Part shown: one piece after another, positions 1 to 64,000 of the stretch
How positions within the stretch are numbered: position 1 is the stretch's first letter
How the letters are laid out: every line of letters starts with the position of its first letter
Sequence record: PQ850593.1
Source of the DNA: Escherichia phage AidaStucki_Bas93
Strand: one strand, 5' to 3'
DNA length: 64,000 nt
Translations under genes and position numbers: made by a program
Notes under the pieces: model-generated
Seen by the model: the letters and a program-made list of their open reading frames with translations, nothing else
The model's database searches: none
Told to the model about the DNA's origin: nothing

Positions 1-1542
1 ATGTCATTAGATAAACAAATTTATGAAGCTCTAACTGGTAACAACCTTAGTGTAGACGAAAAGAAAGCACTATTGAATATGTTGAAAGAGCGTGACCAAT
101 GGAGGAAGTATAATAAGATTTTGTCTTTCAAGGCGTATGACTTCCAAAAGAAATTTTATGCAGCAGGATTGAATCATCGCTTCAGATTCTTGTGTGCAGC
201 GAACCGTGTTGGTAAATCTTATAGCGAGGCATACGAGTTTGCTTGTCATGTCACAGGTCGCTACCCAACTTGGTGGACAGGGTATAAATTTAAAAGACCT
301 ATCTTAGCATGGGCAGTTGGTATTACAGGGGATTCAACAAGGAAGGTATTGCAAAAGGAGTTGTTTGGTACACCTATCGGAAAGGATACAAATTTATTAG
401 GGACAGGTGTCATTCCTCGTGATGCTATCGTCATTGATACGATAGAACGAGATGGTAACAAACTTCAAATCGTACAAATCAAACATCAAAATGAGAGAGG
501 AGAATTTGACGGTTTAAGTACATTAGAATTCCGTTCAACCCAACAGGGTGAACACACATTGATGGGTGCAACAGTTGACTACATTTGGTTAGACGAGGAA
601 GATCCATACGAGTCTATGGCTATATTCGCACAGTGCGTCACACGTACACTCACAACTAAAGGTCTAGTTACAATTACAGCTACACCAGAGAATGGTTTAA
701 CTGAACTGGTAGATAAATTTATGAAAGGTGAAGGAGATGAGAACACAGGTTCTCTATATTTCCAGAATGCTTCTTGGTGGGATGCTCATGTAGACCTAGG
801 TGGACACATCACTGACCAAGATATAAAAGATATGACTGAAGGTATTCCAGCGTGGCAGTTAGAGATGCGTTCAAAAGGTATGCCATTGTTAGGAAGTGGT
901 TTGATTTATGATATATCGGATGACATAATTAAATGTGAACCATTCGAAATTCCTGATACGTGGAAACGTGTCTGTGCAATTGATATTGGTATTGATCACC
1001 CAACTGCTGCTGTTTGGACAGCTTACGACGCAAACACGGATACTATCTATGTCTACGACTCATATAAAGAAGGTGGCTTTACTCCAGTGTATCATGCTCC
1101 AGCTATTAATGGTCGTGGTCAGTGGATTCCTGTCATCCTGCCGCATGATGCGGACAATATTGAGAAAGGTAGTGGTTCATCTGTTGCTCAATTCTATAAG
1201 AATGCAGGGGTTAATGTACAGAGTGAGACCTTCTACAACAAAATTGGAATGGATGGTAAAAAGAACTTCTTTGTAGAACCGGGAATCACAGATATCCGAG
1301 AAAGAATGATGAGTGGACGCTTTAAAATCTTTAACACAGCCGCTAACGCTAAGCTATTCGAAGAGAAAGCTAGATATCACCGTAAGGTTGGTAAGATTAT
1401 TAAAGAACACGATGACTTAATGGATGCAATGCGCTATTCAGCGTGTTCCGTTACACATCGTGGTCGCTCTAAGCATGATGCTAGCTACGGAAGCGCTTCT
1501 TTGTATGAGGCAAACGTAAGCAGATGGAATCAGAGCTACTAA
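1..1542 (+). CDS. terL: Terminase large subunit (ATPase + RNaseH-like nuclease). The ORF starts exactly at the window edge, so the N-terminus may be truncated.
   Basis: Walker A-like CAANRVGKSY and Walker B IWLDEED motifs. C-terminal acidic nuclease motif IDIGIDHPTAAVW. First gene of the structural arm, followed by the portal. Confidence 0.8.
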   Translation: MSLDKQIYEALTGNNLSVDEKKALLNMLKERDQWRKYNKILSFKAYDFQKKFYAAGLNHRFRFLCAANRVGKSYSEAYEFACHVTGRYPTWWTGYKFKRPILAWAVGITGDSTRKVLQKELFGTPIGKDTNLLGTGVIPRDAIVIDTIERDGNKLQIVQIKHQNERGEFDGLSTLEFRSTQQGEHTLMGATVDYIWLDEEDPYESMAIFAQCVTRTLTTKGLVTITATPENGLTELVDKFMKGEGDENTGSLYFQNASWWDAHVDLGGHITDQDIKDMTEGIPAWQLEMRSKGMPLLGSGLIYDISDDIIKCEPFEIPDTWKRVCAIDIGIDHPTAAVWTAYDANTDTIYVYDSYKEGGFTPVYHAPAINGRGQWIPVILPHDADNIEKGSGSSVAQFYKNAGVNVQSETFYNKIGMDGKKNFFVEPGITDIRERMMSGRFKIFNTAANAKLFEEKARYHRKVGKIIKEHDDLMDAMRYSACSVTHRGRSKHDASYGSASLYEANVSRWNQSY

Positions 1543-1548
1543 AGTAAG

Positions 1549-1580
1549 GGGAGGTTTGTCCTCCCTTCTTTTATTTAAGC
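1549..1580 (+). terminator. Rho-independent terminator or attenuator between terL and the portal gene
   Basis: GGGAGG ... CCTCCC stem with a 5-nt loop, followed by TTCTTTTATTT. Confidence 0.4.
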
Positions 1581-1602
1581 TATCAACCGAGGGAGAGAAT
1601 AG

Positions 1603-3846
1603 ATGGCTAAGCAAAAATATAGTGAAGAGGTGTTGGACGAGTTACGTGTTGACCTTCAACGTCGTTTTAATTACGCTCAAGGTTACGTTGACATGGCTGT
1701 TAAGGGCTATGCTCGTGAAGCTTGGGAATATTTCTATGGTAACTTACCTGCACCAGTAACTGCTGGCAGCTCTAGTTGGGTAGATCGTACTGTTTGGGAG
1801 TCTGTTAACGGTACGCTGCAAGATATTATTAACGTATTCTGTTCTGGTGATGAAGCAGTTATTTTCGTAGCTGATAACCAACAGGATTCTGATGCTGCTG
1901 ACGTAGCAACTAAATTAGTTAATCAAATTCTTCTGCGTGATAATCCGGGATACAACATTATCTCTTCTGCTGCACAAGAATGTCTGGTTACTCGTAACTC
2001 TTTTATCAAATATTATTGGGATGAGCACACTTCTACCCAAACCGAAGAAGCTGAAGGTGTACCACCGGAGGCATTGGCTGCATATGTTCAGGGATTAGAA
2101 GCTGGTGGACTCAAGAATCTGGAAATCTTCACTGAAGAAAACGAAGATGGTACAGTAGATGTTAAAGTTACTTATGAACAAACTGTTAAACGTGTGAAAG
2201 TTGAATATGTTCCTTCAGAGCAAATCTTTGTTGACGAACATGCTACCTCTTTTGCAGATGCACAATATTTCTGTCATCGTGTACGTCGTTCTAAAGAAGA
2301 TCTGGTTGCTATGGGCTTCCCTAAAGACGAGATTGAAGCATTCAACGACTGGACAGATACGATGGATACCACTCAATCTACAGTTGCTTGGTCTCGTACT
2401 GACTGGCGTCAGGACATTGATGCTGACATTGGTACAGATACCGAAGATATCGCTTCTATGGTTTGGGTTTATGAGCACTACATCCGTACTGGTGTTCTAG
2501 ATAAGAATAAAGAGTCTAAACTCTATCAGGTTATTCAAGCTGGTGAGCATATCCTTCACACTGAAGAAGTAACTCATATTCCGTTTGTAACCTTCTGCCC
2601 ATATCCGATTCCGGGTTCCTTCTATGGTCAGTCAGTCTATGACATTACGAAAGATATTCAGGATTTACGTACCGCGTTAGTTCGTGGTTATATTGATAAC
2701 GTCAACAATGCTAACTATGGTCGATACAAAGCACTCGTTGGTGCATACGATCGTCGCTCTCTGCTTGATAATCGTCCCGGTGGAGTGGTTGAAATGGAAC
2801 GTCAGGACGCTATTGACCTGTTCCCATACCATAACCTACCTCAAGGTATTGACGGCCTATTAGGTATGTCTGAGGAGCTTAAAGAGACACGTACTGGTGT
2901 AACTAAACTTGGCATGGGTATCAACCCTGACGTGTTTAAGAATGATAACGCTTATGCAACTGTAGGCTTGATGATGAATGCTGCACAGAACCGTCTCCGT
3001 ATGGTATGTCGTAATATTGCTCACAACGGCATGGTTGAATTGATGCGTGGTATTTACAACCTTGTCAGAGAAAACGGTGAAGTTCCTATTGAGGTACAAA
3101 CCCCTCGTGGTATGGTTCAGGTAAATCCGAAACAATTACCAGCTCGTCACAATCTTCAAGTTGTGGTAGCTATTTCTCCTAATGAGAAAGCAGAACGTGC
3201 ACAGAAATTAATTAGCTTGAAACAGCTGATTGCAGCAGATGCACAGTTAGCACCTCTCTTTGGTTTGGAGCAAGACCGTTACATGACTGCACAGATCTTT
3301 GAGTTGATGGGTATTAAGGACACTCATAAGTACTTACTGCCTCTGGAACAGTATCAGCCTCCTGAGCCGTCTCCGATGGAAATCCTCCAGCTCGAGATGA
3401 CTAAAGCACAGGTTGAGAACGTACAGGCTTCCTCTCAGAAAATGATTGCTGATGCATTCGACCAACGTGAACGTACTACATTCGAACAGCAGAAAGCTGC
3501 GGATGAGTTAAGTCTGCGTCAGGAAGAGTTGCAGTTCAAGCAAGAAAATGCAGCAGATGCTATGACTCTGGAAAACCGTAAAGAAGATAACAATGCAACT
3601 CTGGAACAAGCAAAGCACAAGTTAGCTCTTATGCAACAGCAGGTCCGTCAGTATGAGTCTGTACTGAAAGAATTGCAGATGGTTATGGAGCATCAGGTAG
3701 ACCAAGAGAAGATTGTTCAGCAATTTCGTGTTCAGGATAAAACTTTGGAACTCCAAAAGAAAGAAGCTAATGTAACTAAGAAAGAGCAACAAGCCTCTCT
3801 CAAAGATTCACGGATTCCAGGCAAACGTCTTGGAAGTAAAAAGTAA
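1603..3846 (+). CDS. Portal protein (747 aa) with a C-terminal coiled-coil tail
   Basis: Large ORF directly after terL and upstream of scaffold and capsid. RBS GAGGGAGAGAATAG before the ATG. Q/E/K-rich helical C-terminus as in podovirus portals. Confidence 0.6.
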   Translation: MAKQKYSEEVLDELRVDLQRRFNYAQGYVDMAVKGYAREAWEYFYGNLPAPVTAGSSSWVDRTVWESVNGTLQDIINVFCSGDEAVIFVADNQQDSDAADVATKLVNQILLRDNPGYNIISSAAQECLVTRNSFIKYYWDEHTSTQTEEAEGVPPEALAAYVQGLEAGGLKNLEIFTEENEDGTVDVKVTYEQTVKRVKVEYVPSEQIFVDEHATSFADAQYFCHRVRRSKEDLVAMGFPKDEIEAFNDWTDTMDTTQSTVAWSRTDWRQDIDADIGTDTEDIASMVWVYEHYIRTGVLDKNKESKLYQVIQAGEHILHTEEVTHIPFVTFCPYPIPGSFYGQSVYDITKDIQDLRTALVRGYIDNVNNANYGRYKALVGAYDRRSLLDNRPGGVVEMERQDAIDLFPYHNLPQGIDGLLGMSEELKETRTGVTKLGMGINPDVFKNDNAYATVGLMMNAAQNRLRMVCRNIAHNGMVELMRGIYNLVRENGEVPIEVQTPRGMVQVNPKQLPARHNLQVVVAISPNEKAERAQKLISLKQLIAADAQLAPLFGLEQDRYMTAQIFELMGIKDTHKYLLPLEQYQPPEPSPMEILQLEMTKAQVENVQASSQKMIADAFDQRERTTFEQQKAADELSLRQEELQFKQENAADAMTLENRKEDNNATLEQAKHKLALMQQQVRQYESVLKELQMVMEHQVDQEKIVQQFRVQDKTLELQKKEANVTKKEQQASLKDSRIPGKRLGSKK

Positions 3847-3855
3847 GGACGTCGA

Positions 3856-4092
3856 ATGAACATTAGGCATCAATTCAATAAAGAGCACGCCGCCGCTTTG
3901 GCGGCTCTCAACCTTAACGGCAGTCTTGACGCAGCATTAGAGGCATTGAAAGAGAGACTCATGACAGAAATAGTTCAAACTGAACCTCATGAGAATAAGA
4001 AACGCGAAGATTGTTATCAAAAGTATAAAATGGTGGGTAGCTTAAAAGAGGTCATAAAAGCTGCTATCAATAGTGCAGGAGATGTTTCATAA
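3856..4092 (+). CDS. Hypothetical 78-aa protein between portal and scaffold
   Basis: ORF with RBS GGACGTCGA. Stop overlaps the next start (ATAATG). Confidence 0.3.
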   Translation: MNIRHQFNKEHAAALAALNLNGSLDAALEALKERLMTEIVQTEPHENKKREDCYQKYKMVGSLKEVIKAAINSAGDVS

Positions 4093-5177
4093 TGCCACAA
4101 GATAATTATATTGACCCGAACGATTTTAAATCTTTCCTCCAACTGGATGACCTGAAGGGTTCTTTCAAAGAAGAACTTGGTCGATTAGAATCTGAACAAG
4201 AACCAGAAGTGGACATTGACGATGAGTTCCCGGAAAAAGATGGTGACGATTTCGACTTTGATACCGACCTTCTCGGTGAAAGCGATGAGCTTAAGTTCGA
4301 AGATGAAGATGGTTGGGAAGATCGTGATGAGGAAGGCGAAGTCGAAGAAGATGGGGACAACTCTGACGAAGGTGATGAAAACGCTGAAGTAGAAGAGGAA
4401 GACTCAAGCGATGCAGGATATGGAGATGATTCTGCTGACGGTGAAGGTGAAGTCTTTGATGTAGACTATGAAACCGTTATCACCCTTCCTGATGGACGTG
4501 AGATGACTATTGAAGAACTCTCCAATGGCTATCTTACTGGTGCTGATATGGCTGAACGTGAGACTACTCTTCAGCGTCACATGGAAGCATTTGAGGAACG
4601 TGTAGTAGGTTTGAAGGATGTATTAGAATTAGCGTCTTTAGAAGCAGACCGAGTAATTGAGGATTACAACGGTTTTGATTGGGACAAGCTTGCAGTAGAA
4701 GATCCTCAAGCATATGTTGAAAACAAACGTTTCCTAGAGAAGTATACAGCTCGTCGTAACCAGCTTGAACAGGCTCAGATCCGTATTAAGCAGGAAGCAG
4801 CAGCTAAAGAGCAGGAAGCTTTCCAAGCCAAGAGCATTGAATGTGTTAATATTCTGAAACGTGAGATTCCAAATTGGGATGAAAACTTATATCAAAACTT
4901 AATGCAATACGCAATTGACTTAGGTGCTACTGAAGAAGAAGTATTGAAGGAAAACCGTCCGTCTATTTTCCTAGCCCTTCACAAAGCATACCAATTTGAT
5001 AAAGGTAAGCAGCAGGTGATGGCTAAGATTAAACGTCCCGGTGCTCCACGCAAGGTTGTGAAGTCTGATGCTGCAAAGTCTCGCACTTCCAATAAGCCAG
5101 ACAACGCTAAGGTTGCCAAGGCATTCGCAGAGGGTCGCGTTAGTCACGAAGACGCATTCAAATTCCTCGTAGATTAA
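4092..5177 (+). CDS. Putative scaffolding protein (highly acidic N-terminal half, helical C-terminal half)
   Basis: Position between portal and capsid. Very long D/E-rich run (EDEDGWEDRDEEGEVEEDGDNSDEGDENAEVEEEDSSD). Coiled-coil-prone remainder. Confidence 0.5.
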   Translation: MPQDNYIDPNDFKSFLQLDDLKGSFKEELGRLESEQEPEVDIDDEFPEKDGDDFDFDTDLLGESDELKFEDEDGWEDRDEEGEVEEDGDNSDEGDENAEVEEEDSSDAGYGDDSADGEGEVFDVDYETVITLPDGREMTIEELSNGYLTGADMAERETTLQRHMEAFEERVVGLKDVLELASLEADRVIEDYNGFDWDKLAVEDPQAYVENKRFLEKYTARRNQLEQAQIRIKQEAAAKEQEAFQAKSIECVNILKREIPNWDENLYQNLMQYAIDLGATEEEVLKENRPSIFLALHKAYQFDKGKQQVMAKIKRPGAPRKVVKSDAAKSRTSNKPDNAKVAKAFAEGRVSHEDAFKFLVD

Positions 5178-5218
5178 TCGACAAATTAATTATTTAATAG
5201 TATAGGAGCTAACATAAC

Positions 5219-6280
5219 ATGGCTAATCCAACTTTATTTGTATCGTATGACCAGAATGGTAAAAAACTTTCTTTTGCTAACTGGATTTCTGTTCTGTCCC
5301 CTCAGGATACCCCGTTCGTATCTATGACCGGTAAAGAGTCTATCAACCAGACTATCTTTAGCTGGCAGACCGATGCACTGGCAAGCGTTGACGGTAATAA
5401 CGCACACGTCGAAGGCTCTCGTGCTGAAGACGGCGAAATGAAACCGACTGTTATCAAATCTAACGTTACTCAGATTCTGCGTAAGGTTGTTCGTGTTTCT
5501 GATACTGCTAACACCACCGCTAACTACGGTCGTGGTCGTGAACTGATGTATCAGCTGGAGAAGAAAGGTAAAGAGATCAAGCGTGACCTCGAGAAAATCC
5601 TTCTGTCCGGTCAGGCTCGTACCGATGTTCTGGCTGACCAATACCTGACTAACTCCGCAACTGATCCTGCAGCTGTTGGTCTGAACGACACCCACGCAGC
5701 TCGTAAGACTGGTGCTTTCCAGTTCCTGTGTGCACACAACGGTGTTTCTGCTGGTGTTGTTAAGAAAGAAAATGGCCCTGCTGATCCGGATACTGGTGCA
5801 GTAACTGTTAAAGTTGCACAGAATGCTTCTAACCCGACCACTAACGTTGGTTTTGATGAAGCTGATATCTTTGATATGACTCTGCAACTGTACACTGCTG
5901 GTTCTGAAGCAGATATCATCATGATCAACCCTGCTCATGCTAAGATCTTCGCTGGTCTGCAAGAAAACACTCAGGGTTCACGTAAGCGTATCTTTGAGAA
6001 CACCAAGCAGTTCATCTACGAAGTTAACAGCATCACTGACCCGCTGGGCCAGAACTACAAAATCATCGTTAACCGTTGGATGCCTACCGATGCAGTTTAC
6101 TTCTTCCGTAGCGCTGACTGGACTCAGATGGTCCTGCGTGCTCCGAAACGTACTGAACTGGCAAAAGATGGTTCTTATGAGAAGTGGATGATTGAAATGG
6201 AAGTTGGTCTGCGTCACCGCAACCCTTATGCTTCCGGAGTTCTGTTCACTGCTGCGGGAAAGTTGGATCCGCAACAGTAG
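5219..6280 (+). CDS. Major capsid protein (353 aa)
   Basis: Strong RBS TAGGAGCTAACATAAC upstream of the ATG. Highly biased codon usage typical of abundant structural proteins. Directly precedes the Ig-like extension ORF. Confidence 0.7.
   Translation: MANPTLFVSYDQNGKKLSFANWISVLSPQDTPFVSMTGKESINQTIFSWQTDALASVDGNNAHVEGSRAEDGEMKPTVIKSNVTQILRKVVRVSDTANTTANYGRGRELMYQLEKKGKEIKRDLEKILLSGQARTDVLADQYLTNSATDPAAVGLNDTHAARKTGAFQFLCAHNGVSAGVVKKENGPADPDTGAVTVKVAQNASNPTTNVGFDEADIFDMTLQLYTAGSEADIIMINPAHAKIFAGLQENTQGSRKRIFENTKQFIYEVNSITDPLGQNYKIIVNRWMPTDAVYFFRSADWTQMVLRAPKRTELAKDGSYEKWMIEMEVGLRHRNPYASGVLFTAAGKLDPQQ
6255..6261 (+). other. Candidate -1 programmed ribosomal frameshift site G_GGA_AAG, 7 codons before the capsid stop codon
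   Basis: X_XXY_YYZ heptamer in the capsid reading frame. The -1 frame is open from 6196 through the Ig-like ORF. Confidence 0.5.
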
Positions 6281-6285
6281 ACAGT

Positions 6286-6798
6286 GTGACTGTTAGCCCT
6301 GCGTCTGTAGAAAGTCTAGAGACAGGGGCTACTCAGCAGTTTACTGCAAGCGCTGAGAAGAGTGACGGCTCTACCGAAACAACTGGCTTTACTTGGTCAG
6401 TAACAGGAGGCGGTTCTATCACTCAGTCTGGTTTGTATACTGCTCCGAGTGCGGCTCAATCCACTGATGTATCCATTACTGCGACTTTAGAGGGTGTTTC
6501 TGGTACAGCAACCATTTCTGAAATTGTTGATCCTGCCCCTACTATTGTAGCTAAGGGTCCAATTACAGGTAAAACTGGTGGTTCTTCCACTAACTTCACT
6601 ACCATGTTTACTGTAACTAATTCTACTGCTGCGGATTACACGTTTGTTGTAACCCCTGCAGAAGCTGGTACAGTAAGCGCTGCTGGTGCGTTAACCTTAG
6701 ATGATGCTGCAAGTGGCGAAGTTACTGTTCAAGCAAGTTTGACAGCTGACCCGTCCATCAATGCAACATGCACTTTTACTGGTGTAACACCTGCTTAA
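6286..6798 (+). CDS. Ig-like (Big_2) domain protein. It is most likely the C-terminal extension of a frameshifted capsid-Ig fusion rather than an independent gene.
   Basis: The annotated start is a GTG with no Shine-Dalgarno sequence. The Big_2-like segment TVDSVTVSPASVESLETGATQQFTA begins upstream of that GTG, in the -1 frame of the capsid gene. Confidence 0.6.
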   Translation: MTVSPASVESLETGATQQFTASAEKSDGSTETTGFTWSVTGGGSITQSGLYTAPSAAQSTDVSITATLEGVSGTATISEIVDPAPTIVAKGPITGKTGGSSTNFTTMFTVTNSTAADYTFVVTPAEAGTVSAAGALTLDDAASGEVTVQASLTADPSINATCTFTGVTPA

Positions 6799-6805
6799 AA
6801 CTAGA

Positions 6806-6830
6806 CCCTGCCTTCGGGCGGGGTTTTTTC
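6806..6830 (+). terminator. Rho-independent terminator after the capsid/Ig unit
   Basis: CCCTGCC TTCG GGCGGGG stem followed by TTTTTTCGTTTT. Confidence 0.75.
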
Positions 6831-6857
6831 GTTTTAAGACCTATACAAGCCAGCGTG

Positions 6858-6866
6858 TAATGTATA
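6858..6866 (+). promoter_or_regulatory. Phage late promoter element TAATGTATA (candidate -10 for the phage-encoded sigma factor)
   Basis: Exact 9-mer TAATGTATA about 35 nt upstream of the ORF at 6900. The same 9-mer recurs upstream of other late genes (23943; 33392) and in reverse orientation at 33320. Confidence 0.5.
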
Positions 6867-6899
6867 TTCTTTGTCTACATATAACAAGGAGGACAACCT

Positions 6900-7652
6900 A
6901 TGGCAATGCCAGATGTTCAATACCCCATCAATACCTATGGGTGGCTAAAGAAGGCCGTGGCCCTCTGGGCAGATAGGGACGATGACGAATTTGTTAATCA
7001 AATTCCAAACTTTATTAACTTTGCAGAGAAAGAGATTTATCGTAACTTACGTATCCCTCCTCTGGAAAAAGAAGTGTACTTAGATATTAAAGATGGAGTA
7101 GCTTACATTCCTCCTGATTACTTAGAAGCTCAATGGATGATGAGAGCCAAAGATGGTACAATCTTCCAAGTAACATCTCCTGAAGAGATTAGCTATCGTA
7201 GACAGCATGGAACAATTAACCCATCTCATTGGAATAACCAACCTGTTAACTTTGCTCGTTTCGGTAGTCGTTTCATTTTCTACCCTAGCATCGAAGCAGA
7301 CACTCCGTACTATCCTGATGATGGAAGTCCTTTGATTCCAGCAGAAAACTCAGTAATTCTTAGTTATTATGCAGACCCACCGGAATTTCATGAAGATACA
7401 GATACCAGTGCTATCCTTACTATTGCACCAGAACTTCTTCTGTATTTCACTCTACGTCATGCTTGCTTGTTTGTTCAAGATGATAATGGAGTTCAGAAAT
7501 GGTCAGCATTAGGGAAAGCTATCCTTGATGAAATGGTAGAACAGAATAAGAAACAAGAGTACTCAGGTTCACCTATCGCAATTCCGAATAACATGACTCG
7601 ACTTCAGAGCAGCTTGCCTGATATTTATGGTATTCGTACTTCTCGTGTATAA
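6900..7652 (+). CDS. Hypothetical virion protein (250 aa)
   Basis: RBS AAGGAGGACAACCT upstream. Lies within the structural operon. Confidence 0.4.
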   Translation: MAMPDVQYPINTYGWLKKAVALWADRDDDEFVNQIPNFINFAEKEIYRNLRIPPLEKEVYLDIKDGVAYIPPDYLEAQWMMRAKDGTIFQVTSPEEISYRRQHGTINPSHWNNQPVNFARFGSRFIFYPSIEADTPYYPDDGSPLIPAENSVILSYYADPPEFHEDTDTSAILTIAPELLLYFTLRHACLFVQDDNGVQKWSALGKAILDEMVEQNKKQEYSGSPIAIPNNMTRLQSSLPDIYGIRTSRV

Positions 7653-7661
7653 GGAGATAAT

Positions 7662-10220
7662 ATGATCGTTTATAATAACCAAGCACCTGATGCAGTGAAT
7701 AACGTTGGGCAGTTTGGTGCTACTGAAGGCTCTATCGGAGCTTACAAGCAAGCGGCAGAATATGCAGCTGATTCTAAGTATTGGTCACTGTTGGCAGAGG
7801 CTAAGTTTGGTACAGTTGATGACTTGATTGCTCAGGTTGAGATTCTATACAAACAAGGTGTTCTATTAAGAGAAGATATTGAAGACTTAAAACAAGACTT
7901 CATTGCACAAGATGCTCGTTTGATGAACCTCATTGCTCAAACTAACGCAGCTGTAGCTGATGCAAATAATGCAGTTGCTCTGATTAATCAGAAACTTGTA
8001 GAAGTTCAGAATCAACTCGACGTTCTGTTGGGAATGTCTGTTGACGTAACTACACTTCCTCCGGGAACTCCGGCTACTGGCTCTTTTAATCCGAACACTG
8101 GTGTAATCTCTCTGGGTATCCCAGAAGGTGATCCCGGAAAGGATGGTTCTGTTACTGACCTATCTGCTGCTCCTACCGGTACACCGGAGCTGGGGGACAT
8201 CGGTTTCTATGTTGACAAAGATGATAACATTGTTCACAAAACAACTCTCGAAGATATTGCAAACCTGATCCCATCTGTTCGTTCTGTTTCAGTTAACGAT
8301 GGCCCTGCGCTTGATGGTGAAGTTGCTCTTACACTCAACAAAGAGACGGTAGGTCTTGGGAACGTTTTGAACGTGGCTCAGTACAGCCGCCAAGAGATTA
8401 ATGATAAGTTTGACAAAACAACTAAAACCTACCAATCGAAAGCCGAAGCTGATGCGGATGCTCAATACCGACAGGTAGGAGAAAAGGTTTTGGTGTGGGA
8501 CTCAACGAAGTATGAATTCTATACTGTTGCAGCGAATAAAACCCTTACTCCGGTTAAAACAGAAGGTCGTATCCTAACTGTTAACTCCCGTGCTCCTGAT
8601 TCAACTGGTAACATCGATATCGTAATCCCAACAGGAAACCCATCTTTGTATTTAGGGGAGATGGTAATGTTCCCTTATGACCCAGCTAAAGCTGTCTCCT
8701 ATCCGGGCATTCTTCCTGCGGACGGTCGTTTGGTGTCAAAAGAATCTGCTTTGGATTTAGGCCCATCCCTTATCAGTGGACAACTCCCTGTTGTTTCTGA
8801 AACAGAGTGGCAAGCTGGTGCTAAGCAGTATTTCTCTTGGGGTAAATTAGCCGATGGCATCACTGATGCAGATTCTACTAACTATATCAATATCCGTCTT
8901 CCTGATTGGACAGGCGGTGAGGCTATTCGATCCCCTGATTCTGTAAAAGATAGTGCATATAAAGGTAATGTTCAAAGTCAGGTCCCTTATGTAGTCACTG
9001 TAAATAACCAAGCTCCTGATGAGATTACAGGTAACGTCAATATCTCCAGATCTATCTTAGGTGCTGCTGCTGCTGGTGCAAACTCTGATATAACATCTCT
9101 CGCAGGGCTTACAACAGCGCTTTCTGTCACTCAGGGTGGAACAGGTGCAAAGAATTCCAATGATGCTAAGGTAAATTTAGATTTAGACAGAATAGAGCAA
9201 GGTTCTGGAGAGACTAAGATCCTATCTCCAAATAAAGAAACCTACATGTTTGTTGATAATGACGGGTGGGGTTGTTACCGTACCACGGCTGGGTTGGTCG
9301 GTACTGTAGCTTTGTCAGTTGAGAGAGGGGGCACTGGAGCAACAGATGTTGCTAGTGCAAGAGATAATCTAGGACTTAAATCTCTTTCTACATTAGATAT
9401 TGTTCCAGTAACAAAAGGTGGTACAGGTGCTAGTGATGCTGCCGGTGCAAGGTTTAATTTGGGGTTGGGAAATGTTTCTACTCTGGACAACGTACCAATC
9501 GCTAGTGGTGGTACAGGTGCTAGTGATGCTGCCGGTGCCCGAAGCAACCTCGGAGCGCTGAGTAACACTCCAGCAAACACAGGTGCAGGTAATACTGGTG
9601 CGCGAGTCCAACATGCCACCGGAAGAGGTCTGTTTACTTTAGACATGTTTAACTGCTACTGGTATATGCAGCCAGAGGATACTAACTTCTGGGTTGCCCA
9701 CGGTGTGTCATATGCAGGGCCTAATGGCGAAGCCTCAGAGTATGGTCGTATATCTTACGCAATAAAGATTGCAGATGGAACAACAAAATATGTCCATTGT
9801 CTTACAAACAAAAACACCATCATTGATACAGGCGGATTTATCAAAGCGGCATCTCCGGTAGTTAACATTTATGCCAACGGTCGGTATGAAACGAACGATG
9901 AGTCTGAGGGGGTTAGTGTCATCCGGCAGGGTATTGGTGAATATCTGATTACCGGTTGCCTCGGTCTTAACTCTGATGCAAGATGGGGTGGGGTGGATGG
10001 GGGGTTTGAAATCCCAACAGATCGCAACAAGCAACCTAGGATTTGGCTGGACTATGAGGTTAAAGAAGATGGTTCTATTTTAGTTAAAACCTATCACAGA
10101 ACTCACCCAACCTCTCCAGTTTTTGCTAGAAACGAGATAGAAGGTTTTTCTGATGGGGACCCTATTGATATTCCAAGTGATGCTTTTATCTCAGTTCGTG
10201 TAGAGATGCCAGCTGAGTAA
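7662..10220 (+). CDS. Tail fiber protein (852 aa) with a coiled-coil N-terminal region and Gly-rich GGTGA[ST]DAAGAR-x-NLGL repeats
   Basis: RBS AAGGAGATAAT upstream. Fiber-like repeats are encoded twice by a perfect 32-bp DNA repeat. Size and composition are typical of podovirus fibers. Confidence 0.6.
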   Translation: MIVYNNQAPDAVNNVGQFGATEGSIGAYKQAAEYAADSKYWSLLAEAKFGTVDDLIAQVEILYKQGVLLREDIEDLKQDFIAQDARLMNLIAQTNAAVADANNAVALINQKLVEVQNQLDVLLGMSVDVTTLPPGTPATGSFNPNTGVISLGIPEGDPGKDGSVTDLSAAPTGTPELGDIGFYVDKDDNIVHKTTLEDIANLIPSVRSVSVNDGPALDGEVALTLNKETVGLGNVLNVAQYSRQEINDKFDKTTKTYQSKAEADADAQYRQVGEKVLVWDSTKYEFYTVAANKTLTPVKTEGRILTVNSRAPDSTGNIDIVIPTGNPSLYLGEMVMFPYDPAKAVSYPGILPADGRLVSKESALDLGPSLISGQLPVVSETEWQAGAKQYFSWGKLADGITDADSTNYINIRLPDWTGGEAIRSPDSVKDSAYKGNVQSQVPYVVTVNNQAPDEITGNVNISRSILGAAAAGANSDITSLAGLTTALSVTQGGTGAKNSNDAKVNLDLDRIEQGSGETKILSPNKETYMFVDNDGWGCYRTTAGLVGTVALSVERGGTGATDVASARDNLGLKSLSTLDIVPVTKGGTGASDAAGARFNLGLGNVSTLDNVPIASGGTGASDAAGARSNLGALSNTPANTGAGNTGARVQHATGRGLFTLDMFNCYWYMQPEDTNFWVAHGVSYAGPNGEASEYGRISYAIKIADGTTKYVHCLTNKNTIIDTGGFIKAASPVVNIYANGRYETNDESEGVSVIRQGIGEYLITGCLGLNSDARWGGVDGGFEIPTDRNKQPRIWLDYEVKEDGSILVKTYHRTHPTSPVFARNEIEGFSDGDPIDIPSDAFISVRVEMPAE
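9417..9448 (+). repeat. Copy 1 of a perfect 32-bp direct repeat inside the tail fiber gene (copy 2 at 9507-9538)
   Basis: GGTGGTACAGGTGCTAGTGATGCTGCCGGTGC occurs twice, 90 bp apart, encoding GGTGASDAAGA in both copies. Confidence 0.8.
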
Positions 10221-10262
10221 ATAAAACATGCTCCCTTCGGGGAGCTTTATGGAGGATTATAA

Positions 10263-12140
10263 ATGTCTAGAGAATTAATGCCCAAATCTGGGATAATGAT
10301 GCCTCATGTGGTAGTTACTAGAGATGCCGCAGTTGTGGGTGTGTCTACAGTTGATGGCGTGGCAGGTGCTGTTAATTTAACAGATAAATATCTACAAAAG
10401 TCTGATGCTGAAGCAACATATCAAACGAAAGCAGAAGGGGCTACTAAGCAATATGTAACCGATGCTATTAACCCTATTATGACAAATGCTCTGTTTAAAG
10501 ATGACCCTTTTGTCAATAATGATACACCTATCCGCTCTGGTGGCGGTAATGGTGTTGAATCAGTGGATATGATTAAAGTTACCCCCGAGAACTCTATCAA
10601 ACTAGGGAGTTATGCTTCTTCTGTTCAGGGGGTTGAGATTCACTCTGCTGGTCGTGTTCAGGTTGTTGATCAGAATGATGGTGGAGTAGAAACTAAGTAT
10701 CCTATCTATTCTAAAAGGTATCGTCCTGAGATTGAGGATTTGCCTTTCGCTGCAATTGGTTCTTATGTCAAGGATTCTCAAGGTCGTACTGTTGGTGTTA
10801 CTCGTACAGGGATTAACTCTGATATCAAACAGCTTACTCAGAAGGTGACTTTCACTCAACCAGTTACTGTTCCTGATGCAGTTGGAGATTATGATGCAGT
10901 TACTTTGAGACAGCTTCGTAACAGTGGTGGTGGCTCTGGCGGTCCTACCATGAGCGGTATTTCTAACTTTGGTATTGGTGATTTTCATTTACGTGACAGC
11001 CGTGCTTTCATTCCCGCTTTTGAAGTAACCTCTGATGGACAGCTTCTCAGTCGTTCAGAGTATCCAGACCTTTGGGCTTATGCTCAACTGTTGACACCTA
11101 TCTCGGATGCTGATTGGTTGGCTGATCCTCAGAAACGTGGTAAATACTCAACAGGTGATGGTTCTACTACTTTCCGTGTCCCTGACCGAAATGGTGTCCA
11201 ATCAGGTTCAATTAAAGAGTTGTTTGGGAGAGGGGACGGAGGATCTTCCTCTAACAATGGTACAATCTACGAAGCAGCAGCGCCAGACATTGGAGGGGCA
11301 GCAGCTGGCGTATCTCAAGGTACTTATGCGCAAATTTTTGGTACAGCATCAAGAGGTGCGTTTTTCGCAGATAACGGTTTATATCCACAAGGTCAAGGTG
11401 AAACTATTCCGGGCGGAGCTGGTGCTACAGAAGGTCGTCAGAATACTCTGAATTTCCTAGCAAGTAGATCTAATGCTACTTATGGGAGATACGGTGTTTC
11501 AGATAACATCCTCCCTCGTAACTTTATTGGTGTTTGGACTATCCGTGCGCATGGTGGTTTTACGGCAGCTAACACTTCTTGGTCTGTGATTAATAGTGGC
11601 ACTACTGTACCTCCACCTAACGCGGTTGTTTACGGCGGTCAAGTTTCCAGTGAGTACAGAGTCAACGGTGCACTACGTGTAGGCTCAAGCATCATGACGC
11701 GCTATACGGAAAATGGAGAAATTATCCCGATTGTTCGTGTTACTGATAACCGTACAGGTACGTCATCGTCTTATGACAGACCACTCCGTGATGCTTATCA
11801 GGTTACCAATACTGGAACAGGGGGTCGGTCACTTAACATCGTTAAAAACAATACTCGCGGTTGGCAAACTATATCGTGCCGTTTTCCTGTAACATGCCCT
11901 CCTAACTCAGCTACAAACTGGAACTGGAATTTTGTAAGCGAAGGAGCAACACCATTCGTCAACTATCCTGGGATATCGGCTAATGGGGAAAGTAGTAACT
12001 CTGCGGACTGGTTGGTTCAGGTGGAAGGTATTACAGGTAGTCAGTGTGCAGGCTTTATTCACAACAAATCATCAGCAACTTTGGTAGTATGGGTGATGTT
12101 AATCGCACACGGCATAATTGCCTCAACCTGGGAGGGATAA
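10263..12140 (+). CDS. Second tail fiber or tailspike-like protein (625 aa)
   Basis: RBS ATGGAGGATTATAA upstream. Gly/Ser/Thr-rich beta-rich composition (GGGSGGPTMSG). Follows the first fiber. Confidence 0.45.
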   Translation: MSRELMPKSGIMMPHVVVTRDAAVVGVSTVDGVAGAVNLTDKYLQKSDAEATYQTKAEGATKQYVTDAINPIMTNALFKDDPFVNNDTPIRSGGGNGVESVDMIKVTPENSIKLGSYASSVQGVEIHSAGRVQVVDQNDGGVETKYPIYSKRYRPEIEDLPFAAIGSYVKDSQGRTVGVTRTGINSDIKQLTQKVTFTQPVTVPDAVGDYDAVTLRQLRNSGGGSGGPTMSGISNFGIGDFHLRDSRAFIPAFEVTSDGQLLSRSEYPDLWAYAQLLTPISDADWLADPQKRGKYSTGDGSTTFRVPDRNGVQSGSIKELFGRGDGGSSSNNGTIYEAAAPDIGGAAAGVSQGTYAQIFGTASRGAFFADNGLYPQGQGETIPGGAGATEGRQNTLNFLASRSNATYGRYGVSDNILPRNFIGVWTIRAHGGFTAANTSWSVINSGTTVPPPNAVVYGGQVSSEYRVNGALRVGSSIMTRYTENGEIIPIVRVTDNRTGTSSSYDRPLRDAYQVTNTGTGGRSLNIVKNNTRGWQTISCRFPVTCPPNSATNWNWNFVSEGATPFVNYPGISANGESSNSADWLVQVEGITGSQCAGFIHNKSSATLVVWVMLIAHGIIASTWEG

Positions 12141-12141
12141 T

Positions 12142-12351
12142 ATGGTCACTACAAATGTTAATTACGCTAAGACGGCTGAAATGAGACTTGCAACATGTGT
12201 AACTAAAATACAGGAATGCACAGCAATGGCGAGTTTCGTTGATGAATATAAGGACAAACTGGTCGAGTGGCAGAACTACTACATTGCTGCAAAACCTTTG
12301 AGTGATGCAGGAAAGTTTGAAGAGCTTTTCAACATCCCACTTCCCGACTAG
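12142..12351 (+). CDS. Small protein downstream of the fiber gene (possible fiber assembly factor). Its start was trimmed to the ATG preceded by a Shine-Dalgarno sequence.
   Basis: RBS GGGAGGGATAAT 6 nt before the ATG at 12142. The tool ORF began at an upstream in-frame ATG with no Shine-Dalgarno sequence. Confidence 0.35.
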   Translation: MVTTNVNYAKTAEMRLATCVTKIQECTAMASFVDEYKDKLVEWQNYYIAAKPLSDAGKFEELFNIPLPD

Positions 12352-12407
12352 TCTGGCAAGTAATCTACAGTCCTGCTATGATGCTCTGATTAACGGAGGA
12401 TGAAATC

Positions 12408-12569
12408 ATGGCAGGACGTCAAGTTACCTACACAACCCGTAGCTTAGGCGAGATTGTGAATCGCCTTGATCCTAAACGTTTAACGGAACCCAAAATAGTT
12501 TATATTCTGGATAACAGGAAGAGGGTCAAGAAGATTCTAATCTTTCTGATCCACGACTTTCGCTGAACA
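12408..12569 (+). CDS. Unlisted 53-aa ORF (MAGRQVTYTTRSLGEIVNRLDPKRL...)
   Basis: Strong RBS AACGGAGGATGAAATC before the ATG. It is below the 60-aa cutoff of the ORF track. Confidence 0.3.
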
Positions 12570-12704
12570 AAGGACTGGTGACCCCGGTTTAATCACAAAC
12601 TGGAGGTGGTTTTAATAAGGGACTTGAACACTAATGGAGGTGTTAATATTTTTGTTAAAATTGCATCATCTATAGCAGAACTTAAGTCTGATAAATAGTC
12701 TACT

Positions 12705-12722
12705 GCCCCTTCGGGGGCTTTA
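12705..12722 (+). terminator. Rho-independent terminator
   Basis: GCCCC TTCG GGGGC stem followed by TTTAG. Confidence 0.5.
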
Positions 12723-12791
12723 GTAGTAAGTATGTTCAAGAGGTAATGAAACTACTATATCACAAAAGGAATACACATAGGAGATACGAAG

Positions 12792-13010
12792 ATGAAAATG
12801 ATGAAACAAATCAGTTATGGGCTAGCTTGCGTTGCTACCGGTTTTGTTGTGTCAGTGGCTGTTCCTGTTAACGCAGTGCATCCTCTGATAACACAGCCTG
12901 CACCAGTTGAGAAGTTAAGTGCATCTTGTAAGCAGCGTACAATTCAGAATAATCTTGTGGTTATTTGTCCGGACTCTGATTCTAGTGCTCTGAGAAACAT
13001 GCTTCAGTAA
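12792..13010 (+). CDS. Small membrane or secreted protein directly upstream of the endolysin (candidate single-TMD holin or signal-anchored lysis factor)
   Basis: N-terminal hydrophobic segment GLACVATGFVVSVAVPVNA. RBS TAGGAGATACGAAG upstream. Position immediately 5' of the endolysin gene. Confidence 0.3.
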   Translation: MKMMKQISYGLACVATGFVVSVAVPVNAVHPLITQPAPVEKLSASCKQRTIQNNLVVICPDSDSSALRNMLQ

Positions 13011-13039
13011 TTTAGAGCTAACTGGAAGGGAGGTGAAAA

Positions 13040-13531
13040 ATGGATAATGTCGCATTGCCACCGATACAGCTGAGCTTAAGCCCAGACGGGATGGAATTCA
13101 TCATGAAGCATGAAGGTATGAGAACTCGTGCTTACAAAGATTCCGCAGGTATCTGGACGATATGTGTTGGGGCTACGCGCGATATGAATGGGTATCCAGT
13201 TAGACAGGGATTAACGTATTCTATAGAGGATTGTCTAGCTCTGCTAGATAGAGACACACAAGACTCTGTTCGTGCCACTCAGAAAAATATTAGGGTTCCT
13301 TTGTTAACCCACGAGTTTGATGCTCTCACCTCTTTCAACTTCAACGTTGGTGGTGAGGCTTTATCAACTTCTAAACTTAGGAAAGTTATTAACGGAGATG
13401 TGAAGGGTGATGTTTATTCCGAATTTCTTCGTTGGGATAAAATAACGGTAAGGGGAGAGAAGCAGAGAAGTCAGGGTCTTCATAACAGAAGGGTTGCAGA
13501 AGCTGATCTTTACACCGAAGGTAAATATTAA
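13040..13531 (+). CDS. Endolysin, T4 lysozyme family (GH24 muramidase)
   Basis: Catalytic triad context EGMRTRAYKDSAGIWTICVG (Glu ... Asp ... Thr), as in the T4 lysozyme E11/D20/T26 triad. RBS GGAAGGGAGGTGAAAA upstream. Confidence 0.9.
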   Translation: MDNVALPPIQLSLSPDGMEFIMKHEGMRTRAYKDSAGIWTICVGATRDMNGYPVRQGLTYSIEDCLALLDRDTQDSVRATQKNIRVPLLTHEFDALTSFNFNVGGEALSTSKLRKVINGDVKGDVYSEFLRWDKITVRGEKQRSQGLHNRRVAEADLYTEGKY

Positions 13532-13543
13532 TGGAGGTGCCTT

Positions 13544-14347
13544 TTGGCTATCGAAACTAATGCGGTAGTTGTTACCGATTTAAACCCGCTCTATCCTAGA
13601 GACAGGGATTACATCTACGAAGGGGCGGCTCAAATCCGCCTCATTAAACAAACATTACAGAACACATTCCCAAATGTTACAGAGCCAGTTCAGTTGGACT
13701 CAGATTCTCTCAATATTCTGGCTAGCAAAGTTACCTTTACTGGTGACTCTATGGATGTTGGTGGGTTGATGATCAAGAATGCCACTCCGGGTACAGGTGA
13801 TAGCGATGTTGTCACTAAAGGCCAGATGGAAGCTTTCATGCAGAACTGGATGGCTAATAAGCTTTACAGGATTGGCTCTTACTATATCACTGAAGAAGAT
13901 ATTAACCCCGGTGATAGTTCTTCTCTTGGTTTTGGCTCTTGGACTAAAGTGACTGGTGTTATTATGGGTACTGGTGTAGTAAACCCTGATGGCTCTGTTC
14001 CTAATGCTCAGAGGGTTGAATTCCAAGCAGGTGGTACTGGTGGTCGTGTATTCAATACCATTCGTACAGAGAACGTACCTTTGATGACAGTTAATGGCTC
14101 CAGCTTCTCTTTATCCAGCAACACCCACAGTCACAACATGGTATTTGGTCGTGGAGATGCTAGTGGTCATAACAGCTCACCTAACTGGTATAGTCCGGGT
14201 GGTGGTTACAGTCAGAGAACTGATAATGACACTCACACTCATACAATCTCTGGTAGTGTAAGTCTTGGTCGTGATGATATCTCTCGTCAACCTATTAACA
14301 CTTTGCCACCATTCAGAGCGGCTCACATTTGGAGACGTATTAGTTAA
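13544..14347 (+). CDS. Hypothetical tail or virion protein (267 aa)
   Basis: In the structural operon. Gly/Ser/Thr-rich beta composition. Confidence 0.3.
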   Translation: MAIETNAVVVTDLNPLYPRDRDYIYEGAAQIRLIKQTLQNTFPNVTEPVQLDSDSLNILASKVTFTGDSMDVGGLMIKNATPGTGDSDVVTKGQMEAFMQNWMANKLYRIGSYYITEEDINPGDSSSLGFGSWTKVTGVIMGTGVVNPDGSVPNAQRVEFQAGGTGGRVFNTIRTENVPLMTVNGSSFSLSSNTHSHNMVFGRGDASGHNSSPNWYSPGGGYSQRTDNDTHTHTISGSVSLGRDDISRQPINTLPPFRAAHIWRRIS

Positions 14348-14356
14348 GGAGGAATT

Positions 14357-17300
14357 ATGGCGCTGTATCCAATAAAGTCACTAGGTGCTGTAGGCGTTAT
14401 CGCTGATCAGGCTCCGACAGACTTAGCTCCTAATGCTTTCACTAATGCTATAAATGCTCGATTTGTTGAGCAGAGAGTGTTTAAGACGGGGGGCAATGCC
14501 CCTCTTTCTTATGTAGATGAAGATAAGGATTTAACCCCTCTGTCTTTCGTGTCTATGCCTTTCGATTATTATAGCGCAGGTAATAGCTTTCTTGTTGTAG
14601 GTACGAATAAGAAGTTATATAAACTGACAGATGAAAGCTTGACTGACATTAGCCGTAAGGTTGCTACAGTCACTAAGAAGGCTTCTGCCTCAATTAAGAT
14701 CTATCCAGTTGTTTCTCAAATCGTTCCTAAAGAATCAACTATTTCAATGAACTTCAATCAGACTAAGAATCTAGAAGTTTCTCTTCTTCCTGCTGATGCT
14801 AACAATACCGACCTTGTTTGGGAGGTTAGTAATTCAACCTATGGAAGTATTGCAGTAGACCCTAATGATTCTAAACTTGCTACTCTAACATCTTTTGAGA
14901 GAGAGGGGAATCTTGTAGTAACCATCTCTACTGCTGATGATTCTGTAGTGGCTCAGATTGCTGTGAACATTATAGATGGTGATTCGGGAATCTTCTTGAG
15001 TCAGGACACTGTTACTATCCGTAAAGGAGGGACTACCACTCTTACGGCTGTTACTGGTAAAACCCCTGTTACTTGGTCTAGCAGTAATGCTTCTATTGTA
15101 TCCGTAACCCCTAACGCTAATTCTCTAACTTCTGTTATTACTGCTAATGGTGAGGGCAACGTAACAATCACTGCCGATAATGGAACGAAGACTGCTTCTT
15201 GTGAGGTTGTTTCTATACCTCAGATTGATAGCATCTCTTTAAGCCAGTCGGATGTTATTGTAAGCAGAGGTTCTCAGTACATCTTAACTGCTACCCTTTC
15301 TCCTGCTGATGCCCCTAATCAAAACATTACTTGGACCTCTTCTAATCCAAATATTGCAACAGTATCAGGGACTAGTACACAAGGGACGATCAATGCCTTA
15401 CTTGCTGGATTTACTGAGATTACGGCTACCACTGAAGAAGGTAACAGAGTTGCTGTCTGTACTGTACGAGTAGATTTAGCTGGAAGGGCGATGAGAACAA
15501 GTGCTATGGCATTTGCTGCACCTGCATCAGAACCAATTGAATCACAAGAGGAAGAAGTAGTAACTTCTCCTGAAAGTGAAGAGACGGTTTATTTTGCTGA
15601 TCCTGTGTCTGGTATCGATACGTCAGGGATGTATGAAGGTAATAACTTCTACGACTACTCTAACGTGAACGACATTGAAGGTTTTGCAAGAGCTTCTTTA
15701 CTAGAAACCCCTTTGTCATCCGTAACCTTGGATGTTGTCAGTGCTTCTCTTGATGTTGGTGAGGAAATAGTTATTACAGCTACAGCTTCTCCAGAAGGTG
15801 AGTATTCCTATCAGTGGTCTGTCGATAAGACTGGTTATGTTTCTACAACTTCAGTTACTGGTAAATCTATCAAACTGGTTGCTCTTCGTAAAGGAGAGAT
15901 TAACGTAACATGTACTGTCAGTCAGATGACCCAGAAAGATTACGATGCTTTTGATGACTACCCTTGGTATCACGCTGTTATCTCTAACTGTGCAGTTGCT
16001 ACAACTCACTATGAAACTCCTCAGGTAAAAGAGTTCGAATCAGAATACTTTGTAGACCTTCCGGGGTGGGGTGAGCAAACAGTTGTTGATAGTGATGGAA
16101 ACCCTTCAGTCAAAAAGTTTAACTGGAAATGTGAGAGAGTAAGATCTTTTAACAACCGTCTTTTTGCTCTGAATATGAGAGAGGCTAATGCTTCTGGTGT
16201 TACCACTAACTACCCTCTTCGTCTTCGTTGGTCTAATTTTGCCAACGAGAACAAAGCTCCTACTTTATGGGATGACTTTGCCTATGATCGAGTTGTGTCT
16301 TCGGACTTGGCTTCTAACATCGTAGGACAGACTCAGGCTTTAGAAAATGGATATGCTGGTTACATCGACTTAGCTGACTCTAACGGCAGCTTGATTGATA
16401 TCCTACCTCTTAAAGATTACTTGTTCGTTTATACAGAGTTTGAAACGTACATTGGTTCTCCAACTAATAACACGTACCAACCTCTGATGTTCAAGAAACT
16501 CTTTAACGATTCCGGTATCCTTGCTCCTGAGTGTGTAGTAGAAGTTGAAGGTAGTCATTTCGTAGTTACTCAGAACGATGTAATCTTACACAATGGTGCA
16601 ACTAAGAAGTCAATCGCTTCTAACCGTGTTAAGAATATGCTAATTAATGAGATATGTCTGGTTAACCCTTTAGCTACTCGAGTACATTTGCATCAGGATA
16701 AGAAAGAAGTTTGGATTCTGTACGTAGGTCCGGGAGAACCAAAAGAAAGCTTCGCTTGTACTAAAGCTGCTGTATGGAACTACGAGTTTGATACTTGGTC
16801 CTTCCGTACTATTCCTTATGCTCAGTGTATCGGTCTAGTTGACCCTCCTGTTTTAGAGAGAGGTCCAATCTGGTCTGACTTCCAAGAGATCACTTGGGAT
16901 GACCAATCTATCAAAGAACTCGTTTGGAGAAAGGATGCAACAAACTTTAGACAGAGGGTTACGATAGTAGGTTCGTTCTTGAGGGGGTTCTATCAAGTGG
17001 ATGTAGGTGCTCTTGATTATTTCTATGATAGGCTTAATGATAAGATTATAGAAAAACCACTGGAGATGAGGTTAGAGAGAACTGGCATTGATTTTGATAA
17101 CATCACTAATGAGTGGAATCAAAAGCATATCAATAGGTTCAGACCTCAGACGACAGGTTCTGGTACGTATACTTTTGAGGCGGGTGGTAGTCAATTCTCT
17201 AACGAGTATGGTCATCCACATACATCCAAGACGTATACGATTGGTGTTGATAGGCATGTCTCGGTGAGACTGAACCATCCATACCTTTTCTATAATGTTA

Positions 17301-17374
17301 TAGATAATGATGTTAACAGCAATGCTGCTATCAATGGATTAACGATAGAGTTTGCTGTTGGCGGGCGGAGATAA
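14357..17374 (+). CDS. Large virion or tail protein (1005 aa) containing tandem Big_2 Ig-like domains
   Basis: RBS TAAGGAGGAATT upstream. Repeated Big_2-like segments (for example SISLSQSDVIVSRGSQYILTATLSPADAPNQNITWTSSNPNIATVS). Confidence 0.5.
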   Translation: MALYPIKSLGAVGVIADQAPTDLAPNAFTNAINARFVEQRVFKTGGNAPLSYVDEDKDLTPLSFVSMPFDYYSAGNSFLVVGTNKKLYKLTDESLTDISRKVATVTKKASASIKIYPVVSQIVPKESTISMNFNQTKNLEVSLLPADANNTDLVWEVSNSTYGSIAVDPNDSKLATLTSFEREGNLVVTISTADDSVVAQIAVNIIDGDSGIFLSQDTVTIRKGGTTTLTAVTGKTPVTWSSSNASIVSVTPNANSLTSVITANGEGNVTITADNGTKTASCEVVSIPQIDSISLSQSDVIVSRGSQYILTATLSPADAPNQNITWTSSNPNIATVSGTSTQGTINALLAGFTEITATTEEGNRVAVCTVRVDLAGRAMRTSAMAFAAPASEPIESQEEEVVTSPESEETVYFADPVSGIDTSGMYEGNNFYDYSNVNDIEGFARASLLETPLSSVTLDVVSASLDVGEEIVITATASPEGEYSYQWSVDKTGYVSTTSVTGKSIKLVALRKGEINVTCTVSQMTQKDYDAFDDYPWYHAVISNCAVATTHYETPQVKEFESEYFVDLPGWGEQTVVDSDGNPSVKKFNWKCERVRSFNNRLFALNMREANASGVTTNYPLRLRWSNFANENKAPTLWDDFAYDRVVSSDLASNIVGQTQALENGYAGYIDLADSNGSLIDILPLKDYLFVYTEFETYIGSPTNNTYQPLMFKKLFNDSGILAPECVVEVEGSHFVVTQNDVILHNGATKKSIASNRVKNMLINEICLVNPLATRVHLHQDKKEVWILYVGPGEPKESFACTKAAVWNYEFDTWSFRTIPYAQCIGLVDPPVLERGPIWSDFQEITWDDQSIKELVWRKDATNFRQRVTIVGSFLRGFYQVDVGALDYFYDRLNDKIIEKPLEMRLERTGIDFDNITNEWNQKHINRFRPQTTGSGTYTFEAGGSQFSNEYGHPHTSKTYTIGVDRHVSVRLNHPYLFYNVIDNDVNSNAAINGLTIEFAVGGRR

Positions 17375-17378
17375 CAAC

Positions 17379-17410
17379 AAGGGGCTTCGTGCCCCTTTTA
17401 TTGTTTTTGG
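17379..17410 (+). terminator. Rho-independent terminator
   Basis: GGGGC TTCGT GCCCC stem followed by TTTTATTGTTTTT. The tool ORF start at 17389 lies inside this hairpin. Confidence 0.65.
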
Positions 17411-17418
17411 AGGAACTT

Positions 17419-18387
17419 ATGGGTGCAGGTGGTTTTCGTAAGAACACTGGTCGCAATAACACCACACTCCCGTACAACGTTGGGTTTCTCAATAATGTAC
17501 AGGACACAGAAACTTATAACGTAGCCGTTTATGATGAACTACAGAAAGTCAGCACAGCTACTAACCAAATGTTCCAAGCTATAGATGAAATTCACGAAGA
17601 GATTGATGTTCGTATCAAAGCTCTTCATGCGATGAATCTACAATTTGATGAGCTTGAGAATAGAATTACTACAGAGATAGAAACAGCTATTGCAGACATT
17701 CAAACACAGATGGGGAACCTCTCCACTGATGATATTTGGGATAACTCTGTTCAACCTCCGGTAAAGCTAGAAAGCACAGTATCTGGCTTTAAGACAAGTA
17801 TTGAAGGTAACACAACTAAAATACAGACTGTCGAAGGTATTGTTAATGATCAAGGTCAAGAGATTGCTTTAGTTCAGACAGAGATTCAAAACATTAATGG
17901 AAGCCTCTCTCAGTATATGAAGCTCTCTGAGTATGAAGCTACGTGGGGTGTTAACTCTACAGTCAACGGAAGATATGCTGGGGTCAAGTTAACTAACAAC
18001 GGAACAAACAGCCAATTCCAAGTAACAGCTAACAAATTTATTGTTGGTGATGGCAACTCTGGTAACACTCCCTTCGTGTTTGAAGGTGGGCGAGCTAGGA
18101 TGGAATTCGCTGACATAAAGAACGTCAATATCACAACAGCTCAGATTGCTAATGCTAGGATTCAGTGGGCACAGATTGATAACGTATCCATCTCCAACGC
18201 CCAAATTCAGAACTTGTCAGCGGATAAAATCACTGCTGGTTCTATGTGGGGTTCTAACTGGAGACTTACTGTTGGGGGTGACTTTGTTATGGGCGGCACA
18301 GGTGGGGCACAATTGTGGATGAATGGGAACAGGATAGACTTCTATGATGGAAGTGGTGCTCTGAGAATTAGGATAGGGAGTTGGTGA
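17419..18387 (+). CDS. Tail fiber-like or needle-like protein with an N-terminal coiled coil (start trimmed to the ATG after the RBS)
   Basis: RBS TTGGAGGAACTT before the ATG at 17419. Heptad-rich N-terminus. Confidence 0.4.
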   Translation: MGAGGFRKNTGRNNTTLPYNVGFLNNVQDTETYNVAVYDELQKVSTATNQMFQAIDEIHEEIDVRIKALHAMNLQFDELENRITTEIETAIADIQTQMGNLSTDDIWDNSVQPPVKLESTVSGFKTSIEGNTTKIQTVEGIVNDQGQEIALVQTEIQNINGSLSQYMKLSEYEATWGVNSTVNGRYAGVKLTNNGTNSQFQVTANKFIVGDGNSGNTPFVFEGGRARMEFADIKNVNITTAQIANARIQWAQIDNVSISNAQIQNLSADKITAGSMWGSNWRLTVGGDFVMGGTGGAQLWMNGNRIDFYDGSGALRIRIGSW

Positions 18388-18388
18388 T

Positions 18389-19408
18389 ATGGCATATGGA
18401 ATATGGTGTCAACCGGTAGGTCCGGGGCCAGCCGCCCCTGCCTCTCTTTTTATAGATAGTAATTTAACATTTCCACAATATCTAGGAGCATACAATATAT
18501 CTCCTTCGTGGAGTGCTAGAAATGCTTCTTTTAACGTAGGCTCTTTTGATGGTCAAGGTGAGTTATTAATTGTCCCGACTAGTAGACTTATTCAAGATTA
18601 TTATGTAGGGACAGATTTAATGCCCAGTTTTAGTTATGTAACAGGTATAGGGACTTCTGGACAAACAGTAAATATTAACATAGAGCCTGCTGGAGCTAGT
18701 GGTAACAATAACAGAAACTTCCCAATGTCTTTCCAAGCATATAAACTCTGGCCTAGAGGTAATAGAAGCTACGGAATAACTTTCTCAAACTCAGCAGATT
18801 TCTTTTCTATCTCTGATAGTGGGGTTGTTGGTCAGTGTGTTTGGGCGTACAGAGGGGCTGTAGGAGACGGTTTTACTGTCCCTAATGCTGGCCCCAACGC
18901 TCTAGTATTTGCCAACTGGAATCAGGGTGGGGTGTGTGCTTCTTACAACGCAAGCAACGGTCAAATGATCATAACCCACGATAGATCAAACCAGTCTGGC
19001 AGTAACAGAGGTGCAGTAATATATGATATGAGAATTGCTGTTTTTGCTAGTGGTGTGGGTGTACCAGAACATAATGGAGGTCTGAATATATACTCTCCCG
19101 GAACTACAACTTGTGTATTCTCTACTTACAGGACTCCGTTTGCTATCAGCAGGTTCTTCCCATCTAGTGGGGGTTATACAGGTCTAGGCATTCCTATGAT
19201 GTGTATGAATGTCACTAATGGAGCCATAACAGCGCAAGGTGGTGGATGGATGTGGGTTCATGAAAGATCTCATACAATGAGTGGTACGTCAGTAGGAACA
19301 GGCTTTGGCCCACTCGTGGCTAACTGGACTGACCGATACCCAATCAACGTTAACATAAACCTAGGATTCAATTACCCAATGTTGGAAGGTTCTTTAATTT
19401 ATGCATAA
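18389..19408 (+). CDS. Hypothetical virion protein (339 aa)
   Basis: Translationally coupled to the previous gene (TGATATGG). Beta-rich composition. Confidence 0.3.
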   Translation: MAYGIWCQPVGPGPAAPASLFIDSNLTFPQYLGAYNISPSWSARNASFNVGSFDGQGELLIVPTSRLIQDYYVGTDLMPSFSYVTGIGTSGQTVNINIEPAGASGNNNRNFPMSFQAYKLWPRGNRSYGITFSNSADFFSISDSGVVGQCVWAYRGAVGDGFTVPNAGPNALVFANWNQGGVCASYNASNGQMIITHDRSNQSGSNRGAVIYDMRIAVFASGVGVPEHNGGLNIYSPGTTTCVFSTYRTPFAISRFFPSSGGYTGLGIPMMCMNVTNGAITAQGGGWMWVHERSHTMSGTSVGTGFGPLVANWTDRYPINVNINLGFNYPMLEGSLIYA

Positions 19409-19417
19409 GGAGATATT

Positions 19418-20200
19418 ATGGCAATTAGAATGGGTATCGAAGAACTAGACCCAATGGTGCAACAGGCTTCAAAGAAGTATGGAATACCAGCTGCTTTGAT
19501 TCATGCTGTAATCCAAAGGGAGTCTAGTGGTCGTCCTACGGTGGCCTCTGGAACTGGTCCTGTAGGTTTAATGCAGATCAGTAAAGGAGTAGCCAAAGAT
19601 TATGGTTACAAACTAGAAGATAGACTTGACCCGGCAAAGAACATTGATATGGGTGCTCGTTACATCAGAGACAATCTGAAAGCTTTTAATGGTGATGTTA
19701 AGAAAGCGATGGTTGGTTATTCAGAAGGTATTAGTGGTGCTAAGCAGATGTTCGCTGGTAAAAGAGGTTTTACTTCTCAGGCTCTTGACTCAATGAATAA
19801 CAAACACTTTCTCCCTTTCTATGGTGACGCATCTTCTCAGATTGCTAACCCTATTGGAGCTTTACAAGCTGTTCAGCCCGTCAACCAGTTCAGTTCGGGC
19901 TATTTAGATAGAGAGAAGGCTGCACAAGCTCCAACCCAGGCAGAGATTGCTGCTTCTAAGACAGGTGCTTTAGGCGGTAATCCTGTAGGGTTTTACTCTG
20001 ATGAAGTGCAGGAAGGTGAAGACCAGAAGCCCCAACAGAACTTTGGTAATGCAGTATTAGGGTTGGCTGCTATGCTTGCTGGTAAACCTCCTACCTCTCA
20101 AACAGTTCAGAGGGCAAGTGCACCTCATGCAGCAGGTTCTCAGTACAGCCCACAAACACAAGCAGTGCTTAGACGTCTGGCTAGCATTGGTGTTAAGTAA
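19418..20200 (+). CDS. Virion-associated lytic transglycosylase (SLT domain)
   Basis: SLT motifs ESSGRPTVASGTGPVGLMQIS and AKNIDMGARYI. RBS TAAGGAGATATT upstream. Confidence 0.85.
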   Translation: MAIRMGIEELDPMVQQASKKYGIPAALIHAVIQRESSGRPTVASGTGPVGLMQISKGVAKDYGYKLEDRLDPAKNIDMGARYIRDNLKAFNGDVKKAMVGYSEGISGAKQMFAGKRGFTSQALDSMNNKHFLPFYGDASSQIANPIGALQAVQPVNQFSSGYLDREKAAQAPTQAEIAASKTGALGGNPVGFYSDEVQEGEDQKPQQNFGNAVLGLAAMLAGKPPTSQTVQRASAPHAAGSQYSPQTQAVLRRLASIGVK

Positions 20201-20219
20201 TAATCGTTAAGGAGGACTT

Positions 20220-21272
20220 ATGTCTTTATTTGGAAAATCAGCTTCTAGCAAAACCACAGTGGCTCCTTCCTCTCAGGTTGATGCCCTGCTGAAGCAGATT
20301 GTTGCTAATGCTCAGAATATGCAGAACAACGATCAGGGATTCATTTCCCAACAGCTGGCTGGGTTTAATGGCAACCAACAAGGTGCTCTGAACAACTTGG
20401 CAGCTTCTACTACTCAAAAGCAATTGGCTGATATGTACACACCTCGTACACAGCAAGGGCTAGACCAACTGAATTCTCTTGCCCAGCAGTATCAGAATAT
20501 TGTTAATGGTGGTGGCCTGACTGCTGACGGTGTTAATAACTTTAGTAGAGGTTTAAACAACTCAGCTCTTGCTCAAGCTACCAGTAAAGCAGCTTCCAAT
20601 GTATCTCTTGGAAATGGTTCTGACTCAGGATCTCTTCGTAGAGCTGCTGCTCAGGGTGCTGCTCTTAATGGTGCTAATACAAATCTCTCTCGTACCATCA
20701 ATGGTAAGAACATGGGAATTAGTGCTCTTCAACAAGATCAAAACTTCCAGAGAGGTTTGCTTGGTGCTCAGTCTGGTTTAGCTGGACAGAACCTCAATCT
20801 CGGTGCACAAGGTGTTCAGGCAACTCAGCAAGCTATCCAGAATCAACTCATGGCTGGTAATTTACAACAGCAACAAGCTCAAGATCAAGCAGATATCAAT
20901 TGGCAGAATACTATTGGTTCTCGGCAGTATGGGTGGAATCAGCTTAATAATCAGCTTAATGTATTAAACAGTGTAAGCCCGATGGCTGGATATACGATTA
21001 AGAATGCTGCTCCGGGTATCAATACAGGACAACAGCTCCTAGGTGCTGGTATTACTGGTTTAGGTATTGCAGGTCGTTTGGGTGCTTTCTCTCCTGACCA
21101 ACAGACTCAGAATGCTTGGAGTTCCTATAACAATTCAGGCGGGCAATCTGGAATGGCTGGTCCTATGATTGGGGGTTCTAATCTTTCTCAACAGAAAGGT
21201 CAGTCTAACTGGTTATCCACAATGGGTAATAATATCTTAGGTGGTGTCTTAGGGGCATTCGGAGCAAACTAA
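20220..21272 (+). CDS. Q/N/G-rich internal virion (ejection) protein, paralog A
   Basis: Low-complexity Gln/Asn/Gly-rich 350-aa protein. Its N-terminus MSLFGKSASSKTT resembles that of the next ORF. Confidence 0.4.
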   Translation: MSLFGKSASSKTTVAPSSQVDALLKQIVANAQNMQNNDQGFISQQLAGFNGNQQGALNNLAASTTQKQLADMYTPRTQQGLDQLNSLAQQYQNIVNGGGLTADGVNNFSRGLNNSALAQATSKAASNVSLGNGSDSGSLRRAAAQGAALNGANTNLSRTINGKNMGISALQQDQNFQRGLLGAQSGLAGQNLNLGAQGVQATQQAIQNQLMAGNLQQQQAQDQADINWQNTIGSRQYGWNQLNNQLNVLNSVSPMAGYTIKNAAPGINTGQQLLGAGITGLGIAGRLGAFSPDQQTQNAWSSYNNSGGQSGMAGPMIGGSNLSQQKGQSNWLSTMGNNILGGVLGAFGAN

Positions 21273-21284
21273 AGGAGATTTGAT

Positions 21285-22253
21285 ATGGCTTTATTTGGAG
21301 GAGGGAATAGTAAAACTACTTCCCAAATGATTCGCCCTGAATACATTCAACAGTATATTGACCAGCTTAACCAACTGATTGGTAATACTAGTTCAGGGGA
21401 TTATGTTTATCGTGACAATGTAGGGTTTAATAATAACCAGACAGAAGCTCTTAACAACTTAGCACAATCTGGTGCTCTAGGGACTCTCTCGCAGCAATAT
21501 ATGGATGCAGCAGGTCAAGGGTTAGGTTATCTGGATAATGCCTATAAAGGTTATCAGAGCCTTTCTGGACAAGGCGGAGTTACTGGAGAACAGATTGGTG
21601 CTCTTGCTGGTCAACTATATGATGACGATGCTGTGCAAGCAGCTATTACAGCTAATAATGAACAAGTTCAACAAAACCTAGCACGTAATGCTCTTCCTCA
21701 GCTAGCTCAACAATATGCTGGTCAGCAGGGTTCAGGTGCTCGTATGGCTAAATCTTTTGCTCAAGGCGATGCTCTGAATCAGATGCAAGGACAAGCAACA
21801 GATATTACCAACAGTGCCTATAATTCGGCTATCAGTCAAGCTGAAAGCATTCTCTCTGGTAATAGACAGAATCAGGCAGCTGCTCTCTCAGGTCTTTCCA
21901 ATATTGGTTCTAACCTTTCTAACTTAGGTCAGCAAGGTGCTAATTTGTCTCAACAGCAAATGTTGAATCAATGGAATGCAGGGTTGCAGCAACAACAGCA
22001 ACAACAGAATGAATATGATAATGCCTACCAGAATGCCCAGAATGCAGCTAACTGGGGATGGCAGGATATCAATAACCAACTCGGTGCAGCAGGTGTACTT
22101 AACGGTGCTCTTGGACAAACTACAACTACCAAAACATCTGGTGGTGGCGGTGGCTTCTTAGGTGGAGCTATGAGTGGTGCAGCGGCAGGTTCTTCCTTTG
22201 GACCTTGGGGTGCATTGGCAGGGGGCGTAATCGGTGGGTTGGCTAGTAATTAA
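21285..22253 (+). CDS. Q/N/G-rich internal virion (ejection) protein, paralog B
   Basis: N-terminus MALFGGGNSKTT. Similar composition to the preceding gene. Poly-Q stretch QQQQQQ. Confidence 0.4.
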   Translation: MALFGGGNSKTTSQMIRPEYIQQYIDQLNQLIGNTSSGDYVYRDNVGFNNNQTEALNNLAQSGALGTLSQQYMDAAGQGLGYLDNAYKGYQSLSGQGGVTGEQIGALAGQLYDDDAVQAAITANNEQVQQNLARNALPQLAQQYAGQQGSGARMAKSFAQGDALNQMQGQATDITNSAYNSAISQAESILSGNRQNQAAALSGLSNIGSNLSNLGQQGANLSQQQMLNQWNAGLQQQQQQQNEYDNAYQNAQNAANWGWQDINNQLGAAGVLNGALGQTTTTKTSGGGGGFLGGAMSGAAAGSSFGPWGALAGGVIGGLASN

Positions 22254-22266
22254 TTAGGAGACAAAT

Positions 22267-23922
22267 ATGCAACAGACAACTTACGCTCAGGTCAGAAGTC
22301 GTGACCCGAGAAATACTTTCTATGGTGTTAATCCGGGAGCGGCTTCGGCCTCTCCTTATATGGCTAGACCTATTCAGACAGCAGATGTTTCTATGTACCG
22401 ACGTCCTTCTGTACCTCCATCTCTCGCAGGTCTTATCTCTCAGGCAGAAGAAGATCAGAATGCTATGGTGAATCCGGGATTCCAGCAACGTCTTATGGAA
22501 CAACAGAATCGAGGAACCCCAACAAGTCTTCAGGGTATTGATATTGGAGCACCAGCCCCTGTAGCAGCTAATCCTAATTTATCCACTGATCAGGGTTTAC
22601 AAGATGCTGGACTTATGCCTAGCGACCCTCTTCCGGTAACGCCTCCTACTAAACCGCTAGAAGATGGCCCTATGGAGTTTACTCCTTCTCAAGTGGAACA
22701 GGCACAAGGTGTTGTTACTACTCTTGCTCAAGGTCAGGACACTGGAGACGGAATGGCTGGGGCTACTCGTATTAAAGATCAGGAACGTGTTAATAATGAT
22801 ATCATGCAAATTGCTAAAGCTAAAGACCCTTCCGAAGCTTGGAATAAACTACAGAAAGAACCTTTCTATCAGAATTCCAGTTTCTATACAGGTTTGATGG
22901 GTGTAGGTCTTTCTATCATGTCAGGTAAATCTCCTATCGAAGCATTCCAAATTGGTCAGGGAATGGCTAATCAAGATGAGACTAAGAAGCAACTAGAAGC
23001 TAACCGTGATGCTCTGATTGAACAAGGTTTCTCTCAAGATTCAATTGCAGCTGCTATTGCTAACGGAGATCCATCTCTTCTGAAGATGAAAGCTGTAGAC
23101 CCTGCTCAGAAAGAAGCGTTGTATGCTGCTCGTGAAGAACGACAGAATGCTGAATGGGACAGACGTCAACAGATTCAAGAGCAGACTATGCGTGAGCGTG
23201 CTGAGGAAACTCGTCGTGCCGCTGAAGAAAGGGCTAATATGAACTTTGAACGTCAGAAAGAGTTGATTGGATATCGTGATCAAGTTAAGGCTGAACGTGC
23301 CGAACAAGCTGCTCAGAGTTTTAACTTTAACCCGAAAGAAGTTCGTCTTGCTCAGAATACAGCTGAAGGTACGGTTGCTAAGCAGTGGGCAGAGAAAGGT
23401 GGCCTGTTTAACCAGTCTAACAAAGACTTGGATTTGGCTGACAAAGCAGTTAAAGATAAAGATTATCAGACAGCTCGTTCTGCTTACATGCAGGCTATTA
23501 TGAACTCCGCAAGGGCTGAAATCGGTGCTACTCGTTCTCTTACCGAAGAAGACTTGGGGCACTTTGCAGAAGACCCATCAATCTTCATTCGTGTTGGCAA
23601 CAAGTTTGCACTGAAATCTGGATGGCGTCCTACTGATTCTGCTCTTGCTTATGCTCGTAAGCAAGCTAACGTTGGTCACACCTCTGCAATGAAAGGTGTT
23701 GCTGATGCTAAGAGAGCTACGATTGAAGCTTACATCGGTTCTGGTATGGATAAGAAGAGAGCTACTGCATTGGTTAACCGTGCAATCCCTTCTGGCGGTT
23801 TCTATGATCCTCTCGGTGTTTTCTCTGAGGAAGCAGAAGAGGCAGTTGGTGGTGCAGCAACCAATCCTAAACTGAATGGTGCTTTATCAGCTGTTGAAGA
23901 CACTAGCTGGTTCACTGAGTAA
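22267..23922 (+). CDS. Internal virion protein (551 aa)
   Basis: RBS TTAGGAGACAAAT upstream. Helical, charged C-terminal half. Lies between the ejection-protein paralogs and the giant internal protein. Confidence 0.35.
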   Translation: MQQTTYAQVRSRDPRNTFYGVNPGAASASPYMARPIQTADVSMYRRPSVPPSLAGLISQAEEDQNAMVNPGFQQRLMEQQNRGTPTSLQGIDIGAPAPVAANPNLSTDQGLQDAGLMPSDPLPVTPPTKPLEDGPMEFTPSQVEQAQGVVTTLAQGQDTGDGMAGATRIKDQERVNNDIMQIAKAKDPSEAWNKLQKEPFYQNSSFYTGLMGVGLSIMSGKSPIEAFQIGQGMANQDETKKQLEANRDALIEQGFSQDSIAAAIANGDPSLLKMKAVDPAQKEALYAAREERQNAEWDRRQQIQEQTMRERAEETRRAAEERANMNFERQKELIGYRDQVKAERAEQAAQSFNFNPKEVRLAQNTAEGTVAKQWAEKGGLFNQSNKDLDLADKAVKDKDYQTARSAYMQAIMNSARAEIGATRSLTEEDLGHFAEDPSIFIRVGNKFALKSGWRPTDSALAYARKQANVGHTSAMKGVADAKRATIEAYIGSGMDKKRATALVNRAIPSGGFYDPLGVFSEEAEEAVGGAATNPKLNGALSAVEDTSWFTE

Positions 23923-23942
23923 GACCTAAGTCCTGCCTTCCA

Positions 23943-23951
23943 TAATGTATA
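23943..23951 (+). promoter_or_regulatory. Phage late promoter element TAATGTATA
   Basis: Exact 9-mer about 40 nt upstream of the ATG at 23990. Confidence 0.5.
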
Positions 23952-23989
23952 TAGGAGGTAGGACATTTTTATTTATAAAAGGAGACGTT

Positions 23990-26900
23990 ATGGCTAACAT
24001 TAAACCGTGGGAAGAAGCTTCCAAAGCTCCTGCGTATCTGAATGCCTCTCCGGAGCAACAGGCTCAAATGAGAGAACAATATAAGGCAGCAGGTGGCTTT
24101 ATTCCTGAGGAACAACCAGTAGCACAACCACAACAAGAAGAACGTGGTGTTATAGGTGAGTTTGCTCAAGGTGTGTCAAATGCTCTTCAATCTGGTGGTG
24201 CAAACATTGCAGCTAGTGCTGCTAAAGGTATTGGTGGTTTAGTTGAGATTGGTGAAGACCTAATTGGAGCACAAACTAGTTATGGTAAGCGTATCCAAGA
24301 GAACTCTCAGAACCTTCTGAAAGAACGTATGGATAAGATTGAGGATGGGATTGGTAAAACTGCTGGGCAATATGCTGGGGTTGTTGGTGATATTGGTTTG
24401 ACAGTTACTAATCCGTTAGCTGCCGCTGCTATCATCGCAGGTCGTGAGACAGGTCGTGCATATGCGGATCAAACCCCTGAAGAGGGAGAAGACAAGTCTG
24501 TTCTGGATGCAGCCTTAGTTGGTGGTGCTAACTATGCAGCTCAGAGAATTCTTCCGGGTGCTGTTGGTACAGCTGAATCTACACTTGGTCGTATCGGTCA
24601 GAACGTTGTTACTAACGCAGTGGCTGGTGCTAAAGGCGGTGCTCTTGTAGGTGCTGCTGAAGCTCAGAACAAATATGGTGATGACACAACCTTTGCTAAT
24701 GTCTTAGAAGGCGCTATTGAAGAAGGTGCTATTGGTGCTGCATTCGGTGGTGCAGTGGGTGGTGTTCACGGTTTGATCAGCCGTCCAGATTCTGCTGTCT
24801 TCAAGAATACTCCAGAATATGCAAAGACTGACATTGCTGCTGACGATGAGCTGATTCGTAGTGCTAAGACTGTTGATGAACTGAAAGAAGCCTACTCTAA
24901 AGCTGAAACTGCTAACGCCGCTTCCGCTCTTAATCTTCTGGATGAGAATGGATTCCGTATTACTGATGCTGTTGCTGTAGATTCTCCTGCTGCTCAGCGT
25001 ATTCTTAATACAGACCAAGCTCGTGCTGAGAAAGCTGCTTCTGTTCAGAAAGAACATTCTAATATTCCGGGCCTTAATCCTTTGGCTTCTCCTGCTAAGA
25101 CTCGTGGTAAAGCATTCGCTGATAATGAGCACAACCAGAAGCAAGCTGTTGCTATGAAAGATGCAATGGCTGACTACACCAAGGATAACACGAAAGCTCT
25201 TACAGATGTTCTAGATAACCTAGACCGTGAATTAACTGCTTACCGAGCTGCTGATGATTTTACTGGCAATCCACTTGATGTCAAGAATCGCACACAAGCT
25301 GACCGTGACTTCGTTGATGCTTATAAGACTTTCTATAATGAAGCAAATCGATTCAAAGCTCGTGATGGTGAAGACTTTAACAACTTTGTAGAGAAAGCTA
25401 CTGAGCTACGGAAGATGGCTGATAACGTTTCTCCAGAGATGAAGAAAGCTATTAGTGGGTTGAAGAAACTGAAAGGTATGCCTGAAGGTTTTAACCCTAT
25501 TCAAGATGCTTATACTCTGAACAATGCAGCTAAGTTCATGAGCAACCAAGACCGTGGTTGGACTTCCCTGACCGATGATGGATTCCGTGAGGCTTCTTCT
25601 CCTAGTCTGGTTATGAACACACTCGGTGCTGCTAAGTATGCTCTGAATCGCTTCTCTTCTCAGCGTGCTCGCTCTCAACGTGTTAAGCAACAAGAAGCTA
25701 ACAGCGAAGCTATCCGCTCTCTGGCTCGTGGTGATTTGGAAGTTGCTCGTGCTAAATCTACTGCTGATGAAGCTCGTGCTAAAATGGAAGAAGAACCAGT
25801 TGTTGATGACATTAAATTTAAGACGCAAAATGACGTGGAAACCGAACCGGTTCGGGAGCCTTCTTCTAGTACTGTGACGGAAGAAAATCTTCCTTCTTCC
25901 ACTCCTCAAGAAGCCCCTCTTACAGCTCGCGATTTAGTTGCTCAAAGACGTGCAGTTAAGCAGGCAGAACAGCGTCGTGCTCAAGAAGAGGCCGCACAGG
26001 CTCCAGAACCCACTGTAGAGGAACCAACAGTCAAAGCCGAGCCATTACCTGCCCGTGCTCCTAAAGCTCCTAAGGAGTCTATACAGGACGTTAAACCGGC
26101 AAGTGGTGTAGAACGTTTAGCTGCCATGTCTAGTGCTGCTCGTCAGGCTACTATAGATCGTGCAGAACGTTTTGCTCGTTCTCTGTACTCTCAGACTGCT
26201 AAGGCTAAGGCCACTGCTGAAAACTTCTTGGCTTACAAGGGAAGTTATAGGGAGTTGATGCGTCGGATTCGTCAGGAAGATAATGCTATCAACACTGAGC
26301 GTCATGAAGAGATGGCTCGTAATCAGCTAGCTTCTCAGCAAGGTATTGCTACTGCTAAGAACAACACTGTACGAACTAACTTTGCTGAATGGGTTAAGGA
26401 ACGTGGTCTGCCAGAAGACATTGCTACTAAGGCATTACGTGCTGAAGAGAAGGGTTTAGGTGGGAACGTGACTAACTTAGATAGTCTGAAACGTCGTGCT
26501 GAAAGGTTGTATCAGAAGCAGCGTGAGGATGAGTTTGATAGACTGTATCAACAGGCTCTGGAAGAGAATAAAGCTTTTGATAAGAAGAATGCTCCTAAAC
26601 TGGCTGACCAGAAGAAAGAGCTTCAATCTGAGATTGACACTTTGATTGATTCAGAACCTTTACGTCCTGCTCAGAAAGATGCTGTGCGTAAACTGATGAA
26701 TGACTTTGTAGATGAGAAGTTTAAATCTTCAGAGAAGGCTGGTAGGGAAGAAGCTTTGGAAGTAGGTCAGATGAAGGATATTTGGGATGGGTTTATTAAC
26801 ACCTATAACAGAGAAGTGAATGCCTTCAACAAAGCTAACAAGAACTCTCAGTATGAGGCTGCTGCTAAACACTTGCAGGCTCGTGAGGAGCGTCTTATCT

Positions 26901-28297
26901 CTTTACGTAACAGAGCAGAAGCTCGTGCTCAAGCGAAAGCTACAGCAGAAGCTGAACGTCAGTTACTCGAAGCTATTGCTGGTCAGAAGACTGAGATAGA
27001 GAAGATGTTTGATGAGTTACCTAAACCTGTCCGCGAGGCTCAGGAAAGCCGTACTCTGAAACAGCTTGCAGCTCACCATGATAAGAACTCCCCTGTTCCT
27101 CCAGAACGTTTCCGTAGTATTATCGAACGTATCCACAACGCCGAGTCAGATTACCTTGATCGTCAGCGTCGTTTAACTGATGCAGAAGAAGATGCTCGTC
27201 AGGCTAAGTGGAACAAAATGTATGAGCAAGCGGAAGAGATGGACCGTAAGTTTGAGATAGACAAAAGGGTTAAGCGCAGTGAAGAGCTTAAAGCGGCTCA
27301 GAAGCGTGAGAATGACCTTATGGCGGTACAACGTCAACGTGACGACATCCATCGTCGCCTGATGCATACTTTGGAGGATAGGGGCATATCTAAAGAGGAT
27401 GCTGAAGCATTTGCTGGTTCCTACATGGATAACCGTTATGCACTTCTTGATAAGCCTATGACTCCTACTGAACATCAGAATGCTCGTTCTCGTATTGAGG
27501 CTGATGTTGAGAAGTTTGCTAAGAAGTACGAATCAATGACTCCTATTGAGAAAGAGATTGTTAAGGTTACTGGAGATACTGAAGGTAAGCTTGATAACTT
27601 GGATGCGGATACTAGGAAGGCTATTGAGGAGGCTCAGAAGGTGGACTCTGATATTAAGAAACTGCAAGAGGAAGAGATGGAGATGGAGAAGATTCGTTCT
27701 GCTCTGCCTGATGATGAAAGATCTCAAGCAAATTCTGATATCTTGGAAAGCATTAAACAGCAGGAAGAAGCCTTTGCTGATAAAGCAGAGAAAGCTTTCT
27801 TGAATGGGAAGAGCTTGGATGAGTTGGCTAGTGTGGCTGAAGTTTTAGACAGGGTTCATGGTGCAGACAAGGCTGGTAACAACCGTCGCTTTGTACGTGC
27901 ATTGCAGACTGCTGCTGAAAACAAGAAGAAGTATGGTGATAATCCGGTAGCTTGGTTTAGTGCTGATGATTATTCTGCTATTGCTAAACTTGGTGCTTCT
28001 TCCGCAGGTGGTAACAAATCTAGAGCACTGGAGAAAATCTTTGGTTCTACAGCTGAACAAGCTAAGAGTAAGTTGCTTGGCAGGGATGATGTAGCGAAGA
28101 TGAGACGTGTAATTGAAGAGAACCCTGATATTAAGATTCCTTCTTACAAGACAACGAATCGTACTGAGTACTTGCAGTTCTTGGAGAAGTTTAATGACGA
28201 AGGGAAGCCGAAGATTAAACGTGGCTCATTGTCAGAGAAGCTTGAACGCAGTAAGCGTCAATCGAGACTCCGTGTAAGAGTTCGATCTAAGGAGTGA
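23990..28297 (+). CDS. Giant internal virion or DNA-ejection protein (about 1435 aa; start trimmed to MANIKPWEE)
   Basis: RBS AAAGGAGACGTT 6 nt before the ATG at 23990. N-terminal Gly/Ala-rich segment, then a very long charged alpha-helical region. Last gene of the plus-strand arm. Confidence 0.5.
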   Translation: MANIKPWEEASKAPAYLNASPEQQAQMREQYKAAGGFIPEEQPVAQPQQEERGVIGEFAQGVSNALQSGGANIAASAAKGIGGLVEIGEDLIGAQTSYGKRIQENSQNLLKERMDKIEDGIGKTAGQYAGVVGDIGLTVTNPLAAAAIIAGRETGRAYADQTPEEGEDKSVLDAALVGGANYAAQRILPGAVGTAESTLGRIGQNVVTNAVAGAKGGALVGAAEAQNKYGDDTTFANVLEGAIEEGAIGAAFGGAVGGVHGLISRPDSAVFKNTPEYAKTDIAADDELIRSAKTVDELKEAYSKAETANAASALNLLDENGFRITDAVAVDSPAAQRILNTDQARAEKAASVQKEHSNIPGLNPLASPAKTRGKAFADNEHNQKQAVAMKDAMADYTKDNTKALTDVLDNLDRELTAYRAADDFTGNPLDVKNRTQADRDFVDAYKTFYNEANRFKARDGEDFNNFVEKATELRKMADNVSPEMKKAISGLKKLKGMPEGFNPIQDAYTLNNAAKFMSNQDRGWTSLTDDGFREASSPSLVMNTLGAAKYALNRFSSQRARSQRVKQQEANSEAIRSLARGDLEVARAKSTADEARAKMEEEPVVDDIKFKTQNDVETEPVREPSSSTVTEENLPSSTPQEAPLTARDLVAQRRAVKQAEQRRAQEEAAQAPEPTVEEPTVKAEPLPARAPKAPKESIQDVKPASGVERLAAMSSAARQATIDRAERFARSLYSQTAKAKATAENFLAYKGSYRELMRRIRQEDNAINTERHEEMARNQLASQQGIATAKNNTVRTNFAEWVKERGLPEDIATKALRAEEKGLGGNVTNLDSLKRRAERLYQKQREDEFDRLYQQALEENKAFDKKNAPKLADQKKELQSEIDTLIDSEPLRPAQKDAVRKLMNDFVDEKFKSSEKAGREEALEVGQMKDIWDGFINTYNREVNAFNKANKNSQYEAAAKHLQAREERLISLRNRAEARAQAKATAEAERQLLEAIAGQKTEIEKMFDELPKPVREAQESRTLKQLAAHHDKNSPVPPERFRSIIERIHNAESDYLDRQRRLTDAEEDARQAKWNKMYEQAEEMDRKFEIDKRVKRSEELKAAQKRENDLMAVQRQRDDIHRRLMHTLEDRGISKEDAEAFAGSYMDNRYALLDKPMTPTEHQNARSRIEADVEKFAKKYESMTPIEKEIVKVTGDTEGKLDNLDADTRKAIEEAQKVDSDIKKLQEEEMEMEKIRSALPDDERSQANSDILESIKQQEEAFADKAEKAFLNGKSLDELASVAEVLDRVHGADKAGNNRRFVRALQTAAENKKKYGDNPVAWFSADDYSAIAKLGASSAGGNKSRALEKIFGSTAEQAKSKLLGRDDVAKMRRVIEENPDIKIPSYKTTNRTEYLQFLEKFNDEGKPKIKRGSLSEKLERSKRQSRLRVRVRSKE

Positions 28298-28302
28298 TAA
28301 AA

Positions 28303-28345
28303 GAAAAGCCCTCAAGGAGAAAATCTCTTTGAGGGCTTTATTTGT
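28303..28345. terminator. Bidirectional rho-independent terminator where the two transcription arms converge
   Basis: AAGCCCTCAAGGAGAAAATCTCTTTGAGGGCTT hairpin flanked by an A-run and a T-run (TTATTTGTTTTT). Confidence 0.65.
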
Positions 28346-28567
28346 TTTTAGATTAAATCATAATACTGAATAATGTCAGAGAGTTTGAACTCTCGAATCT
28401 CATCTTTCTCTATATCTATCGCTGTCATAATCCAACAAGGTTTGCCACCGTTATGAAAACGGGAGCTAGCAACGGAGGTTCGGAGTGGAATAACGGACCG
28501 GTCAGCAACCTCGCCTCTCCAATTGCGATAGCGAAAGCGAAGCACTTGTTGCGTAGATTTTTGATCA

Positions 28568-28969
28568 TCATTCATTTCCTTTCTTGAATTGTTTTCTTGC
28601 ATCGTTTTCCATCTTTGTTTTTAGTTTATGACAAGGGTCTTTACACAGAACCTGAAAACCTTCTTTCTCACACAGAGCACGAGAGATGATTTCATCCCAA
28701 GTTGCTTCATGGTCAAGAGGTACTATAGGCTCTATGTGGTCAATAGCCATATCCTTTACAGGGTGGTCAGAACCACACATGGCACACCTAAAGTGCATTG
28801 CCAGTCTACCTGTCTTTGGATTAATCTTCTGCTCTGTCTTGGCTTCTGCTAGTGCATCGAACATGGGCTTCCACTTTCTAGTCAGAGAACGAATCCCTGA
28901 CTTAATGAAAGAGTTGTAACGAGCTTCAGTCCAAGTTCCACTACAGCGTGTCTTCTCAGACTTCGCCAT
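28568..28969 (-). CDS. HNH endonuclease
   Basis: CxxC ... DHIEPI ... CKDPCHKLK HNH-type zinc and catalytic motifs. Confidence 0.6.
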   Translation of the reverse strand: MAKSEKTRCSGTWTEARYNSFIKSGIRSLTRKWKPMFDALAEAKTEQKINPKTGRLAMHFRCAMCGSDHPVKDMAIDHIEPIVPLDHEATWDEIISRALCEKEGFQVLCKDPCHKLKTKMENDARKQFKKGNE

Positions 28970-29148
28970 AATCAGCTTCTTCCCAAACTCGTTTGTTTAC
29001 ACGATGACTCACTTTGCCCTCACGAGGAATACGACCTGTCCTCTGATCAAACAGTTGATGTTTAATCTTTTGATCTTTACGAGATTCACGATTGGAGGAG
29101 TTTTCATCATATGAACGATAATCAAATTTACCCATTATAATATCCTTA

Positions 29149-30018
29149 TTACCAAGATTTATCTAACCATGTCCAGTCGAACAGGTCTTCCGGAGCCTGA
29201 CCAACAAAGAGAAGCCGAGCATTCTCAAGCATTTTCTCTTCATCTTCAGTATCGAACTTCTTATAATATTCCATTCGTACTATATGATACATGGTCCACT
29301 TATCTGTAACCCCAGCCAACAACTTAGCTGCTGCTTTCTTCCCTATCCCTTGACGTCGAAGCTGGAGCTTACCGCCCCACATCACTTCTTTACGTTCACC
29401 ACATCCGGGAATATTATCTGTTCCATCTCCAATCAGCATCTGATAGAAGAAATTTTGCCATGAAACTAAATCAGATACGTAGTGAGGAGGAACCTCTTTT
29501 TGTCTTTCTCCACAAGCCCAACGGTAATGCCATCCGGGAGTTATTAACAAATCTTTGTCTCTAGTACAGATGATAGTGTTCTTATCTCTACGTTGCCTTT
29601 CAGCTAGTGCATCATCAGCCTCTCTCCCAAATACATCTATGTATTCATACTTACCTTTAATATAATCACCGACATTTTGCCAGTGAAAAGGTCTTTCTCC
29701 GGGAGGTCTGTTTGCTTTGTAGTCTTGCTGCTTAGCAACATCGAAACGGAAGTTACCGCCTTCGCTGAAGTAGAACACAACCTTACTGCAACCTGAGCGA
29801 GCAATGATAGTATCTATCTTGTACTGAAGTCGTTCAATCATGAAATTATAATCAACTGGAACACGTCCTGTGTCAAGAAAGGGATGCTCCTGAGTAAGGG
29901 CACCCACTTCATATCGAAGAACATCTCCGTCCACAATCGCTACTTCTGGATAAGATATATCACTCATGATTTCCTCCATGGTGTCGGATAAGGTGACAAT
30001 TAGCACAGAGCATGACAC
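29149..30018 (-). CDS. 5'-3' exonuclease / flap endonuclease (T5 D15, T7 gp6, Pol I 5'-nuclease family)
   Basis: FGREADDALAE metal-binding motif. H3TH-like GDGTDNIPGCGERKEVM ... KAAAKLL. Confidence 0.75.
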   Translation of the reverse strand: MSCSVLIVTLSDTMEEIMSDISYPEVAIVDGDVLRYEVGALTQEHPFLDTGRVPVDYNFMIERLQYKIDTIIARSGCSKVVFYFSEGGNFRFDVAKQQDYKANRPPGERPFHWQNVGDYIKGKYEYIDVFGREADDALAERQRRDKNTIICTRDKDLLITPGWHYRWACGERQKEVPPHYVSDLVSWQNFFYQMLIGDGTDNIPGCGERKEVMWGGKLQLRRQGIGKKAAAKLLAGVTDKWTMYHIVRMEYYKKFDTEDEEKMLENARLLFVGQAPEDLFDWTWLDKSW

Positions 30019-30403
30019 ATTTATCTAACTCTGCCTTAAGTTTAGGCCAGTACCGATAGTATGAAGGGTTTTCGTCTTTTGTTTGTTCATCCAGATGATG
30101 GAACTGCATAACACAAGGTGGGTATTCTTTTTTACAATCTAAGCAAACACCTCCCATGTATTCTATTGCTTTTATCTTAAGATCTCTATTTGCCTTATTA
30201 GCAACCTCTTGCCGTCTTTTTCTATTGGCAGCATACCAAGCTCTTTTCTTTTCTGCGGTACAAATCCTACAAGTTCCAGTAACACCCTTAGTACACATCT
30301 TATTGGGGTGATATTCTGTTATGGCTTTTTCAACCCCACAAACGTTACACACCTTAGTATCAGCATCCACTATAGCTACTTCAGGGAGCTTAACGTCTTC
30401 CAT
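29960..30403 (-). CDS. HNH endonuclease (Zn-finger type)
   Basis: Multiple CxxC pairs and C-terminal CANCHLIRHHGGNH. Confidence 0.6.
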   Translation of the reverse strand: MEDVKLPEVAIVDADTKVCNVCGVEKAITEYHPNKMCTKGVTGTCRICTAEKKRAWYAANRKRRQEVANKANRDLKIKAIEYMGGVCLDCKKEYPPCVMQFHHLDEQTKDENPSYYRYWPKLKAELDKCVMLCANCHLIRHHGGNHE

Positions 30404-30404
30404 A

Positions 30405-30928
30405 TTATTCTCCTAATAACTTACGAATTTCAATACGGAAATTATCATACTCTTCAGGGTATTCAAACCCACATTCAAGAAGAGCATAGTGAACAACCTT
30501 CAGCAAATCCTGAACCTTATTCTTATCTTTGTGTCGATAAGCATATTTGATCATGTTGGTTTGTTGAAAGTTCAACTGAGGGTTTGCATGATAAAACTCG
30601 ATAGGTTGAATCTTCTTGCTATCAGGGTTATAGTGGGAACCTCCCACCATAGAAACTAATGCTGGGTTACCTTGAGATGCCATTTCTAACTTCTCCGTGT
30701 GGTCATGTGAGTAGTCTACTGGAGAGGTTTTGTTACCAGTAATTTTAGGTAAAATCGCTCTAACTGTTTCTATGTACTTACCGCCATCAACATTAATTTG
30801 AAACTCCACAAGTTCATCCTGTAGTTCATACCCTGATAAGCTTGATAGTTCCTCTAGCTCGTCTCTGAGGAAGTTTGTGTGCTTTCTTTGGGTTGCAAGC
30901 GCTTTCTTTAAAAGAACTATTTCTTCAC

Positions 30929-30938
<10 letters not shown>
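30405..30938 (-). CDS. Hypothetical protein (177 aa)
   Basis: ORF in the operon. No recognisable motif. Confidence 0.3.
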
Positions 30939-32222
<1,284 letters not shown>

Positions 32223-32468
32223 AATGCATCTCTTTATAAATAGTTTCCGTGTTCTTCTTCCAGTTAGATAAACCGGTAAGAACCCTCTGAGCAACTTCAT
32301 CAGCTGCCTTACTTCTTTCAATCTCTAACTCTTGTTGATGCTTTTCTTTATCCAGATTGTTACTATCTGTTCTGTACTCATTAAACTTCATTCCGCCAAA
32401 GAACACCAGAGCAGAGAAGATAACAAATCCTAGATTATCACTTAAAGTGCTTTGCATATTGACCCCAA

Positions 32469-32495
32469 CGAAAAAAGCCACCCGAAGGTGGCTAA
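32469..32495 (-). terminator. Rho-independent terminator after the SSB gene
   Basis: AGCCACCTTCGGGTGGCT stem followed by TTTTTCG on the minus strand. Confidence 0.65.
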
Positions 32496-32514
32496 GCTAT
32501 AACAAGGAGAGTTA

Positions 32515-33261
32515 TCAGAAAGGCGAATCGTTATCGTCTTCATAAGTAGAAGCAGGTTCTTTATCAATCGTAGGGATCGAAGGGGTAGCTTCTTTCTGTT
32601 CTGTTTCAGAAGCACGAGTAATTTCACGACCAGCCAGAGGTATGTTCTTAGCGTCATTAGCTTGAGTAAGCAGGTTGCGCTGGAACGGGAACATCAGTTG
32701 ATAAGATGCTACGTTCTCATCGGTTTCAGCATACGGTTCGAAGAATACCAGAGGACTACGAGCTTCACCAACTGCTGCACGATATTTGGTTGGGATTGGA
32801 GAAATGGTTTTGATGGAGTTTTTAACTTCACCAGCTTTGTTAGTGTAGGAGTTAACCAGAATGTTAACAGGCTGACCTAACAGCACATCCTTAAACCAAG
32901 ACAGATCACCTTTCAGTGCTTGAATGCTTGGGTCAATCATCTTGCAAAGATCAAGGATACCAGAGTTCTTAGCTCGTGGGTTTACATCATAACTCTTGAA
33001 CTGGCAAGCAGGACGTGGTTCTAATGCCTTACCATCGGAATCTTTACCCGTAGCATCAACACCAATCAGCTCGAAAGCCAAATCCATACGGAAAGCTGGA
33101 TTCTTAGGAGTTACTGCTTTGGTCTTCGGGTCAATCCAAGGGTCGCGATTGTGAACACCCAAACCTACTACACGAACAATACGTGCTTCGTATTCACCAT
33201 CAGGGATTACATCGTAGTTAGATTTACGGGAAGAAGTTGCGATAGTTGGAATCATGCTCAT
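32515..33261 (-). CDS. Single-stranded DNA-binding protein
   Basis: Acidic C-terminal tail ending in DDNDSPF, as in the bacterial SSB ...DDDIPF tip. Sits in the replication operon, downstream of promoter elements. Confidence 0.65.
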   Translation of the reverse strand: MSMIPTIATSSRKSNYDVIPDGEYEARIVRVVGLGVHNRDPWIDPKTKAVTPKNPAFRMDLAFELIGVDATGKDSDGKALEPRPACQFKSYDVNPRAKNSGILDLCKMIDPSIQALKGDLSWFKDVLLGQPVNILVNSYTNKAGEVKNSIKTISPIPTKYRAAVGEARSPLVFFEPYAETDENVASYQLMFPFQRNLLTQANDAKNIPLAGREITRASETEQKEATPSIPTIDKEPASTYEDDNDSPF

Positions 33262-33319
33262 TGTTAATTTCCTTATTTAATTTGAAAGATTGTTGCTCTC
33301 TTTGAGCGGTTATGTATAA

Positions 33320-33328
33320 TATACATTA
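33320..33328 (-). promoter_or_regulatory. TAATGTATA element in minus orientation, about 60 nt upstream of the SSB gene
   Basis: Reverse complement TATACATTA on the plus strand. It overlaps a plus-strand extended -10 TGTATAAT. Confidence 0.45.
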
Positions 33329-33391
33329 CGCTTATACCGATAAGAGTACTATATAATATAAGTATCTTTGGTAGTAGATATAACACACTAG

Positions 33392-33400
33392 TAATGTATA
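33392..33400 (+). promoter_or_regulatory. TAATGTATA element (plus orientation) in the intergenic hub
   Basis: Exact 9-mer. There is no obvious plus-strand gene downstream. Confidence 0.35.
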
Positions 33401-34167
33401 TATTGTATAGCTGATAAAGTTATTGCAGGCTTGTACATTGGGCAATTCATAGAATCCCTTGCAAGTACCGAAGGGCAGGAGCCACCTGCGAGATAAAAAT
33501 AGAGAATTAAGGAATCCTTGATTTAGGTTGTAGGGACTCCTAGGGACTTTGATTCTCTATTTAAAAGAATAAATAATTACTATATCTAATACTAAACAGA
33601 CTGAAACAAAGATAAGAAACTTCTTATAAATACTCATTACTTATCATCTAAATAGTTAACTAATCTCTGATATAAAGAAGTTTAAATCAAGCATCCATCA
33701 CAAACATAGTCTCCACTAAGAGACTCTTGTAACAAACGATTTTGTTCCTCTGAATATAGAGAATTTACTAATTCTTTTAACTCTGAAAGAGTGATGAAAT
33801 CAATAGTATTTCCATTATCTAAAATAGAAGAGTTAAGTAAATATTCATTGTCTTTAATTTTATTAATCATTCTTCATTTCCTTTTACTTCAGCGTAGACT
33901 TTGATAATGCCCTTAAGAACTTCCTTAGAAGCAATAGCACTTTCTTCAGAGGTGTGAATAGTAGAAAACTCTTTCTTTCCAATCTTGTAAGTGTGAACCC
34001 AAATCATACTTATTCCTCGTATTCCCAATTTCTTTCATAATATCCAGAGTTATAATTTAGAGCGCATCTCTCAGCCTCCTCTATGTCATCAGTGTTTAGG
34101 ATATTTACCCACCCACCAACTTCATCAAAACCTTCTTCTACTTCATTAAACCATACGCTATACTTTT

Positions 34168-34560
34168 TCATCGAATCACCAAAGGCTCTTCAGAGTACAC
34201 AGGAGCGGCTATTTCTACAGGAGGTGCTGCCCTAAGGTCATTAAGTCTTACGCCCTTCAGCATTCCATCTAGGTGGTCCTTTTTGGGTATTCCAACAGGG
34301 AAGTCGTCAATCCAGATATCTACAAAGAAACCTAACTGGCGACATACGTCATCTTTCTGAACACCATTGCAAAAGATGATAGGAATCTGCAAACGCTCTG
34401 CATCAATCTTAATGTCGTGATTATCATACCCATTAGGCTCTGCAAAGCGGTAAGTTACAAAACGTACATCATAACCTTTGGCTTGCATTAATGCCACCAC
34501 AGATCGCCACAGCTCTTTATCTGAGGTGTAAGTATCATCGTAATCTAAACCAATATTCAT
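34168..34560 (-). CDS. HAD-superfamily phosphatase (candidate 5'(3')-deoxyribonucleotidase)
   Basis: Motif I DxDxT at the N-terminus (MNIGLDYDDTY). Confidence 0.45.
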   Translation of the reverse strand: MNIGLDYDDTYTSDKELWRSVVALMQAKGYDVRFVTYRFAEPNGYDNHDIKIDAERLQIPIIFCNGVQKDDVCRQLGFFVDIWIDDFPVGIPKKDHLDGMLKGVRLNDLRAAPPVEIAAPVYSEEPLVIR

Positions 34561-35160
34561 GTTGAATCCTTTTAGACAAGAAAAGCCGCCCTAAGGCAGC
34601 TTCTTATTTAACTATTCACTTTAGCTTCAAGTGTTTCATTTTCAATACTCAAGTCAATCACTACGCCAGTAAGCTCAACGACTGCTTGGCGAAGGGCGTC
34701 TTTACCCATAGAATGTACTTGAGATAAGAAGAAAGCTTTACCTTCTTCCGTGGATAGGGTTTCTTTTAATTCAGAAGCAGTCATTGATATTCCTTATTTT
34801 ACATTGTATAAATTCGCATGATTGTACCACCATCAGCTTCAATAGTAGAAACAACTTCATCTCGTTCTTCATCCGTGTACACTAGTACACTTTTAAACGA
34901 GCCAGTCACATCTGTGTACAAAATGTTGTACTTGGGAGGTGGTTTACGGTAAATACCTTCCATCATTCTTTCTCCTCTCGTTCTTTCCACAGTTCAGCAA
35001 GCTCTAGGTAGAACTCAGCTTCATCAGGACGTCCTTGTTCATTACAGATGGCGCTTTGACGATAACACCAATCCGATGGCATCTCTTCCACTTCAATCTC
35101 CTTGTTATGAACTAATCAATAAGACTAGTTCATTTGTATTTCAATCTTTCAGTTCTGAAT

Positions 35161-35656
35161 TTAGTGTGTATGCATCCAATTTAACCCAATCTGACAATCA
35201 GAAGCCAGAGGACATTCCATGTTCAAGTACTCACCAGCCTTCTTAACACAAAGCTCGGTGTACTCTTTGAGTTTCTGTACATCATTACGGTTCACTGAGA
35301 ACTGGCCCTCATCGTGCATATCAATTACCTTAGCACAACGAACTCCATCTTTCTCAATCCACTTGTTAAGGAACATCATAGCATATTTCATAACAACAGC
35401 ACCAGCACATTGCAGGAGTGTGTTAAGGGCTTTATGAACCATAACCTTACCAGTGGCATCCCGTCTCATTGTAATCTTACGACCATCAACGCCAATCAAA
35501 TACCCTTGAGCAGCTTTCTCTGTCATACGATCAATGAGGATTGCAATACATGGGTTCTCTGCCAAGAAGCGTGCTCGCATCACTGAACCTTCGTCAGCTC
35601 CACCACCTACGATTGAACCAAGTTTAGCATCACCAGCACCATAGTTAAACGCATCT
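35161..35656 (-). CDS. DNA polymerase (family A, T7-like), exon 2: motif B tail ...AFNYGAGDAKLG... and motif C VIDMHDEGQF
   Basis: Reads in frame upstream of the tool-called GTG start: GAGDAKLGSIVGGGADEGS matches the T7 region YGAGDEKIGQIVGAG. Confidence 0.7.
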
Positions 35657-36362
35657 CATATATTCGACAAGAGCCGCAACACTCTCGCCCGTTCTCTTAT
35701 GAACTGCTACATGTCGCCATGTAGGATAGACTATATCATCACCCTCTATCGAGGGGTTGGGCGCTTCCACCGGCATTAGCTTCCGGCGTACTCCTTTCGG
35801 ATAGTCGTTGCACCTTCAAGTATTCTATAGCTGTTTCTAATCGGCTAACATCATCTTTCAATAGCCCTAAAGCTCTGTTGCAGTTGTGACACAACAGACC
35901 GCGTATTACTCCGGATTCATGGCAATGATCAACCACAAGTTTAATTCTGTGATGTGTTGCCATTACAAACCCTTCGCCCTTACAGATAGCACACTTCCCA
36001 TCCTGATCAGCGTACATCTTTTCGTAATCGCTGGCTGTGATTCCATAAATTCGTTTGAAGTAGGAATTTCTCCAGCCCCTATCTTTGCATTCATCAGAGC
36101 AATAATGTTCAGATGGTGCATTTGGTTGAAAATCTTTTGAGCAATTACGACAAGGTTTTGGATTGAACCGACCTTGAGGGTATTTACTTGCCTCAGCAGT
36201 CTGTTCTTCTTTAGTTTTAGTTACAGTTGTATATTCCATAAGCACCTCCATGTTGAGTTGCTATAGAATACTTGCTTGGCTCAGGATTGTCTACTAGAGA
36301 GTTTCCCTGAGTTCACCCAATTTAATCGACGAGATTACTCTCGAAGTATCCATTTACGTCAG
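35657..36362 (-). mobile_element. Putative group I intron (706 nt) interrupting the DNA polymerase gene and carrying an HNH homing endonuclease ORF
   Basis: Exon 1 stops right after ...RDNAKTFI, in the middle of motif B. A P1-like pairing is possible: the exon end UUUAU pairs with intron GUAAA 6 nt into the intron, with a U-G at the splice site. The intron ends in G, and joining restores KTFI-DAFNYGAGD in frame. Confidence 0.55.
35739..36251 (-). CDS. HNH homing endonuclease encoded inside the polymerase intron
   Basis: Cys-rich N-terminus plus DHCHESGVIRGLLCHNCNRALG HNH motif. Own RBS GGAGGTG. Confidence 0.75.
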   Translation of the reverse strand: MEVLMEYTTVTKTKEEQTAEASKYPQGRFNPKPCRNCSKDFQPNAPSEHYCSDECKDRGWRNSYFKRIYGITASDYEKMYADQDGKCAICKGEGFVMATHHRIKLVVDHCHESGVIRGLLCHNCNRALGLLKDDVSRLETAIEYLKVQRLSERSTPEANAGGSAQPLDRG

Positions 36363-37711
36363 ATAAACGTTTTAGCGTTGTCACGAGTAGGAAGACCAGC
36401 AAGTTTCTGGTTGTGGGAGTGGATATCACCTTCAAGAAGGATATCACGATACATAATAGCAGAAGCTAAACCACGTTCTGCCAGAGCTTTCTTAGCTGGA
36501 TTATTCTCTTCGATTGCTTCAGCAAGCATATCCCTACACTCTTTAATGAGGTAGTGAGCGAGCATACGAAGTTCAAGTCCAGAACCATCATACCCTAAGA
36601 ATACTTCTTTACCAGCGGGTATGTAATATTTGTAAGCACCTACAGGCTTATCTTTCTTCCCCGGCTTACCTTTCTCGTAAATTACGTTAGTACCTTTTCG
36701 TATATAACAACCATCAGGAACAACGTTAGTAATAACGAAAGGACGAGAGTGATCACTGTCTGAATTATAGTCAGACTCAAACAAACTGCGACACTCATGA
36801 CCAAACAAACCACGAGAGGGAATATTAACCACGATACGATGTTTGAATCGAAAAGTTGGCGTAGCGCAGCTGTTAGCTTCTGCCGAAAGTTTACCATCTT
36901 CGCGTTCCTTTGCTATGAGTCCACTGATAAGACCTAGCCTGTGAGCCGCTACAACGCGCCTCTTAAGCAAACTTCCAACACTCCCTAGCTCGCCCCCTAA
37001 CCCTTCTTCAAGAGTCTCCTCGAGGTTTGTAGGAGCTGTAGGCCACTTGTTTGAGGTAGCTAGTGCTATCTTAATCTCATCAAACGTGATAGGTCTACGT
37101 CGGTTAGGGTTTAAACCTAAACCAAACACATAAGCCTTCATATAGTTCTTAGTCTTAAACCTAAAATGCTTCTCTAAGAACCTCCTAATATCTGCGTCAA
37201 CCATCTCGGCTGTCTGCTTCTGTTTAGCATTACCTCGCATCCAAGCTGAATACCACGCTTGGTATGTTCCATACTTTCGTATATCTTTCTTGATTTCAAA
37301 AGTATTCCAAGGTTTCTTTGATACGTTAAACTCTGGAGGAAGAAAACCCTCATCCATAAGGGCTTCTTTAACTCGTGCATCTTTCGATGGGTCAAAGTCC
37401 ACGTATTCAACACAGGTGAATGCTCCACCAATGTCTTCTCTCTTAAGGCCAACTCTATCACAATAGGCTTGAGGCCACTTCTGTAAAGCTCCAGACTTCT
37501 TAAATGGCTTCATATAAGTAGAGCCATCTAATCTCATCTTAGGTAAGAGAGGGATCAGTTCTTTGTCGATATTAACAATAATCTCTTTAAGGAGGTGAAC
37601 ATACCACCGAGCATTTCTTCGGTTGAAACTCACTCCGTGCTTCGCTTGCTTAGAGATTATATCAGCGACAGTCATCTCTGTCAAAAATGGGAGAGCGTCC
37701 GGGTTGCTCAC
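36363..37711 (-). CDS. DNA polymerase (family A), exon 1: polymerase palm and fingers with motif A and the start of motif B. It has no 3'-5' exonuclease domain.
   Basis: Motif A GYDGSGLELRMLAHY. Motif B start LPTRDNAKTFI, followed immediately by a stop. Confidence 0.8.
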
Positions 37712-38476
37712 TTTATACTCCTTTAAATTATTGGTAAAGTAAATCTGTAAATGCTTGGTTGTCTTCTACTACATCTAACAAGGTTGCTTCGTTACTATAA
37801 GACCTAACCGTCCCGTTGACAACTGTCCGAGTAGGAGAGGGAGGTGGTGTATGGTTAGCCCTAGCTTCGCGAGGTTGCTCTCGTACTAAATGAGCCATAG
37901 CCATTTGGTTAGCGACTTCTTCTCTTTCTCGAATAGCTCTCTGAATATAAGCTAGCTTCATGCCCCAAGCTTCTTCAAATTCTTGAGGATGTTTGTCACT
38001 GATAACCACATATTGACGTTCAGGGATACCAGAGCGAATCTCTGATAAGAGTTCACAGAACAAATCCAGTTCGTGTTCAGTGAGATTCATTTCGATATCA
38101 TCCCACTTGAGAACTAGGAAACGGTTTTGATATCTAGTCGGTAATGACATAGCTTAACCTTTAGGGAATGGGATGAGGTTTTCTACTGCAACACGGAATT
38201 CTTTCTCTACATCTTTATTCTTATAAGAAATGAATTTCCCATCAGTACCACGGAGGATTACGTTAGTGCGAGCTGTTTTTGGGTTATGACTGATTTGGTT
38301 TGCAATGAGACTAATGTTGAGTTTAGTGTTGTGGTTATTGGTGAATTTCCACTTAGCCAGACGATTAGTCATTACATCAATGATAGTTACAGTTTTTACA
38401 ATAGACATAGTTATTACCTAAGAAGTTTAGTTTGGTTTATATAAAAGAAAAGGCCACCCATTTGGGTAGCCTCATA

Positions 38477-38794
38477 TTACGATGAGCTTAAAGCTCCTTT
38501 GCGTGCTCCAGCTGCCTTCCCAGTTCGATCTCCACTTTTGCCGCCAGCTGAACGATTTCCGCTGACTGTTTCAACACGTAAGTTGCTTGACGCATTAGAG
38601 CCTCCTGACTTGATAGCTCGTTTGTGTCCAACGTCTTTACCTCTGACAGCAGCTTTTCCATCGCGCTTTTCAACGATGCGACGTGCACGGTGGCGCTGAG
38701 CATCTCCGCTCTTGCTACCAATTCCCGTTTCACCCCTTGCGATGGCGGTACGTCTTTCTTGTGCATAATCTCTCTTTCCTACATGGTCTGCCAT
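38477..38794 (-). CDS. Gly/Lys/Arg-rich small protein (KGG-repeat-like)
   Basis: Strong RBS TAAGGAG 7 nt before the ATG. An overlapping alternative-frame ORF (38488-38766) has no Shine-Dalgarno sequence. Confidence 0.3.
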   Translation of the reverse strand: MADHVGKRDYAQERRTAIARGETGIGSKSGDAQRHRARRIVEKRDGKAAVRGKDVGHKRAIKSGGSNASSNLRVETVSGNRSAGGKSGDRTGKAAGARKGALSSS

Positions 38795-39211
38795 TTAGAA
38801 CTCCTTAATATATCAGTGTACACTAAGGAGTATACATTATGAATGATGTTAAAACTCTGCTAAGTATTTAATATCAGAGGCATATACCTCATCAAAGGAA
38901 ATAACTTCTCCATTGTAAAGAAGTTCTATCTTCAATATACCAGAGCATTTGGTGTCTTTAGAATCAACCCTGATAGAGAGCTTATCAACTATCTGAGCTT
39001 TAATCTCTTCTATCATTAACTCTTGAGTGTTATTCACTCCACCCTCCCGGTGGTACAAAATCATCAGGAACGTCAATGATAGTAGGTTCTCCATTATTCA
39101 TGCAGGTGTCTTCATTGAACTCTTCACACTCAAAGCATGCTCGTTCGATATTTTTGTAGAAGTCGATGGTTGCTGAACCATCACCACAATCTCGGATAAC
39201 TAGAGCTACTT

Positions 39212-39955
39212 TCATTTCTCTTGTCCTTTTTCCATTGCTTTAACAATAGCTTTACAGAAACCAGAACGAACAATGTCATCTGATTCACCATCTACAATCT
39301 CAGCGAACTCATACAGATCATGTTCATCAATAAAGTTAGTAGCCCAAGTAAGACCACTCTCACGACCACGCATGTCATGCTGGTTAGTATCACCCATGCA
39401 GAACAGTTGAGAGGTTTCTCCCAATCGAGTCATGATTGAGAAGGCTTCATCTTTAGTGGTGTTCTGGAATTCATCAACAATAACAACAGCATCATTGAAA
39501 GAACGACCACGGAGATATTCCAGAGGTACGAACTCAATATTACTGTTACCAAGCTGGCATTCATAGAACCCCTTACCATATCGCTGAGTAATAACATCGA
39601 TGATAGGCATCAGGTATGGTTCAAACTTCTCACGCATCCCTCCCGGAAGTAACCCAAGAGAGTTGCCCATACCAACTGAAGGACGGCTAAGAATGATCTT
39701 CTGAATCTTACCACTCTTCAGAGCATCGATAACTGTAGAAGTGATTACATAGGTCTTACCACAGCCCGCAGGAGCGTCTGTGAACACCACTTGTTTAGTC
39801 TTGATAGCATTGAGTAGCTCAGATTGAAACTGATTCTGAGGAACCACTGGCTTCGCTAAAACAACCTCTTCATACTCACGCTTACCTTTCTTAGTGACCA
39901 AGGCTTCACGACGTAAATCTTTACGAGATTCTCTACGGGACTGTCTACGGCTCAT
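39212..39955 (-). CDS. phoH: PhoH-like ATPase
   Basis: Walker A TDAPAGCGKTY. Walker B VVIVDEFQN. Confidence 0.85.
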   Translation of the reverse strand: MSRRQSRRESRKDLRREALVTKKGKREYEEVVLAKPVVPQNQFQSELLNAIKTKQVVFTDAPAGCGKTYVITSTVIDALKSGKIQKIILSRPSVGMGNSLGLLPGGMREKFEPYLMPIIDVITQRYGKGFYECQLGNSNIEFVPLEYLRGRSFNDAVVIVDEFQNTTKDEAFSIMTRLGETSQLFCMGDTNQHDMRGRESGLTWATNFIDEHDLYEFAEIVDGESDDIVRSGFCKAIVKAMEKGQEK

Positions 39956-40137
39956 TTGCGCTCTCCTAGCTCTTCGTAATTAAATACAGAGGTTCGACAA
40001 TCTTTACATGTTGTTGTATAGACTCGAACATTAATGTACTTCTTGTTCTTCCCTTTGGTTGGAGAGCCTTTAGCAAGCTCTCTGATAACCTTGTTACTTG
40101 AGTGAAGGTTTGTGCCTTCGCATTTAGAGCACTTCAC
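39952..40137 (-). CDS. Small zinc-ribbon protein
   Basis: CSKCEG ... CKDCRTS Cys pairs. Confidence 0.3.
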   Translation of the reverse strand: MKCSKCEGTNLHSSNKVIRELAKGSPTKGKNKKYINVRVYTTTCKDCRTSVFNYEELGERK

Positions 40138-40717
40138 TCAGGCTCACCAACAGTAACTTCCCATACAACTTGAGAGATGATATTGTTGATCTGTTTGATT
40201 TGCTCGTAAGTCAGTTGCATACCTTTCATCTTCCGAGAGGCATTGCTTCGTGCTCTTCGCTGACGGTAGAAGTTATTCTTTTTAGTAGAGTGTAATCTAC
40301 TCATTTCACAAGCTCCACTTCTTCAATACTGTACCCTTCAAAATACTCACCATCTTGATCATACTGGTTGATTGCTCTTGTTAGTACCCACACTTTCATT
40401 ATTCTTCTCTTTATGAAGTCTATAAACAGCTGTCGCCATGCAAGCAACAGCTTCATTGTGTGGGAGATGCATCCCTGTAGAACCATCCCAATCTTTGAAC
40501 TCATTGTCAAAGACTCCGGTAGGCTCTGGATACAGAGCTTGCAGCTCAACCAAATCATTAGCAACTTGTTGCCATTTATCATCAGACCAGATAGGGTCAT
40601 CCAACCAGTAATACAAATAGGAATGGATGATTAATTGCCTTCTGTGCCGATTAATTACTTCAGCGGGACTTATCTCACTTCCATTTGAAGTCCTAAATGT
40701 ATTACTGTCAATCATGA

Positions 40718-41374
40718 TTAATTATTCCAAGTAGTTGATAAGGCTTTCCAAGAGATAGGATAAAGTTTCTTCATTTCTTCATCAATAGTTTGTGCAAACA
40801 GTCGGACCTCATACTGAGCGTGCTCTGACAGACGTTGACGGCACACATCTGACCAGCCATATAGAGAGCCAGTCCACACCCACTCAGTGATCATCCCCTG
40901 AGGAAGAACAAATCGAGCTTGCTCTGGTGCAACAAATTCAATCAACTTATCATATGCTGCTAGAGAGGATTCATATGCATCGTTAATCAGCATTAATGCT
41001 TCAGCTCGTTCTCCATCGATGAGTTGAATCCCTGAACCTGCATGGAGGTCCGAAGGTCTCGCAAAAATCTCTTTAGGGATGAAGACTTCAACTGCTCCAT
41101 CTTTATACCGACGGGACATTTCGTTCCACGAGAATCCAACCTGATGCTTGCCCAGCTGTCTCGCAATTGCGATAGGTGCTTTGCATCGGAAACTGACTTG
41201 TGGGTGTCGGAATGGAGTAACATGCTTTTCTCTTGCGAGGAAGTTGATGAGACGTTCATCACGTTCATTTAAATCACCTTCACGGGTTACGCCAAAGGAA
41301 ACTCGAGCTGCGTTTACTACGCTACGATCACTTCCCATAGCTTCGATTAATGTTGCTTGTAGTTGTTCATTCAT
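40718..41374 (-). CDS. thyX: Flavin-dependent thymidylate synthase ThyX
   Basis: ThyX core RHPQVSFRCKAPIAIARQLGKHQ plus the overall ThyX pattern. Confidence 0.85.
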   Translation of the reverse strand: MNEQLQATLIEAMGSDRSVVNAARVSFGVTREGDLNERDERLINFLAREKHVTPFRHPQVSFRCKAPIAIARQLGKHQVGFSWNEMSRRYKDGAVEVFIPKEIFARPSDLHAGSGIQLIDGERAEALMLINDAYESSLAAYDKLIEFVAPEQARFVLPQGMITEWVWTGSLYGWSDVCRQRLSEHAQYEVRLFAQTIDEEMKKLYPISWKALSTTWNN

Positions 41375-41389
41375 CCGTGAATATCCTTA

Positions 41390-41665
41390 TTATTTATTGC
41401 TCAGTGCTGTGTCCAAAAATGCTTTCAGGTTTGCTTCAGTCTGCATACCAGAGAGGCTGTAATGTGCGCCACTATTCCGGTCAGGCACAACGAAAGCAGG
41501 AATGCTTCGTACACCATACTTAACAGCTTGTTCACGACCGTCACCCTCAAGGATATTAATCTCTTCCACTTCTACATCGAACTCCTTAACAACCTTCTCA
41601 AAGATAGGAGCCATTGCTTTACATGGAGCACACTGATCACTATAAAACTTAATTACTTTAGACAT
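41390..41665 (-). CDS. Thioredoxin
   Basis: CAPCK active site. SIPAFVV beta-strand. Confidence 0.85.
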   Translation of the reverse strand: MSKVIKFYSDQCAPCKAMAPIFEKVVKEFDVEVEEINILEGDGREQAVKYGVRSIPAFVVPDRNSGAHYSLSGMQTEANLKAFLDTALSNK

Positions 41666-41673
41666 GTAAATCC

Positions 41674-41853
41674 TTATGCAGTCAGGAGGTGAAGCAGGAA
41701 TGGGATAACAACAGCTACGACAACCATGATAGTTGATGCTGTTTGAATCTCACCTTTCTTGTCAGGGGTTTCTTCGATAAGCTTACCAGAAGCCCAATAG
41801 ATACCACCACCAATAAAGATAGCCCAAATACCCCATACGATAGCTGATAACAT
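41674..41853 (-). CDS. Unlisted 59-aa two-TMD membrane protein between the Dps and thioredoxin genes
   Basis: MLSAIVWGIWAIFIGGGIYW ... IMVVVAVVIPFLL. Below the ORF-track cutoff. Confidence 0.3.
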   Translation of the reverse strand: MLSAIVWGIWAIFIGGGIYWASGKLIEETPDKKGEIQTASTIMVVVAVVIPFLLHLLTA

Positions 41854-41867
41854 ATATCTATATCCTT

Positions 41868-41910
41868 ATAAAGAGAAAACCCCGTCTATTCCTAGACAGG
41901 GCTTGAGTTT
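41868..41910. terminator. Hairpin terminator (readable on both strands)
   Basis: CCCCGTCTATTCCTAGACAGGG stem, followed by TTGAGTTTTTT on the plus strand and TTTTCTCTTT on the minus strand. Confidence 0.45.
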
Positions 41911-41911
41911 T

Positions 41912-42475
41912 TTAGTAAGACACATCACCACTTGAGTGGGACATGTTGCTCTTGACAAAGTAGCAATACTTGCCAAGACCTTCATTAATTTCTTGAAGCA
42001 TACTTTGATCGACTGGATAAGTGGCTAAATCGCCATCAAACTCATCCATCTTCTCAATAATACACAACAAGGTCATGCACATATCAGAGAGCATACCGTC
42101 CATGTCTAGATCAGCGTTACCCTCTGAGAACCAAGCATGAGAGAGGTAGTTAGCTGCTGTAGCATCCACTTTAACACAGTGGTAACGCATACGTTCAGCA
42201 ATACGATCTCCTACTTGTCGTGCGTAATCTTCCAGCTCGTCAAACATACCATGAACACCCTGAAATCCTGCACCAGAGACGTTCCAGTGGTAGTTTTTAG
42301 CTTTGATGTGCAAGAGTTCCATATTAGCTTGTAAGCAGCTCAGGATGTGTTCTAGGCTGTTTCCGCTAATCATGCCTTGCATTGTTTCAAGGCGAGAGAT
42401 TGAAAGCTCAGACCGGTCTAACATGCTGTAGCTGTCACGACCAATCTCAGGTAAATCAAAGACATTCTTATGCAT
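41912..42475 (-). CDS. Dps-like ferritin (DNA-binding protein from starved cells family)
   Basis: Dps signature HWNVSGAGFQGVHGMFDELEDYARQVGDRIAERM. The start is placed at MHKNV, after the RBS GGAG. Confidence 0.75.
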   Translation of the reverse strand: MHKNVFDLPEIGRDSYSMLDRSELSISRLETMQGMISGNSLEHILSCLQANMELLHIKAKNYHWNVSGAGFQGVHGMFDELEDYARQVGDRIAERMRYHCVKVDATAANYLSHAWFSEGNADLDMDGMLSDMCMTLLCIIEKMDEFDGDLATYPVDQSMLQEINEGLGKYCYFVKSNMSHSSGDVSY

Positions 42476-43079
42476 TTGGGTTTTCTCCATCAAGTTCAAC
42501 TGAGTTAGCAACGTTACGTGCAATATTGTCCATTACCTGCTGGGTAATTACGATGCAGTTCTGTGGGTCTACTGACTTAGAACGCCCCATTTCTGGGTCA
42601 TACACCTTAACACGCTTAGCAGTTGAACCTGTAACCTGAAGAACCTTCAACAGATATCCCTGATTACCGATAGACCAAGCAACAACATCACGATTCTTGA
42701 TAAAGCGACCAAGCATATCACGATGATAAAACTGTTGCATCACCTTGGATTTTGTAATCTCTTCAGTGGGCGGGGCCACTTTACTCAAATCTAACATAAC
42801 TCTCTCCTGTAAAATACAAACTCTTATTGTACTCTATATACATTTGAGAGTTACCATATCTACTACCAATCAGTAGTGAACTTTTCCGCTAATATAAACA
42901 CGACCAGAGGAATACTCTTTGGCCTTATGGATACTGATACTCTTAGTTAAATCTGTATTGAACATAGACTTTTTAAAATCTCGAGCCTGTTGACGAGTAG
43001 GAAGTGCAGTCATGGTCATACCACCTGATGCCCACTTAATCTTTGCTAACCAAAACTGTCTCATAATGATTGGCCTCAT

Positions 43080-43613
43080 TTACACACCTTTAGATGCAAC
43101 TACACCTTCAGAGTTATTATAACGACCCTTCACTGCATAGGAATGCTCCCCTGCATGAGAGTGCTCAAACATGACCATCTGACCAACACGCATACCAGCA
43201 CGAACTCGTAAGCTGTGGTGCTTTGTTACGTTATGAAATTCAAATGTCAGCTTACTGCTATTAAATCCAGCGTCTGCCCACCCAGCGTGGAGGTGGTTCA
43301 AACCACAACGAGCCATAGATGAACGCAGGACAAACAGGCTTGAAATGTTATCTGGAAGGTTAAACTCCTCCATAGAGTGAGCCAAGAAGAACTGACCCGG
43401 AGTGATAACCAAACCCTCTTCAGGAATTTTTACTTCCTTCCACTGAAGATTCTCTTTCGCATCAATATCAACGATGCCATCAGCCTGTTCTTCAACAAGG
43501 ATAGTATCACCAATACGGATATCCACACTAGCAGCGTTAACATACTTATGCTCCGCATCCAGATAGCCATTGTCAATTACATCATGCAGTTCAATACTTC
43601 CTAGTAAACTCAT
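43080..43613 (-). CDS. dcd: dCTP deaminase
   Basis: Conserved GWADAGFNSSKLTFEFHN and the dUTPase-like fold pattern. Confidence 0.85.
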   Translation of the reverse strand: MSLLGSIELHDVIDNGYLDAEHKYVNAASVDIRIGDTILVEEQADGIVDIDAKENLQWKEVKIPEEGLVITPGQFFLAHSMEEFNLPDNISSLFVLRSSMARCGLNHLHAGWADAGFNSSKLTFEFHNVTKHHSLRVRAGMRVGQMVMFEHSHAGEHSYAVKGRYNNSEGVVASKGV

Positions 43614-43622
43614 TCTTATTCC

Positions 43623-44870
43623 TTAGTTGTTTGTTTCTATGTCAAAAGAGAATCCACGACCCGCTTCATCGGCAAACCGAGCTGTATGGGTTTGAGGCTC
43701 TAATACTTCAGGGTTGTTAGCAATAAAGCGAGCGGCGAGATTATCTTCCACATCTTGACTAGAGGGCTGACGTGCGCTAACAGTTAAACCATTTGGTCGA
43801 CCATTAGAACGTCTAGACAACCACTGCTCAAATGAATCACTAGTAACACCAAGAGCCTCTTCAAAAGATGTTCTACGAGTAGGGCTTACTCTTCGTGACT
43901 CTTGTGCTCGACGCATTGCAGGGGCTACAAACACCCCTTCAATTGCATTATGTCGATTAGGTTCATCTTCCCGACCAAGGAGATCACCTCCTGCATTAGT
44001 TGTTAAGTTTGTCAACCCTTCAGACCAATACGCACGAATCTGGCTAGAGCCATAAATGCTTGACATTAACTGAATCTCTTCATAAGGTATATCAAAGAAT
44101 CGACTCATATCTCGGTTAACACAATACTGAGCACTTGTTGTATCCTCAATAAGAGCAACCTGACCCCGTTCGTTGACCAGATGACTAACCGGCTGAGGTG
44201 TGGGAAGGTGTCGAGTTTGGGCCATGTATTGATATGCAGCTGCTGGAGAGGAAAATCTCAACACTTGCGAGTTAGGCCACTTCTTGTGAACATACCTGAT
44301 TTCACGACTAGAAACAACCACTGGACAAGGGGCGGTCATAGCCAAGTATCCATGAGGGGTCATGAATAAGTTATCAAGAGTCATCGCACCACGGCACATC
44401 ATAGGAAAATTATCCAATACCTCTTCAATAGAAGTAGGATAATTAAACATGAATTGGATACGAACACCATTCCACTGAAACTCAATAATATCAGTGAATG
44501 TTAATTGAGAACCCCCAGCATATGATTCGTTCGTAGCTTCAACAAGAAGAGATGAATACTCAATATCTTGTGATTCAAGCCATTCCTTCACATTACTTTC
44601 AATCTCCCGTCCAAGCATTTGCCACTGCTCGGCTGGGATAAAGGTATTTCGAGTTCTTGGTGTTTGTCCTCTGACAATAAAGATATCAATGTCATGTGGA
44701 GCTATGTTATTAAGAACAGCATCACGAATAGCTCCACCAGTAATGATAGGGCAAATACCATCTGGAATCAAGTTGTTGTTAATCAACTGTTCAATGAAGT
44801 GACGACCAACAGTGATATCAGGTTGTTGAGCAACCTTATCTTCAATTCGGTTAATCGGGATAACAATCAT
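43623..44870 (-). CDS. Pol-beta superfamily nucleotidyltransferase with a CCA-adding or poly(A)-polymerase-type head domain
   Basis: GGAIRD ... HDIDIF catalytic motifs. The start is trimmed to MIVIPINRI, directly after the stop of the upstream gene (ATGTAAAATG). Confidence 0.55.
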   Translation of the reverse strand: MIVIPINRIEDKVAQQPDITVGRHFIEQLINNNLIPDGICPIITGGAIRDAVLNNIAPHDIDIFIVRGQTPRTRNTFIPAEQWQMLGREIESNVKEWLESQDIEYSSLLVEATNESYAGGSQLTFTDIIEFQWNGVRIQFMFNYPTSIEEVLDNFPMMCRGAMTLDNLFMTPHGYLAMTAPCPVVVSSREIRYVHKKWPNSQVLRFSSPAAAYQYMAQTRHLPTPQPVSHLVNERGQVALIEDTTSAQYCVNRDMSRFFDIPYEEIQLMSSIYGSSQIRAYWSEGLTNLTTNAGGDLLGREDEPNRHNAIEGVFVAPAMRRAQESRRVSPTRRTSFEEALGVTSDSFEQWLSRRSNGRPNGLTVSARQPSSQDVEDNLAARFIANNPEVLEPQTHTARFADEAGRGFSFDIETNN

Positions 44871-44871
44871 T

Positions 44872-45426
44872 TTACATTTTCCAATATAATGAAGGTGGGT
44901 CGTAAGGATCAAATCCTGTGAGTTCACACAAGTATTTATAAACCTTAACAGTTAAGTTAACGTCCTGTTCACAGTAAGTAAACATATCTTCAGTGAAAGC
45001 ATCCCATGCTTCCTCTTGCTCACCGTAATCTCCTTTAAGTTCCCCCAAGAACTCACCCCATTGCTTCAAACCGTGACCTCTTGGGCCATGTCTAGGGTCG
45101 CCTTTCGGATACTCAGGACTGTCACCAATACGATCAGGTTTAAGATATCGACTAAGACACAGAGTGTCGAAGACGTTAAAATGATATTTAATCAGATTGG
45201 GATATATTTTCTTCAGAGCACAAAGGTCGAAGTCAATAATGTTATGGCCCACGAGCACATCAGCTTCTGTAAGTTTACGAATCCCATCTTCAATTTGGTG
45301 AGGCCGGTAGCCCCACCTTTCACCAGTTTCAACATCGAAAATGTAAATACACCATACTTTAGTTATATCATCGTACAGTGCGTTACTTTCGATATCAAAT
45401 GCAAACACTTTCTTTTTCTTTACCAC
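44872..45426 (-). CDS. Free-standing DnaQ-like 3'-5' exonuclease (proofreading domain encoded separately from the polymerase)
   Basis: Exo I FAFDIESN. Exo [11 protein letters not shown]. Exo [16 protein letters not shown]. Confidence 0.7.
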
Positions 45427-47210
45427 GGTGAAGCTCCATCTGCTTGGTTAACGAGAGAAGCTGCATCCTCTCCGTTAGTTAAAACGAATGGATTATCTTC
45501 ATCAACTTCAAAGTCTTCCCTTTCTACAAGTCTACCGGTTTCACTGATATACTTAGTATAACAGACACCAGTCTGACCGTAGTTACGTTCTTTCAGTAAT
45601 CGAATGACCGAGAGGTTCTTAGCTAAGCCATCAGCTTGCTTGTCACGTTCAAAGCCAATGATGCACTGACACCAACGCATAAGTGAACGAGAACCAGTGA
45701 ACTGCACTTCACGTACCTGTCCACCTTCTTCGTGAGGAGCACCACCTGCCGGGGCATTAAGGTGAGATAACACGAAAGCTGTAAAGTCTAATTCTTTACA
45801 CATACCAGCAAGCTCGGAAGCAATCTTACTGATTTCAGTGTTAATCTCTGAAGGTGTTAAATGAGATACCAGAGCGGTAATGTTATCAAGGATGATGAAC
45901 TTACACTGGTTTTCAACTACCCAGAAACGTATACACTGTTTAATGTCTTCCCATTCATTCTGTCCGAAGTTGTCATACAAGAAGAATTTATCTGCATAAC
46001 GAAGTGCTTCATTACGCAAATCTTCCTCGTCATATTCAACATCAGGTCGGTGGAAAGGGATTGATGCTGACTTACCAGCAATATTCTTAACAGACATGCC
46101 TACCTTCTCTTCCAAGAAGAAGCCACCCCCATTAAAACCATGCTCTAAGCACAGATGAGCAACCAGTTCGTGAGCAATTAGTGTTTTACCACTGCCTACA
46201 CCACCACCTATTGCTACCACCTCTCCCCATCGAATACCGAAGGTCATCTCATTCAGAGTTTTCCACGGATAGGGAATACCCCACTCCGCTTTCTTCAGAG
46301 CATCATCAAGGCAATCAAAGATTGTTACAGCGCCAGCAGGAGATTCCCGCTTTGCTGAATACTTGAGAATGTTGAATAACTCTTGACCACGACCAGACAG
46401 AAGCATGTCATTCGCATCCTTAATCTCTTTCTCCACACCGTTGTATGGGAAGGTTCCTTTAGGGATACGAGCAAATTTGACATGAGGGAATAAAGAACGA
46501 CCTTTTGTTAAAGCTATCTCACCTGCATCGTCATTGTCCATGCAGAGCACAACCTCCTCAAAACCATTTACGAAGTCCCGATTACGAGACAACACAGAAG
46601 AGATTGAACCTGCACCGAACGGTAAAGAAACACATGCTGGTTTAATGTTTGTTGCATTTGTAAAAGCTGTAAGGACGTGGAAACCAGACATACAAGATAG
46701 CGGGTCTTCAAAAATGAATAGCTTCTTGTTGTACACATCCCCACGTTGAGCTTGTGCCATACCAAAAAGATCTGCTTCTTTTACACTACCTACGTAATAG
46801 AACTTCTTACTATCTAGCAGCTTAACCTCGTAACCAACAATGTTTCCATCACGTTCACGAGGAAAGAAGTAGCTGTCCGGAGTCTGTCCATCAGTCTGAC
46901 TTAGACCGATGCGACACTCAAAACGCTCTGATACAGCTTTAGGGATTAGACGTCGAGTGAGTTCACCCTGAGGAAGTTCTAAGCAATCATCTAAGACTTC
47001 TCTTAACTCTTCAGGGGATAACTCTTTCTTCTCATTTGGAGTAGGTGCAGTGCCCTTTTCGAACACTTCGTAATTCCCACAACGGTTACAACTTCCCCAC
47101 TCCTCACCTGTCTCTTCGTTACGGAAGAGAATCATGTGGTTGTGGGTTTTATCACGACCATGAGAGATACATTCTTTACAACCTGTGTCTCCCAAAATGA
47201 TCTTTGACAT
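45420..47210 (-). CDS. Primase-helicase (T7 gp4-like)
   Basis: N-terminal Zn-ribbon CKEC ... CNRC. TOPRIM EDPLS and DNDDAG. DnaB-like Walker [10 protein letters not shown] and Walker B. Confidence 0.9.
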
Positions 47211-47429
47211 GCTCTTCCTCCTTGGAATCCTTGAGCTTAGTAGAACGAACGAATTTCATCCCACACTTGTTCCTGTTCTTTCCTATAAAAAGAAAGTTGG
47301 GTCTTGAACATCTCCACTGATGATTCAAAGTTTTTAGATTGTGCAGCTTCAACGAAACGTTCATGTCGGTTGATTTTGCACCGTAGCATTAAATACTTGG
47401 CTTCAAGTCTCCGAAGAGCCTGTCTTTTC

Positions 47430-47849
47430 TCAAGATTCACTTTTCAGATACTCTGACCAGTCGCCAGATTCAACCAGAACGTCTTGTTCTTCGTCGATGT
47501 GATAAATCCAAGCGATAACAGTTTCACCTGAGTCCATCTTAACTGGAATCTGAGTGCGTTGATAGAAACTATCTTCAGGGCTACGTTTGTTGTAACCTTC
47601 CAGTCGGTCATATGGACCTTCCAGACCTTCTTTGTCAGTAGCAAACACTTCTACACGAACAGGCTTATTGTTATTGCTGTGTGCGAGAGAGATGCTTGGG
47701 AAGTAGGAACCACCATAACGGAACAGATCAAAGTTGTCTTCAGTCCAACCTTCACCAATTGACTTAGCACCAGCTCGGTCATTAACTAAATAGTTAGCTT
47801 GACCACGACGAAGAGAACCATAAGTTGCTACGTAAATTACTTCTGACAT
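47430..47849 (-). CDS. Gamma-glutamyl cyclotransferase-like (AIG2/GGCT fold) protein
   Basis: N-terminal YVATYGSLRRG motif, characteristic of the AIG2/GGCT family. Confidence 0.55.
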   Translation of the reverse strand: MSEVIYVATYGSLRRGQANYLVNDRAGAKSIGEGWTEDNFDLFRYGGSYFPSISLAHSNNNKPVRVEVFATDKEGLEGPYDRLEGYNKRSPEDSFYQRTQIPVKMDSGETVIAWIYHIDEEQDVLVESGDWSEYLKSES

Positions 47850-48355
47850 TATTTATACCTTTGTTGGTTTGTTTGGTTTATCCGAACTAGCCTCCTCTTT
47901 CGAAGAGGCTAAAGCAGATTACTCTGTAATAAAGATTTTGATTACACCGCAGATTGCCGCACTTTCAAATACTGCAACAGCTTCACTCCCTTGAAAGAAG
48001 GCCACCTTGCCATCAGAGAAGTTAAACATGTCGGCATCTAGGTCCATTGCTCGCATTTCACCAGCTGCATTGGTATCTTTAAACAGAACTTTATACTTAT
48101 TCACAGATATGTTACTCCCTTGTCTTGTTGTGCTTCAGTGATGATACGTTCTACACATTCCATAGAATATTTATCACCACGTTTCAGAAAAGTTACAATT
48201 GCAGAGAACTGGTTGCCAATCATTCGCTGATTAGTGATACCCCATTCTTCACACAATTTACGCAACTCTTTACGAGAGCCTACAATCAGAGGCTCTTTTT
48301 GTTCCATCATTCCATTTTGTACTAGATCTTCCAATGAAAACATATCCATATATCC

Positions 48356-49549
48356 TTAGTAGTTTACAACAGTACCATCATTCAGGGTAATGCTATTAAT
48401 CTGCAACACACGACCAAGCTGACGATTACTGATTGGTGCGTTCCATCCAGAACGGTAGAAGTTACGACCGCAGAAGAACAAGATCACATTACTTGCTACA
48501 ATTGAACCATTCTCAGGGTGCTTAATGTTAGCGATATAATAACCACGACGAAGATTGCGACGGGTGATTGGAGTGATCTCTAACCCTTGCTCTTCAACTT
48601 GCATTGTTTCAGGAACAGGTTCCGAAGACTCTTCAGCAACTGACTCAGCTGTCAATGTAGAGTTCTCATCACCTGATGATTCAGCAGATTCTTCCACTTC
48701 TTCAACAGGCAGTTCGTAAGCAACACGGTAGTTAGGCTCAACTCCAGAGAAGCTCTTAACAAATTCAACGATATTATGAGTGTAAGTTTCCAGAGTTGTA
48801 CCAGTCAGTCCCGGAGCAGTGTTCACTTCCAGAACCCAAGCGTTAGTACCTTTACTGATCAGGTCAACAGCACCGAAGTTTAAACCTAGAGCAGATACAG
48901 CTTTGTGAGCTTGAATCAGAACTTGATCAGGAGGAGCTTCAGTGAATGCGTTAGAGTAAACCCAACCAGTGTGATGGTTACGAATATCTTCACGATAGCT
49001 TTCCAGTTCACGATACCCGTTACGACGGATCTTCTTCTGAACGTAAGTGATAACACCTTCGAACACATGGACACGCCATTCACGACGTGGGCCTTGAATG
49101 CCACGGGTATAGAGAGGGGCGGGAGATATACCTTCACCTGGAAGACGAACAGTGATACCTTCTCCAGAATGACCATTCAAAATAGCACGTTCATAAACAA
49201 TACTATCCAGATTCCATTCTGACGCCTGAGCAGCACGGATTGAGTACTCTACAGTGGATACCCCAGCAGCTTCCAGAGTTTGAAATGCTGTGATTTTGTT
49301 AGCCGCTCGGTTCAAGGCAACCACAGAGTTCAATACAGTTGCCCCACCAAAGAAAGAATCATTGTATCGACGGTTTCCGTAGTTGACAACAATATCACCA
49401 ACACGAGAACGGTAACGAGAACCCTCTGATACCAGAGACATTACGTTAGCATTTAAGCGAAGTTCCTGAACCTTAGTATTGATTGCAGAAGTAAGTTCAC
49501 GAACTGAATCAGAAGGGCCATAAGGAAGAACACGGATACGAGTAGTCAT
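48356..49549 (-). CDS. ATP-grasp ligase (RimK-like), followed by an acidic linker and an extra C-terminal domain
   Basis: NKITAFQTLEAAGVSTVEY. EWRVHVFEGVI. FGAVDLISKGTNAWVLEVNTAPGL. Confidence 0.75.
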   Translation of the reverse strand: MTTRIRVLPYGPSDSVRELTSAINTKVQELRLNANVMSLVSEGSRYRSRVGDIVVNYGNRRYNDSFFGGATVLNSVVALNRAANKITAFQTLEAAGVSTVEYSIRAAQASEWNLDSIVYERAILNGHSGEGITVRLPGEGISPAPLYTRGIQGPRREWRVHVFEGVITYVQKKIRRNGYRELESYREDIRNHHTGWVYSNAFTEAPPDQVLIQAHKAVSALGLNFGAVDLISKGTNAWVLEVNTAPGLTGTTLETYTHNIVEFVKSFSGVEPNYRVAYELPVEEVEESAESSGDENSTLTAESVAEESSEPVPETMQVEEQGLEITPITRRNLRRGYYIANIKHPENGSIVASNVILFFCGRNFYRSGWNAPISNRQLGRVLQINSITLNDGTVVNY

Positions 49550-49994
49550 TGTTAGATACCTTTAAGTTTAAGAATTTCGTTACGAGTTTTTTGAATCTGA
49601 GCTTCAATTTCGAAGTAGTCATTGAACGCATCGTTCTCTACTTCATCGGATGGTGCATCAATCAGACCGAAAGCAAACGGATACAGCTTTCGCTGCTCCG
49701 TTACTAATTCGATATGAACTCCTATGTAATACTGTAGGAGAGTAATCTTCGGTTTCTTAGGAACCAGACTTAACATGAGGTTCTACCTTAATGCCTTTAA
49801 TTTTTACATAATCAGCAAGTACGTTATTGATCACCGTTGGGAATGGAACCTCAACTTGTGTCTCAAGTACTTGACCAATACCAGCTTGCATCCACTTCTG
49901 GATTGCACGAAGGTTATCACATCCTGTGCTCGTCATCGGGATACGTCGAGTAGTTACAACATTATCCAACATCATTTTTCTGATTTCCATAAAC

Positions 49995-52025
49995 TTAACC
50001 TCTATTCAATGAACATTTAGGAGAATTACAATAAACTTGATTCATAGAACCAAGCGTACAACTTTCAGCATCGCGCCACGGAATCTGCTTAAAACACCCT
50101 GAGCAGTAGCCGAGGGTTGACCACATTGCTTTGGTGAAGTCAGTGCTTCGATTTCCGTCGAAGCTGACAACAGTTTTGCGGAGAGCTGTTCGTGATTCAG
50201 GAAACACACCTGCTTTCTCAGCAGGTTCCTCCTTTTTTGGCTTAGTTGAGATTGCAAAAATACTGTTGCTACGTTTCTCAACATAAGCATCAACAACATC
50301 CTCCAGAGTAATGCCTGTCTGTTTCGCTGAGGAAGGTAATACAGTCATACGACCAATCATATCTTCAGTTACACGTAAAGCAAATTCAGGACGACGGGCG
50401 TTTGTTGTATCTGTTGCTTTAATCCAGACATAACCATCTTTGATCGTAGCATTAGATACTTTCTTCTTTATATCTACAGCGCAGACTTTACAGATGTCTT
50501 CACCACGAAGACGACTGAGTTCATCATCAAACTCGTTCTCTGTTTTAACTTCACCACAGATTTCACAAACACCAATAGGAGTTTCCTCCTCTTCTTCATC
50601 TTTAGGCTTAGTCAAACCTTCCAGACATTCAGGGTGCCAGTAGCATTGATATGCGAAGACTGCTTTAGGTGCATCCTTCCAATCAATGTGTTTATCACAA
50701 CCGCCACAATCACCATGAGAATGTGCTTCCCAGAATTTACGAGTGATAGTAACGCCATTCTTGTTGACGAAACTATCATTCATATCAAAAGGGATATCAT
50801 CATCAAAGTCAGCAGTAGTTGACTCAGGCTCCTTTTTCTCCAGAGATGGGTCAACAAAACGACCTGCTGTGATCACTAAACGAACCATAGCATTAACTTC
50901 GGAGATACAGGATACTGTCCCACGGTAAACAATTTTAGGGTCTTTCAGGGCATCCTGATAAGCCTTAATGTCTACGTTATGAACATCACCTTCGATATAC
51001 TCTTGAGATTTCTCATCGTAGATATAACCAATCATCTTACCACGAGAAGGAACAGCACCAGCAGTTGCATAAGGGACAAACTCATGTGGTGTGATCTCCA
51101 CAGTCATGTCGCGGCGAATGTCAATGTTTCGATCGCTTGCGATTTTGTTTTGACTTACCACTGCGTTTCTTCGACGAACGTCTGCCGCTGTCACTCCCGG
51201 CTTCGTGTCGTAAGGATTGCTTGTACTGCTTTTTGAGGAACTTTGATAGTTGCTTTGGCTGTAGTTGTTCGAGTAGTAATTGCCCCAACGATTGATTACC
51301 GTAAAAACCGGAAGCTCGTGGGCGACCTCTTCAACTAGAGTCATGCTGTTGTTTGACACATCAAAGATGTATTCTGTACCAACTTTACATTCAAAGTGCT
51401 CATCAATGCGATTCTTGTGAGACCTAGAACGCTTCAGAATCCACATCAACATATCTTCTTCAGAAGCACCAAACCAATCTCTGTTACAACGTGCAAGATG
51501 GAAAGGACGCTCTTCATTACGGATGATATGAAGACGATTATCAGAAGCATCGTGCCAGATTAAGGTGAAAGCACCATCCAGCTTTTGAATAGTCTCTGCT
51601 GCACCAATAGTGTTAATAGAGTGGCAGATGTTTTCACTGTCTACCTCGAAGTTTTTACTGTCAGGTAACAGGTCTTGGTTCATCAAGGTTCCGTTATGAA
51701 CCAGAGTGATGTTACCGTGTTGGAAAGGATGGGCGTTCTTGGCGTTAACTGCACCTTTCGTTGCATGACGGCTGTGACCAACAATCCATGAAGGTGCTAC
51801 AGTGTAAGCTGTTTCACCAGTGGTGTGCTTCTTGTACTCATCTTTAAGGATGAATGCGAAAGAAGGAAGTGCCTCTTTATAAGTGAAGACCTCTTTAGTG
51901 CTTTTACGCTGACCAAAGATACCAGAGGAGTGCTGTCCTCGGAATACTCCAGCATAAAAGAGTTGGTTAAATATATCTAAATCAGTGCTTGACAGATTAC
52001 CGCCAGCTAATACGATGCCACAAAT
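49995..52025 (-). CDS. Class-II (Ntn) glutamine amidotransferase, about 676 aa, with a Cys-rich C-terminal extension. The start is non-canonical.
   Basis: Catalytic N-terminal segment CGIVLAGGNL ... HSRHATKGAVNAKNAHPF ... HNGTL. Only AAA-ATT separates an in-frame TAG from the Cys codon. SD AGGTGGA lies 7 nt upstream of the ATT. Confidence 0.65.
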   Translation of the reverse strand: MCGIVLAGGNLSSTDLDIFNQLFYAGVFRGQHSSGIFGQRKSTKEVFTYKEALPSFAFILKDEYKKHTTGETAYTVAPSWIVGHSRHATKGAVNAKNAHPFQHGNITLVHNGTLMNQDLLPDSKNFEVDSENICHSINTIGAAETIQKLDGAFTLIWHDASDNRLHIIRNEERPFHLARCNRDWFGASEEDMLMWILKRSRSHKNRIDEHFECKVGTEYIFDVSNNSMTLVEEVAHELPVFTVINRWGNYYSNNYSQSNYQSSSKSSTSNPYDTKPGVTAADVRRRNAVVSQNKIASDRNIDIRRDMTVEITPHEFVPYATAGAVPSRGKMIGYIYDEKSQEYIEGDVHNVDIKAYQDALKDPKIVYRGTVSCISEVNAMVRLVITAGRFVDPSLEKKEPESTTADFDDDIPFDMNDSFVNKNGVTITRKFWEAHSHGDCGGCDKHIDWKDAPKAVFAYQCYWHPECLEGLTKPKDEEEEETPIGVCEICGEVKTENEFDDELSRLRGEDICKVCAVDIKKKVSNATIKDGYVWIKATDTTNARRPEFALRVTEDMIGRMTVLPSSAKQTGITLEDVVDAYVEKRSNSIFAISTKPKKEEPAEKAGVFPESRTALRKTVVSFDGNRSTDFTKAMWSTLGYCSGCFKQIPWRDAESCTLGSMNQVYCNSPKCSLNRG

Positions 52026-52104
52026 TTTCTAATCCACCTGAAGGGTAAACCCTTTCATCTAATTAACCTTTAAATTATGCCCCTTCGTCAGAGGCACCCA
52101 TTGA

Positions 52105-53208
52105 TTACAGCGCTTGCTCTAACTGATTTTCCAGATGATCTGGAATATATCCTGTGATGTTGTTATCACTGTGTCCTGACTCACGTAGCAAGTCAAAAAT
52201 AGCACGGATACGCTGTTCTGATGCAGATCGTACAGTAGATAGGTCAGTTGTACGAAGCATAACCAGAATTTCTTGGTACAAGTTGTTAGCGTTCCCTCGA
52301 ATATACCCAAGGAACCCATAGAAGTCTGGAATAAGACGTAAGTCAACAAGGACTTCTCCGTTGGAGTCGGTTCGACGTAAACGAATACGACCAGACTGCT
52401 CTACTTCATGAGAACGACAATACAAAACATCACGGGCCATACAATACCCTGAATGCAAATCCGATTCGTCCAGATTGTAATCCAGAGGAAGATAAGGAAG
52501 CATTGGGGCAAATCGTACAGTATTTAAATGCTCAATAAACTGGTCATTGCTCATCTCTGCGTTATCTAAAGCCAGCTTCTTCAACATTAAGAAGCGGTTA
52601 ACCAGATTGAGAAGTTGACCACGTTTCCACTTAGGCTCGCTGATACGAAACTCAATTGAGCCGTATTGGGCAAGTGGCAGAAGGTTCAGAGATGTATACT
52701 TATCCCATGAACGAACCAGACGGTTGAAGAACTCTTCACCGTCGTAGTTAAATGCGTCAGAGGCGTTCATTACCTGTGCTTGTACCACTGCGAAAGCAGG
52801 GCAGAAGTTGCTACGGTAACGATGATAGCCTGAACACTTGAACAACATTTTTTCATAGAAGGTCCAAGCGAGGATGGTTTTCTTGAGGATATTACTATCA
52901 GCATCCCTCATATCCATATGAACGTGAGTAGAGCAACGCCAAGTCCCCTCGGCGTGCGATTCAGCTACTGCTTCACTCAGGTTGTTGATAGCGTCTAACA
53001 ACTCCTGTCCATTGTAAGGTCGTGAACATACCATTTCACAACCATTACGCAGGGAACCATCCTCTGTACAATCCCACATATCTGCTTCAATATGGTCGGA
53101 ACCTTCGAGTTCTAGTTCGATACCGATACCGCACTGAAGTGCAATTGAACTATGCGCCTCAGTTAAACGACCTTCTCGGTATCCAAAAGTTTGCGCTACA
53201 GTTGTCAT
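52105..53208 (-). CDS. Amidoligase (GCS2 / glutamine-synthetase-like fold)
   Basis: GIGIELELEG and CSTHVHMDM motifs. Confidence 0.55.
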   Translation of the reverse strand: MTTVAQTFGYREGRLTEAHSSIALQCGIGIELELEGSDHIEADMWDCTEDGSLRNGCEMVCSRPYNGQELLDAINNLSEAVAESHAEGTWRCSTHVHMDMRDADSNILKKTILAWTFYEKMLFKCSGYHRYRSNFCPAFAVVQAQVMNASDAFNYDGEEFFNRLVRSWDKYTSLNLLPLAQYGSIEFRISEPKWKRGQLLNLVNRFLMLKKLALDNAEMSNDQFIEHLNTVRFAPMLPYLPLDYNLDESDLHSGYCMARDVLYCRSHEVEQSGRIRLRRTDSNGEVLVDLRLIPDFYGFLGYIRGNANNLYQEILVMLRTTDLSTVRSASEQRIRAIFDLLRESGHSDNNITGYIPDHLENQLEQAL

Positions 53209-53822
53209 AACGAATCCACCAACGTAATATTATAATTGCTAAGATTTTCAGAGATGTGATGAAAATGTTCCAGAAGTCGCATCGGTTGCTGACCATAAGA
53301 GTCACGAGGTGCTTCTAGATCTACTTGTCCTACCAGTGCACCTTTATAATGCACTTTACCATCTGTAGGATTGATGTAAATGTAACGAGTGACCAATCCA
53401 TCAAACTCTGGATTGAACAAACTGTAAACCATCTCCCCAGAGATAGAACGACCAATCCCAGGAGCATTTCGAATCTTATTACCCATTAAACCCTTTGCTC
53501 TCTGACGAACAGGGTTAATATGAGTCCAGCTCACAGTGTTACCGTTATGGAACAGATAACCAACATCAGGTGATTCAAGAATCAAGGTTGGGTCGAACAC
53601 TGGAATATTCATCACAGTGTTTCGAAGATTCCCATGCTCGTTCTTGTACCACTGCTCTACAACAAAATACAGAGCCTGCTCTGCTTCGTGAGAGAAGTCA
53701 TCGCTGCGGAAGTTACCGCTCTGCTCAACACCAATCACAAAACATGGAAGGTTGATATTACCTGCTCGTTTAGCAATCCATGTACCGTTATAGTAATGAG
53801 AAAAATCAGATACTAAGCTCAC
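53205..53822 (-). CDS. Hypothetical protein in the ligase cluster (205 aa)
   Basis: Translationally coupled within the operon. Confidence 0.3.
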   Translation of the reverse strand: MSLVSDFSHYYNGTWIAKRAGNINLPCFVIGVEQSGNFRSDDFSHEAEQALYFVVEQWYKNEHGNLRNTVMNIPVFDPTLILESPDVGYLFHNGNTVSWTHINPVRQRAKGLMGNKIRNAPGIGRSISGEMVYSLFNPEFDGLVTRYIYINPTDGKVHYKGALVGQVDLEAPRDSYGQQPMRLLEHFHHISENLSNYNITLVDSL

Positions 53823-53831
53823 GATAACCTC

Positions 53832-54638
53832 TTATGCTACCTGAAGGCGTTTAATCTGCTGGTCCGCTTCTTTAACGTTATTACCGTTAATGATTTCATG
53901 AAGCTTCTCAATCGGAAGGCGAGAGTGCAATGCCATCAGAGTGGACATGTCACACTGCTGAACAACCTTGTCAACCTGATCATAAACAAACTTACGGTTT
54001 TCACGATCACTAATCCAGAAGTTAGACAGGGAACGATATTCAATACCATAGTCCTTGTAGCGGATTGCAGATGCTTTACCGTAGAGTTCTTTACGGCGAG
54101 TGTCTTTATCCATAATAACTGCTGGGAGGGATAGGAAGTAGTCACACAGCACACCCAGCATCATCTGAGTTTGCAGGGTGATATCCAAAGCACCAACTAC
54201 GCCAAGATGTACGTGACCACCGGCAGTACGAAGCCCCTTATTTTGAGAAGTCGGGGATGGGTTCTTCTGACCAGTGAAAGCGTTGAAATCAGGAGTACAT
54301 CCAAAGATGAACGCTGATTCATTGAAAGTCTTCATCTCTTCTTCAGTGAAGATGTGAGAGCTAACACCCGGAGCTGTTTCCATGTCCAGTTTGTTCAGGA
54401 CATTATTGGTGAGATCGATACCACGTTGCATGTTGTCATTAAACGCTTCAAAACCACTCTGTGGGTCAATATCAAACTCAGCCAGTACGTTGTCCTCTTG
54501 AAGACGAACATCCTTAGCCAGAGCGATCTTATCGTCCTTAGAACAACCTAACAGACCAGCTACAGAAGTGATGATTCCTTTGCTGGTACGAACGAACATT
54601 TCCGGATCCGATCCTATTAAGAATTTGCGCTTAGTCAT
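53832..54638 (-). CDS. Second amidoligase-like protein (GCS2-like)
   Basis: LIGSDPEMFV and TAGGHVHLGV, analogous to the E-x-E and HVH motifs of the 367-aa amidoligase. Confidence 0.4.
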   Translation of the reverse strand: MTKRKFLIGSDPEMFVRTSKGIITSVAGLLGCSKDDKIALAKDVRLQEDNVLAEFDIDPQSGFEAFNDNMQRGIDLTNNVLNKLDMETAPGVSSHIFTEEEMKTFNESAFIFGCTPDFNAFTGQKNPSPTSQNKGLRTAGGHVHLGVVGALDITLQTQMMLGVLCDYFLSLPAVIMDKDTRRKELYGKASAIRYKDYGIEYRSLSNFWISDRENRKFVYDQVDKVVQQCDMSTLMALHSRLPIEKLHEIINGNNVKEADQQIKRLQVA

Positions 54639-55602
54639 TGTAATACTCCACTAGTTCAGAAAAGAGAGATGAGATTGTGTTACCGATTTCTTCAGGATTA
54701 AGACCAGAATCTATTCCAGTACGCTGAATTATTCGTGCTGTAAAGTTTTGTACTGTAATGTTTTCCAACTTATTATCTATTGCTTCACGTTTGTGACCAT
54801 AACAGTTGGACCAGAGTTTTAACCACTCTGACATTGTTTCATACTCATCTGGATCTTGATCTTTAGCACGAGCAAATCTTCGTAAGACATCTGTGTTGTG
54901 GTTACGAACATAACCATTCTCGTTGTCACCAACACCGAAGGGGTTTTGAACCCATACTTGCTTCGTGTATTCATCAGAGTCAACAACCAAAGGAAGGAAT
55001 GCTGCTGCTGACATATTGTTGTCAATAACAACAGACGTGCTTTCACTACTCCCATTGGAAGCTCCTCGTTGAGACCACCTACCAAAGAAGTCACGACCCA
55101 ACCCAGCTAACAACAGAGCGATGCCAATGCGTTTACGCTTCAGCCACTCTTCCCTGTCTTCAATTCCTTCTGCTAGGAAATCCATTCCACGATACTGCCC
55201 TTCCAAAATGCTACGGAAGAGCATAAGTCCTGTGAAGATTTGATCTGCTGGATGCTCACGGAGGTTGACAGCTACGCTATTCGCTGAAGTGATTGTGAAT
55301 ACATCGCGATAGCAAGACATGGAGTTCATAATATCTGCTGTTTCAACCAAGTTCTTTTCAATATAAGATGCATCATGACCGTGAAAAGAGTGAGTCCAGT
55401 AATTCAGCATCTCCAGTTGCAAGTTGATATCACGGTTGAAGCGTCTATAACGCCCCTCTTCCATGATAACTTCGCCATTAATATCGCTTACACATTGGCC
55501 TTGCATGTAGTTGTGAATACCGAAGCACCCACGACCTAAGAACTTCTGTTCCCCTAAATCTTGTTGAAGATTCAGAGGTACGATCGTTGTGGAGATTGAC
55601 AT
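54631..55602 (-). CDS. Hypothetical protein in the ligase cluster (323 aa)
   Basis: Operon member. No recognisable motif. Confidence 0.3.
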   Translation of the reverse strand: MSISTTIVPLNLQQDLGEQKFLGRGCFGIHNYMQGQCVSDINGEVIMEEGRYRRFNRDINLQLEMLNYWTHSFHGHDASYIEKNLVETADIMNSMSCYRDVFTITSANSVAVNLREHPADQIFTGLMLFRSILEGQYRGMDFLAEGIEDREEWLKRKRIGIALLLAGLGRDFFGRWSQRGASNGSSESTSVVIDNNMSAAAFLPLVVDSDEYTKQVWVQNPFGVGDNENGYVRNHNTDVLRRFARAKDQDPDEYETMSEWLKLWSNCYGHKREAIDNKLENITVQNFTARIIQRTGIDSGLNPEEIGNTISSLFSELVEYYND

Positions 55603-55612
55603 AACTAACCTT

Positions 55613-56809
55613 TTATTTTCCTAAAAATAATCCGCTCATAATACCATCCCACTCAGAGGATGGAATCACTGAATACTCCGAACTTTGGTCCAGAGTTCCA
55701 CTACTAAATCTCTGAACAATGTTATAGATGTTGAACAGGTCTTTAGCCTCAGTACGGATACCGTAGACTAATTTATCAGATGTTCTTTCATCTTTAGATA
55801 CCCGACGAGCAAAATTAACCAGAAGGTTGTCACATTTAAGCGTTTCTGACCCACTCTCTACCAAATCAGGGTGCATCACAGGCAAGAACATCGAGTTATT
55901 GACTCGCAACTCTGCTGTTTCGTCATTCTCATAATGAATCCACTTAAAGTCTTCATCACGGAAGTGACCACAACCGTCTCTGTACGACTGCTGACGCCAA
56001 GGCACTTTAAATGCTTTAGCATACTTATCAGCCATGCCAACTGTAAACAACGACGCTGGGAAGATGCAAGCATCCCAATCATTACCGACCAGAGTTGCTT
56101 TCGTTTCACCCAAGAGGTTAGTATAAGTGCTAATCATTCGGGAATAAATATAAGCCTGAAGGATTGTCCAACCTTCAATCAACCATTTATGAAGGAAGGT
56201 TTCAACTTGACTCTCTTCGTCTTCGCAATAGAAGGTTCGGTCTAGCATTAAATAGAACAGACAACGATCAGCAGGGATGTTCTCAGTTGCTACACCCATA
56301 AAACCTTTCTCGTGCCAGCGTAAACAGGAGGGACGATCTTTGTCCACAAATGCTTCCATAGCTTCCAGTACAGCACGAGGTGAGGTTTGGTATTCAGGGT
56401 TTTTACTATTCCAACGATCAATGTTGTTCTTAGGAGGTGTGTCTTCATCTTCATACGAACACCAACTTAAAGCTTCAGATACGTGCTTTTCATCACACCA
56501 ATGCCTAAAACCTAACATCTTCATGTGAGTTCCGGAGTTCCAGATATGCTTGATTTTACACATATCCATCTCTCGGCTTAACAGGAACTCTTCCCCATCA
56601 GCGCTACGAACGTTAGCTTCTTCATTCCACACTCGAACGTGCATATTCCACCCATAAGTTGCCTCATACGTGTTAGGGTCGAAGTATTCATATTCGTCAT
56701 CATCTTCATCAACGCCACCGTTATAGTTGCGGAGCTGAAGGAATCCATAGCAAGGAGGATAGACCGTTAAAACTCTACCTTCAATATCTTCTAATGTTAC
56801 TGGAAACAT
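55613..56809 (-). CDS. Hypothetical protein in the ligase cluster (398 aa, Trp/Cys-rich)
   Basis: First gene of the block. No recognisable motif. Confidence 0.3.
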   Translation of the reverse strand: MFPVTLEDIEGRVLTVYPPCYGFLQLRNYNGGVDEDDDEYEYFDPNTYEATYGWNMHVRVWNEEANVRSADGEEFLLSREMDMCKIKHIWNSGTHMKMLGFRHWCDEKHVSEALSWCSYEDEDTPPKNNIDRWNSKNPEYQTSPRAVLEAMEAFVDKDRPSCLRWHEKGFMGVATENIPADRCLFYLMLDRTFYCEDEESQVETFLHKWLIEGWTILQAYIYSRMISTYTNLLGETKATLVGNDWDACIFPASLFTVGMADKYAKAFKVPWRQQSYRDGCGHFRDEDFKWIHYENDETAELRVNNSMFLPVMHPDLVESGSETLKCDNLLVNFARRVSKDERTSDKLVYGIRTEAKDLFNIYNIVQRFSSGTLDQSSEYSVIPSSEWDGIMSGLFLGK

Positions 56810-57874
56810 TATACCAACCTCTATTGGTTTTTAATCAACTCAATAGACTTACGGATATAAAGAATATCTCGGAAGTTTCTGTAGTTGTTCATAAATTGAT
56901 GCTTCTGGAACTCAGCTTCTTCCAGAGCTTTCTTTGCGTCTGCATAGCCCTTACGAGCAAGATATACAACACGCTCTGGTAACATGTTTGCACGATGGAT
57001 TAGATACTTGTGAGCTTTCATGTTGCTTTGCTCACGAGCAATCTTACCTTTAGCAACTTTGATACCATTTGCAATCCAAGCAAGTTCTTGCTCAAGCTCA
57101 TCGTTGGACATTCCACCGAGGTTTGATGCAACCTTGTTCAGAGTTTCAATATTAACGTTGCCCTTGATGGGACGTGTATTCATACTTACTCCTGTTGTTT
57201 ACACTCGTCAATAACCCACTGATAAGTGGATTGCCCAGAAAAGAAACACTGAATAAATCCAGACGTTCTCTGCGTTACCAGTGCTAGTGCACAAATCACT
57301 ACCGCTGCTGCTAGCAGTTTTAAATCTAATTTAGACATATTTCCTCTCTTTGAATTTAAAAAAGGACTCTCCGAAAAGAGCCAAGCTTTAAATCCAAAAA
57401 AGATATTACCCAATATCTGTGGATAACCTGCTCTTAAAATATCTATCCGACGGATGTTTGAGGAACACTCCTCGCCCTAGCATCGGCCCCATACGGGAAA
57501 TAAATTAAGATTAGGTTAGTTGAGTCAGAATAACTCACATAGCCTTCTCCGGAAGAAGGCTATAGATGTTACTCGCCTTTCTTAGCACGATCTTTGGCAG
57601 TTTTGCCAGTGCGGATGCGGTGTGAAACGTTAACCAGAGTGCCGCCATCAACTACGGTAACGCTCTTGTTTTTAGCCAGATCAAACACAGCCTTCTCTGT
57701 GCCACCCAAGCGAATTTGCTTAGGCTCACTGAAGGTTTGGGTTGATTTGGATTGGAACTGGAACGGTTGACGGATTGCATCAATTGCACTTACTTTAGAC
57801 ATAGGGGAAATTCCTTAAAAAGTCATGGCTGCGTAGAGGGAATTCCCTACGCAAATTGGGCCGCCTAAAAAGAG

Positions 57875-57892
57875 GCGTCATAGTACTAAAAG
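57875..57892. promoter_or_regulatory. Copy 1 of a conserved 18-nt motif GCGTCATAGTACTAAAAG (copy 2 at 61926-61943). Possible early or middle promoter or operator.
   Basis: Identical 18-mer at both sites. Each copy is preceded by AAAGAG and flanked by a hairpin, and both sit in intergenic stretches of the early region. Confidence 0.25.
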
Positions 57893-58356
57893 GAGGAGAG
57901 AAGAGGGCTTATTTAGCTACCTTTTTCTGACCATTTACGAACCAGATAATTGTGCCATCAGGCTGCCGTTGACCGAAGCCTTTAATAGTTAGCATGTCTT
58001 CCGAAAACTCTTTAAAAGTAATCATTTACTTATCCTTACATTAGAGTTAATATGATCTCTGCTTTGGCAAACTTCTCACCAACTTCGAGAGTATCAGCAA
58101 TCCTACTCCTGAACCACAGACATACGAATCATTTCCACCGGAGTGTCACCCTTCATAACACCCAGCACACCAGACATAAGGTTAACTGTGGTAATCCAGT
58201 CTTTTTCTACAGAGATTTTGCTGGACACATTGGCAACACGCATATAATACTGAGGTGATGCTGAACCTCGCTGGACTACGAAAGGATTTCCGGGGATGAT
58301 AGTATCCAGCGGATGTGTGTTATCTTTAATCTTAGGGATAATTTTCATCTTGATTC

Positions 58357-58668
58357 CTATTTAAGTTTGAGGCTGATATTAAGGTGCATACACGCCCTGT
58401 TCTGTACAGCGGCATAACTTCTGCCGAGCATGTCTGCCATTCTCTGAATAGGCATGAACCCAGCATTACGAATAACAAACTGATCTTCTTCTTCCGTCCA
58501 CTTGACACGAAGAGTAGCTCTGGAAATTTTGAACTTGGTACAGGCTGTGTTAACAGCATTCTCTGTAACATTCATAATCTGAGCAACCTCTTGAACCGAG
58601 TACTCTTTGATCAGTCTCCGAAGATTTTCAATCTGCATCGGAGTCCATATAGTTCTTCGTGCTTTCAT
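58357..58668 (-). CDS. DNA-binding protein with two Myb/SANT-like HTH repeats
   Basis: W ... SVQEVAQIMNVTENAVNTACTKF and WTEEEDQFVIRNAGFMPIQRMADMLGRSYAAVQNRA. Confidence 0.4.
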   Translation of the reverse strand: MKARRTIWTPMQIENLRRLIKEYSVQEVAQIMNVTENAVNTACTKFKISRATLRVKWTEEEDQFVIRNAGFMPIQRMADMLGRSYAAVQNRACMHLNISLKLK

Positions 58669-59162
58669 ATACCCTCCAATTAAACATTTATATAAGACTT
58701 GCTTAGATAAAGATTCAATAAAATAGGGGGAGGGGACGAATCCTCCCTTATCCTATTAATTAGTATTGCATGTAAGATCTAACAATCGGTTTCCTTTGTA
58801 GGAATAAGCGTTATGCTCATCCAGCACTAAACTCCCGCCCCCTTAGTGGGCTGGGTTATTAAAGGGTAACGCCCTTATGGGCTAGTTACGTGAATGTTAG
58901 TTTGATAGGAGATCTGAAGTCCTATCTCAAAGGACTCTCGTAAGAATCCTTCACGATAAGCTCTTAATATACTAATCCGTGTAAGAGAAACACTCTCTTA
59001 GTTAACTCTGCTTTAGCTCTGTAATAAGCCGTAGAACCTAACAGGCGGCTCTTAACAAAGAACTTGATGTCATTGCTTACGTCTTGTATTAAACGCTCCT
59101 GTACAGCTTCTGAGGAGCTATTAATTGAATCAATTAACACCTTTGTAGATGTGTAATTCACA

Positions 59163-59444
59163 TCACCACTCCTTACCGGTTGTAGTTGTAGAGCCACCAC
59201 ACCACTGTGCATTAGATAAGGTTTTAGTCTCCTCATCCATTGCTGCACCATTCATGCATGAGATACCATTGTAACGCATATCAATTTCGCCAGAAGGAAC
59301 CTTCTCACCTTTATGCCAGCGAGATACACAAATACCTTCCACTGCTACTGCACACCATCCATCAGGACGGCTCTGTACACAGCCTGTAAGGGCCACACAG
59401 ACAAGGAAGATACAGATTAAGGATATTACACCACCCCAACTCAT
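59163..59444 (-). CDS. Small Cys-rich lipoprotein (start trimmed to MSWGGVISLI ... LTGC)
   Basis: RBS GGAGGTG before the ATG. Signal peptide plus lipobox LTGC. The longer tool ORF reads through the upstream RNA structure. Confidence 0.5.
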   Translation of the reverse strand: MSWGGVISLICIFLVCVALTGCVQSRPDGWCAVAVEGICVSRWHKGEKVPSGEIDMRYNGISCMNGAAMDEETKTLSNAQWCGGSTTTTGKEW

Positions 59445-59467
59445 AACACACCTCCAAGAGCTTCTAG

Positions 59468-59546
59468 CGAGGATGACAGGGTTCGAACCTGCATACTCCA
59501 ATTACTTCTTTAACGACCGCTTAGAAGGCGGGGAAGATACATCCTC
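59468..59546 (-). ncRNA. tRNA-like element with a perfect 7-bp acceptor stem, a canonical T-arm, a UCU anticodon-like hairpin, no D-arm and a long variable region
   Basis: T-arm GCAGG-TTCGAAC-CCTGT. Acceptor stem GAGGATG/CATCCTC plus discriminator G. Hairpin CCGC-CUUCUAA-GCGG. Embedded in a 15+5 bp inverted repeat. Confidence 0.35.
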
Positions 59547-59557
59547 GCTAGAAGCTC

Positions 59558-60064
59558 TTATTTATTATTGAAACCCTTGCTCCAGTAATACTTACCATTG
59601 CAAGACCTACTACAAAAATGATTTTGGTTTTCTTTGTGGACCTTGTTACTCCTTCTCTCAAAAGATGTGCCACAATTACTGCAAACCAAAGTTATGACCA
59701 CACCCTTAGGTCTGTTCTCTAAGGTCTTCTTTAAGTGATCATTTGTGCTTAGAATCTGAAGGTTAGATATCTCATCATTGGTTGGATTTTGATCAACATG
59801 ATCTACCTCTTCCTCTGTAGTGAGATATCTTCCTATGTGGCAGGACATTAAGTACCTAGCATAAGAAACAGTAGACCTGTCTTTATCAGAGTTGTAAAGA
59901 TCTACAACCCTTCTCCCCTCTCGATTTTGACGAAGATATCCCCACCTCCAGTCATTGCAGTAGGGATAATCTAATTGTATTTTCAAATTACCTCCTGCTC
60001 TATCCATTGAGCTAAGAGCGCTTAATTTATTTAGATCATATCTCGCTTGGTGATAGGACCACAC
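59558..60064 (-). CDS. HNH homing endonuclease
   Basis: DHVDQNPTNDEISNLQILSTNDH HNH core plus a C-terminal CxxC ... CxxC. Confidence 0.65.
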   Translation of the reverse strand: MWSYHQARYDLNKLSALSSMDRAGGNLKIQLDYPYCNDWRWGYLRQNREGRRVVDLYNSDKDRSTVSYARYLMSCHIGRYLTTEEEVDHVDQNPTNDEISNLQILSTNDHLKKTLENRPKGVVITLVCSNCGTSFERRSNKVHKENQNHFCSRSCNGKYYWSKGFNNK

Positions 60065-60835
60065 ACTTTACATTCATACCAACCTTAAGCACATGCAGGG
60101 AGTGTGATGATTTCAGGTTTACCTTCGAACTCTTCAAACAAACCCAAGAATGTAGGGCTATACGTACCAGTACAAACAAACTCATCAAAGAGTTCATTGT
60201 ATGAGGGCTTAATCTTCCAAGCCCACACATAGCCCATCTTATCAATTGCAATGTAACGAGTGTTTAGAGGAACAGTCATCATCACACCATCAACTTCGAC
60301 CACTTTAGTGATTGGTGCAGCTTGGAAGTTTTTCATACTTTACCCTTAATTAAAACAACAAAGGCCACCCGATTGGGCAGCCTTTTTTATTTGTTAACTG
60401 TTATAGATCCAATTACCTTGCTTGTTACGGATAGTGGACATTGCATGAACCCAGAAGCCTTCCAGTTTCAGAGCACCATTAGTTACTGCATCCATACGTT
60501 CAGGGCGGTTCATACGTTTGGTTGATACTTTCATACCTATCTCTCTCTTTGTTAGTGGAGGCATTATTGCCAGTTGATATAGCAGATAACCCTATTAAAA
60601 GGACTACCGACTATCTAAACTGGTGAAGACTCCCTACCCCTAGAGAGTCTCCTGAATCCCAAACCAATATGTACCCCTACATATCGGAAAGTCTACCGAA
60701 AATTAACAGGTTTTAGTCTAACACCGGATGTTCGAGCAAGCTCTCCCTAGCGGTGTGGCATATGCCTGATTTAATAAGTTAATGAGGAACACCCTCACAT
60801 AGCCCTCTGATAAGCACAAGGGCTATAAGTCGGTG

Positions 60836-61132
60836 TTACTTGTCGGCTTCAATCTCTTGATGCTTAGCTATAGCTACTCTCAAGTCCTCATTAGCACGAG
60901 TAAGGCGTAATACTTCATGGTTGAGATTCTGAAGACGCTTGTTTCTATCTTCAACTTGCGTAATAAGATCATTAAGAGTTTCTTTAACTTTCTCACTATA
61001 CATCTCATCCACTCGGACTAGAGATTTGTACATTCTCTCCCAGCTTGCTGCTTTGTTCCTAAGGATAATAAATCCTATAACGCTGATAGTTAAACAGCTT
61101 ACAAAAAGGAATTTATATATCTCTAAAGTCAT
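60836..61132 (-). CDS. Membrane-anchored coiled-coil protein (98 aa)
   Basis: N-terminal TMD FLFVSCLTISVIGFIIL, then a heptad-rich helix. Confidence 0.35.
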   Translation of the reverse strand: MTLEIYKFLFVSCLTISVIGFIILRNKAASWERMYKSLVRVDEMYSEKVKETLNDLITQVEDRNKRLQNLNHEVLRLTRANEDLRVAIAKHQEIEADK

Positions 61133-61331
61133 ATTATTTACCCTTTATCAGAGATTAAAAGTAATATTATTTAAGTAAGTTATATTTAGTAAACTTATTT
61201 TCTAAGAAATTTTCAAAGGGTCTATATACAGAGCATTACCCATAGTCCCAGAACACTACCATCTTTTTCAATAAATTTACTAAGTGGTTGGTTTATAAAG
61301 GAATTTAGTTTGTCAAATCTGGCACTAGAGA

Positions 61332-61721
61332 TTATTCCCTAGAGCTATTATCGAACACTAAATCACCACAATACATAGGATTGGCATACCATTTTGGCAC
61401 CCCTTCGCTCTTACTCTGAAAGTAAGTCCCACTATACAGCGGAACATAATTCTTCTTAAGGGCACGTTTAGCAAGTCGCTCGCTTTCTCCAATGGCTTGC
61501 TTAGTCATCGGATTTTTATCACGAATCAGCTTTACATAACGTTTATAAGGTTTCTCCTGTTTTAATAGTACCGGAATCCACTCAAACTGGTTCTTTTGTC
61601 TTATCACCTGTTCAGCGGTCAGTTTTCGTTGGGCCATTCTATTTATCACGGTATCCGCAACTAAAGCCTTACATGCGGTTGGCTGATTCCCTGCCTCATA
61701 ATAAATAGTCAATGTCAACAT
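61332..61721 (-). CDS. Cell-wall hydrolase, SleB/Hydrolase_2 family
   Basis: IYYEAGNQPTACKALVADTVINRMAQ ... VIRQKNQFEWIP pattern. Confidence 0.55.
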   Translation of the reverse strand: MLTLTIYYEAGNQPTACKALVADTVINRMAQRKLTAEQVIRQKNQFEWIPVLLKQEKPYKRYVKLIRDKNPMTKQAIGESERLAKRALKKNYVPLYSGTYFQSKSEGVPKWYANPMYCGDLVFDNSSRE

Positions 61722-61859
61722 TAGCTGGGCCGTTGTTATCAGAACTTGCTACCTCCTGTTTTACGGGCATAAAAAAGCCCCAGCCGTAGCCGGGGCAAAC
61801 CTGAAAGCAACGCATGACCATTGCTATAAATACACTCGCAAATGCACTTACAGCAACGC

Positions 61860-61885
61860 AAAAAGCCGCTCAAAGGCGGCTATGT
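61860..61885 (-). terminator. Rho-independent terminator (minus strand)
   Basis: AGCCGCC TTTGA GCGGCT followed by TTTTT on the minus strand. Confidence 0.5.
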
Positions 61886-63186
61886 GGAAGCTTCAAATGG
61901 GGAGAGGGCACGACGCGGCAGAAAGAGCGTCATAGTACTAAAAGAGGGGGCTGCATTCCTACTACTTAACCCTTGCTTCTTTGATGGGGTCAATGTATTT
62001 TTCAACTCCCCACTTGCGTTTACTGTCAGCGTAGAAAACATCAGGTGCACACTGGCTTGTCTTAGGAAATGCTTGCGGGTCTTTCGTGCTACCTTTAAAC
62101 TTCTGTTTACCACGGGTGCGACCATTACAGAAGATCTCTAACTTCTTCTCTTCTTCTGTTTTAGCTCCACCGCTCCGTAATAAAGAGCGTTTATGATCGG
62201 CTAACAATAACGCATCAGCACGATGGACACGATGACCTAAACGTTTTGCCACACTGGAAGGAATAGGAGATTCAGCTTCAGCCTTTGCAGCACGACGTTT
62301 TAAACTACGCTTGCTAATGTGATTAGTTGCCTTTGGTTTCTCTTTCTCCAATTCAGAAATAGAAAAACAACGCCCGCCCTTCATGCTGATTTTAGATTTA
62401 GCCATTATCTTATTCCTTTCAGTGATAAGTTATATCGGGCAAGCCCATCAAGGCGATAGGCTTGAACAAATAACTCAACCAAGTAAACCAAATGATTTCC
62501 AACTACGCAGTAAGATCGTACCATCATCCATAGTTACGCATAATTTTAGTAGTCGCTTACTGGTACTGCTCACCGTTGTGATTCGTCCGGTTGTGCATTT
62601 ACCTTTATTGCTATAAAGATATATAACACGATGGCCTAACAAGCGGGAAGGAGCTTTCTTAAATTCTGAGATGTTAGTGATCATTATCCATATACCTTAA
62701 CATGATTGATTCGACGTGAATGATGATAAGAAGACTCAACAGCCATTGCCTTTAATTCTTCTTTTCGTTGGTTAGTGTGTACAATATCCCAATGATTATG
62801 ATCGTGTTGGCGCTGTAATATCTTACTACATTTGCGATGGTTTCCCGTGCTGCGACGTTTCTCACAAATAGGACACTTGCCAAAATTATTACTGAATATC
62901 ATTTTCTCAATCCTAACTTTCTTAAGACACGGCCTAACGTTGTTTCTTGGGTGATAGTATACCTGACCGCTTCACGTTCCAACGTTTCAATCTTCATTGG
63001 CGACGGATACCATTCACCGGTAAGCATACACCTATACTCAACGCCATACTTTTTAGATAGGCGGTAATGTTGACCGTTGACAAGATTCCTATAAATCGTG
63101 GTATGCGTCGTTAACATAATCGTCACCTTTGATTAGATTCTTTGATTAGTACACTGAATCAATGCACTGATAAAAGAAAAGGCGCT

Positions 63187-63222
63187 ACCCGTTAAAGATA
63201 GCGCCTTATGTTTATTTAGATT
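63187..63222 (-). terminator. Hairpin terminator after the terminal 248-aa gene
   Basis: GGCGCTATCTTTAACGGGTAGCGCC followed by TTTTCTTTT on the minus strand. Confidence 0.5.
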
Positions 63223-63229
63223 GTCTTAC

Positions 63230-63976
63230 TTATGCCGCCTGACGTGCCGCCATAATTTCAGCCGCTTTGCGCAATACTTCTTCTTCTTCTGCTTTCGCCG
63301 CTTGTTCGGTACGGGTAGCAACCGTTGAAGAGATACGACCGCGCAGATTATCTAACTTCTCTTGCATAGCTGCGATGGTCTTTTCCATTTCATCAGCGTA
63401 TGAGTCCAGTGATTCTAGTTCCTTGCTCGATGCGTTCATCAGATAATCATCCGAGATCGCTACCGTCGAGGCCGTGACTTTCTTGATCAGTGAGTCAAAG
63501 GATTTTTTAACCTTCCCTACTTCTTCACTTAAGGCAATAGTGTTATCACTGGTAGCGCCGTTGCGCTCGTCAGCCAGCAATTTAGCTTCAATACGGATTG
63601 CATTCAAGCGGTCAACTAAAGCGTAAATATCCTGATTAAAATCTTCCTTGTTTTTCGCCGGGATTTGCAGGTGTGCCGCCACGTTGTCATTGCAACCTTT
63701 ATAGAAGTTAGGATTATCTACTTCAATTGCACGACCTAACGCAAAGTTTTCGAAAGCATTTGACCAGCGAGCGCGGTTTTGTTCCATTTTGGCCTTAATT
63801 TGCGCTTCTTTCGCATCTTCTTTCGCTTTCGCTTCACCTTCCAGATTAATCCATTTTTTACGACCGTTTGCCGCACCAGTATTAAACTTGATTGGAGTTA
63901 AGAAAGTAATTGCAGTGGCAATAACATCCATATCGCGGAAACGTTCAGTTAACAGAAAATCGACCGCCGCTTGCAA
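63230..63976 (-). CDS. Hypothetical coiled-coil protein with host-like codon usage and higher GC
   Basis: Codon choice (CTG, GCG, CGT, GGC) and about 48 percent GC, against about 42 percent for the rest of the window. Confidence 0.4.
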   Translation of the reverse strand: MQAAVDFLLTERFRDMDVIATAITFLTPIKFNTGAANGRKKWINLEGEAKAKEDAKEAQIKAKMEQNRARWSNAFENFALGRAIEVDNPNFYKGCNDNVAAHLQIPAKNKEDFNQDIYALVDRLNAIRIEAKLLADERNGATSDNTIALSEEVGKVKKSFDSLIKKVTASTVAISDDYLMNASSKELESLDSYADEMEKTIAAMQEKLDNLRGRISSTVATRTEQAAKAEEEEVLRKAAEIMAARQAA

Positions 63977-64000
63977 TACATCTAACTTTTTACCGTTGCT

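What the first reader, a model, noticed from the sequence alone, without database searches (positions are those of the whole stretch)
35161..37711. Family-A DNA polymerase gene split inside motif B by a roughly 706-nt group-I-like intron carrying an HNH endonuclease
Exon 1 (36363-37711) carries motif A (DGSGLELRMLAHY) and ends ...LPTRDNAKTFI, immediately followed by a stop. Exon 2 (35161-35656) reads ...AFNYGAGDAKLGSIVGGGADEGS...VIDMHDEGQF, which is the rest of motif B plus motif C. In between sits a free-standing HNH ORF with its own RBS.

A P1 helix can be drawn: exon 3' end UUUAU pairs with intron GUAAA (minus-strand bases complementary to 36353-36357), with a U-G at the splice site. The intron ends in G (complement of 35657). 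Joining the exons gives KTFI-DAFNYGAGD in frame and a 614-aa polymerase.

Intron-plus-HNH insertions in polymerase motif B are known in some T7-like and SPO1-like phages. This would be the same kind of element here.
Basis: partly seen in the sequence, partly recalled or inferred. Interest (0 to 1): 0.65.

Follow-up and report, generated by a model that had tools for sequence, protein, structure and literature searches.

The report
Mobile self-splicing intron in phage polymerase

Summary
The feature is real. A 706-nt insertion (window 36360..35655, minus strand) splits a family-A DNA polymerase gene inside motif B. It is a subgroup-IA2-type group I intron. A 166-aa Endonuclease-VII/HNH homing endonuclease ORF (36239..35739) sits in its P6a loop.

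- **Absence in relatives:** close relatives lack exactly these 706 nt and read KTFIYAFNYGAGD.
- **Structure:** the P3-P9 core, including the P3/P7 pseudoknot, shows strong covariation across 13 related phage introns.
- **Mobility:** the element is 99.6-100% identical in metagenomic phages whose flanking exons are only about 80-86% identical. This is a signature of recent homing.

- Exon 1 ends at U36361, not 36363, and exon 2 starts at 35654, not 35656.
- P1 is UAUCU/GGAUA, not UUUAU/GUAAA.
- The joined protein reads KTFI-Y-AFNYG (Tyr451 = T7 Tyr526), not I-D.

The window is 99.6% identical to Escherichia phage ManiMatter_Bas94. In that GenBank record the polymerase is already a two-part join around an 'endonuclease VII' gene. 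Homologous introns are annotated in MQM1 (same site) and in Berlin and Vi06 (5 nt upstream). Splicing itself is inferred, not shown.

Low novelty and low interest. There is a modest side-story: three intron insertion points lie within 17 nt of motif B.

The parts
36361..37711 (-). Exon 1 of the family-A DNA polymerase gene (GTG start at 37711). It holds codons 1-450 plus the first base (U) of the Tyr451 codon, and contains motif A and the first half of motif B (RDNAKTFI).
   Evidence: ORF list and sequence. The start matches the GenBank CDS of ManiMatter_Bas94. The end is fixed by comparison with intron-less Bas92, PE006 and 1-6af.
35655..36360 (-). Group I intron, 706 nt, IA2-type. Intron position n = window 36361-n. 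The first bases G-A complete an in-frame UGA with the last exon base, and the last base is omega-G at 35655.
   Evidence: Exactly these 706 nt are missing in Bas92. Rfam RF00028 scores 43.9 bits, E 3e-9. Covariation is shown and the MFE fold. Sequence identity to other phages breaks exactly at these borders.
36347..36351 (-). Internal guide sequence GGAUA (intron 10-14). It pairs with exon bases UAUCU (36365..36361) to form P1, with U36361-G36351 as the wobble pair at the 5' splice site.
Evidence: Read from the sequence.
36330..36343 (-). P2 hairpin CGAGA-GUAA-UCUCG (intron 18-31).
   Evidence: MFE fold. There is a compensatory A-U to G-C change in L025-L028 (CGGGAGUAAUCCCG) and MQM1 has GGGGAGUAAUCCCC.
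36280..36320 (-). P3 5' strand (36320..36314), P4-P5-P4' (36311..36280) and the conserved J4/5 and J5/4 adenosines.
   Evidence: Covariation counts: P3 has 6 of 7 pairs with double changes, P4 has 4 of 7, P5 has 2 of 3. The MFE fold agrees.
36260..36274 (-). P6a 5' strand (CAAGUAUUCUAUAGC). With 35817..35831 it forms a perfect 15-bp stem that closes the 428-nt loop holding most of the endonuclease ORF.
   Evidence: It is the only inverted repeat of 10 nt or more in 35600-36420. The equivalent stems in Vi06, MQM1, RCIP0053 and HP1 have different sequences.
35739..36239 (-). Homing endonuclease gene: 166 aa plus stop, Endonuclease VII/HNH family, with CAIC...DHCH...CHNCN motifs and GGAGG 6 nt upstream of the ATG. 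Its last ~30 codons overlap P6a', P6', P7, P7.1, P7.2, P3' and P8.
   Evidence: Pfam PF02945 at 83 bits, E 1.4e-23. PDB matches to Hpy99I and T4 endonuclease VII. It is annotated 'endonuclease VII' in ManiMatter_Bas94. It is 58.6% identical to the Berlin intron ORF.
35817..35831 (-). P6a 3' strand (GCUAUAGAAUACUUG).
35729..35806 (-). Catalytic core, 3' half. P7 5' strand GACUAU (35806..35801); P7.1 (35800..35793); the GUA linker; P7.2 (35788..35768); P3 3' strand (35763..35757); P8 (35755..35742); J8/7; P7 3' strand AUAGUC (35734..35729).
   Evidence: Covariation: P7.2 has 6 of 6 pairs with double changes and P8 has 4 of 5. P7 is nearly invariant, with one double change. This stretch is 82-93% identical to the cores of the T4 nrdB, Twort-like and SPbeta introns.
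35669..35724 (-). P9 hairpin (35724..35707, GCGA loop) and the peripheral P9.x hairpin (35686..35669).
   Evidence: P9 has 5 of 7 pairs with double changes. The MFE fold agrees.
35161..35654 (-). Exon 2. It starts with AU, which completes the Tyr451 codon, then AFNYGAGD (rest of motif B) and motif C (VIDMHDEGQF), ending with stop TAA at 35163..35161. There is no in-frame start codon before GTG 35583.
   Evidence: Pfam DNA_pol_A E 1.6e-16. T7 DNA polymerase alignment.

Best explanation
This is a mobile group I (IA2-type) self-splicing intron in the essential family-A DNA polymerase gene of a phiEco32-like (Kuravirus) coliphage.

**Splicing (inferred from family knowledge)**
- The gene is transcribed as one pre-mRNA.
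- The intron RNA folds into the P1-P9 ribozyme.
- An external guanosine attacks after U36361, which sits in the U-G wobble of P1 (UAUCU/GGAUA).
- The freed exon 1 then attacks after omega-G 35655, and the exons are ligated.
- This restores the Tyr451 codon (U|AU) and gives a 614-aa polymerase that differs from the uninterrupted allele of phage Bas92 by one residue (R205S), far from the junction.
- On unspliced RNA, ribosomes stop at a UGA made of the last exon base plus the first two intron bases. This keeps them out of the ribozyme.

**Mobility**
- The intron carries an Endonuclease-VII/HNH homing endonuclease gene in the P6a loop, with its own Shine-Dalgarno sequence.
- The enzyme presumably cuts or nicks intron-less polymerase alleles near ACGTTTATCT/AYGC during mixed infection. 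Recombinational repair then copies the intron in (homing).

**Shown here:** the precise insertion, the conserved and covarying ribozyme structure, the endonuclease family, and horizontal spread of the element.

**Inferred:** splicing chemistry, endonuclease activity and endonuclease target.
For: 1. **Precise indel.** Bas92 (99.3% identical) lacks exactly 706 nt and reads KTFIYAFNYGAGD. So do PE006 and 1-6af at this site.
2. **Correct product.** Joining 36361 to 35654 gives a protein that differs from the Bas92 polymerase at only one residue, R205S. It aligns through motif B with T7 DNA polymerase (E 3e-33).
3. **Rfam.** The group I model matches full length (positions 1-253) at 43.9 bits, E 3e-9, with the ORF as a 434-nt insertion in P6.
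4. **Covariation.** On 13 related phage intron cores, my P3-P9 structure including the pseudoknot has 92.7% of cells paired, against 32-44% when partners are slid. Compensatory changes occur in 31 of 45 pairs, and 0 of 500 shuffles reach these values.
5. **Independent fold.** The MFE fold of the ORF-deleted intron recovers P2, P3, P4, P5, P6a, P7.1, P7.2, P8 and P9, with z = -5.65. The 15-bp P6a stem is the only long inverted repeat in the region.
6. **IA2 hallmarks.** P7.1 and P7.2 are joined by an almost invariant GUA. This criterion is quoted in PMC3428280.
7. **Endonuclease.** The ORF is Pfam Endonuclease_7 at 83 bits, with PDB matches to T4 endonuclease VII and Hpy99I.
8. **Mobility.** The same 706-nt element is 99.6-100% identical in metagenomic contigs whose exon 1 is ~80% and exon 2 ~83-86% identical. 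Identity falls right at the 3' splice site and within ~50-100 nt of the 5' site. Only 1 of 110 related phage records carries it.
9. **Public annotation.** ManiMatter_Bas94, a cultured phage, has the same intron, and its polymerase CDS is annotated as a join.
10. **Known homologues.** Homologous introns sit at the same site in MQM1 and 5 nt upstream in Berlin, Vi06 and RCIP0053. The Berlin intron ORF is 58.6% identical to this one.
Against: - No RNA data: splicing has not been observed for this intron or, as far as I could find, for any Kuravirus intron.
- The Rfam score is below the curated gathering threshold (43.9 vs 50 bits).
- P5 is only 3 bp and P7.1 only 2-3 bp in this copy.
- P10 is weak (a possible GCGU/ACGU pairing, read from the sequence only).
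- The covariation alignment was built from sequences selected by similarity to this intron, and the structure was derived from it. This inflates the paired-cell figure somewhat. The slid-partner control and the double-change counts argue against an artefact.
- The endonuclease's cleavage site and activity are untested.
Confidence: 0.93

Rival explanations
1. The polymerase is genuinely split. A free-standing HNH endonuclease gene has inserted between two halves, which are translated separately and assemble as a two-subunit enzyme, with no RNA splicing.
For: An in-frame stop follows exon 1 and the endonuclease has its own RBS. Gene callers in metagenomes and several GenBank records simply list separate ORFs. 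Endonuclease-split genes do exist in phages (general knowledge).
Against: - Exon 2 has no in-frame start codon or RBS ahead of the conserved AFNYGAGD...; the first is GTG 35583, which would drop the rest of motif B.
- The break falls inside a codon (U|AU) in the middle of the O-helix motif.
- About 280 nt of non-coding flank around the ORF form a conserved, covarying group I core. A simple endonuclease insertion would not need this.
Confidence: 0.03
2. It is a group I intron spliced exactly: 5' splice site after 36363, 3' after 35657, P1 UUUAU/GUAAA, junction KTFI-D-AFNYG.
For: The frame and length (706 nt, 614 aa) are preserved. A U precedes the proposed 5' site and a G ends the proposed intron.
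Against: - It replaces Tyr451 by Asp. All intron-less relatives have TAY = Tyr here, and it is T7 Tyr526.
- The spliced DNA would differ from Bas92 at additional bases.
- GUAAA is absent from diverged copies of the same intron, while GGAUA is kept.
Confidence: 0.02
3. It is a decaying or splicing-defective intron remnant that inactivates the polymerase, with the phage relying on another polymerase.
For: The Rfam score is below the gathering threshold. The related intron ORF in RCIP0053 appears frameshifted, so decay does occur in this family.
Against: - The ORF is intact and all core helices are intact.
- The element is near-identical in many independent contigs and in a cultured, plaque-forming phage.
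- I did not see a second polymerase gene in the neighbourhood I examined, though I did not annotate the whole window.
Confidence: 0.02

Closest known systems
Escherichia phage ManiMatter_Bas94 (PQ850617) DNA polymerase I / endonuclease VII locus
   Same: It is 99.6% identical over the 2.7-kb region and the 706-nt intron. The CDS has the same start and stop. GenBank annotates the polymerase as a two-part join with the 'endonuclease VII' gene inside.
   Different: There are 11 substitutions in 2.7 kb, 3 of them in the intron. I could not read the exact join coordinates used in that record, and the spliced protein is not in the protein collection.
First intron of the Aeromonas phage vB_AsaP_MQM1 DNA polymerase (OQ628262; PMC10410586)
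   Same: The insertion point is identical (after ...ACGTTTATCT, inside the Tyr codon). P1 guide GGAUA, P2 and core are the same, and the omega-G is followed by AUGCG. The paper calls these 'putative introns'.
   Different: It is 289 nt with no endonuclease ORF (only a short P6 extension). The host phage is different (Aeromonas, CHOED-like). MQM1 has a second intron further downstream.
DNA-polymerase (gene 5) introns of T7-like phages Berlin, Yepe2, YpP-G, Vi06 and Klebsiella phages (RCIP0053, IME184, Kpp-61)
   Same: They are group I introns of the same IA2 type, in the same motif B of a family-A polymerase, with the ORF in the P6a loop. In Berlin and the Klebsiella phages that ORF is an Endonuclease VII-type endonuclease: the Berlin ORF is 58.6% identical over 145 aa, E 2e-59. 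The Berlin CDS is annotated as a join.
   Different: - They are inserted 5 nt upstream (after ACGTT, in the Phe codon), so P1 and the guide sequence differ (GACGUU/GGCGUC).
- They have no P2.
- P3-P6 sequences differ in the Berlin and Klebsiella copies.
- The Vi06 ORF is much more distant (35% identity over 57 aa, E 2e-5).
PhiI/W31 (I-TslI) and Pf-WMP3 (I-PfoP3I) DNA polymerase introns, and SPO1/SP82/Bastille (I-HmuI family)
   Same: They are self-splicing IA2 introns in phage family-A polymerase genes. An HNH endonuclease ORF starts in P6a and runs into the core, and P7.1 and P7.2 are joined by GUA (PMC3428280).
   Different: The insertion sites differ: E. coli Pol I positions 881, 674 and 676 according to PMC3428280, not motif B. 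The endonucleases belong to other HNH subfamilies. Those introns have experimental proof of splicing and nicking; this one has none.
T4 td/nrdB/sunY introns
   Same: The J8/7-P7-P9 core is 84-86% identical over ~50 nt to the T4 nrdB intron. They share the general architecture, with the ORF looped out of a peripheral helix and a stop codon early in the intron (general knowledge).
   Different: They have different host genes and different endonuclease families (GIY-YIG, and the HNH enzyme I-TevIII).

Membership tests
Group I intron (Rfam RF00028) | Match to the curated covariance model at or above the gathering score | tested here: inconclusive
   43.9 bits against a gathering score of 50. The match is full length (1-253), with E 3e-9 on the region and 6.7e-8 on the whole window. 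It is not listed at the gathering threshold. The large ORF insertion and the un-modelled P7 pseudoknot cost score.
Group I intron | P1: the last exon base is U, paired to G of an internal guide sequence | tested here: met
   Exon UAUCU (36365..36361) pairs with intron GGAUA (36351..36347), with a terminal U-G. The pairing is conserved in MQM1 and in the diverged L025-L028 copies.
Group I intron | The intron ends in G (omega-G) | tested here: met
   G35655 immediately precedes exon 2 (AUGCG). The same holds in MQM1, Berlin, Vi06, RCIP0053 and LAMP.
Group I intron | Conserved core P3-P4-P5-P6-P7-P8-P9 with the P3/P7 pseudoknot, supported by covariation | tested here: met
   92.7% of 578 cells are paired, against 32-44% for slid partners. 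Double changes occur in 31 of 45 pairs. 0 of 500 shuffles reach the observed paired fraction, double-change counts or covariation score. The MFE fold agrees, z = -5.65.
Group I intron | Precise absence from otherwise near-identical alleles, with exon ligation restoring the reading frame | tested here: met
   Bas92 lacks exactly 706 nt. The spliced product matches the Bas92 polymerase apart from R205S.
Group I intron | Guanosine-dependent self-splicing | not testable with these tools
   This needs in-vitro transcription with GTP, or RT-PCR from infected cells.
Subgroup IA2 | Extra helices P7.1 and P7.2 between P7 and P3', linked by G-U-A | tested here: met
   P7.1 is 35800..35793 and P7.2 is 35788..35768, with GUA between them nearly invariant in 13 sequences. 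The criterion is as stated in PMC3428280.
Endonuclease VII / HNH (beta-beta-alpha-Me) homing endonuclease | Match to Pfam PF02945 above the curated cut-off, with the Cys4 zinc site and the D-H-x-H...N catalytic motif | tested here: met
   83 bits against a cut-off of 23.6. CAIC, DHCH and CHNCN are visible in the sequence. PDB matches are T4 endonuclease VII at E 3e-5 and Hpy99I at E 6e-7.
Homing endonuclease (function) | Cleaves the intron-less allele near the insertion site and drives intron inheritance | not testable with these tools
   Only indirect support exists. The element is 99.6-100% identical in backgrounds whose exons are ~80-86% identical, with identity breaking at the intron borders.
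Family-A DNA polymerase | Motifs A, B and C; match to Pfam PF00476 and to solved family-A polymerases | tested here: met
   PF00476 scores E 4.7e-23 on the uninterrupted Bas92 protein and E 1.6e-16 on exon 2. T7 DNA polymerase scores E 3e-33 and Klenow E 4e-6. Exon 1 alone does not reach the Pfam threshold.
Intein | In-frame insertion translated together with the host protein | tested here: not met
   A UGA stop spans the 5' junction, and the insertion has stops in the polymerase frame.

The most novel reading that the evidence does not exclude
The intron and endonuclease here share ancestry with the Berlin-type T7-like polymerase intron but sit 5 nt further 3' in the gene, with a re-tailored guide sequence. 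The endonucleases are 58.6% identical, both ORFs lie in P6a, and both introns are IA2-type.

Phage LAMP carries a third, ORF-less intron 12 nt further on, and the PhiI/W31-type intron sits in motif C. Motif B of phage family-A polymerases would therefore be a hotspot where one endonuclease lineage has driven introns into at least two neighbouring positions. That would be a natural example of intron 'site shifting' around a shared endonuclease target. The element also appears to be sweeping now through divergent Kuraviruses: it is identical in backgrounds that are ~80% identical.
Probability: 0.45. Interest if true: 0.35.

Novelty: already known. Interest (0 to 1): 0.18.

Why it matters
It matters mainly for annotation.
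- Automatic gene callers split this essential polymerase into two or three 'hypothetical' ORFs. The correct product needs the join 37711..36361 + 35654..35161.
- The corrected junction restores Tyr451, the residue equivalent to T7 Tyr526. From general knowledge of family-A polymerases, that residue governs sugar discrimination.

Biologically it adds one more well-supported case of a mobile IA2 intron in a conserved polymerase motif. The comparative data are a neat illustration of ongoing homing and of clustering of intron sites in the most conserved DNA:
- an identical intron in exon backgrounds that are ~80% identical;
- three insertion points within 17 nt;
- relatives with two introns in one gene.

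It does not open a new question.

Tried and rejected
Rejected on comparison with uninterrupted alleles and on conservation of the guide sequence.
- **Rfam's own P1 drawing.** In its alignment AACGUUUAU pairs with AUGGAUACU, with two non-standard pairs. I did not use it, because it does not place the splice site at a U-G pair.
- **Rfam at the gathering threshold.** The intron is not listed; only the E-value mode shows it.
- **Exact 28-mer across the 5' junction in IMG/VR.** No hit.
- **A 39-mer of P4-P5 in IMG/VR.** It hit three contigs, but these share only ~50-90 nt of core and are different introns. Not followed further.
- **Exact look-up of the spliced ManiMatter protein** (both junction versions), to learn which join GenBank used. 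Neither is in the collection, so the record's join coordinates remain unread.
- **Literature searches** for Bas94, ManiMatter, phiEco32+intron and Kuravirus+intron found no description of this intron.
- **A single covariance model of the whole mini-intron** was not built, because about 280 positions exceeds the calibration limit. I used nhmmer halves plus a MAFFT alignment instead. In that alignment P8 is out of register for several distant sequences, which lowers its paired fraction to 63%.
- **Intein and split-gene readings** were considered and rejected (see rival explanations and the membership test).
Full report
**What is in the sequence**

On the minus strand, a 450-codon ORF (GTG 37711 to TGA 36361..36359) encodes the N-terminal three quarters of a family-A DNA polymerase. 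It ends ...GLPTRDNAKTFI*. Downstream, another frame reads *DAFNYGAGDAKLGSIVGGGADEGS...VIDMHDEGQF... and ends at 35161.

Between the two lies a 166-aa ORF (ATG 36239, GGAGG 6 nt upstream, TGA 35741..35739).

**Where the window comes from, and what relatives show**

The 2.7-kb region is 99.6% identical to Escherichia phage ManiMatter_Bas94. It is 95-99% identical, over the exons, to about a hundred phiEco32-like (Kuravirus) phages.
- In ManiMatter_Bas94 the polymerase CDS has the same start and stop. It is already annotated as a two-part join, with an 'endonuclease VII' CDS in the gap.
- JacquesWildberger_Bas92 is 99.3% identical but exactly 706 nt shorter. It has one uninterrupted 614-aa polymerase and reads AAAACGTTTATCTACGCGTTTAAC = KTFIYAFN at the site.
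- PE006 and 1-6af read the same peptide.

**Exact junction**

Only one placement of a 706-nt deletion reproduces ...TATCT-AYGCG...
- Exon 1 ends at U36361.
- The intron is 36360..35655.
- Exon 2 starts at A35654.

The spliced protein then differs from the Bas92 protein only at R205S, far from the junction. Tyr451 aligns with Tyr526 of T7 DNA polymerase in LPTRDNAKTFIYGFLYGAGD (E 3e-33).

With the corrected site:
- P1 is exon UAUCU paired with intron GGAUA (36351..36347), with a U-G wobble at the splice site.
- GGAUA is retained in the same-site intron of Aeromonas phage MQM1 and in a ~10%-diverged copy of this intron in metagenomes (GAAUAACGGAUAC).
- The last exon base plus the first two intron bases form an in-frame UGA.

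**Is it a group I ribozyme?**

Rfam RF00028 matches full length (model 1-253) at 43.9 bits. The E-value is 3e-9 on the region and 6.7e-8 on the whole window. The ORF appears as a 434-nt insertion in P6. This is below the curated gathering score of 50, so I tested the structure independently.

I derived a structure from the sequence (intron position n = window 36361-n):

| Helix | Intron positions |
|---|---|
| P2 | 18-31 |
| P3 | 41-47 / 598-604 |
| P4 | 50-56 / 75-81 |
| P5 | 61-63 / 69-71 |
| P6 | 82-83 / 547-548 |
| P6a | 87-101 / 530-544 |
| P7 | 555-560 / 627-632 |
| P7.1 | 561-568 |
| P7.2 | 573-593 |
| P8 | 606-619 |
| P9 | 637-654 |
| P9.x (further hairpin) | 675-692 |

I collected related intron cores from 12 other phage loci. 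These were MQM1, Vi06, Berlin, RCIP0053, HP1, two introns of qdvp001, AbpL, Draal01, UAB_1, AD45-P1 and the PE006 motif-C intron. They lie in polymerase, terminase, RNA polymerase and thymidylate synthase genes.

On the MAFFT alignment:
- 92.7% of cells form standard pairs, against 32-44% when the 3' partners are slid by 1-3 columns.
- 31 of 45 pairs show compensatory double changes.
- No shuffle of 500 reaches the observed paired fraction, double-change counts or covariation score.
- P3, P4, P7.2 and P9 are especially clear. P7 is nearly invariant.
- P8 scores lower only because MAFFT put several distant sequences out of register.

The MFE fold of the ORF-deleted intron recovers all nested helices, with z = -5.65. 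The 15-bp perfect stem 36274..36260 / 35831..35817 is the only long inverted repeat in the region. P7.1 and P7.2 joined by GUA is the IA2 signature cited in PMC3428280. The J8/7-P7-P9 segment is 84-93% identical to classical phage introns, including T4 nrdB.

**The ORF**

- It matches Pfam Endonuclease_7 (PF02945) at 83 bits.
- In the PDB it matches T4 endonuclease VII and Hpy99I.
- Its sequence shows CAIC / DHCH / CHNCN.
- It lies in the P6a loop, and its last ~30 codons run through P6a', P7, P7.1, P7.2, P3' and P8. It stops in J8/7, immediately after the P8 hairpin. This arrangement is described for other phage polymerase introns.
- It is 58.6% identical (E 2e-59) to the ORF of the Berlin gene-5 intron.

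**Mobility**

The exact endonuclease sequence occurs on 16 metagenomic contigs, and its 90% cluster has 31 members. In every contig examined it sits between a 449-450-aa exon-1 ORF and the exon-2 ORF.

In L020-L022 the 706-nt intron is 99.6-100% identical to the window. Exon 1 is ~80% identical and exon 2 ~83-86%.
- Identity drops in the first 50 nt after the 3' splice site.
- It drops over ~50-100 nt upstream of the 5' site.

This is what recent horizontal transfer by homing, with short co-conversion tracts, predicts. It also marks the intron borders independently. Only one of 110 related GenBank phage records has this intron. Between the window and Bas92, the only exon difference near the site is TAT versus TAC in the Tyr451 codon.

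**Comparison with known elements**

- *Same site:* the MQM1 first intron (289 nt, ORF-less) has the same P1 and P2. It is published only as a 'putative intron'.
- *Five nt upstream (after ACGTT):* Berlin, Vi06 and RCIP0053 and their relatives. The Berlin polymerase is annotated as a join.
- *Twelve nt downstream (after ...TTTAACT, in the next Tyr codon):* phage LAMP has a 304-nt ORF-less intron of the same family, also annotated as a join.
- *Motif C:* many Kuraviruses (PE006, 1-6af, and metagenomic L019, L020, L024-L028) carry another intron of 607 nt with an HNH_3 ORF, between His and Asp of VIDMH|DEGQF. This corresponds to the PhiI/W31 position 881 quoted in PMC3428280. The window lacks that one.
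- *SPO1-type introns:* per the same paper they are at position 674, not in motif B.

**Verdict**

This is a real, well-supported, mobile IA2 group I intron with an Endonuclease VII-type homing endonuclease, of a kind known since the 1990s-2000s. This particular instance is already annotated in a public record, so novelty and interest are low.

The useful corrections are the 2-nt shift of both splice sites, the P1 pairing, and the endonuclease subfamily.

Splicing and endonuclease activity are inferred, not demonstrated. I found no paper describing introns in Kuravirus polymerases.

Noticed in passing
L003 3282-3888 (PE006); also L004, L019, L020, L024-L028. The equivalent uninterrupted site in the window is about 35320 (GATATGCAC|GATGAG).: Many Kuravirus relatives carry a second, different group I intron of 607 nt with a 131-aa HNH_3 endonuclease. 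It lies in polymerase motif C between His and Asp of VIDMH|DEGQF. Some metagenomic phages have both introns, giving a polymerase in three exons. GenBank records list the pieces as separate ORFs. The window lacks this intron.
   Followed up: partly
L015 2953-3256 (Escherichia phage LAMP): LAMP has a 304-nt ORF-less group I intron 12 nt downstream of the window's site (after ...GCCTTTAACT, in the Tyr codon of NYGAGD). Exon substitutions cluster next to it. With the T7-like site 5 nt upstream, this makes three insertion points within 17 nt of motif B.
   Followed up: partly
L005 2056-2735 (Berlin), L007 2821-3495 (RCIP0053): The Berlin-type T7-like polymerase intron carries an endonuclease 58.6% identical to the window's but is inserted 5 nt upstream. 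This hints at a site shift of one intron/endonuclease lineage. In RCIP0053 the endonuclease matches in two different frames, so it is either a frameshifted pseudogene or a sequencing error.
   Followed up: partly
window 59468-59546 (minus strand): There is a marginal tRNA match in Rfam (29.7 bits against a gathering score of 29, E 0.04), but ARAGORN finds no tRNA anywhere in the window.
   Followed up: no
L016 11276-11321, L017 10114-10164, L018 934-984 (IMG/VR contigs): Three viral contigs share an exact 39-mer of the P4-P5 core with this intron but are otherwise unrelated beyond ~50-90 nt. They are presumably other members of the same intron family in other genes.
   Followed up: no
L010 314-519 and 899-1143 (Vibrio phage qdvp001): The large terminase gene of qdvp001 is annotated as three separate 'terminase large subunit' CDSs. 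The two gaps each contain a group I core related to this intron, so the gene probably has two unannotated introns.
   Followed up: no
L009 about 2440-2770 (Pseudoalteromonas phage HP1): An ORF-less intron core very similar to the window's lies between two 'hypothetical protein' CDSs (gp50/gp51) with no intron annotated. The host gene was not identified.
   Followed up: no

Follow-up and report, generated by a model that had tools for sequence, protein, structure and literature searches.

A phiEco32-type amidoligase cassette in a Kuravirus genome and a possible glutamate-centred pathway for its products

Known systems and layout of the cassette

Enzyme pairs in which a ligase is matched by a remover are exemplified by BtrJ/BtrG, PuuA/PuuD, and EgtA/EgtC, and the chemistry of butirosin, putrescine, and ergothioneine follows the same attach-elaborate-remove logic as the pathway considered here. 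The phiEco32-type phage gene set was reportedly first described computationally by Iyer et al. in 2009, and because Pfam family PF14395 carries the phiEco32 name ('Phage phiEco32-like COOH.NH2 ligase-type 2'), it was already known as a predicted system; an earlier sequence-only reading of the locus had rightly stated that such sets are noted in phage surveys. It had also held that no product or role is established, and our literature searches likewise found no experimental function or product for the cassette.

The window is a stretch of 64,000 nucleotides from Escherichia phage AidaStucki_Bas93 (PQ850593.1); it is from a Kuravirus and has 99.5% identity to the deposited phage Bas92. The block within it is ~94% identical to NJ01 and other phiEco32-group phages, and is a phiEco32-type phage amidoligase cassette. 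What we add here is its phage restriction and collinearity, a near-constant remover enzyme, the paralogy of two partner proteins (u398 and u323), and the universal presence of a third (u205). The cassette poses an old question that is now tractable, and which can be tested in phages of E. coli K-12.

The coordinates of all eight large minus-strand open reading frames agree with those of the sequence-only reading. Neighboring genes are linked by start/stop overlaps of 8, 4, 20, 4, and 11 nt. Intergenic gaps are mostly 2 to 10 nt, with two larger ones (79 and 69 nt), and there is no convincing candidate for a terminator inside the block; from these short overlaps and gaps, and with no convincing internal terminator, we conclude that the block is real and compact. 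The tight packing seen previously is therefore sustained, but the co-transcribed unit is not an isolated operon, as the block belongs to a longer early transcription unit (PMC4281155).

Several small minus-strand reading frames are interspersed. Two of 82 and 61 amino acids (s82 and s61; 47919 to 48349) are specific to Gordonclarkvirinae, and s61 ends in a Glu that is not conserved; a lineage-specific 74-residue frame (s74; 49552 to 49776) is annotated in Bas92. A conserved 77-residue protein following the amidotransferase (s77; 49757 to 49990) has homologs in 23 loci, including Privateervirus and LUZ24 gp20, and its C-terminus is not conserved. A minus-strand primase/helicase gene, also annotated in Bas92, lies immediately downstream (45420 to 47210), separated from the cassette by a 67-residue frame (47237 to 47440). 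Thioredoxin and ThyX are also encoded near the cassette.

Ligases and the amidotransferase-like protein

Profile searches upheld the fold and family calls of the sequence-only reading, and the Pfam matches to GGACT, GATase_6, Amidoligase_2, and COOH-NH2_lig are all above gathering cut-offs. The two amidoligases recognized previously by their E-x-E and HVH motifs are both GS-fold ATP-dependent carboxylate-amine ligases encoded on the minus strand. The COOH-NH2 ligase type 2 (GCS2/GS fold, 268 amino acids; 53832 to 54638) matches PF14395 (2.2e-8) and PHROG 3815 (2e-118); its translation contains DPE and HVH, and across the 10 lineages compared, DPE, Q-x-D...E, GC-PD, H-x-H, and R...YG-EYR are invariant. 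Its family includes 306 phage records and 537 IMG/VR relatives. The second ligase, Amidoligase_2 (367 amino acids; 52105 to 53208), matches PF12224 (6e-8) and PHROG 7469 (2e-157), contains ELE and HVH, and is present in all 89 of the 89 cassette-holding loci.

The third ligase, which is encoded on the minus strand (48356 to 49549) and occurs in 83 loci, was correctly read as a RimK-like ATP-grasp protein. It matches the NCBIfam models rimK_fam (7.7e-8) and MptN (3e-7), RimK-family alpha-L-glutamate ligases in the PDB (8e-4), and PHROG 2599 (1e-180), contains a D...E-x-N motif, and carries an 80-residue C-terminal extra domain, with PHROG 20552 covering residues 316 to 397; it falls under the Pfam cut-offs (RimK, 6.8e-3). 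The nearest characterized relatives add L-glutamate, but because the curated cut-off of every named family is missed, glutamate is only a guess as the substrate here. There are also weak matches to D-Ala-D-Ala ligases, and a Ddl-like ATP-grasp together with gamma-glutamyl/iso-glutamine chemistry is central to peptidoglycan. These features are consistent with envelope remodelling, in which a peptidoglycan stem peptide or another envelope amide would be changed, perhaps to exclude superinfecting phages, a proposal that a passage in a citing paper credits to Iyer et al. 2009 (PMC10580990). Nonetheless, membrane, secretion, and Mur-ligase features are absent from the cassette proteins in Pfam and NCBIfam searches, cassette expression goes with the replication genes, and the enzymes stay collinear even among phages whose hosts differ greatly in their envelopes (see below), all of which make an envelope role very improbable.

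The fourth enzyme is a class II (Ntn) glutamine amidotransferase-like protein (49995 to 52025, minus strand) matching GATase_6 (3.2e-15) and the N-domains of GlmS, PurF, AsnB, and EgtC in NCBIfam. Its reading frame is uninterrupted throughout, and starts on an ATT directly 5' of the Cys codon with an upstream AGGTGGA Shine-Dalgarno sequence; the first canonical start is a TTG at 51686, use of which would delete Cys1, and the Bas92 record annotates an identical 2,031-nt coding sequence. Cys1, R28-G29, HxRxATxG, HNG, and DS are kept across lineages, in agreement with the N-terminal Cys nucleophile read from the sequence, and the conserved residues include those that bind both the alpha-amino and the alpha-carboxylate group of a glutamine or gamma-glutamyl moiety. 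CxxC...CxxC zinc ribbons are present at the C-terminus, one of them conserved across lineages. Residues 240 to 676 have no Pfam match, and no known synthase domain was found with Pfam or NCBIfam. The protein could be an amidotransferase, a hydrolase, or both: its family is as first assigned, but rather than serving as a glutamine donor it may be a gamma-glutamyl amidohydrolase, resembling EgtC in role.

Partner proteins and distribution among phages

Three further minus-strand genes encode non-enzyme-like proteins with no match in Pfam, NCBIfam, PADLOC, or PDB sequences, in keeping with their earlier description as unknowns, but they are not three separate ones. Two lie upstream of the COOH-NH2 ligase gene, with that for u398 (398 amino acids; 55613 to 56809) first and that for u323 (323 amino acids; 54631 to 55602) directly adjacent to the ligase, and profile-profile comparison identifies u398 as a paralog of the widespread u323 cassette family (probability 91 to 93%, E about 1e-6), with the motifs C[FY]G, PADx5LMx2R, and WxQ common to both. 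Detection of u398 by sequence is restricted to Gordonclarkvirinae and close relatives. The u323 family, which is possibly a degenerate GS/GCS-like fold, has invariant Cys26, Asp120, Arg130, Gln219, and Tyr231-x-Arg233. The third protein, u205 (205 amino acids, 190 to 205 in the family; 53205 to 53822), is encoded between the two GS-fold ligases and is universal to the cassette. The predicted structure of its N-terminal domain is a low-scoring SH3/Tudor/KOW-like beta-barrel, and u205 is probably a noncatalytic adaptor.

About 89 phage loci share the collinear gene order COOH-NH2 ligase, u205, Amidoligase_2, class II amidotransferase, and ATP-grasp, among them Gordonclarkvirinae, Bruynoghevirus, Zobellviridae, Grimontviridae, crAss-like phages, and many uncultured phages, and this conservation of the enzyme genes and the u205 gene in several families bears out the proposal that they act together. 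The hosts range from Proteobacteria and Bacteroidota (crAss-like phages) to MAG bins with a Saccharibacteria or Firmicutes label. A search of 185,579 bacterial species genomes gave only 40 loci, most of them in MAG assemblies, with many on contigs of about 40 to 100 kb and many with the same primase/helicase; the cassette is essentially phage-restricted. In phage SU10, homologs of the ATP-grasp, amidotransferase, and YtfP/GGCT proteins belong to the early gene class and were detected by mass spectrometry (PMC4281155), so the homologs are made during infection.

These patterns bear on whether the genes act separately, as auxiliary metabolic genes that reroute the host's pools of glutamine, glutathione, or polyamines (such as by glutathione-like synthesis and gamma-glutamyl recycling) and so aid replication. 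The combination of a GCL-like ligase with a GshB/RimK-like ATP-grasp and a GGCT does resemble the gamma-glutamyl cycle, a GS-fold ligase with a C26 hydrolase resembles PuuA/PuuD polyamine gamma-glutamylation, Pharokka labels several cassette genes 'auxiliary metabolic gene', and the nearby thioredoxin and ThyX would fit. However, no housekeeping equivalog cut-off (GshA, GshB, PuuA, or GlnA) is reached, and the family is near absent from bacterial chromosomes. Because six or more genes are strictly collinear, co-inherited across very distant phages, and translationally coupled, we favor one pathway, and consider independent action decidedly unlikely.

In several podophage lineages the cassette usually sits just upstream of the primase/helicase gene, which follows it in 49 loci spread over unrelated families of phages. 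Multi-enzyme clusters at such a position within the replication module are typically DNA-modification pathways, and the cassette might equip a base of the phage DNA (or a dNTP) with a side chain derived from glutamate and joined through an amide, shielding the genome from restriction. Uncharacterized amidoligase and amidotransferase genes co-occur with thymidine-hypermodification clusters (PMC8989533), the ATP-dependent amide ligase CmoY is proven to act on DNA, coupling glycine to 5-carboxymethylcytosine (PMC12783734), and the conserved zinc ribbon of the amidotransferase would be compatible with this. On the other hand, no enzyme that adds a carboxyl or amine handle to a base was found in the Bas92 annotation or Pfam scans (dUMP/dCMP hydroxymethylase, 5-HMUDK, aGPT-Pplase, CmoA/CmoX, DpdA/TGT, and TET/JBP are all absent), and the thymidylate synthase is an ordinary ThyX. 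Moreover, DNA of the cassette-carrying phage tf is cleaved by RsaI, HpaI, EcoRV, SmaI, and HaeIII (PMC3517423), and we found no report of modified bases for the more than 100 sequenced Kuravirus genomes. DNA modification is thus unlikely, and perhaps very unlikely.

Gamma-glutamyl removal and a candidate pathway

The last cassette gene (47430 to 47849, minus strand) encodes a GGACT/AIG2-like gamma-glutamyl(amine) cyclotransferase with the YGSLRRG motif (PF06094, 1.6e-17; PHROG 2520, 5e-45), as the AIG2/GGCT assignment had anticipated. The count of removers was confined to the 59 IMG/VR loci flanked by at least 3 kb of sequence, of which 54 encode a gamma-glutamyl-amide-cleaving enzyme: GGCT alone in 27, Peptidase_C26 alone in 25, and both in two. 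The other five (Privateervirus and one other) have neither within 20 kb. The two enzymes are strongly complementary (Fisher p = 1e-9, without correction for phylogeny), and the longer MAG loci all have a remover. Because five loci have neither enzyme and several MAG loci carry both, however, this is a tendency rather than a rule.

GGACT, PuuD-type C26, and Ntn amidotransferase domains all require a gamma-glutamyl unit whose alpha-amino group is free, and the classical GGACT substrate is epsilon-(gamma-glutamyl)-lysine. The latter suits an eraser of protein-lysine adducts, and raises the question of whether the cassette modifies or tags proteins, with Glu or a short glutamyl peptide placed on a Lys or the C-terminus of a protein from host or phage in a RimK-, TTLL-, or Pup-like manner, and later erased by GGCT or C26. 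RimK, one of the nearest characterized relatives of the ATP-grasp, adds glutamate to ribosomal protein S6. Recognition of a macromolecule is suggested by the zinc ribbons and by the universal noncatalytic partners, namely the u205 barrel and the u323 family with its Cys, and the idea reportedly comes close to what Iyer et al. first proposed in 2009, as passages in citing papers also indicate. Nevertheless, the peptide tagging envisaged in the sequence-only reading finds no counterpart in the block, where we found no small protein that resembles Pup or LysW and ends in a conserved Glu, Gln, or GG[QE]; none of the invariant residues of u205 is a Lys, Cys, or Glu that might serve as a modification site, and PafA, Dop, and RimK equivalog scores are not reached. 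Because the cyclotransferases and the Ntn and C26 hydrolases share the requirement for a free alpha-amine, only single-Glu side-chain adducts could be erased. We regard protein tagging as unlikely.

We give about an even chance to a single, early-expressed, glutamate-centred amide-bond pathway, in which the cassette products would attach, elaborate, and remove a glutamyl group. Judged from family chemistry, its most likely course, with the glutamyl unit as a protecting group, would begin with a GS-fold ligase coupling the gamma-carboxyl of free glutamate to an acceptor amine via an acyl-phosphate. With the amine masked, the other ligases would extend or amidate the molecule, and the Ntn protein would either deliver ammonia from glutamine or hydrolyze a gamma-glutamyl amide. 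The gamma-glutamyl group would be taken off last, by GGACT to yield 5-oxoproline here, and by Peptidase_C26 to yield glutamate in other lineages. The u205 barrel and Cys-bearing u323/u398 would most likely serve either to hold or present the acceptor or to bring the enzymes together. The stepwise synthesis or remodelling proposed earlier, with three ligases, a donor, and a cleaving enzyme, keeps its enzyme families but not an assured glutamine donor, given the possible amidohydrolase activity. As to the acceptor, DNA or a nucleotide ranks low and the cell envelope lower still, a free small molecule is a tentative possibility, about half of whose share falls to the separate case of independently acting metabolic genes, and a protein- or carrier-bound amine is somewhat doubtful.

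A phiEco32-type amidoligase cassette and its enzymes

The 9.4-kb block on the minus strand (47430-56809) is 99.5% identical in nucleotide sequence to its counterpart in Escherichia phage JacquesWildberger_Bas92 (Bas92), whose record carries the same gene annotations, 99.0% identical to that of phage LAMP, and ~94% identical over its whole length to those of NJ01 and other phiEco32-group phages; these relatives belong to Kuravirus and the Gordonclarkvirinae. When the phiEco32 protein copies are compared, the 398-aa protein is 90% identical and the COOH-NH2 ligase 98.9% identical. Small early ORFs flank the block on one side, and genes for a primase/helicase, a 3'-5' exonuclease, a nucleotidyltransferase, a dCTP deaminase, and ThyX lie on the other. 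Every ORF listed in the sequence-only reading is present as described, and the tight gene packing that it noted is borne out by overlaps of 4 to 20 nt or gaps of 2 to 10 nt at the gene junctions, with the exception of two larger gaps of 69 and 79 nt. Inside the block, no promoter or terminator signal exceeds chance, and there is no convincing internal terminator.

The proposed enzyme families also hold. Pfam places GGACT (47430-47849, minus strand; 1.6e-17), GATase_6 (49995-52025, minus strand; 3.2e-15), Amidoligase_2 (52105-53208, minus strand; 6e-8, 33.3 bits against a cut-off of 22), and COOH-NH2_lig (53832-54638, minus strand; 2.2e-8, 34.1 bits against a cut-off of 25) above their gathering cut-offs. 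The ATP-grasp protein (48356-49549, minus strand) is matched weakly in Pfam and is assigned through the NCBIfam RimK/MptN alpha-L-glutamate ligase family (7.7e-8 and 3e-7) and solved RimK-family structures (8e-4). The RimK, LysX, MptN, and CofF alpha-L-glutamate ligases are its best sequence relatives and have the ATP/Mg motif in common with it, but it carries an additional C-terminal domain, and an S6-like or LysW-like partner was not found. Membership of the RimK family itself (TIGR00768) was rejected, as the protein scores 32 bits against a curated cut-off of 143.4 and the match is confined to its C-terminal nucleotide-binding half; judging from its sequence, it may act in a RimK-like manner even though it is not a member. 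We also rejected a glutathione or gamma-glutamyl cycle: neither predicted GS-fold ligase (the COOH-NH2 ligase and Amidoligase_2) has any NCBIfam match, the ATP-grasp protein matches RimK, MptN, and Ddl and not GshB, and of GshA, GshB, and GGCT, only the cyclotransferase (GGACT, PF06094) is present. Searches of PDB sequences with these two ligases and with two further block proteins, u323 (54631-55602, minus strand) and u398 (55613-56809, minus strand), gave nothing useful, and the PADLOC-DB defense and counter-defense profiles had no matches among 10 block proteins.

The amidotransferase-like gene is open from 52025 to 49995 (minus strand). It starts at a rare ATT (52023-52025) that immediately precedes the codon of the catalytic Cys and has a Shine-Dalgarno sequence, AGGTGGA, upstream of it. 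Gene callers restricted to ATG, GTG, and TTG would begin at 51686, the first canonical start, and so lose 113 residues together with the nucleophile; the public Bas92 annotation has the long form, and a relative locus (L006) has ATG-TGT at the position of the ATT start. The protein has the N-terminal Cys and the glutamine-binding Arg, Asn-Gly, and Asp of class-II glutamine amidotransferases, with Cys1, HxRxATxG, HNG, and DS kept in 10 lineages, and its Ntn domain retains the binding residues for the alpha-amino group and the alpha-carboxylate of glutamine. Residues 240 to 676 contain no known synthase domain and no asparagine-synthase domain in Pfam. One CxxC...CxxC zinc ribbon at the C terminus is conserved across lineages, and two more are present in Kuravirus. 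The protein may be a functional amidotransferase, possibly partnered with the GS-fold ligases as acceptors of the ammonia, or a hydrolase of the EgtC/YafJ type.

The amide-bond interpretation of the sequence-only reading is broadly right, and the cassette is an already known, named, and predicted but uncharacterized system. The full Pfam name of PF14395 is 'Phage phiEco32-like COOH.NH2 ligase-type 2', and the block has the same genes in the same order as the phiEco32-type amidoligase neighborhood (PF14395/PF12224), from which its sequence shows no differences; an Ntn class-II amidotransferase with Cys1, an ATP-grasp protein, and an AIG2/GGCT protein are all present and syntenic with phiEco32. 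The families and this neighborhood are said to have been defined by Iyer, Abhiman, Burroughs and Aravind in 2009 (Mol Biosyst 5:1636). Because the system had already been predicted, it is not a discovery; the present analysis adds the family formed by u323 and u398, the universality of a third protein, u205, and the pattern of GGCT and Peptidase_C26, for which we do not claim priority over Iyer et al. 2009. The earlier statement that no product or role has been established agrees with full-text literature searches on these genes, which returned genome papers listing them and no experiment on function. Proteomics of phage SU10 detected homologues of the ATP-grasp, amidotransferase, and YtfP/GGCT proteins, with the region placed in the early gene class (PMC4281155).

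Distribution and conserved components

The COOH-NH2 ligase is encoded by 306 deposited phage genomes, including phages of Escherichia, Pseudomonas (LUZ24-like), Vibrio, Aeromonas, Proteus, Cronobacter, and Klebsiella and one crAss-like phage, and has 537 relatives in IMG/VR. By comparison, 185,579 species genomes yielded only 40 loci, mostly in metagenome-assembled genomes (MAGs), many on contigs of ~40 to 100 kb and many with the same primase/helicase, and we therefore regard the system as essentially phage-restricted. The breadth of hosts is hard to reconcile with envelope remodeling as the function, which we consider very improbable; a passage in a paper citing Iyer et al. 2009 attributes to them the proposal of a cell-wall modification that prevents superinfection (PMC10580990).

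Gene order is the same in the annotated genomes of LUZ24 (gp14-gp24), Zobellviridae (O4 and KpnP_VR7901), Vibrio phage KIT05, Privateervirus, GAP52, and the crAss-like cr108_1. With iterated HMMs, the COOH-NH2 ligase, u205, Amidoligase_2, class-II amidotransferase, and ATP-grasp genes are present and collinear in almost all of 90 loci, 49 of which have the primase/helicase after the cassette. Such strict collinearity speaks against a set of independent metabolic genes, an explanation that we rate as quite unlikely. Some loci depart from the common form. In Privateervirus and relatives (L012 and L018-L021) and in GAP52 (L091), Amidoligase_2 is 513 to 523 aa and the ATP-grasp protein up to 618 aa, with large extra regions. 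Four loci on MAG contigs (L114, L124, L125, and L126) have a minimal cluster of COOH-NH2 ligase, Peptidase_C26, GGCT, and a second Peptidase_C26, without Amidoligase_2, the class-II amidotransferase, or the ATP-grasp gene, and may represent a simpler relative that pairs one ligase with gamma-glutamyl removers.

Peptidase_C26 proteins, of a family with the class-I amidotransferase fold that includes gamma-glutamyl hydrolase and PuuD, are encoded upstream of the ligase in lineages lacking GGCT (Pfam E-values of 1e-12 to 1e-17). Among 59 IMG/VR loci whose flanks extend for 3 kb or more on each side, 27 have GGCT only, 25 have Peptidase_C26 only, two have both, and five have neither (Fisher's exact p = 1.4e-9, with loci counted as independent despite their relatedness). 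Strict mutual exclusivity was dropped, because several MAG loci carry both enzymes; in that set, all loci of more than 12 kb carry one or both. Neither was detected in the Privateervirus-type loci L018-L021 (20 kb), where the remover may be fused or replaced. The pattern that remains, at least one remover in nearly all complete loci, is robust, and makes an enzyme that cleaves gamma-glutamyl amides, drawn from either of two unrelated folds, an integral component of the system. Together with the glutamine-binding residues of the Ntn domain, and by analogy with the established enzymology of these families, it points to a gamma-L-glutamyl-NH-R type of intermediate whose alpha-amine is free.

The three remaining proteins, u205 (53205-53822, minus strand), u323, and u398, have no family (NCBIfam included), PDB, or defense-database match. 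Word-indexed homologue searches with u205 and u323 gave shallow families only. Nonetheless, u205 is universal, with the LUZ24 gp17 and O4 gp54 types forming one family: the HMMs of the two types converge on the same 66 ORFs across 81 loci. Its alignment has no invariant Lys, Cys, or Glu; a role as covalent carrier through a conserved Lys was rejected for this reason, and we read it as a probable non-catalytic adaptor. The u323 family has only 23 representatives among 1.8 billion proteins by exhaustive HMMER search, none fused to known domains. Single-linkage clustering joins u323 with the gene of ~300 aa that immediately precedes the ligase in 40 loci and with both upstream genes of Privateervirus, and Cys26, Asp120, Arg130, Gln219, and Tyr231-x-Arg233 are conserved across the cluster. 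The u398 protein is a paralogue of u323 (hhalign probability of 91 to 93%, E ~1e-6), with C[FY]G, PADx5LMx2R, and WxQ in common, and both may likewise act as adaptors. Shallow profiles do not link these two to LUZ24 gp14/gp15, O4 gp59, and the cr108 proteins, but single-linkage clustering and BFVD structure matches do. A profile-profile comparison of u323 and u398 with the two ligase families was negative; this test has little power, because it also misses the link between the ligase families themselves.

A proposed glutamate/glutamine amide pathway and its possible targets

The best-supported reading is a single pathway in which amide bonds would be formed with glutamate and glutamine units, followed by obligatory gamma-glutamyl removal. 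The protein families, the conservation of catalytic residues, co-inheritance, coupling, and expression are shown by the data, whereas we infer this order of steps; the ATP-grasp enzyme would take glutamate as substrate, and the gamma-glutamyl group could serve for protection. Precedents for a ligase with a remover are BtrJ/BtrG of butirosin biosynthesis, in which the gamma-glutamyl group is a transient amine-protecting group released as 5-oxoproline, PuuA/PuuD of putrescine catabolism, and EgtA/EgtC of ergothioneine biosynthesis. In its predicted gene content, the cassette resembles the butirosin pathway in having an ATP-grasp ligase and an AIG2/GGCT-fold enzyme in one cluster, but it lacks an acyl-carrier protein, decarboxylase, and acyltransferase and adds two GS-fold ligases and an Ntn amidotransferase. 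Like the Puu and Egt systems, it pairs a GS/GCS-fold ligase with a remover: the remover of sister lineages, Peptidase_C26, is of the PuuD family, and the other candidate remover is, like EgtC, an Ntn class-II amidotransferase-like hydrolase (weak NCBIfam EgtC match, 2e-4). However, no equivalog cut-off is reached, and the phage proteins form families of their own with extra domains such as zinc ribbons.

Protein tagging, which the RimK and PafA relatives would fit, is unlikely, since no tag protein was found among the block ORFs. The cassette is like pupylation (PafA, Dop, and Pup) in having at least two GS-fold paralogues that would act on a gamma-carboxylate, and the model of u323 gives a weak alignment to PafA and Dop, a slight resemblance in fold. 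No block protein matches the NCBIfam PafA or Dop profiles, and no block ORF ends in GG[QE]; none of the small ORFs has a conserved C terminus, which led us to reject a Pup- or LysW-like tag among them.

Hypermodification of DNA or dNTPs by a new type of pathway, in which a glutamate-derived amide side chain would be assembled on a base by the GS-fold and ATP-grasp ligases, with gamma-glutamyl as a removable protecting group, appears decidedly improbable, although several observations fit it. The Gordonclarkvirinae resist restriction-modification systems without a known cause (PMC11990801), the cassette is located in replication modules, and genes for amidoligases and amidotransferases are found alongside those for thymidine hypermodification (PMC8989533). 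Amide ligation on DNA does occur, as CmoY, an asparagine synthetase-like, ATP-dependent phage ligase with some homologues fused to a class-II glutamine-hydrolyzing domain, joins glycine to 5-carboxymethylcytosine in phage DNA (PMC12783734). CmoY is a PP-loop, AMP-forming enzyme, however, whereas the cassette ligases belong to GS-fold or ATP-grasp families that form acyl-phosphates. It also requires CmoA and CmoX, and we rejected this pathway, as the Bas92 annotation lists no such genes, no Cx-SAM synthase, and no methyltransferase, and the amidotransferase has no AsnB-like domain in its C-terminal part. More generally, no enzyme that makes a handle for base modification was found: the whole-genome Bas92 annotation and Pfam scans of the block proteins contain no dUMP hydroxymethylase, TET/JBP, 5-HMUDK kinase, or aGPT-Pplase, and the thymidine hypermodification cluster (Lee et al. 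2018 and 2021) was rejected with its hallmark enzymes not found. Moreover, the thymidylate synthase is a canonical ThyX (Thy1, 8.9e-44), and five type II enzymes cleave the DNA of phage tf, which carries the cassette (PMC3517423).

The cassette ranks among the larger conserved gene sets of lytic podophages that lack a known purpose, and the distribution, remover, and unknown-protein results narrow its chemistry. At ~9 kb, or ~13% of the genome, the cassette is costly enough that it must matter for infection, and its carriers include therapeutic-candidate phages of Pseudomonas (LUZ24-like) and E. coli (Kuravirus) as well as crAss-like gut phages. With proteins as its targets, it would be a system for glutamylation or tagging carried by a phage, and with a small molecule as its product, a rare example of secondary metabolism in phages. 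Were DNA the target, the cassette would account for the restriction resistance of Kuravirus, and for the broad resistance of the Gordonclarkvirinae, and add a new hypermodification chemistry, and its occurrence in crAss-like, LUZ24-like, Zobellviridae, and many marine phages would point to a widespread, unrecognized DNA modification. Since engineered E. coli K-12 supports growth of phages Bas90-94, genetic testing is now possible.

Other features of the window and of related phages

LUZ24-like carriers of the cassette (L009, L027, L030-L033, and tf) also have sequence-specific single-strand nicks, at 5'-TACT/RTGMC-3' in tf (PMC3517423). In the window, genes for ThyX (40718-41374; Thy1, 8.9e-44) and a dCTP deaminase-like protein (43080-43613; 3.6e-34) lie close together on the minus strand, and the phage thus appears to make dTMP; replacement of T by dU, as suggested in the BASEL paper, does not fit the presence of this predicted ThyX. 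At ~59546-59617, a tRNA-Arg is annotated at the equivalent Bas92 position, and ARAGORN finds no tRNA in the whole window. A 118-aa protein (40359-40715, minus strand), labeled 'DNA ligase' in Bas92 yet far too short for one, is a stand-alone Ia (NAD+-binding) domain of NAD-dependent DNA ligase (Pfam Nlig-Ia, 2.5e-35). The annotated 'DNA binding protein' at 41912-42523 (minus strand) has a ferritin-like domain match (3.2e-7, residues 71 to 115). The 434-aa 'nucleotidyltransferase' (43623-44927, minus strand) has a weak match to the poly(A) polymerase/CCA-adding head domain (E = 0.011); its gene overlaps the exonuclease gene by 56 nt, and a homologue has been seen by mass spectrometry in SU10.

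Follow-up and report, generated by a model that had tools for sequence, protein, structure and literature searches.

The window analysed here, 64,000 nucleotides of Escherichia phage AidaStucki_Bas93 (PQ850593.1), comes from a Kuravirus (phiEco32-like coliphage) genome and carries on its minus strand, as do all the features described below, a class-II glutamine amidotransferase gene of the phi32_83 type. Counted from the ATT codon discussed below, this gene extends from position 49995 to 52025 (676 codons and a stop) and encodes an N-terminal class-II GATase domain, a low-complexity linker (about position 51269) and a Cys-rich C-terminal half. Its upstream neighbour is an amidoligase gene of the phi32_84 type (positions 52105 to 53208), whose end lies 79 nt before the ATT. 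Just 3' of the amidoligase gene, the predicted fold contains a terminator-like hairpin (positions 52077 to 52097). The changes found in its stem between lineages preserve pairing (GTGCC../..GGCAC versus GCGC../..GCGC), and at the equivalent position of orthologous loci there are G+C-rich hairpins with a T run behind them.

The amidotransferase scored above the curated Pfam thresholds for GATase_6 (E 3e-15, 56.7 bits for a cut-off of 27) and GATase_7 (30 bits for a cut-off of 25), which places it among the class-II GATases. When its catalytic motifs were aligned with those of GlmS (1xff), the Arg of GHSRHATKG, the Asn-Gly of HNG and the Asp of VDSE fell opposite AHTRWATHG, HNG and ETDTE, respectively. 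These residues, R86, the N111-G112 oxyanion pair and D129, are invariant in a 12-sequence alignment of the family, as are the Cys and the Gly that follows it. On the strength of this conservation, the TGT codon at positions 52020 to 52022 is assigned to the catalytic Cys that forms the N-terminus (Cys1) of the mature enzyme. The Cys aligns at position 2 of both the PHROG 4736 and PHROG 18128 profiles, directly after the Met in PHROG 4736, and its codon is directly preceded by ATG, ATT or TTG in 79 of 79 loci. The usual database name, "L-glutamine-D-fructose-6-phosphate aminotransferase", is not supported past the GATase domain.

The original prediction described this gene as having no canonical start before its Cys codon, and our reading agrees: in ATG AAA GGG TTT ACC CTT CAG GTG GAT TAG AAA ATT TGT GGC ATC GTA, an ATG (52058-52056) is followed by a TAG (52031-52029), an ATT (52025-52023) and the TGT, and the frame is open from the TAG to the stop at 49995 with no canonical start ahead of the Cys. 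The first in-frame ATG, GTG or TTG is indeed a TTG at 51686 (positions 51684 to 51686), 112 codons past the Cys codon. As 96 independent phage records, along with several metagenome assemblies, contain the same 55-58 nt around the start at 100% identity, a sequencing error is excluded. The ATT stands, without any canonical alternative, in the slot that holds an ATG in orthologs, and the public annotations of phiEco32, SU10, LAMP and Bas94 (Bas phages) already begin the CDS there; it is the sole non-canonical start among the 105 CDSs of the near-identical phage Bas94. No mention of it was found in the literature searched, which included neither the papers on the phiEco32 genome and its transcription nor the amidoligase paper of Iyer and Aravind. 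The ATT start is real yet a modest curiosity, since the phiEco32 reference record already has this annotation.

Looking at the codon before the Cys in other phages, we found an ATG abutting it in all eight orthologs inspected directly (L009-L013 and L015-L017; these lineages include phage 7-11, Privateer, Cronobacter A24 and Aeromonas LAh_9), and a protein-based survey of 79 viral IMG/VR loci gave ATG in 66 cases, ATT in 12 and TTG in one. Between the previous stop and the ATT, an in-frame ATG, GTG or TTG is absent at 17 of 18 distinct ATT-type sites, the exception (L114) having an in-frame ATG 7 codons upstream. When codons 1-112 were compared between Kuravirus and Suseptimavirus, dN/dS was 0.06-0.13 with saturated synonymous sites (dS>1). 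These codons are under purifying selection, meaning that translation must begin at or before the Cys. This bears directly on the reading in which the protein starts at a downstream canonical codon and lacks the catalytic Cys (the TTG at 51686 as in phage Paul, or the ATG at codon 10 in Suseptimavirus), or in which the N-terminus is decaying as a pseudogene. Several GenBank records are annotated in this way and most of the records listed show no CDS across the leader; however, a start at the TTG would remove the catalytic Cys together with 112 conserved codons, every catalytic motif is invariant across the family, the Cys included, and among the rows listed from 327 matching phage records nearly every tblastn alignment has the Cys as its first residue. 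We therefore consider a downstream start extremely improbable. Altogether, these comparisons indicate that the amidotransferase is very probably translated from the AUU at 52025-52023.

Only about ten of the kuravirus-group records listed carry a CDS over the leader, and in the four that we inspected directly (Paul, SU7, BUCT695 and Privateer) the gene begins at a wrong codon: three of them lose the catalytic Cys and Privateer gains a false 14-codon extension. Gene callers restricted to ATG, GTG and TTG will repeat the wrong start. In cells infected with SU10, 9 peptides of the amidotransferase were identified (PMC4281155); the mass given in the corresponding proteomics table, 63.8 kDa, is that of the truncated TTG model, and this dataset is therefore silent on residues 1-112. 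The N-terminal peptide of the 676-residue model, with Cys1 included, would be CGIVLAGGNLSSTDLDIFNQLFYAGVFR.

We then considered the ribosome-binding site. The Shine-Dalgarno sequence AGGTGGA (positions 52033 to 52039) ends 7 nt upstream of the ATT, as had been predicted, and forms a duplex of −5.9 kcal/mol with the 3' end of 16S rRNA. At least 10 divergent ATT lineages share, letter for letter, the 7-nt spacer TTAGAAA (positions 52026 to 52032), which includes the in-frame TAG, and in other ATT lineages GGAGGA stands in register with the Kuravirus AGGTGGA. In an unbiased sample, the duplex ended exactly 7 nt before the start at 9 of 9 distinct ATT sites as against 10 of 58 ATG sites, and it was stronger at the ATT sites (median of −9.3 compared with −6.4 kcal/mol, p = 0.007), the Kuravirus Shine-Dalgarno sequence being the weakest within the ATT class. 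This arrangement, which matches the initiation region of E. coli infC, and the comparative evidence given above strongly support the first of the two routes originally proposed, initiation at the ATT with the help of the Shine-Dalgarno sequence.

A small hairpin, AAGGG-TTTA-CCCTT (positions 52041 to 52054), ends one base 5' of the Shine-Dalgarno sequence. Its stem is preserved in Aeromonas phage BUCT695, where the loop is changed to TTAA, and the remaining ATT lineages have hairpins of unrelated sequence at the same position; a hairpin before the Shine-Dalgarno sequence is usual. The median folding energy was −6.1 kcal/mol for ATT-type and −2.8 kcal/mol for ATG-type sites (p = 0.004), an enrichment that may partly reflect gene spacing, as ATT genes follow intergenic gaps and ATG genes usually abut the upstream gene. 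The minimum-energy fold of the region pairs GGUUUACC with GGUGGAUU and would hide the Shine-Dalgarno sequence; its z-score was only −1.7, and we dropped it because both BUCT695 substitutions break its pairing but spare the AAGGG/CCCUU hairpin.

In Kuravirus, these elements lie within an invariant 56-nt leader, TTAAAGG... to ...ATTTGTGG (positions 52018 to 52073). It is the longest invariant run in a 5.5 kb alignment of Kuravirus and Suseptimavirus, in which only 55% of the columns are invariant and no other invariant run exceeds 24 nt. The leader is 100% identical in 96 phage genomes or records and 91% identical in BUCT695. Outside the kuravirus group and two Aeromonas phage records, a search of the phage collection gave one weak chance match (E 0.1), and no copy was found in 5,426 E. 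coli genomes. An Rfam search of positions 51800-52300 returned nothing credible (best E 0.11, far under the gathering score), and a scan for sigma-70 promoters and terminators gave nothing near the leader on the relevant strand. The gp36-dependent promoter of phiEco32 is a single element, tAATGTAtA, that precedes the transcription start by 6-8 bp (PMC8948821). Perfect copies of the consensus TAATGTATA occur elsewhere within the window, but the leader is not among them: it has AAAGGTTAA, with four mismatches, and no copy within one mismatch. The sequence AATGTAA is present at the place equivalent to the leader in orthologs L009 and L010 and in Privateer, A24 and BUCT695.

The leader also contains a putative upstream ORF (uORF) of 9 codons, MKGFTLQVD, followed by the TAG stop (positions 52029 to 52058). 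It occurs only in Kuravirus, Suseptimavirus and BUCT695; no comparable leader is seen in the ATT lineages from metagenomes and IMG/VR. Since 3 nt separate the uORF stop from the AUU, reinitiation rather than direct 30S binding may deliver ribosomes to this start: the uORF would be translated, the hairpin melted, and termination at the UAG followed by an SD-assisted restart at the AUU. Consistent with such coupling, the ATG of the uORF, a weak AAGG motif 8 nt upstream of it, its frame and its TAG are invariant in 96 genomes, and BUCT695 keeps the ATG, the frame and the TAG. In three further lineages (L031, L039 and L041) this TAG is the in-frame stop of a real upstream gene, an HNH endonuclease gene (a putative one in L031), and the E. 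coli thrS stop occupies the equivalent position before the infC AUU. On the other hand, the majority of ATT lineages have neither a uORF nor a gene ending there, with a median gap of 30 nt to the upstream ORF; BUCT695 lacks the AAGG motif, and its only two uORF differences both alter the peptide (F4L and V8A). Moreover, the ATGAAAGG string is found in Cronobacter phage A24 out of frame, where it provides the Shine-Dalgarno sequence of an ATG start. The geometry of the uORF fits such coupling, but reinitiation as the main route to the AUU appears unlikely.

The second route of the original prediction was readthrough of the TAG, which would give MKGFTLQVD-X-KI-Cys..., a precursor that would cleave off its own propeptide in the manner of B. 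subtilis PurF. In favour of it, the uORF and the amidotransferase gene share one reading frame, and Ntn enzymes with propeptides are known. However, the eight directly inspected orthologs, in which the ATG abuts the Cys, have no propeptide, an upstream ORF of this kind is missing from the ATT lineages of metagenomes and IMG/VR, and 17 of the 18 distinct ATT sites offer no in-frame canonical start from which such an extension could begin. No tRNA gene was found within the 64-kb window, the TAG is a normal stop that terminates 8 of the 105 annotated Bas94 genes, and the two uORF differences of BUCT695 change the peptide. The continuous and conserved in-frame extension that defines the PurF type is therefore missing, since the TAG interrupts it, and we regard readthrough as very improbable. 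We also rejected a −1 or +1 frameshift on A-AAA-UUU-G, as well as a start at the UUG or GUG that overlaps there, because those frames stop within 8 codons and the upstream contexts differ between lineages.

We also weighed the possibility that the nucleotide identity of the leader and of the GGAGGATTAGAAAATT module results from spread or homogenisation by homing endonucleases and not from translational selection, the start region being a homing site and the ATT maybe a cleavage-resistant variant of ATG. HNH_3 endonuclease genes (Pfam) lie directly upstream of the ATT-type genes in L128, L038, L041 and L043, a putative endonuclease is found at this place in L031 and remnants in L039 and BUCT695, while 0 of 57 ATG-type sites have an upstream endonuclease. 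L031 and L038 carry the same amidotransferase with different endonucleases. The ATT lineages do not form a clade, Kuravirus and BUCT695 each being nearest to ATG lineages, and in IMG/VR the module was not found in an ATG form ahead of any amidotransferase gene: GGATTAGAAAATGTGYGG gave three chance matches only, none of them an amidotransferase. In contrast, identity ends sharply on either side of both the module and the 56-nt leader, with no co-converted flanks, and the majority of ATT loci have no endonuclease gene. The loci with the exact module came from a pattern search and are a selected sample; in the unbiased sample alone, the count (1 of 9 ATT sites versus 0 of 57 ATG sites) is not significant. 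Homing would in any case account for the spread of the module and not for how the protein is made, and we hold it to be a rather improbable explanation of the identity. The endonuclease gene of phage YF01, considered as an intergenic insertion, sits downstream of the amidotransferase gene and was rejected.

Returning to initiation at the AUU, the initiator tRNA would pair with this codon with a mismatch at the third position. Methionine aminopeptidase would then strip the N-terminal Met, because Cys is permitted as the second residue, and so expose the catalytic Cys1 as in the AUG-started orthologs. The weak codon is housed in a stereotyped region made of a short hairpin, the Shine-Dalgarno sequence, an A/U-rich spacer of exactly 7 nt and the AUU. 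By analogy with infC, the output is expected to be below that of an AUG. It should also be sensitive to IF3, a factor that discriminates against AUU, and to any condition under which non-AUG starts are penalised. AUU reporters gave roughly 0.1-3% of the AUG output (bioRxiv 10.1101/063800), and the low or regulated expression originally proposed for the amidotransferase is plausible. As a counterpoint, all else at the site looks optimised, and infected cells did contain the protein (PMC4281155).

The string GGAGGA-UUAGAAA-AUU is kept nucleotide for nucleotide between phage lineages whose proteins are only 23-41% identical. One speculative idea, which we think unlikely, is that this string and its preceding hairpin form a dedicated, portable translational control cassette that copies the thrS-infC logic and ties a potentially wasteful glutaminase to the host IF3 or initiation status during infection. 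Such a cassette would perhaps be spread, or protected from cleavage, by upstream HNH homing endonucleases, its Kuravirus version having grown into the invariant 56-nt leader with a uORF. About 15% of the loci in this one phage gene family use AUU, always in a GGAGGA-type SD-N7-AUU arrangement, and the family thus lets the requirements of an AUU start be studied by natural comparison. It also makes it possible to test whether the output of a phage enzyme may track the activity of IF3.

As in GlmS, PurF and AsnB, the class-II Ntn enzymes, the phage protein has its Cys right after the initiator Met, the Arg, Asn-Gly and Asp motifs and the GATase_6 and GATase_7 matches; it differs from them by belonging to a phage-specific family (PHROG 4736), by a long Cys-rich C-terminal half in place of a known synthase domain, and by the location of its gene in an amidoligase/ATP-grasp cluster. 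B. subtilis PurF is likewise an Ntn amidotransferase that needs its Cys exposed at the N-terminus, but its 11-residue propeptide is continuous from a canonical start codon, whereas a TAG intervenes in the phage and the phage orthologs have no propeptide. Confirmed AUU starts in E. coli are limited to infC and pcnB, the second to be confirmed, where the AUU limits the enzyme level (bioRxiv 10.1101/063800). The phage gene shares with pcnB the non-canonical AUU start of an enzyme gene, but the pcnB Shine-Dalgarno sequence, GAGGTG, ends 4 nt and not 7 nt before the AUU and its spacer has no stop codon. As for infC, IF3 autoregulation was proven by experiment there and is drawn by analogy for the phage gene, whose product is unconnected with translation; Kuravirus has a Shine-Dalgarno sequence weakened to GGTGGA, an apparently extra hairpin, the uORF and the invariant 56-nt leader. 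Measured in the same way, infC reads GGAGGA-AUAAGGU-AUU, with a duplex of −9.3 kcal/mol, a spacing of 7 as at the nine ATT sites, and the thrS stop inside the spacer. Both systems thus combine an AUU start with a Shine-Dalgarno sequence of the GGAGGA type, set off from it by exactly 7 nt, and an in-frame stop two codons before the AUU (..GAG GAA TAA GGT ATT for thrS and ..GAG GAT TAG AAA ATT for the phage), and the two sequences agree at 11 of 16 positions.

Re-reading the minus strand gave the same codons as the original prediction, namely the ATG of a 9-codon upstream ORF (uORF) at 52058-52056, an in-frame TAG at 52031-52029, ATT at 52025-52023 and the catalytic Cys codon TGT at 52022-52020, with the amidotransferase frame open as far as 49995. 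It was also right that no canonical start lies near the Cys: the first in-frame ATG, GTG or TTG is the TTG at 51686, 112 codons past it. When we inspected eight ATG-type lineages directly (types being named after the codon preceding the Cys codon), including phage 7-11, Proteus phage Privateer, Cronobacter phage A24 and Aeromonas phage LAh_9, all eight had an ATG directly 5' of the Cys codon, preceded in each case by a Shine-Dalgarno (SD) sequence of the lineage's own. The Kuravirus ATT thus occupies the ancestral ATG slot. Between Kuravirus and Suseptimavirus, codons 1-112 showed a dN/dS of 0.06-0.13 with saturated synonymous sites (dS>1). They are under strong purifying selection, meaning that the N-terminus is translated and that the downstream TTG or ATG starts of some records are wrong. 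The ATT start is already known from reference annotation, the CDS beginning there in the phiEco32 RefSeq and GenBank entries and in SU10, LAMP and the Bas phages; we found no published discussion of it in the literature searched, to which the phiEco32 genome paper did not belong. Among the 105 CDSs of Bas94 (89 ATG, 11 GTG, 4 TTG and 1 ATT), it is the sole non-canonical start. The orthologous ATG slot, the purifying selection and the existing annotation together show that initiation at the ATT with an SD 7 nt upstream, the first option proposed originally, is correct, and that the gene is a case of infC-type AUU initiation. What the present analysis adds is a stereotyped AUU initiation region across the family and an invariant Kuravirus leader with unexplained extra elements.

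Over the 2.4 kb around the start, identity is 99.7% to Escherichia phages ManiMatter_Bas94 and LAMP and 95–97% to many further Kuravirus (phiEco32-like) podophages. The gene, of the phi32_83 type and customarily labelled glutamine amidotransferase, lies on the minus strand, clustered with genes for an amidoligase, a COOH-NH2 ligase and a RimK-like ATP-grasp enzyme. Its product matches GATase_6 (E 3e-15) and GATase_7 of Pfam above threshold, and its Arg, Asn-Gly and Asp motifs line up with those of GlmS; these motifs and Cys-Gly at positions 2-3 are invariant in a 12-lineage alignment, and the Cys is profile position 2 in PHROG 4736 and 18128. No known synthase domain was matched by the C-terminal half, and the database name 'glucosamine-6-phosphate synthase' is therefore not justified. 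This half carries four CxxC motifs in a zinc-ribbon-like arrangement (residues 439, 486, 511 and 640; ~50708, 50567, 50492 and 50105, minus strand), C-terminal to a Ser/Asn/Gln-rich linker (~51269).

The start is wrong in most of the related records among those listed. It is mis-annotated in all four GenBank records of Paul (the TTG 112 codons into the gene), SU7 (ATG at codon 10), BUCT695 (a downstream ATG) and Privateer (a TTG lying 14 codons 5' of the true ATG-Cys). In SU10 proteomics the protein was found with 9 peptides, among the early products (PMC4281155). The molecular weight listed for SU10, 63.8 kDa, is that of the TTG-truncated model (63.75 kDa; full length would be 76.1 kDa), so that this dataset is uninformative on the N-terminus.

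The second original option, readthrough of the TAG to yield an N-terminal propeptide, is not supported, since the ATG-type orthologs inspected directly and most ATT-type sites lack a propeptide. Normal stop use also speaks against readthrough, 8 of the 105 Bas94 genes ending in TAG. Further points against it are that no tRNA gene was found in the 64-kb window and that the uORF is confined to Kuravirus, Suseptimavirus and Aeromonas phage BUCT695. The BUCT695 leader is 91% identical; both of its uORF differences alter the peptide (F4L, V8A) and the hairpin stem is kept. The Kuravirus leader shares TAGATGAAAGG with Cronobacter phage A24; in that phage its ATG is not in frame, and GAAAGGA serves as the SD for an ATG start. 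Judging from this copy, the uORF may be incidental.

We then considered the whole family. An IMG/VR protein-profile search gave 80 loci; in the 79 where the Cys codon could be located, it was preceded by ATG (66), ATT (12) or TTG (1). After removal of duplicates, 9 distinct ATT and 58 ATG sites remained. The SD duplex was stronger at ATT sites (median −9.3 vs −6.4 kcal/mol, p = 0.007), and the spacing from SD to start was exactly 7 nt in 9/9 of them vs 10/58 ATG sites, where it ranged from 2 to 10 nt. At most ATT sites a hairpin lies 5' of the SD and ends no more than a few bases from it; the folding energy before the SD had a median of −6.1 vs −2.8 kcal/mol for ATG sites (p = 0.004), and the stems of different ATT sites show no sequence relation. 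Of 18 distinct ATT sites, 17 had no in-frame canonical start upstream of the ATT. The ATT lineages do not form a clade: the Kuravirus protein is closest to two ATG-type orthologs, L009 and L010 (64–66% identity), that of BUCT695 to ATG-type A24 (67%), and identity among ATT lineages is 23–41%. A metagenome scan for GGATTAGAAAATTTGYGGNNT returned 24 loci, 17 of them amidotransferase genes, all reading (C)AGGAGGATTAGAAA-ATT-TGY-GG. With IMG/VR contig L027, the loci carrying this module (a GGAGGA-type SD, a 7-nt spacer with the in-frame TAG, and ATT) include eight or more very divergent lineages outside the kuraviruses; as they were selected by pattern, they are evidence of recurrence, not of frequency. 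Identity is lost sharply at both module edges, and no ATG version was found upstream of an amidotransferase gene in IMG/VR.

The Kuravirus leader at 52073-52018 (minus strand) is 56 nt long and identical in 96 phage records despite saturated flanking synonymous sites. No other invariant run in 5.5 kb is as long, and only 55% of the columns there are invariant. About 32 nt of the leader are taken up by the hairpin, SD, spacer and AUU. The 19 nt upstream, TTAAAGGTTAATTAGATGA, contain the uORF ATG and a weak AAGG; they may serve to initiate the uORF itself or represent a degenerate promoter. Relatives have AATGTAA at the equivalent position, which resembles the phiEco32 gp36 promoter consensus tAATGTAtA (PMC8948821); the Kuravirus sequence departs from it at four positions. 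Perfect copies of the gp36 element, TAATGTATA, lie at 6858(+), 23943(+), 33320(−), 33392(+) and 38831(−), with a near-match at 42837(−); most are a short way upstream of an SD and ATG, and two face one another (~33320-33400). In a hairpin 3' of the amidoligase gene (52077-52097, minus strand), Kuravirus and Suseptimavirus differ by compensatory stem changes that preserve the pairing, and the orthologous loci have classical terminators there, suggesting that the amidotransferase and downstream genes may form their own transcription unit.

HNH_3 endonuclease genes lie directly upstream of four ATT-type genes on metagenomic or viral contigs (L128, L038, L041 and L043), a putative endonuclease precedes a fifth (L031), and remnants occur in L039 and BUCT695 (positions 2800-3000 of that locus). 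None was found upstream of ATG-type genes (0/57 sites), and the association is not significant within the unbiased sample alone. In L031, L039 and L041 the endonuclease ORF ends (...QED*) at the module TAG, inside the ribosome-binding spacer. These arrangements hint at a homing hot-spot in the start region and at a possible tie between the ATT and endonuclease activity. Simple co-conversion with the endonuclease could be invoked for the spread of the leader or module, but it fits poorly with how sharply the conserved block ends and with the many ATT loci that have no endonuclease. L031 and L038 share the same amidotransferase N-terminus behind unrelated upstream genes, a putative endonuclease and an HNH-AP2 endonuclease, respectively, implying repeated independent insertions at one site. 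In the Kuravirus vB_EcoP_YF01 of Escherichia an HNH endonuclease gene lies directly downstream of the amidotransferase gene (2609-3115 of locus L134); both ends of the gene are thus endonuclease insertion sites. In the Bas94 record, which is near-identical to the window, two pieces make up the CDS of DNA polymerase I, and the gap between them holds an endonuclease VII gene (window ~34019-36569, inner gene ~34597-35097, minus strand), an arrangement that suggests an intron-like or otherwise mobile insertion in the polymerase gene.

Only infC and pcnB are confirmed AUU starts in E. coli, and in reporter assays AUU initiates at about 0.1–3% of AUG (bioRxiv 10.1101/063800). AUU mRNAs are reported to be poor competitors, above all in the cold, when nutrients are limiting and in the presence of ppGpp (PMC5499595). 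E. coli infC reads TTG GAG GAA TAA GGT ATT, that is GGAGGA, seven bases and AUU, with the thrS stop codon in frame two codons before the AUU; the phage module, CAG GAG GAT TAG AAA ATT, shares 11 of 16 positions with it. Computed alike for all, the SD duplex is −9.3 kcal/mol for infC and −10.3 for the module, both with a spacing of 7, compared with −5.9 and 7 for Kuravirus and −7.2 and 4 for pcnB. This likeness in SD, spacing and AUU indicates that, in its architecture, the phage gene works as infC does; by analogy, we infer that it would be under IF3 control.
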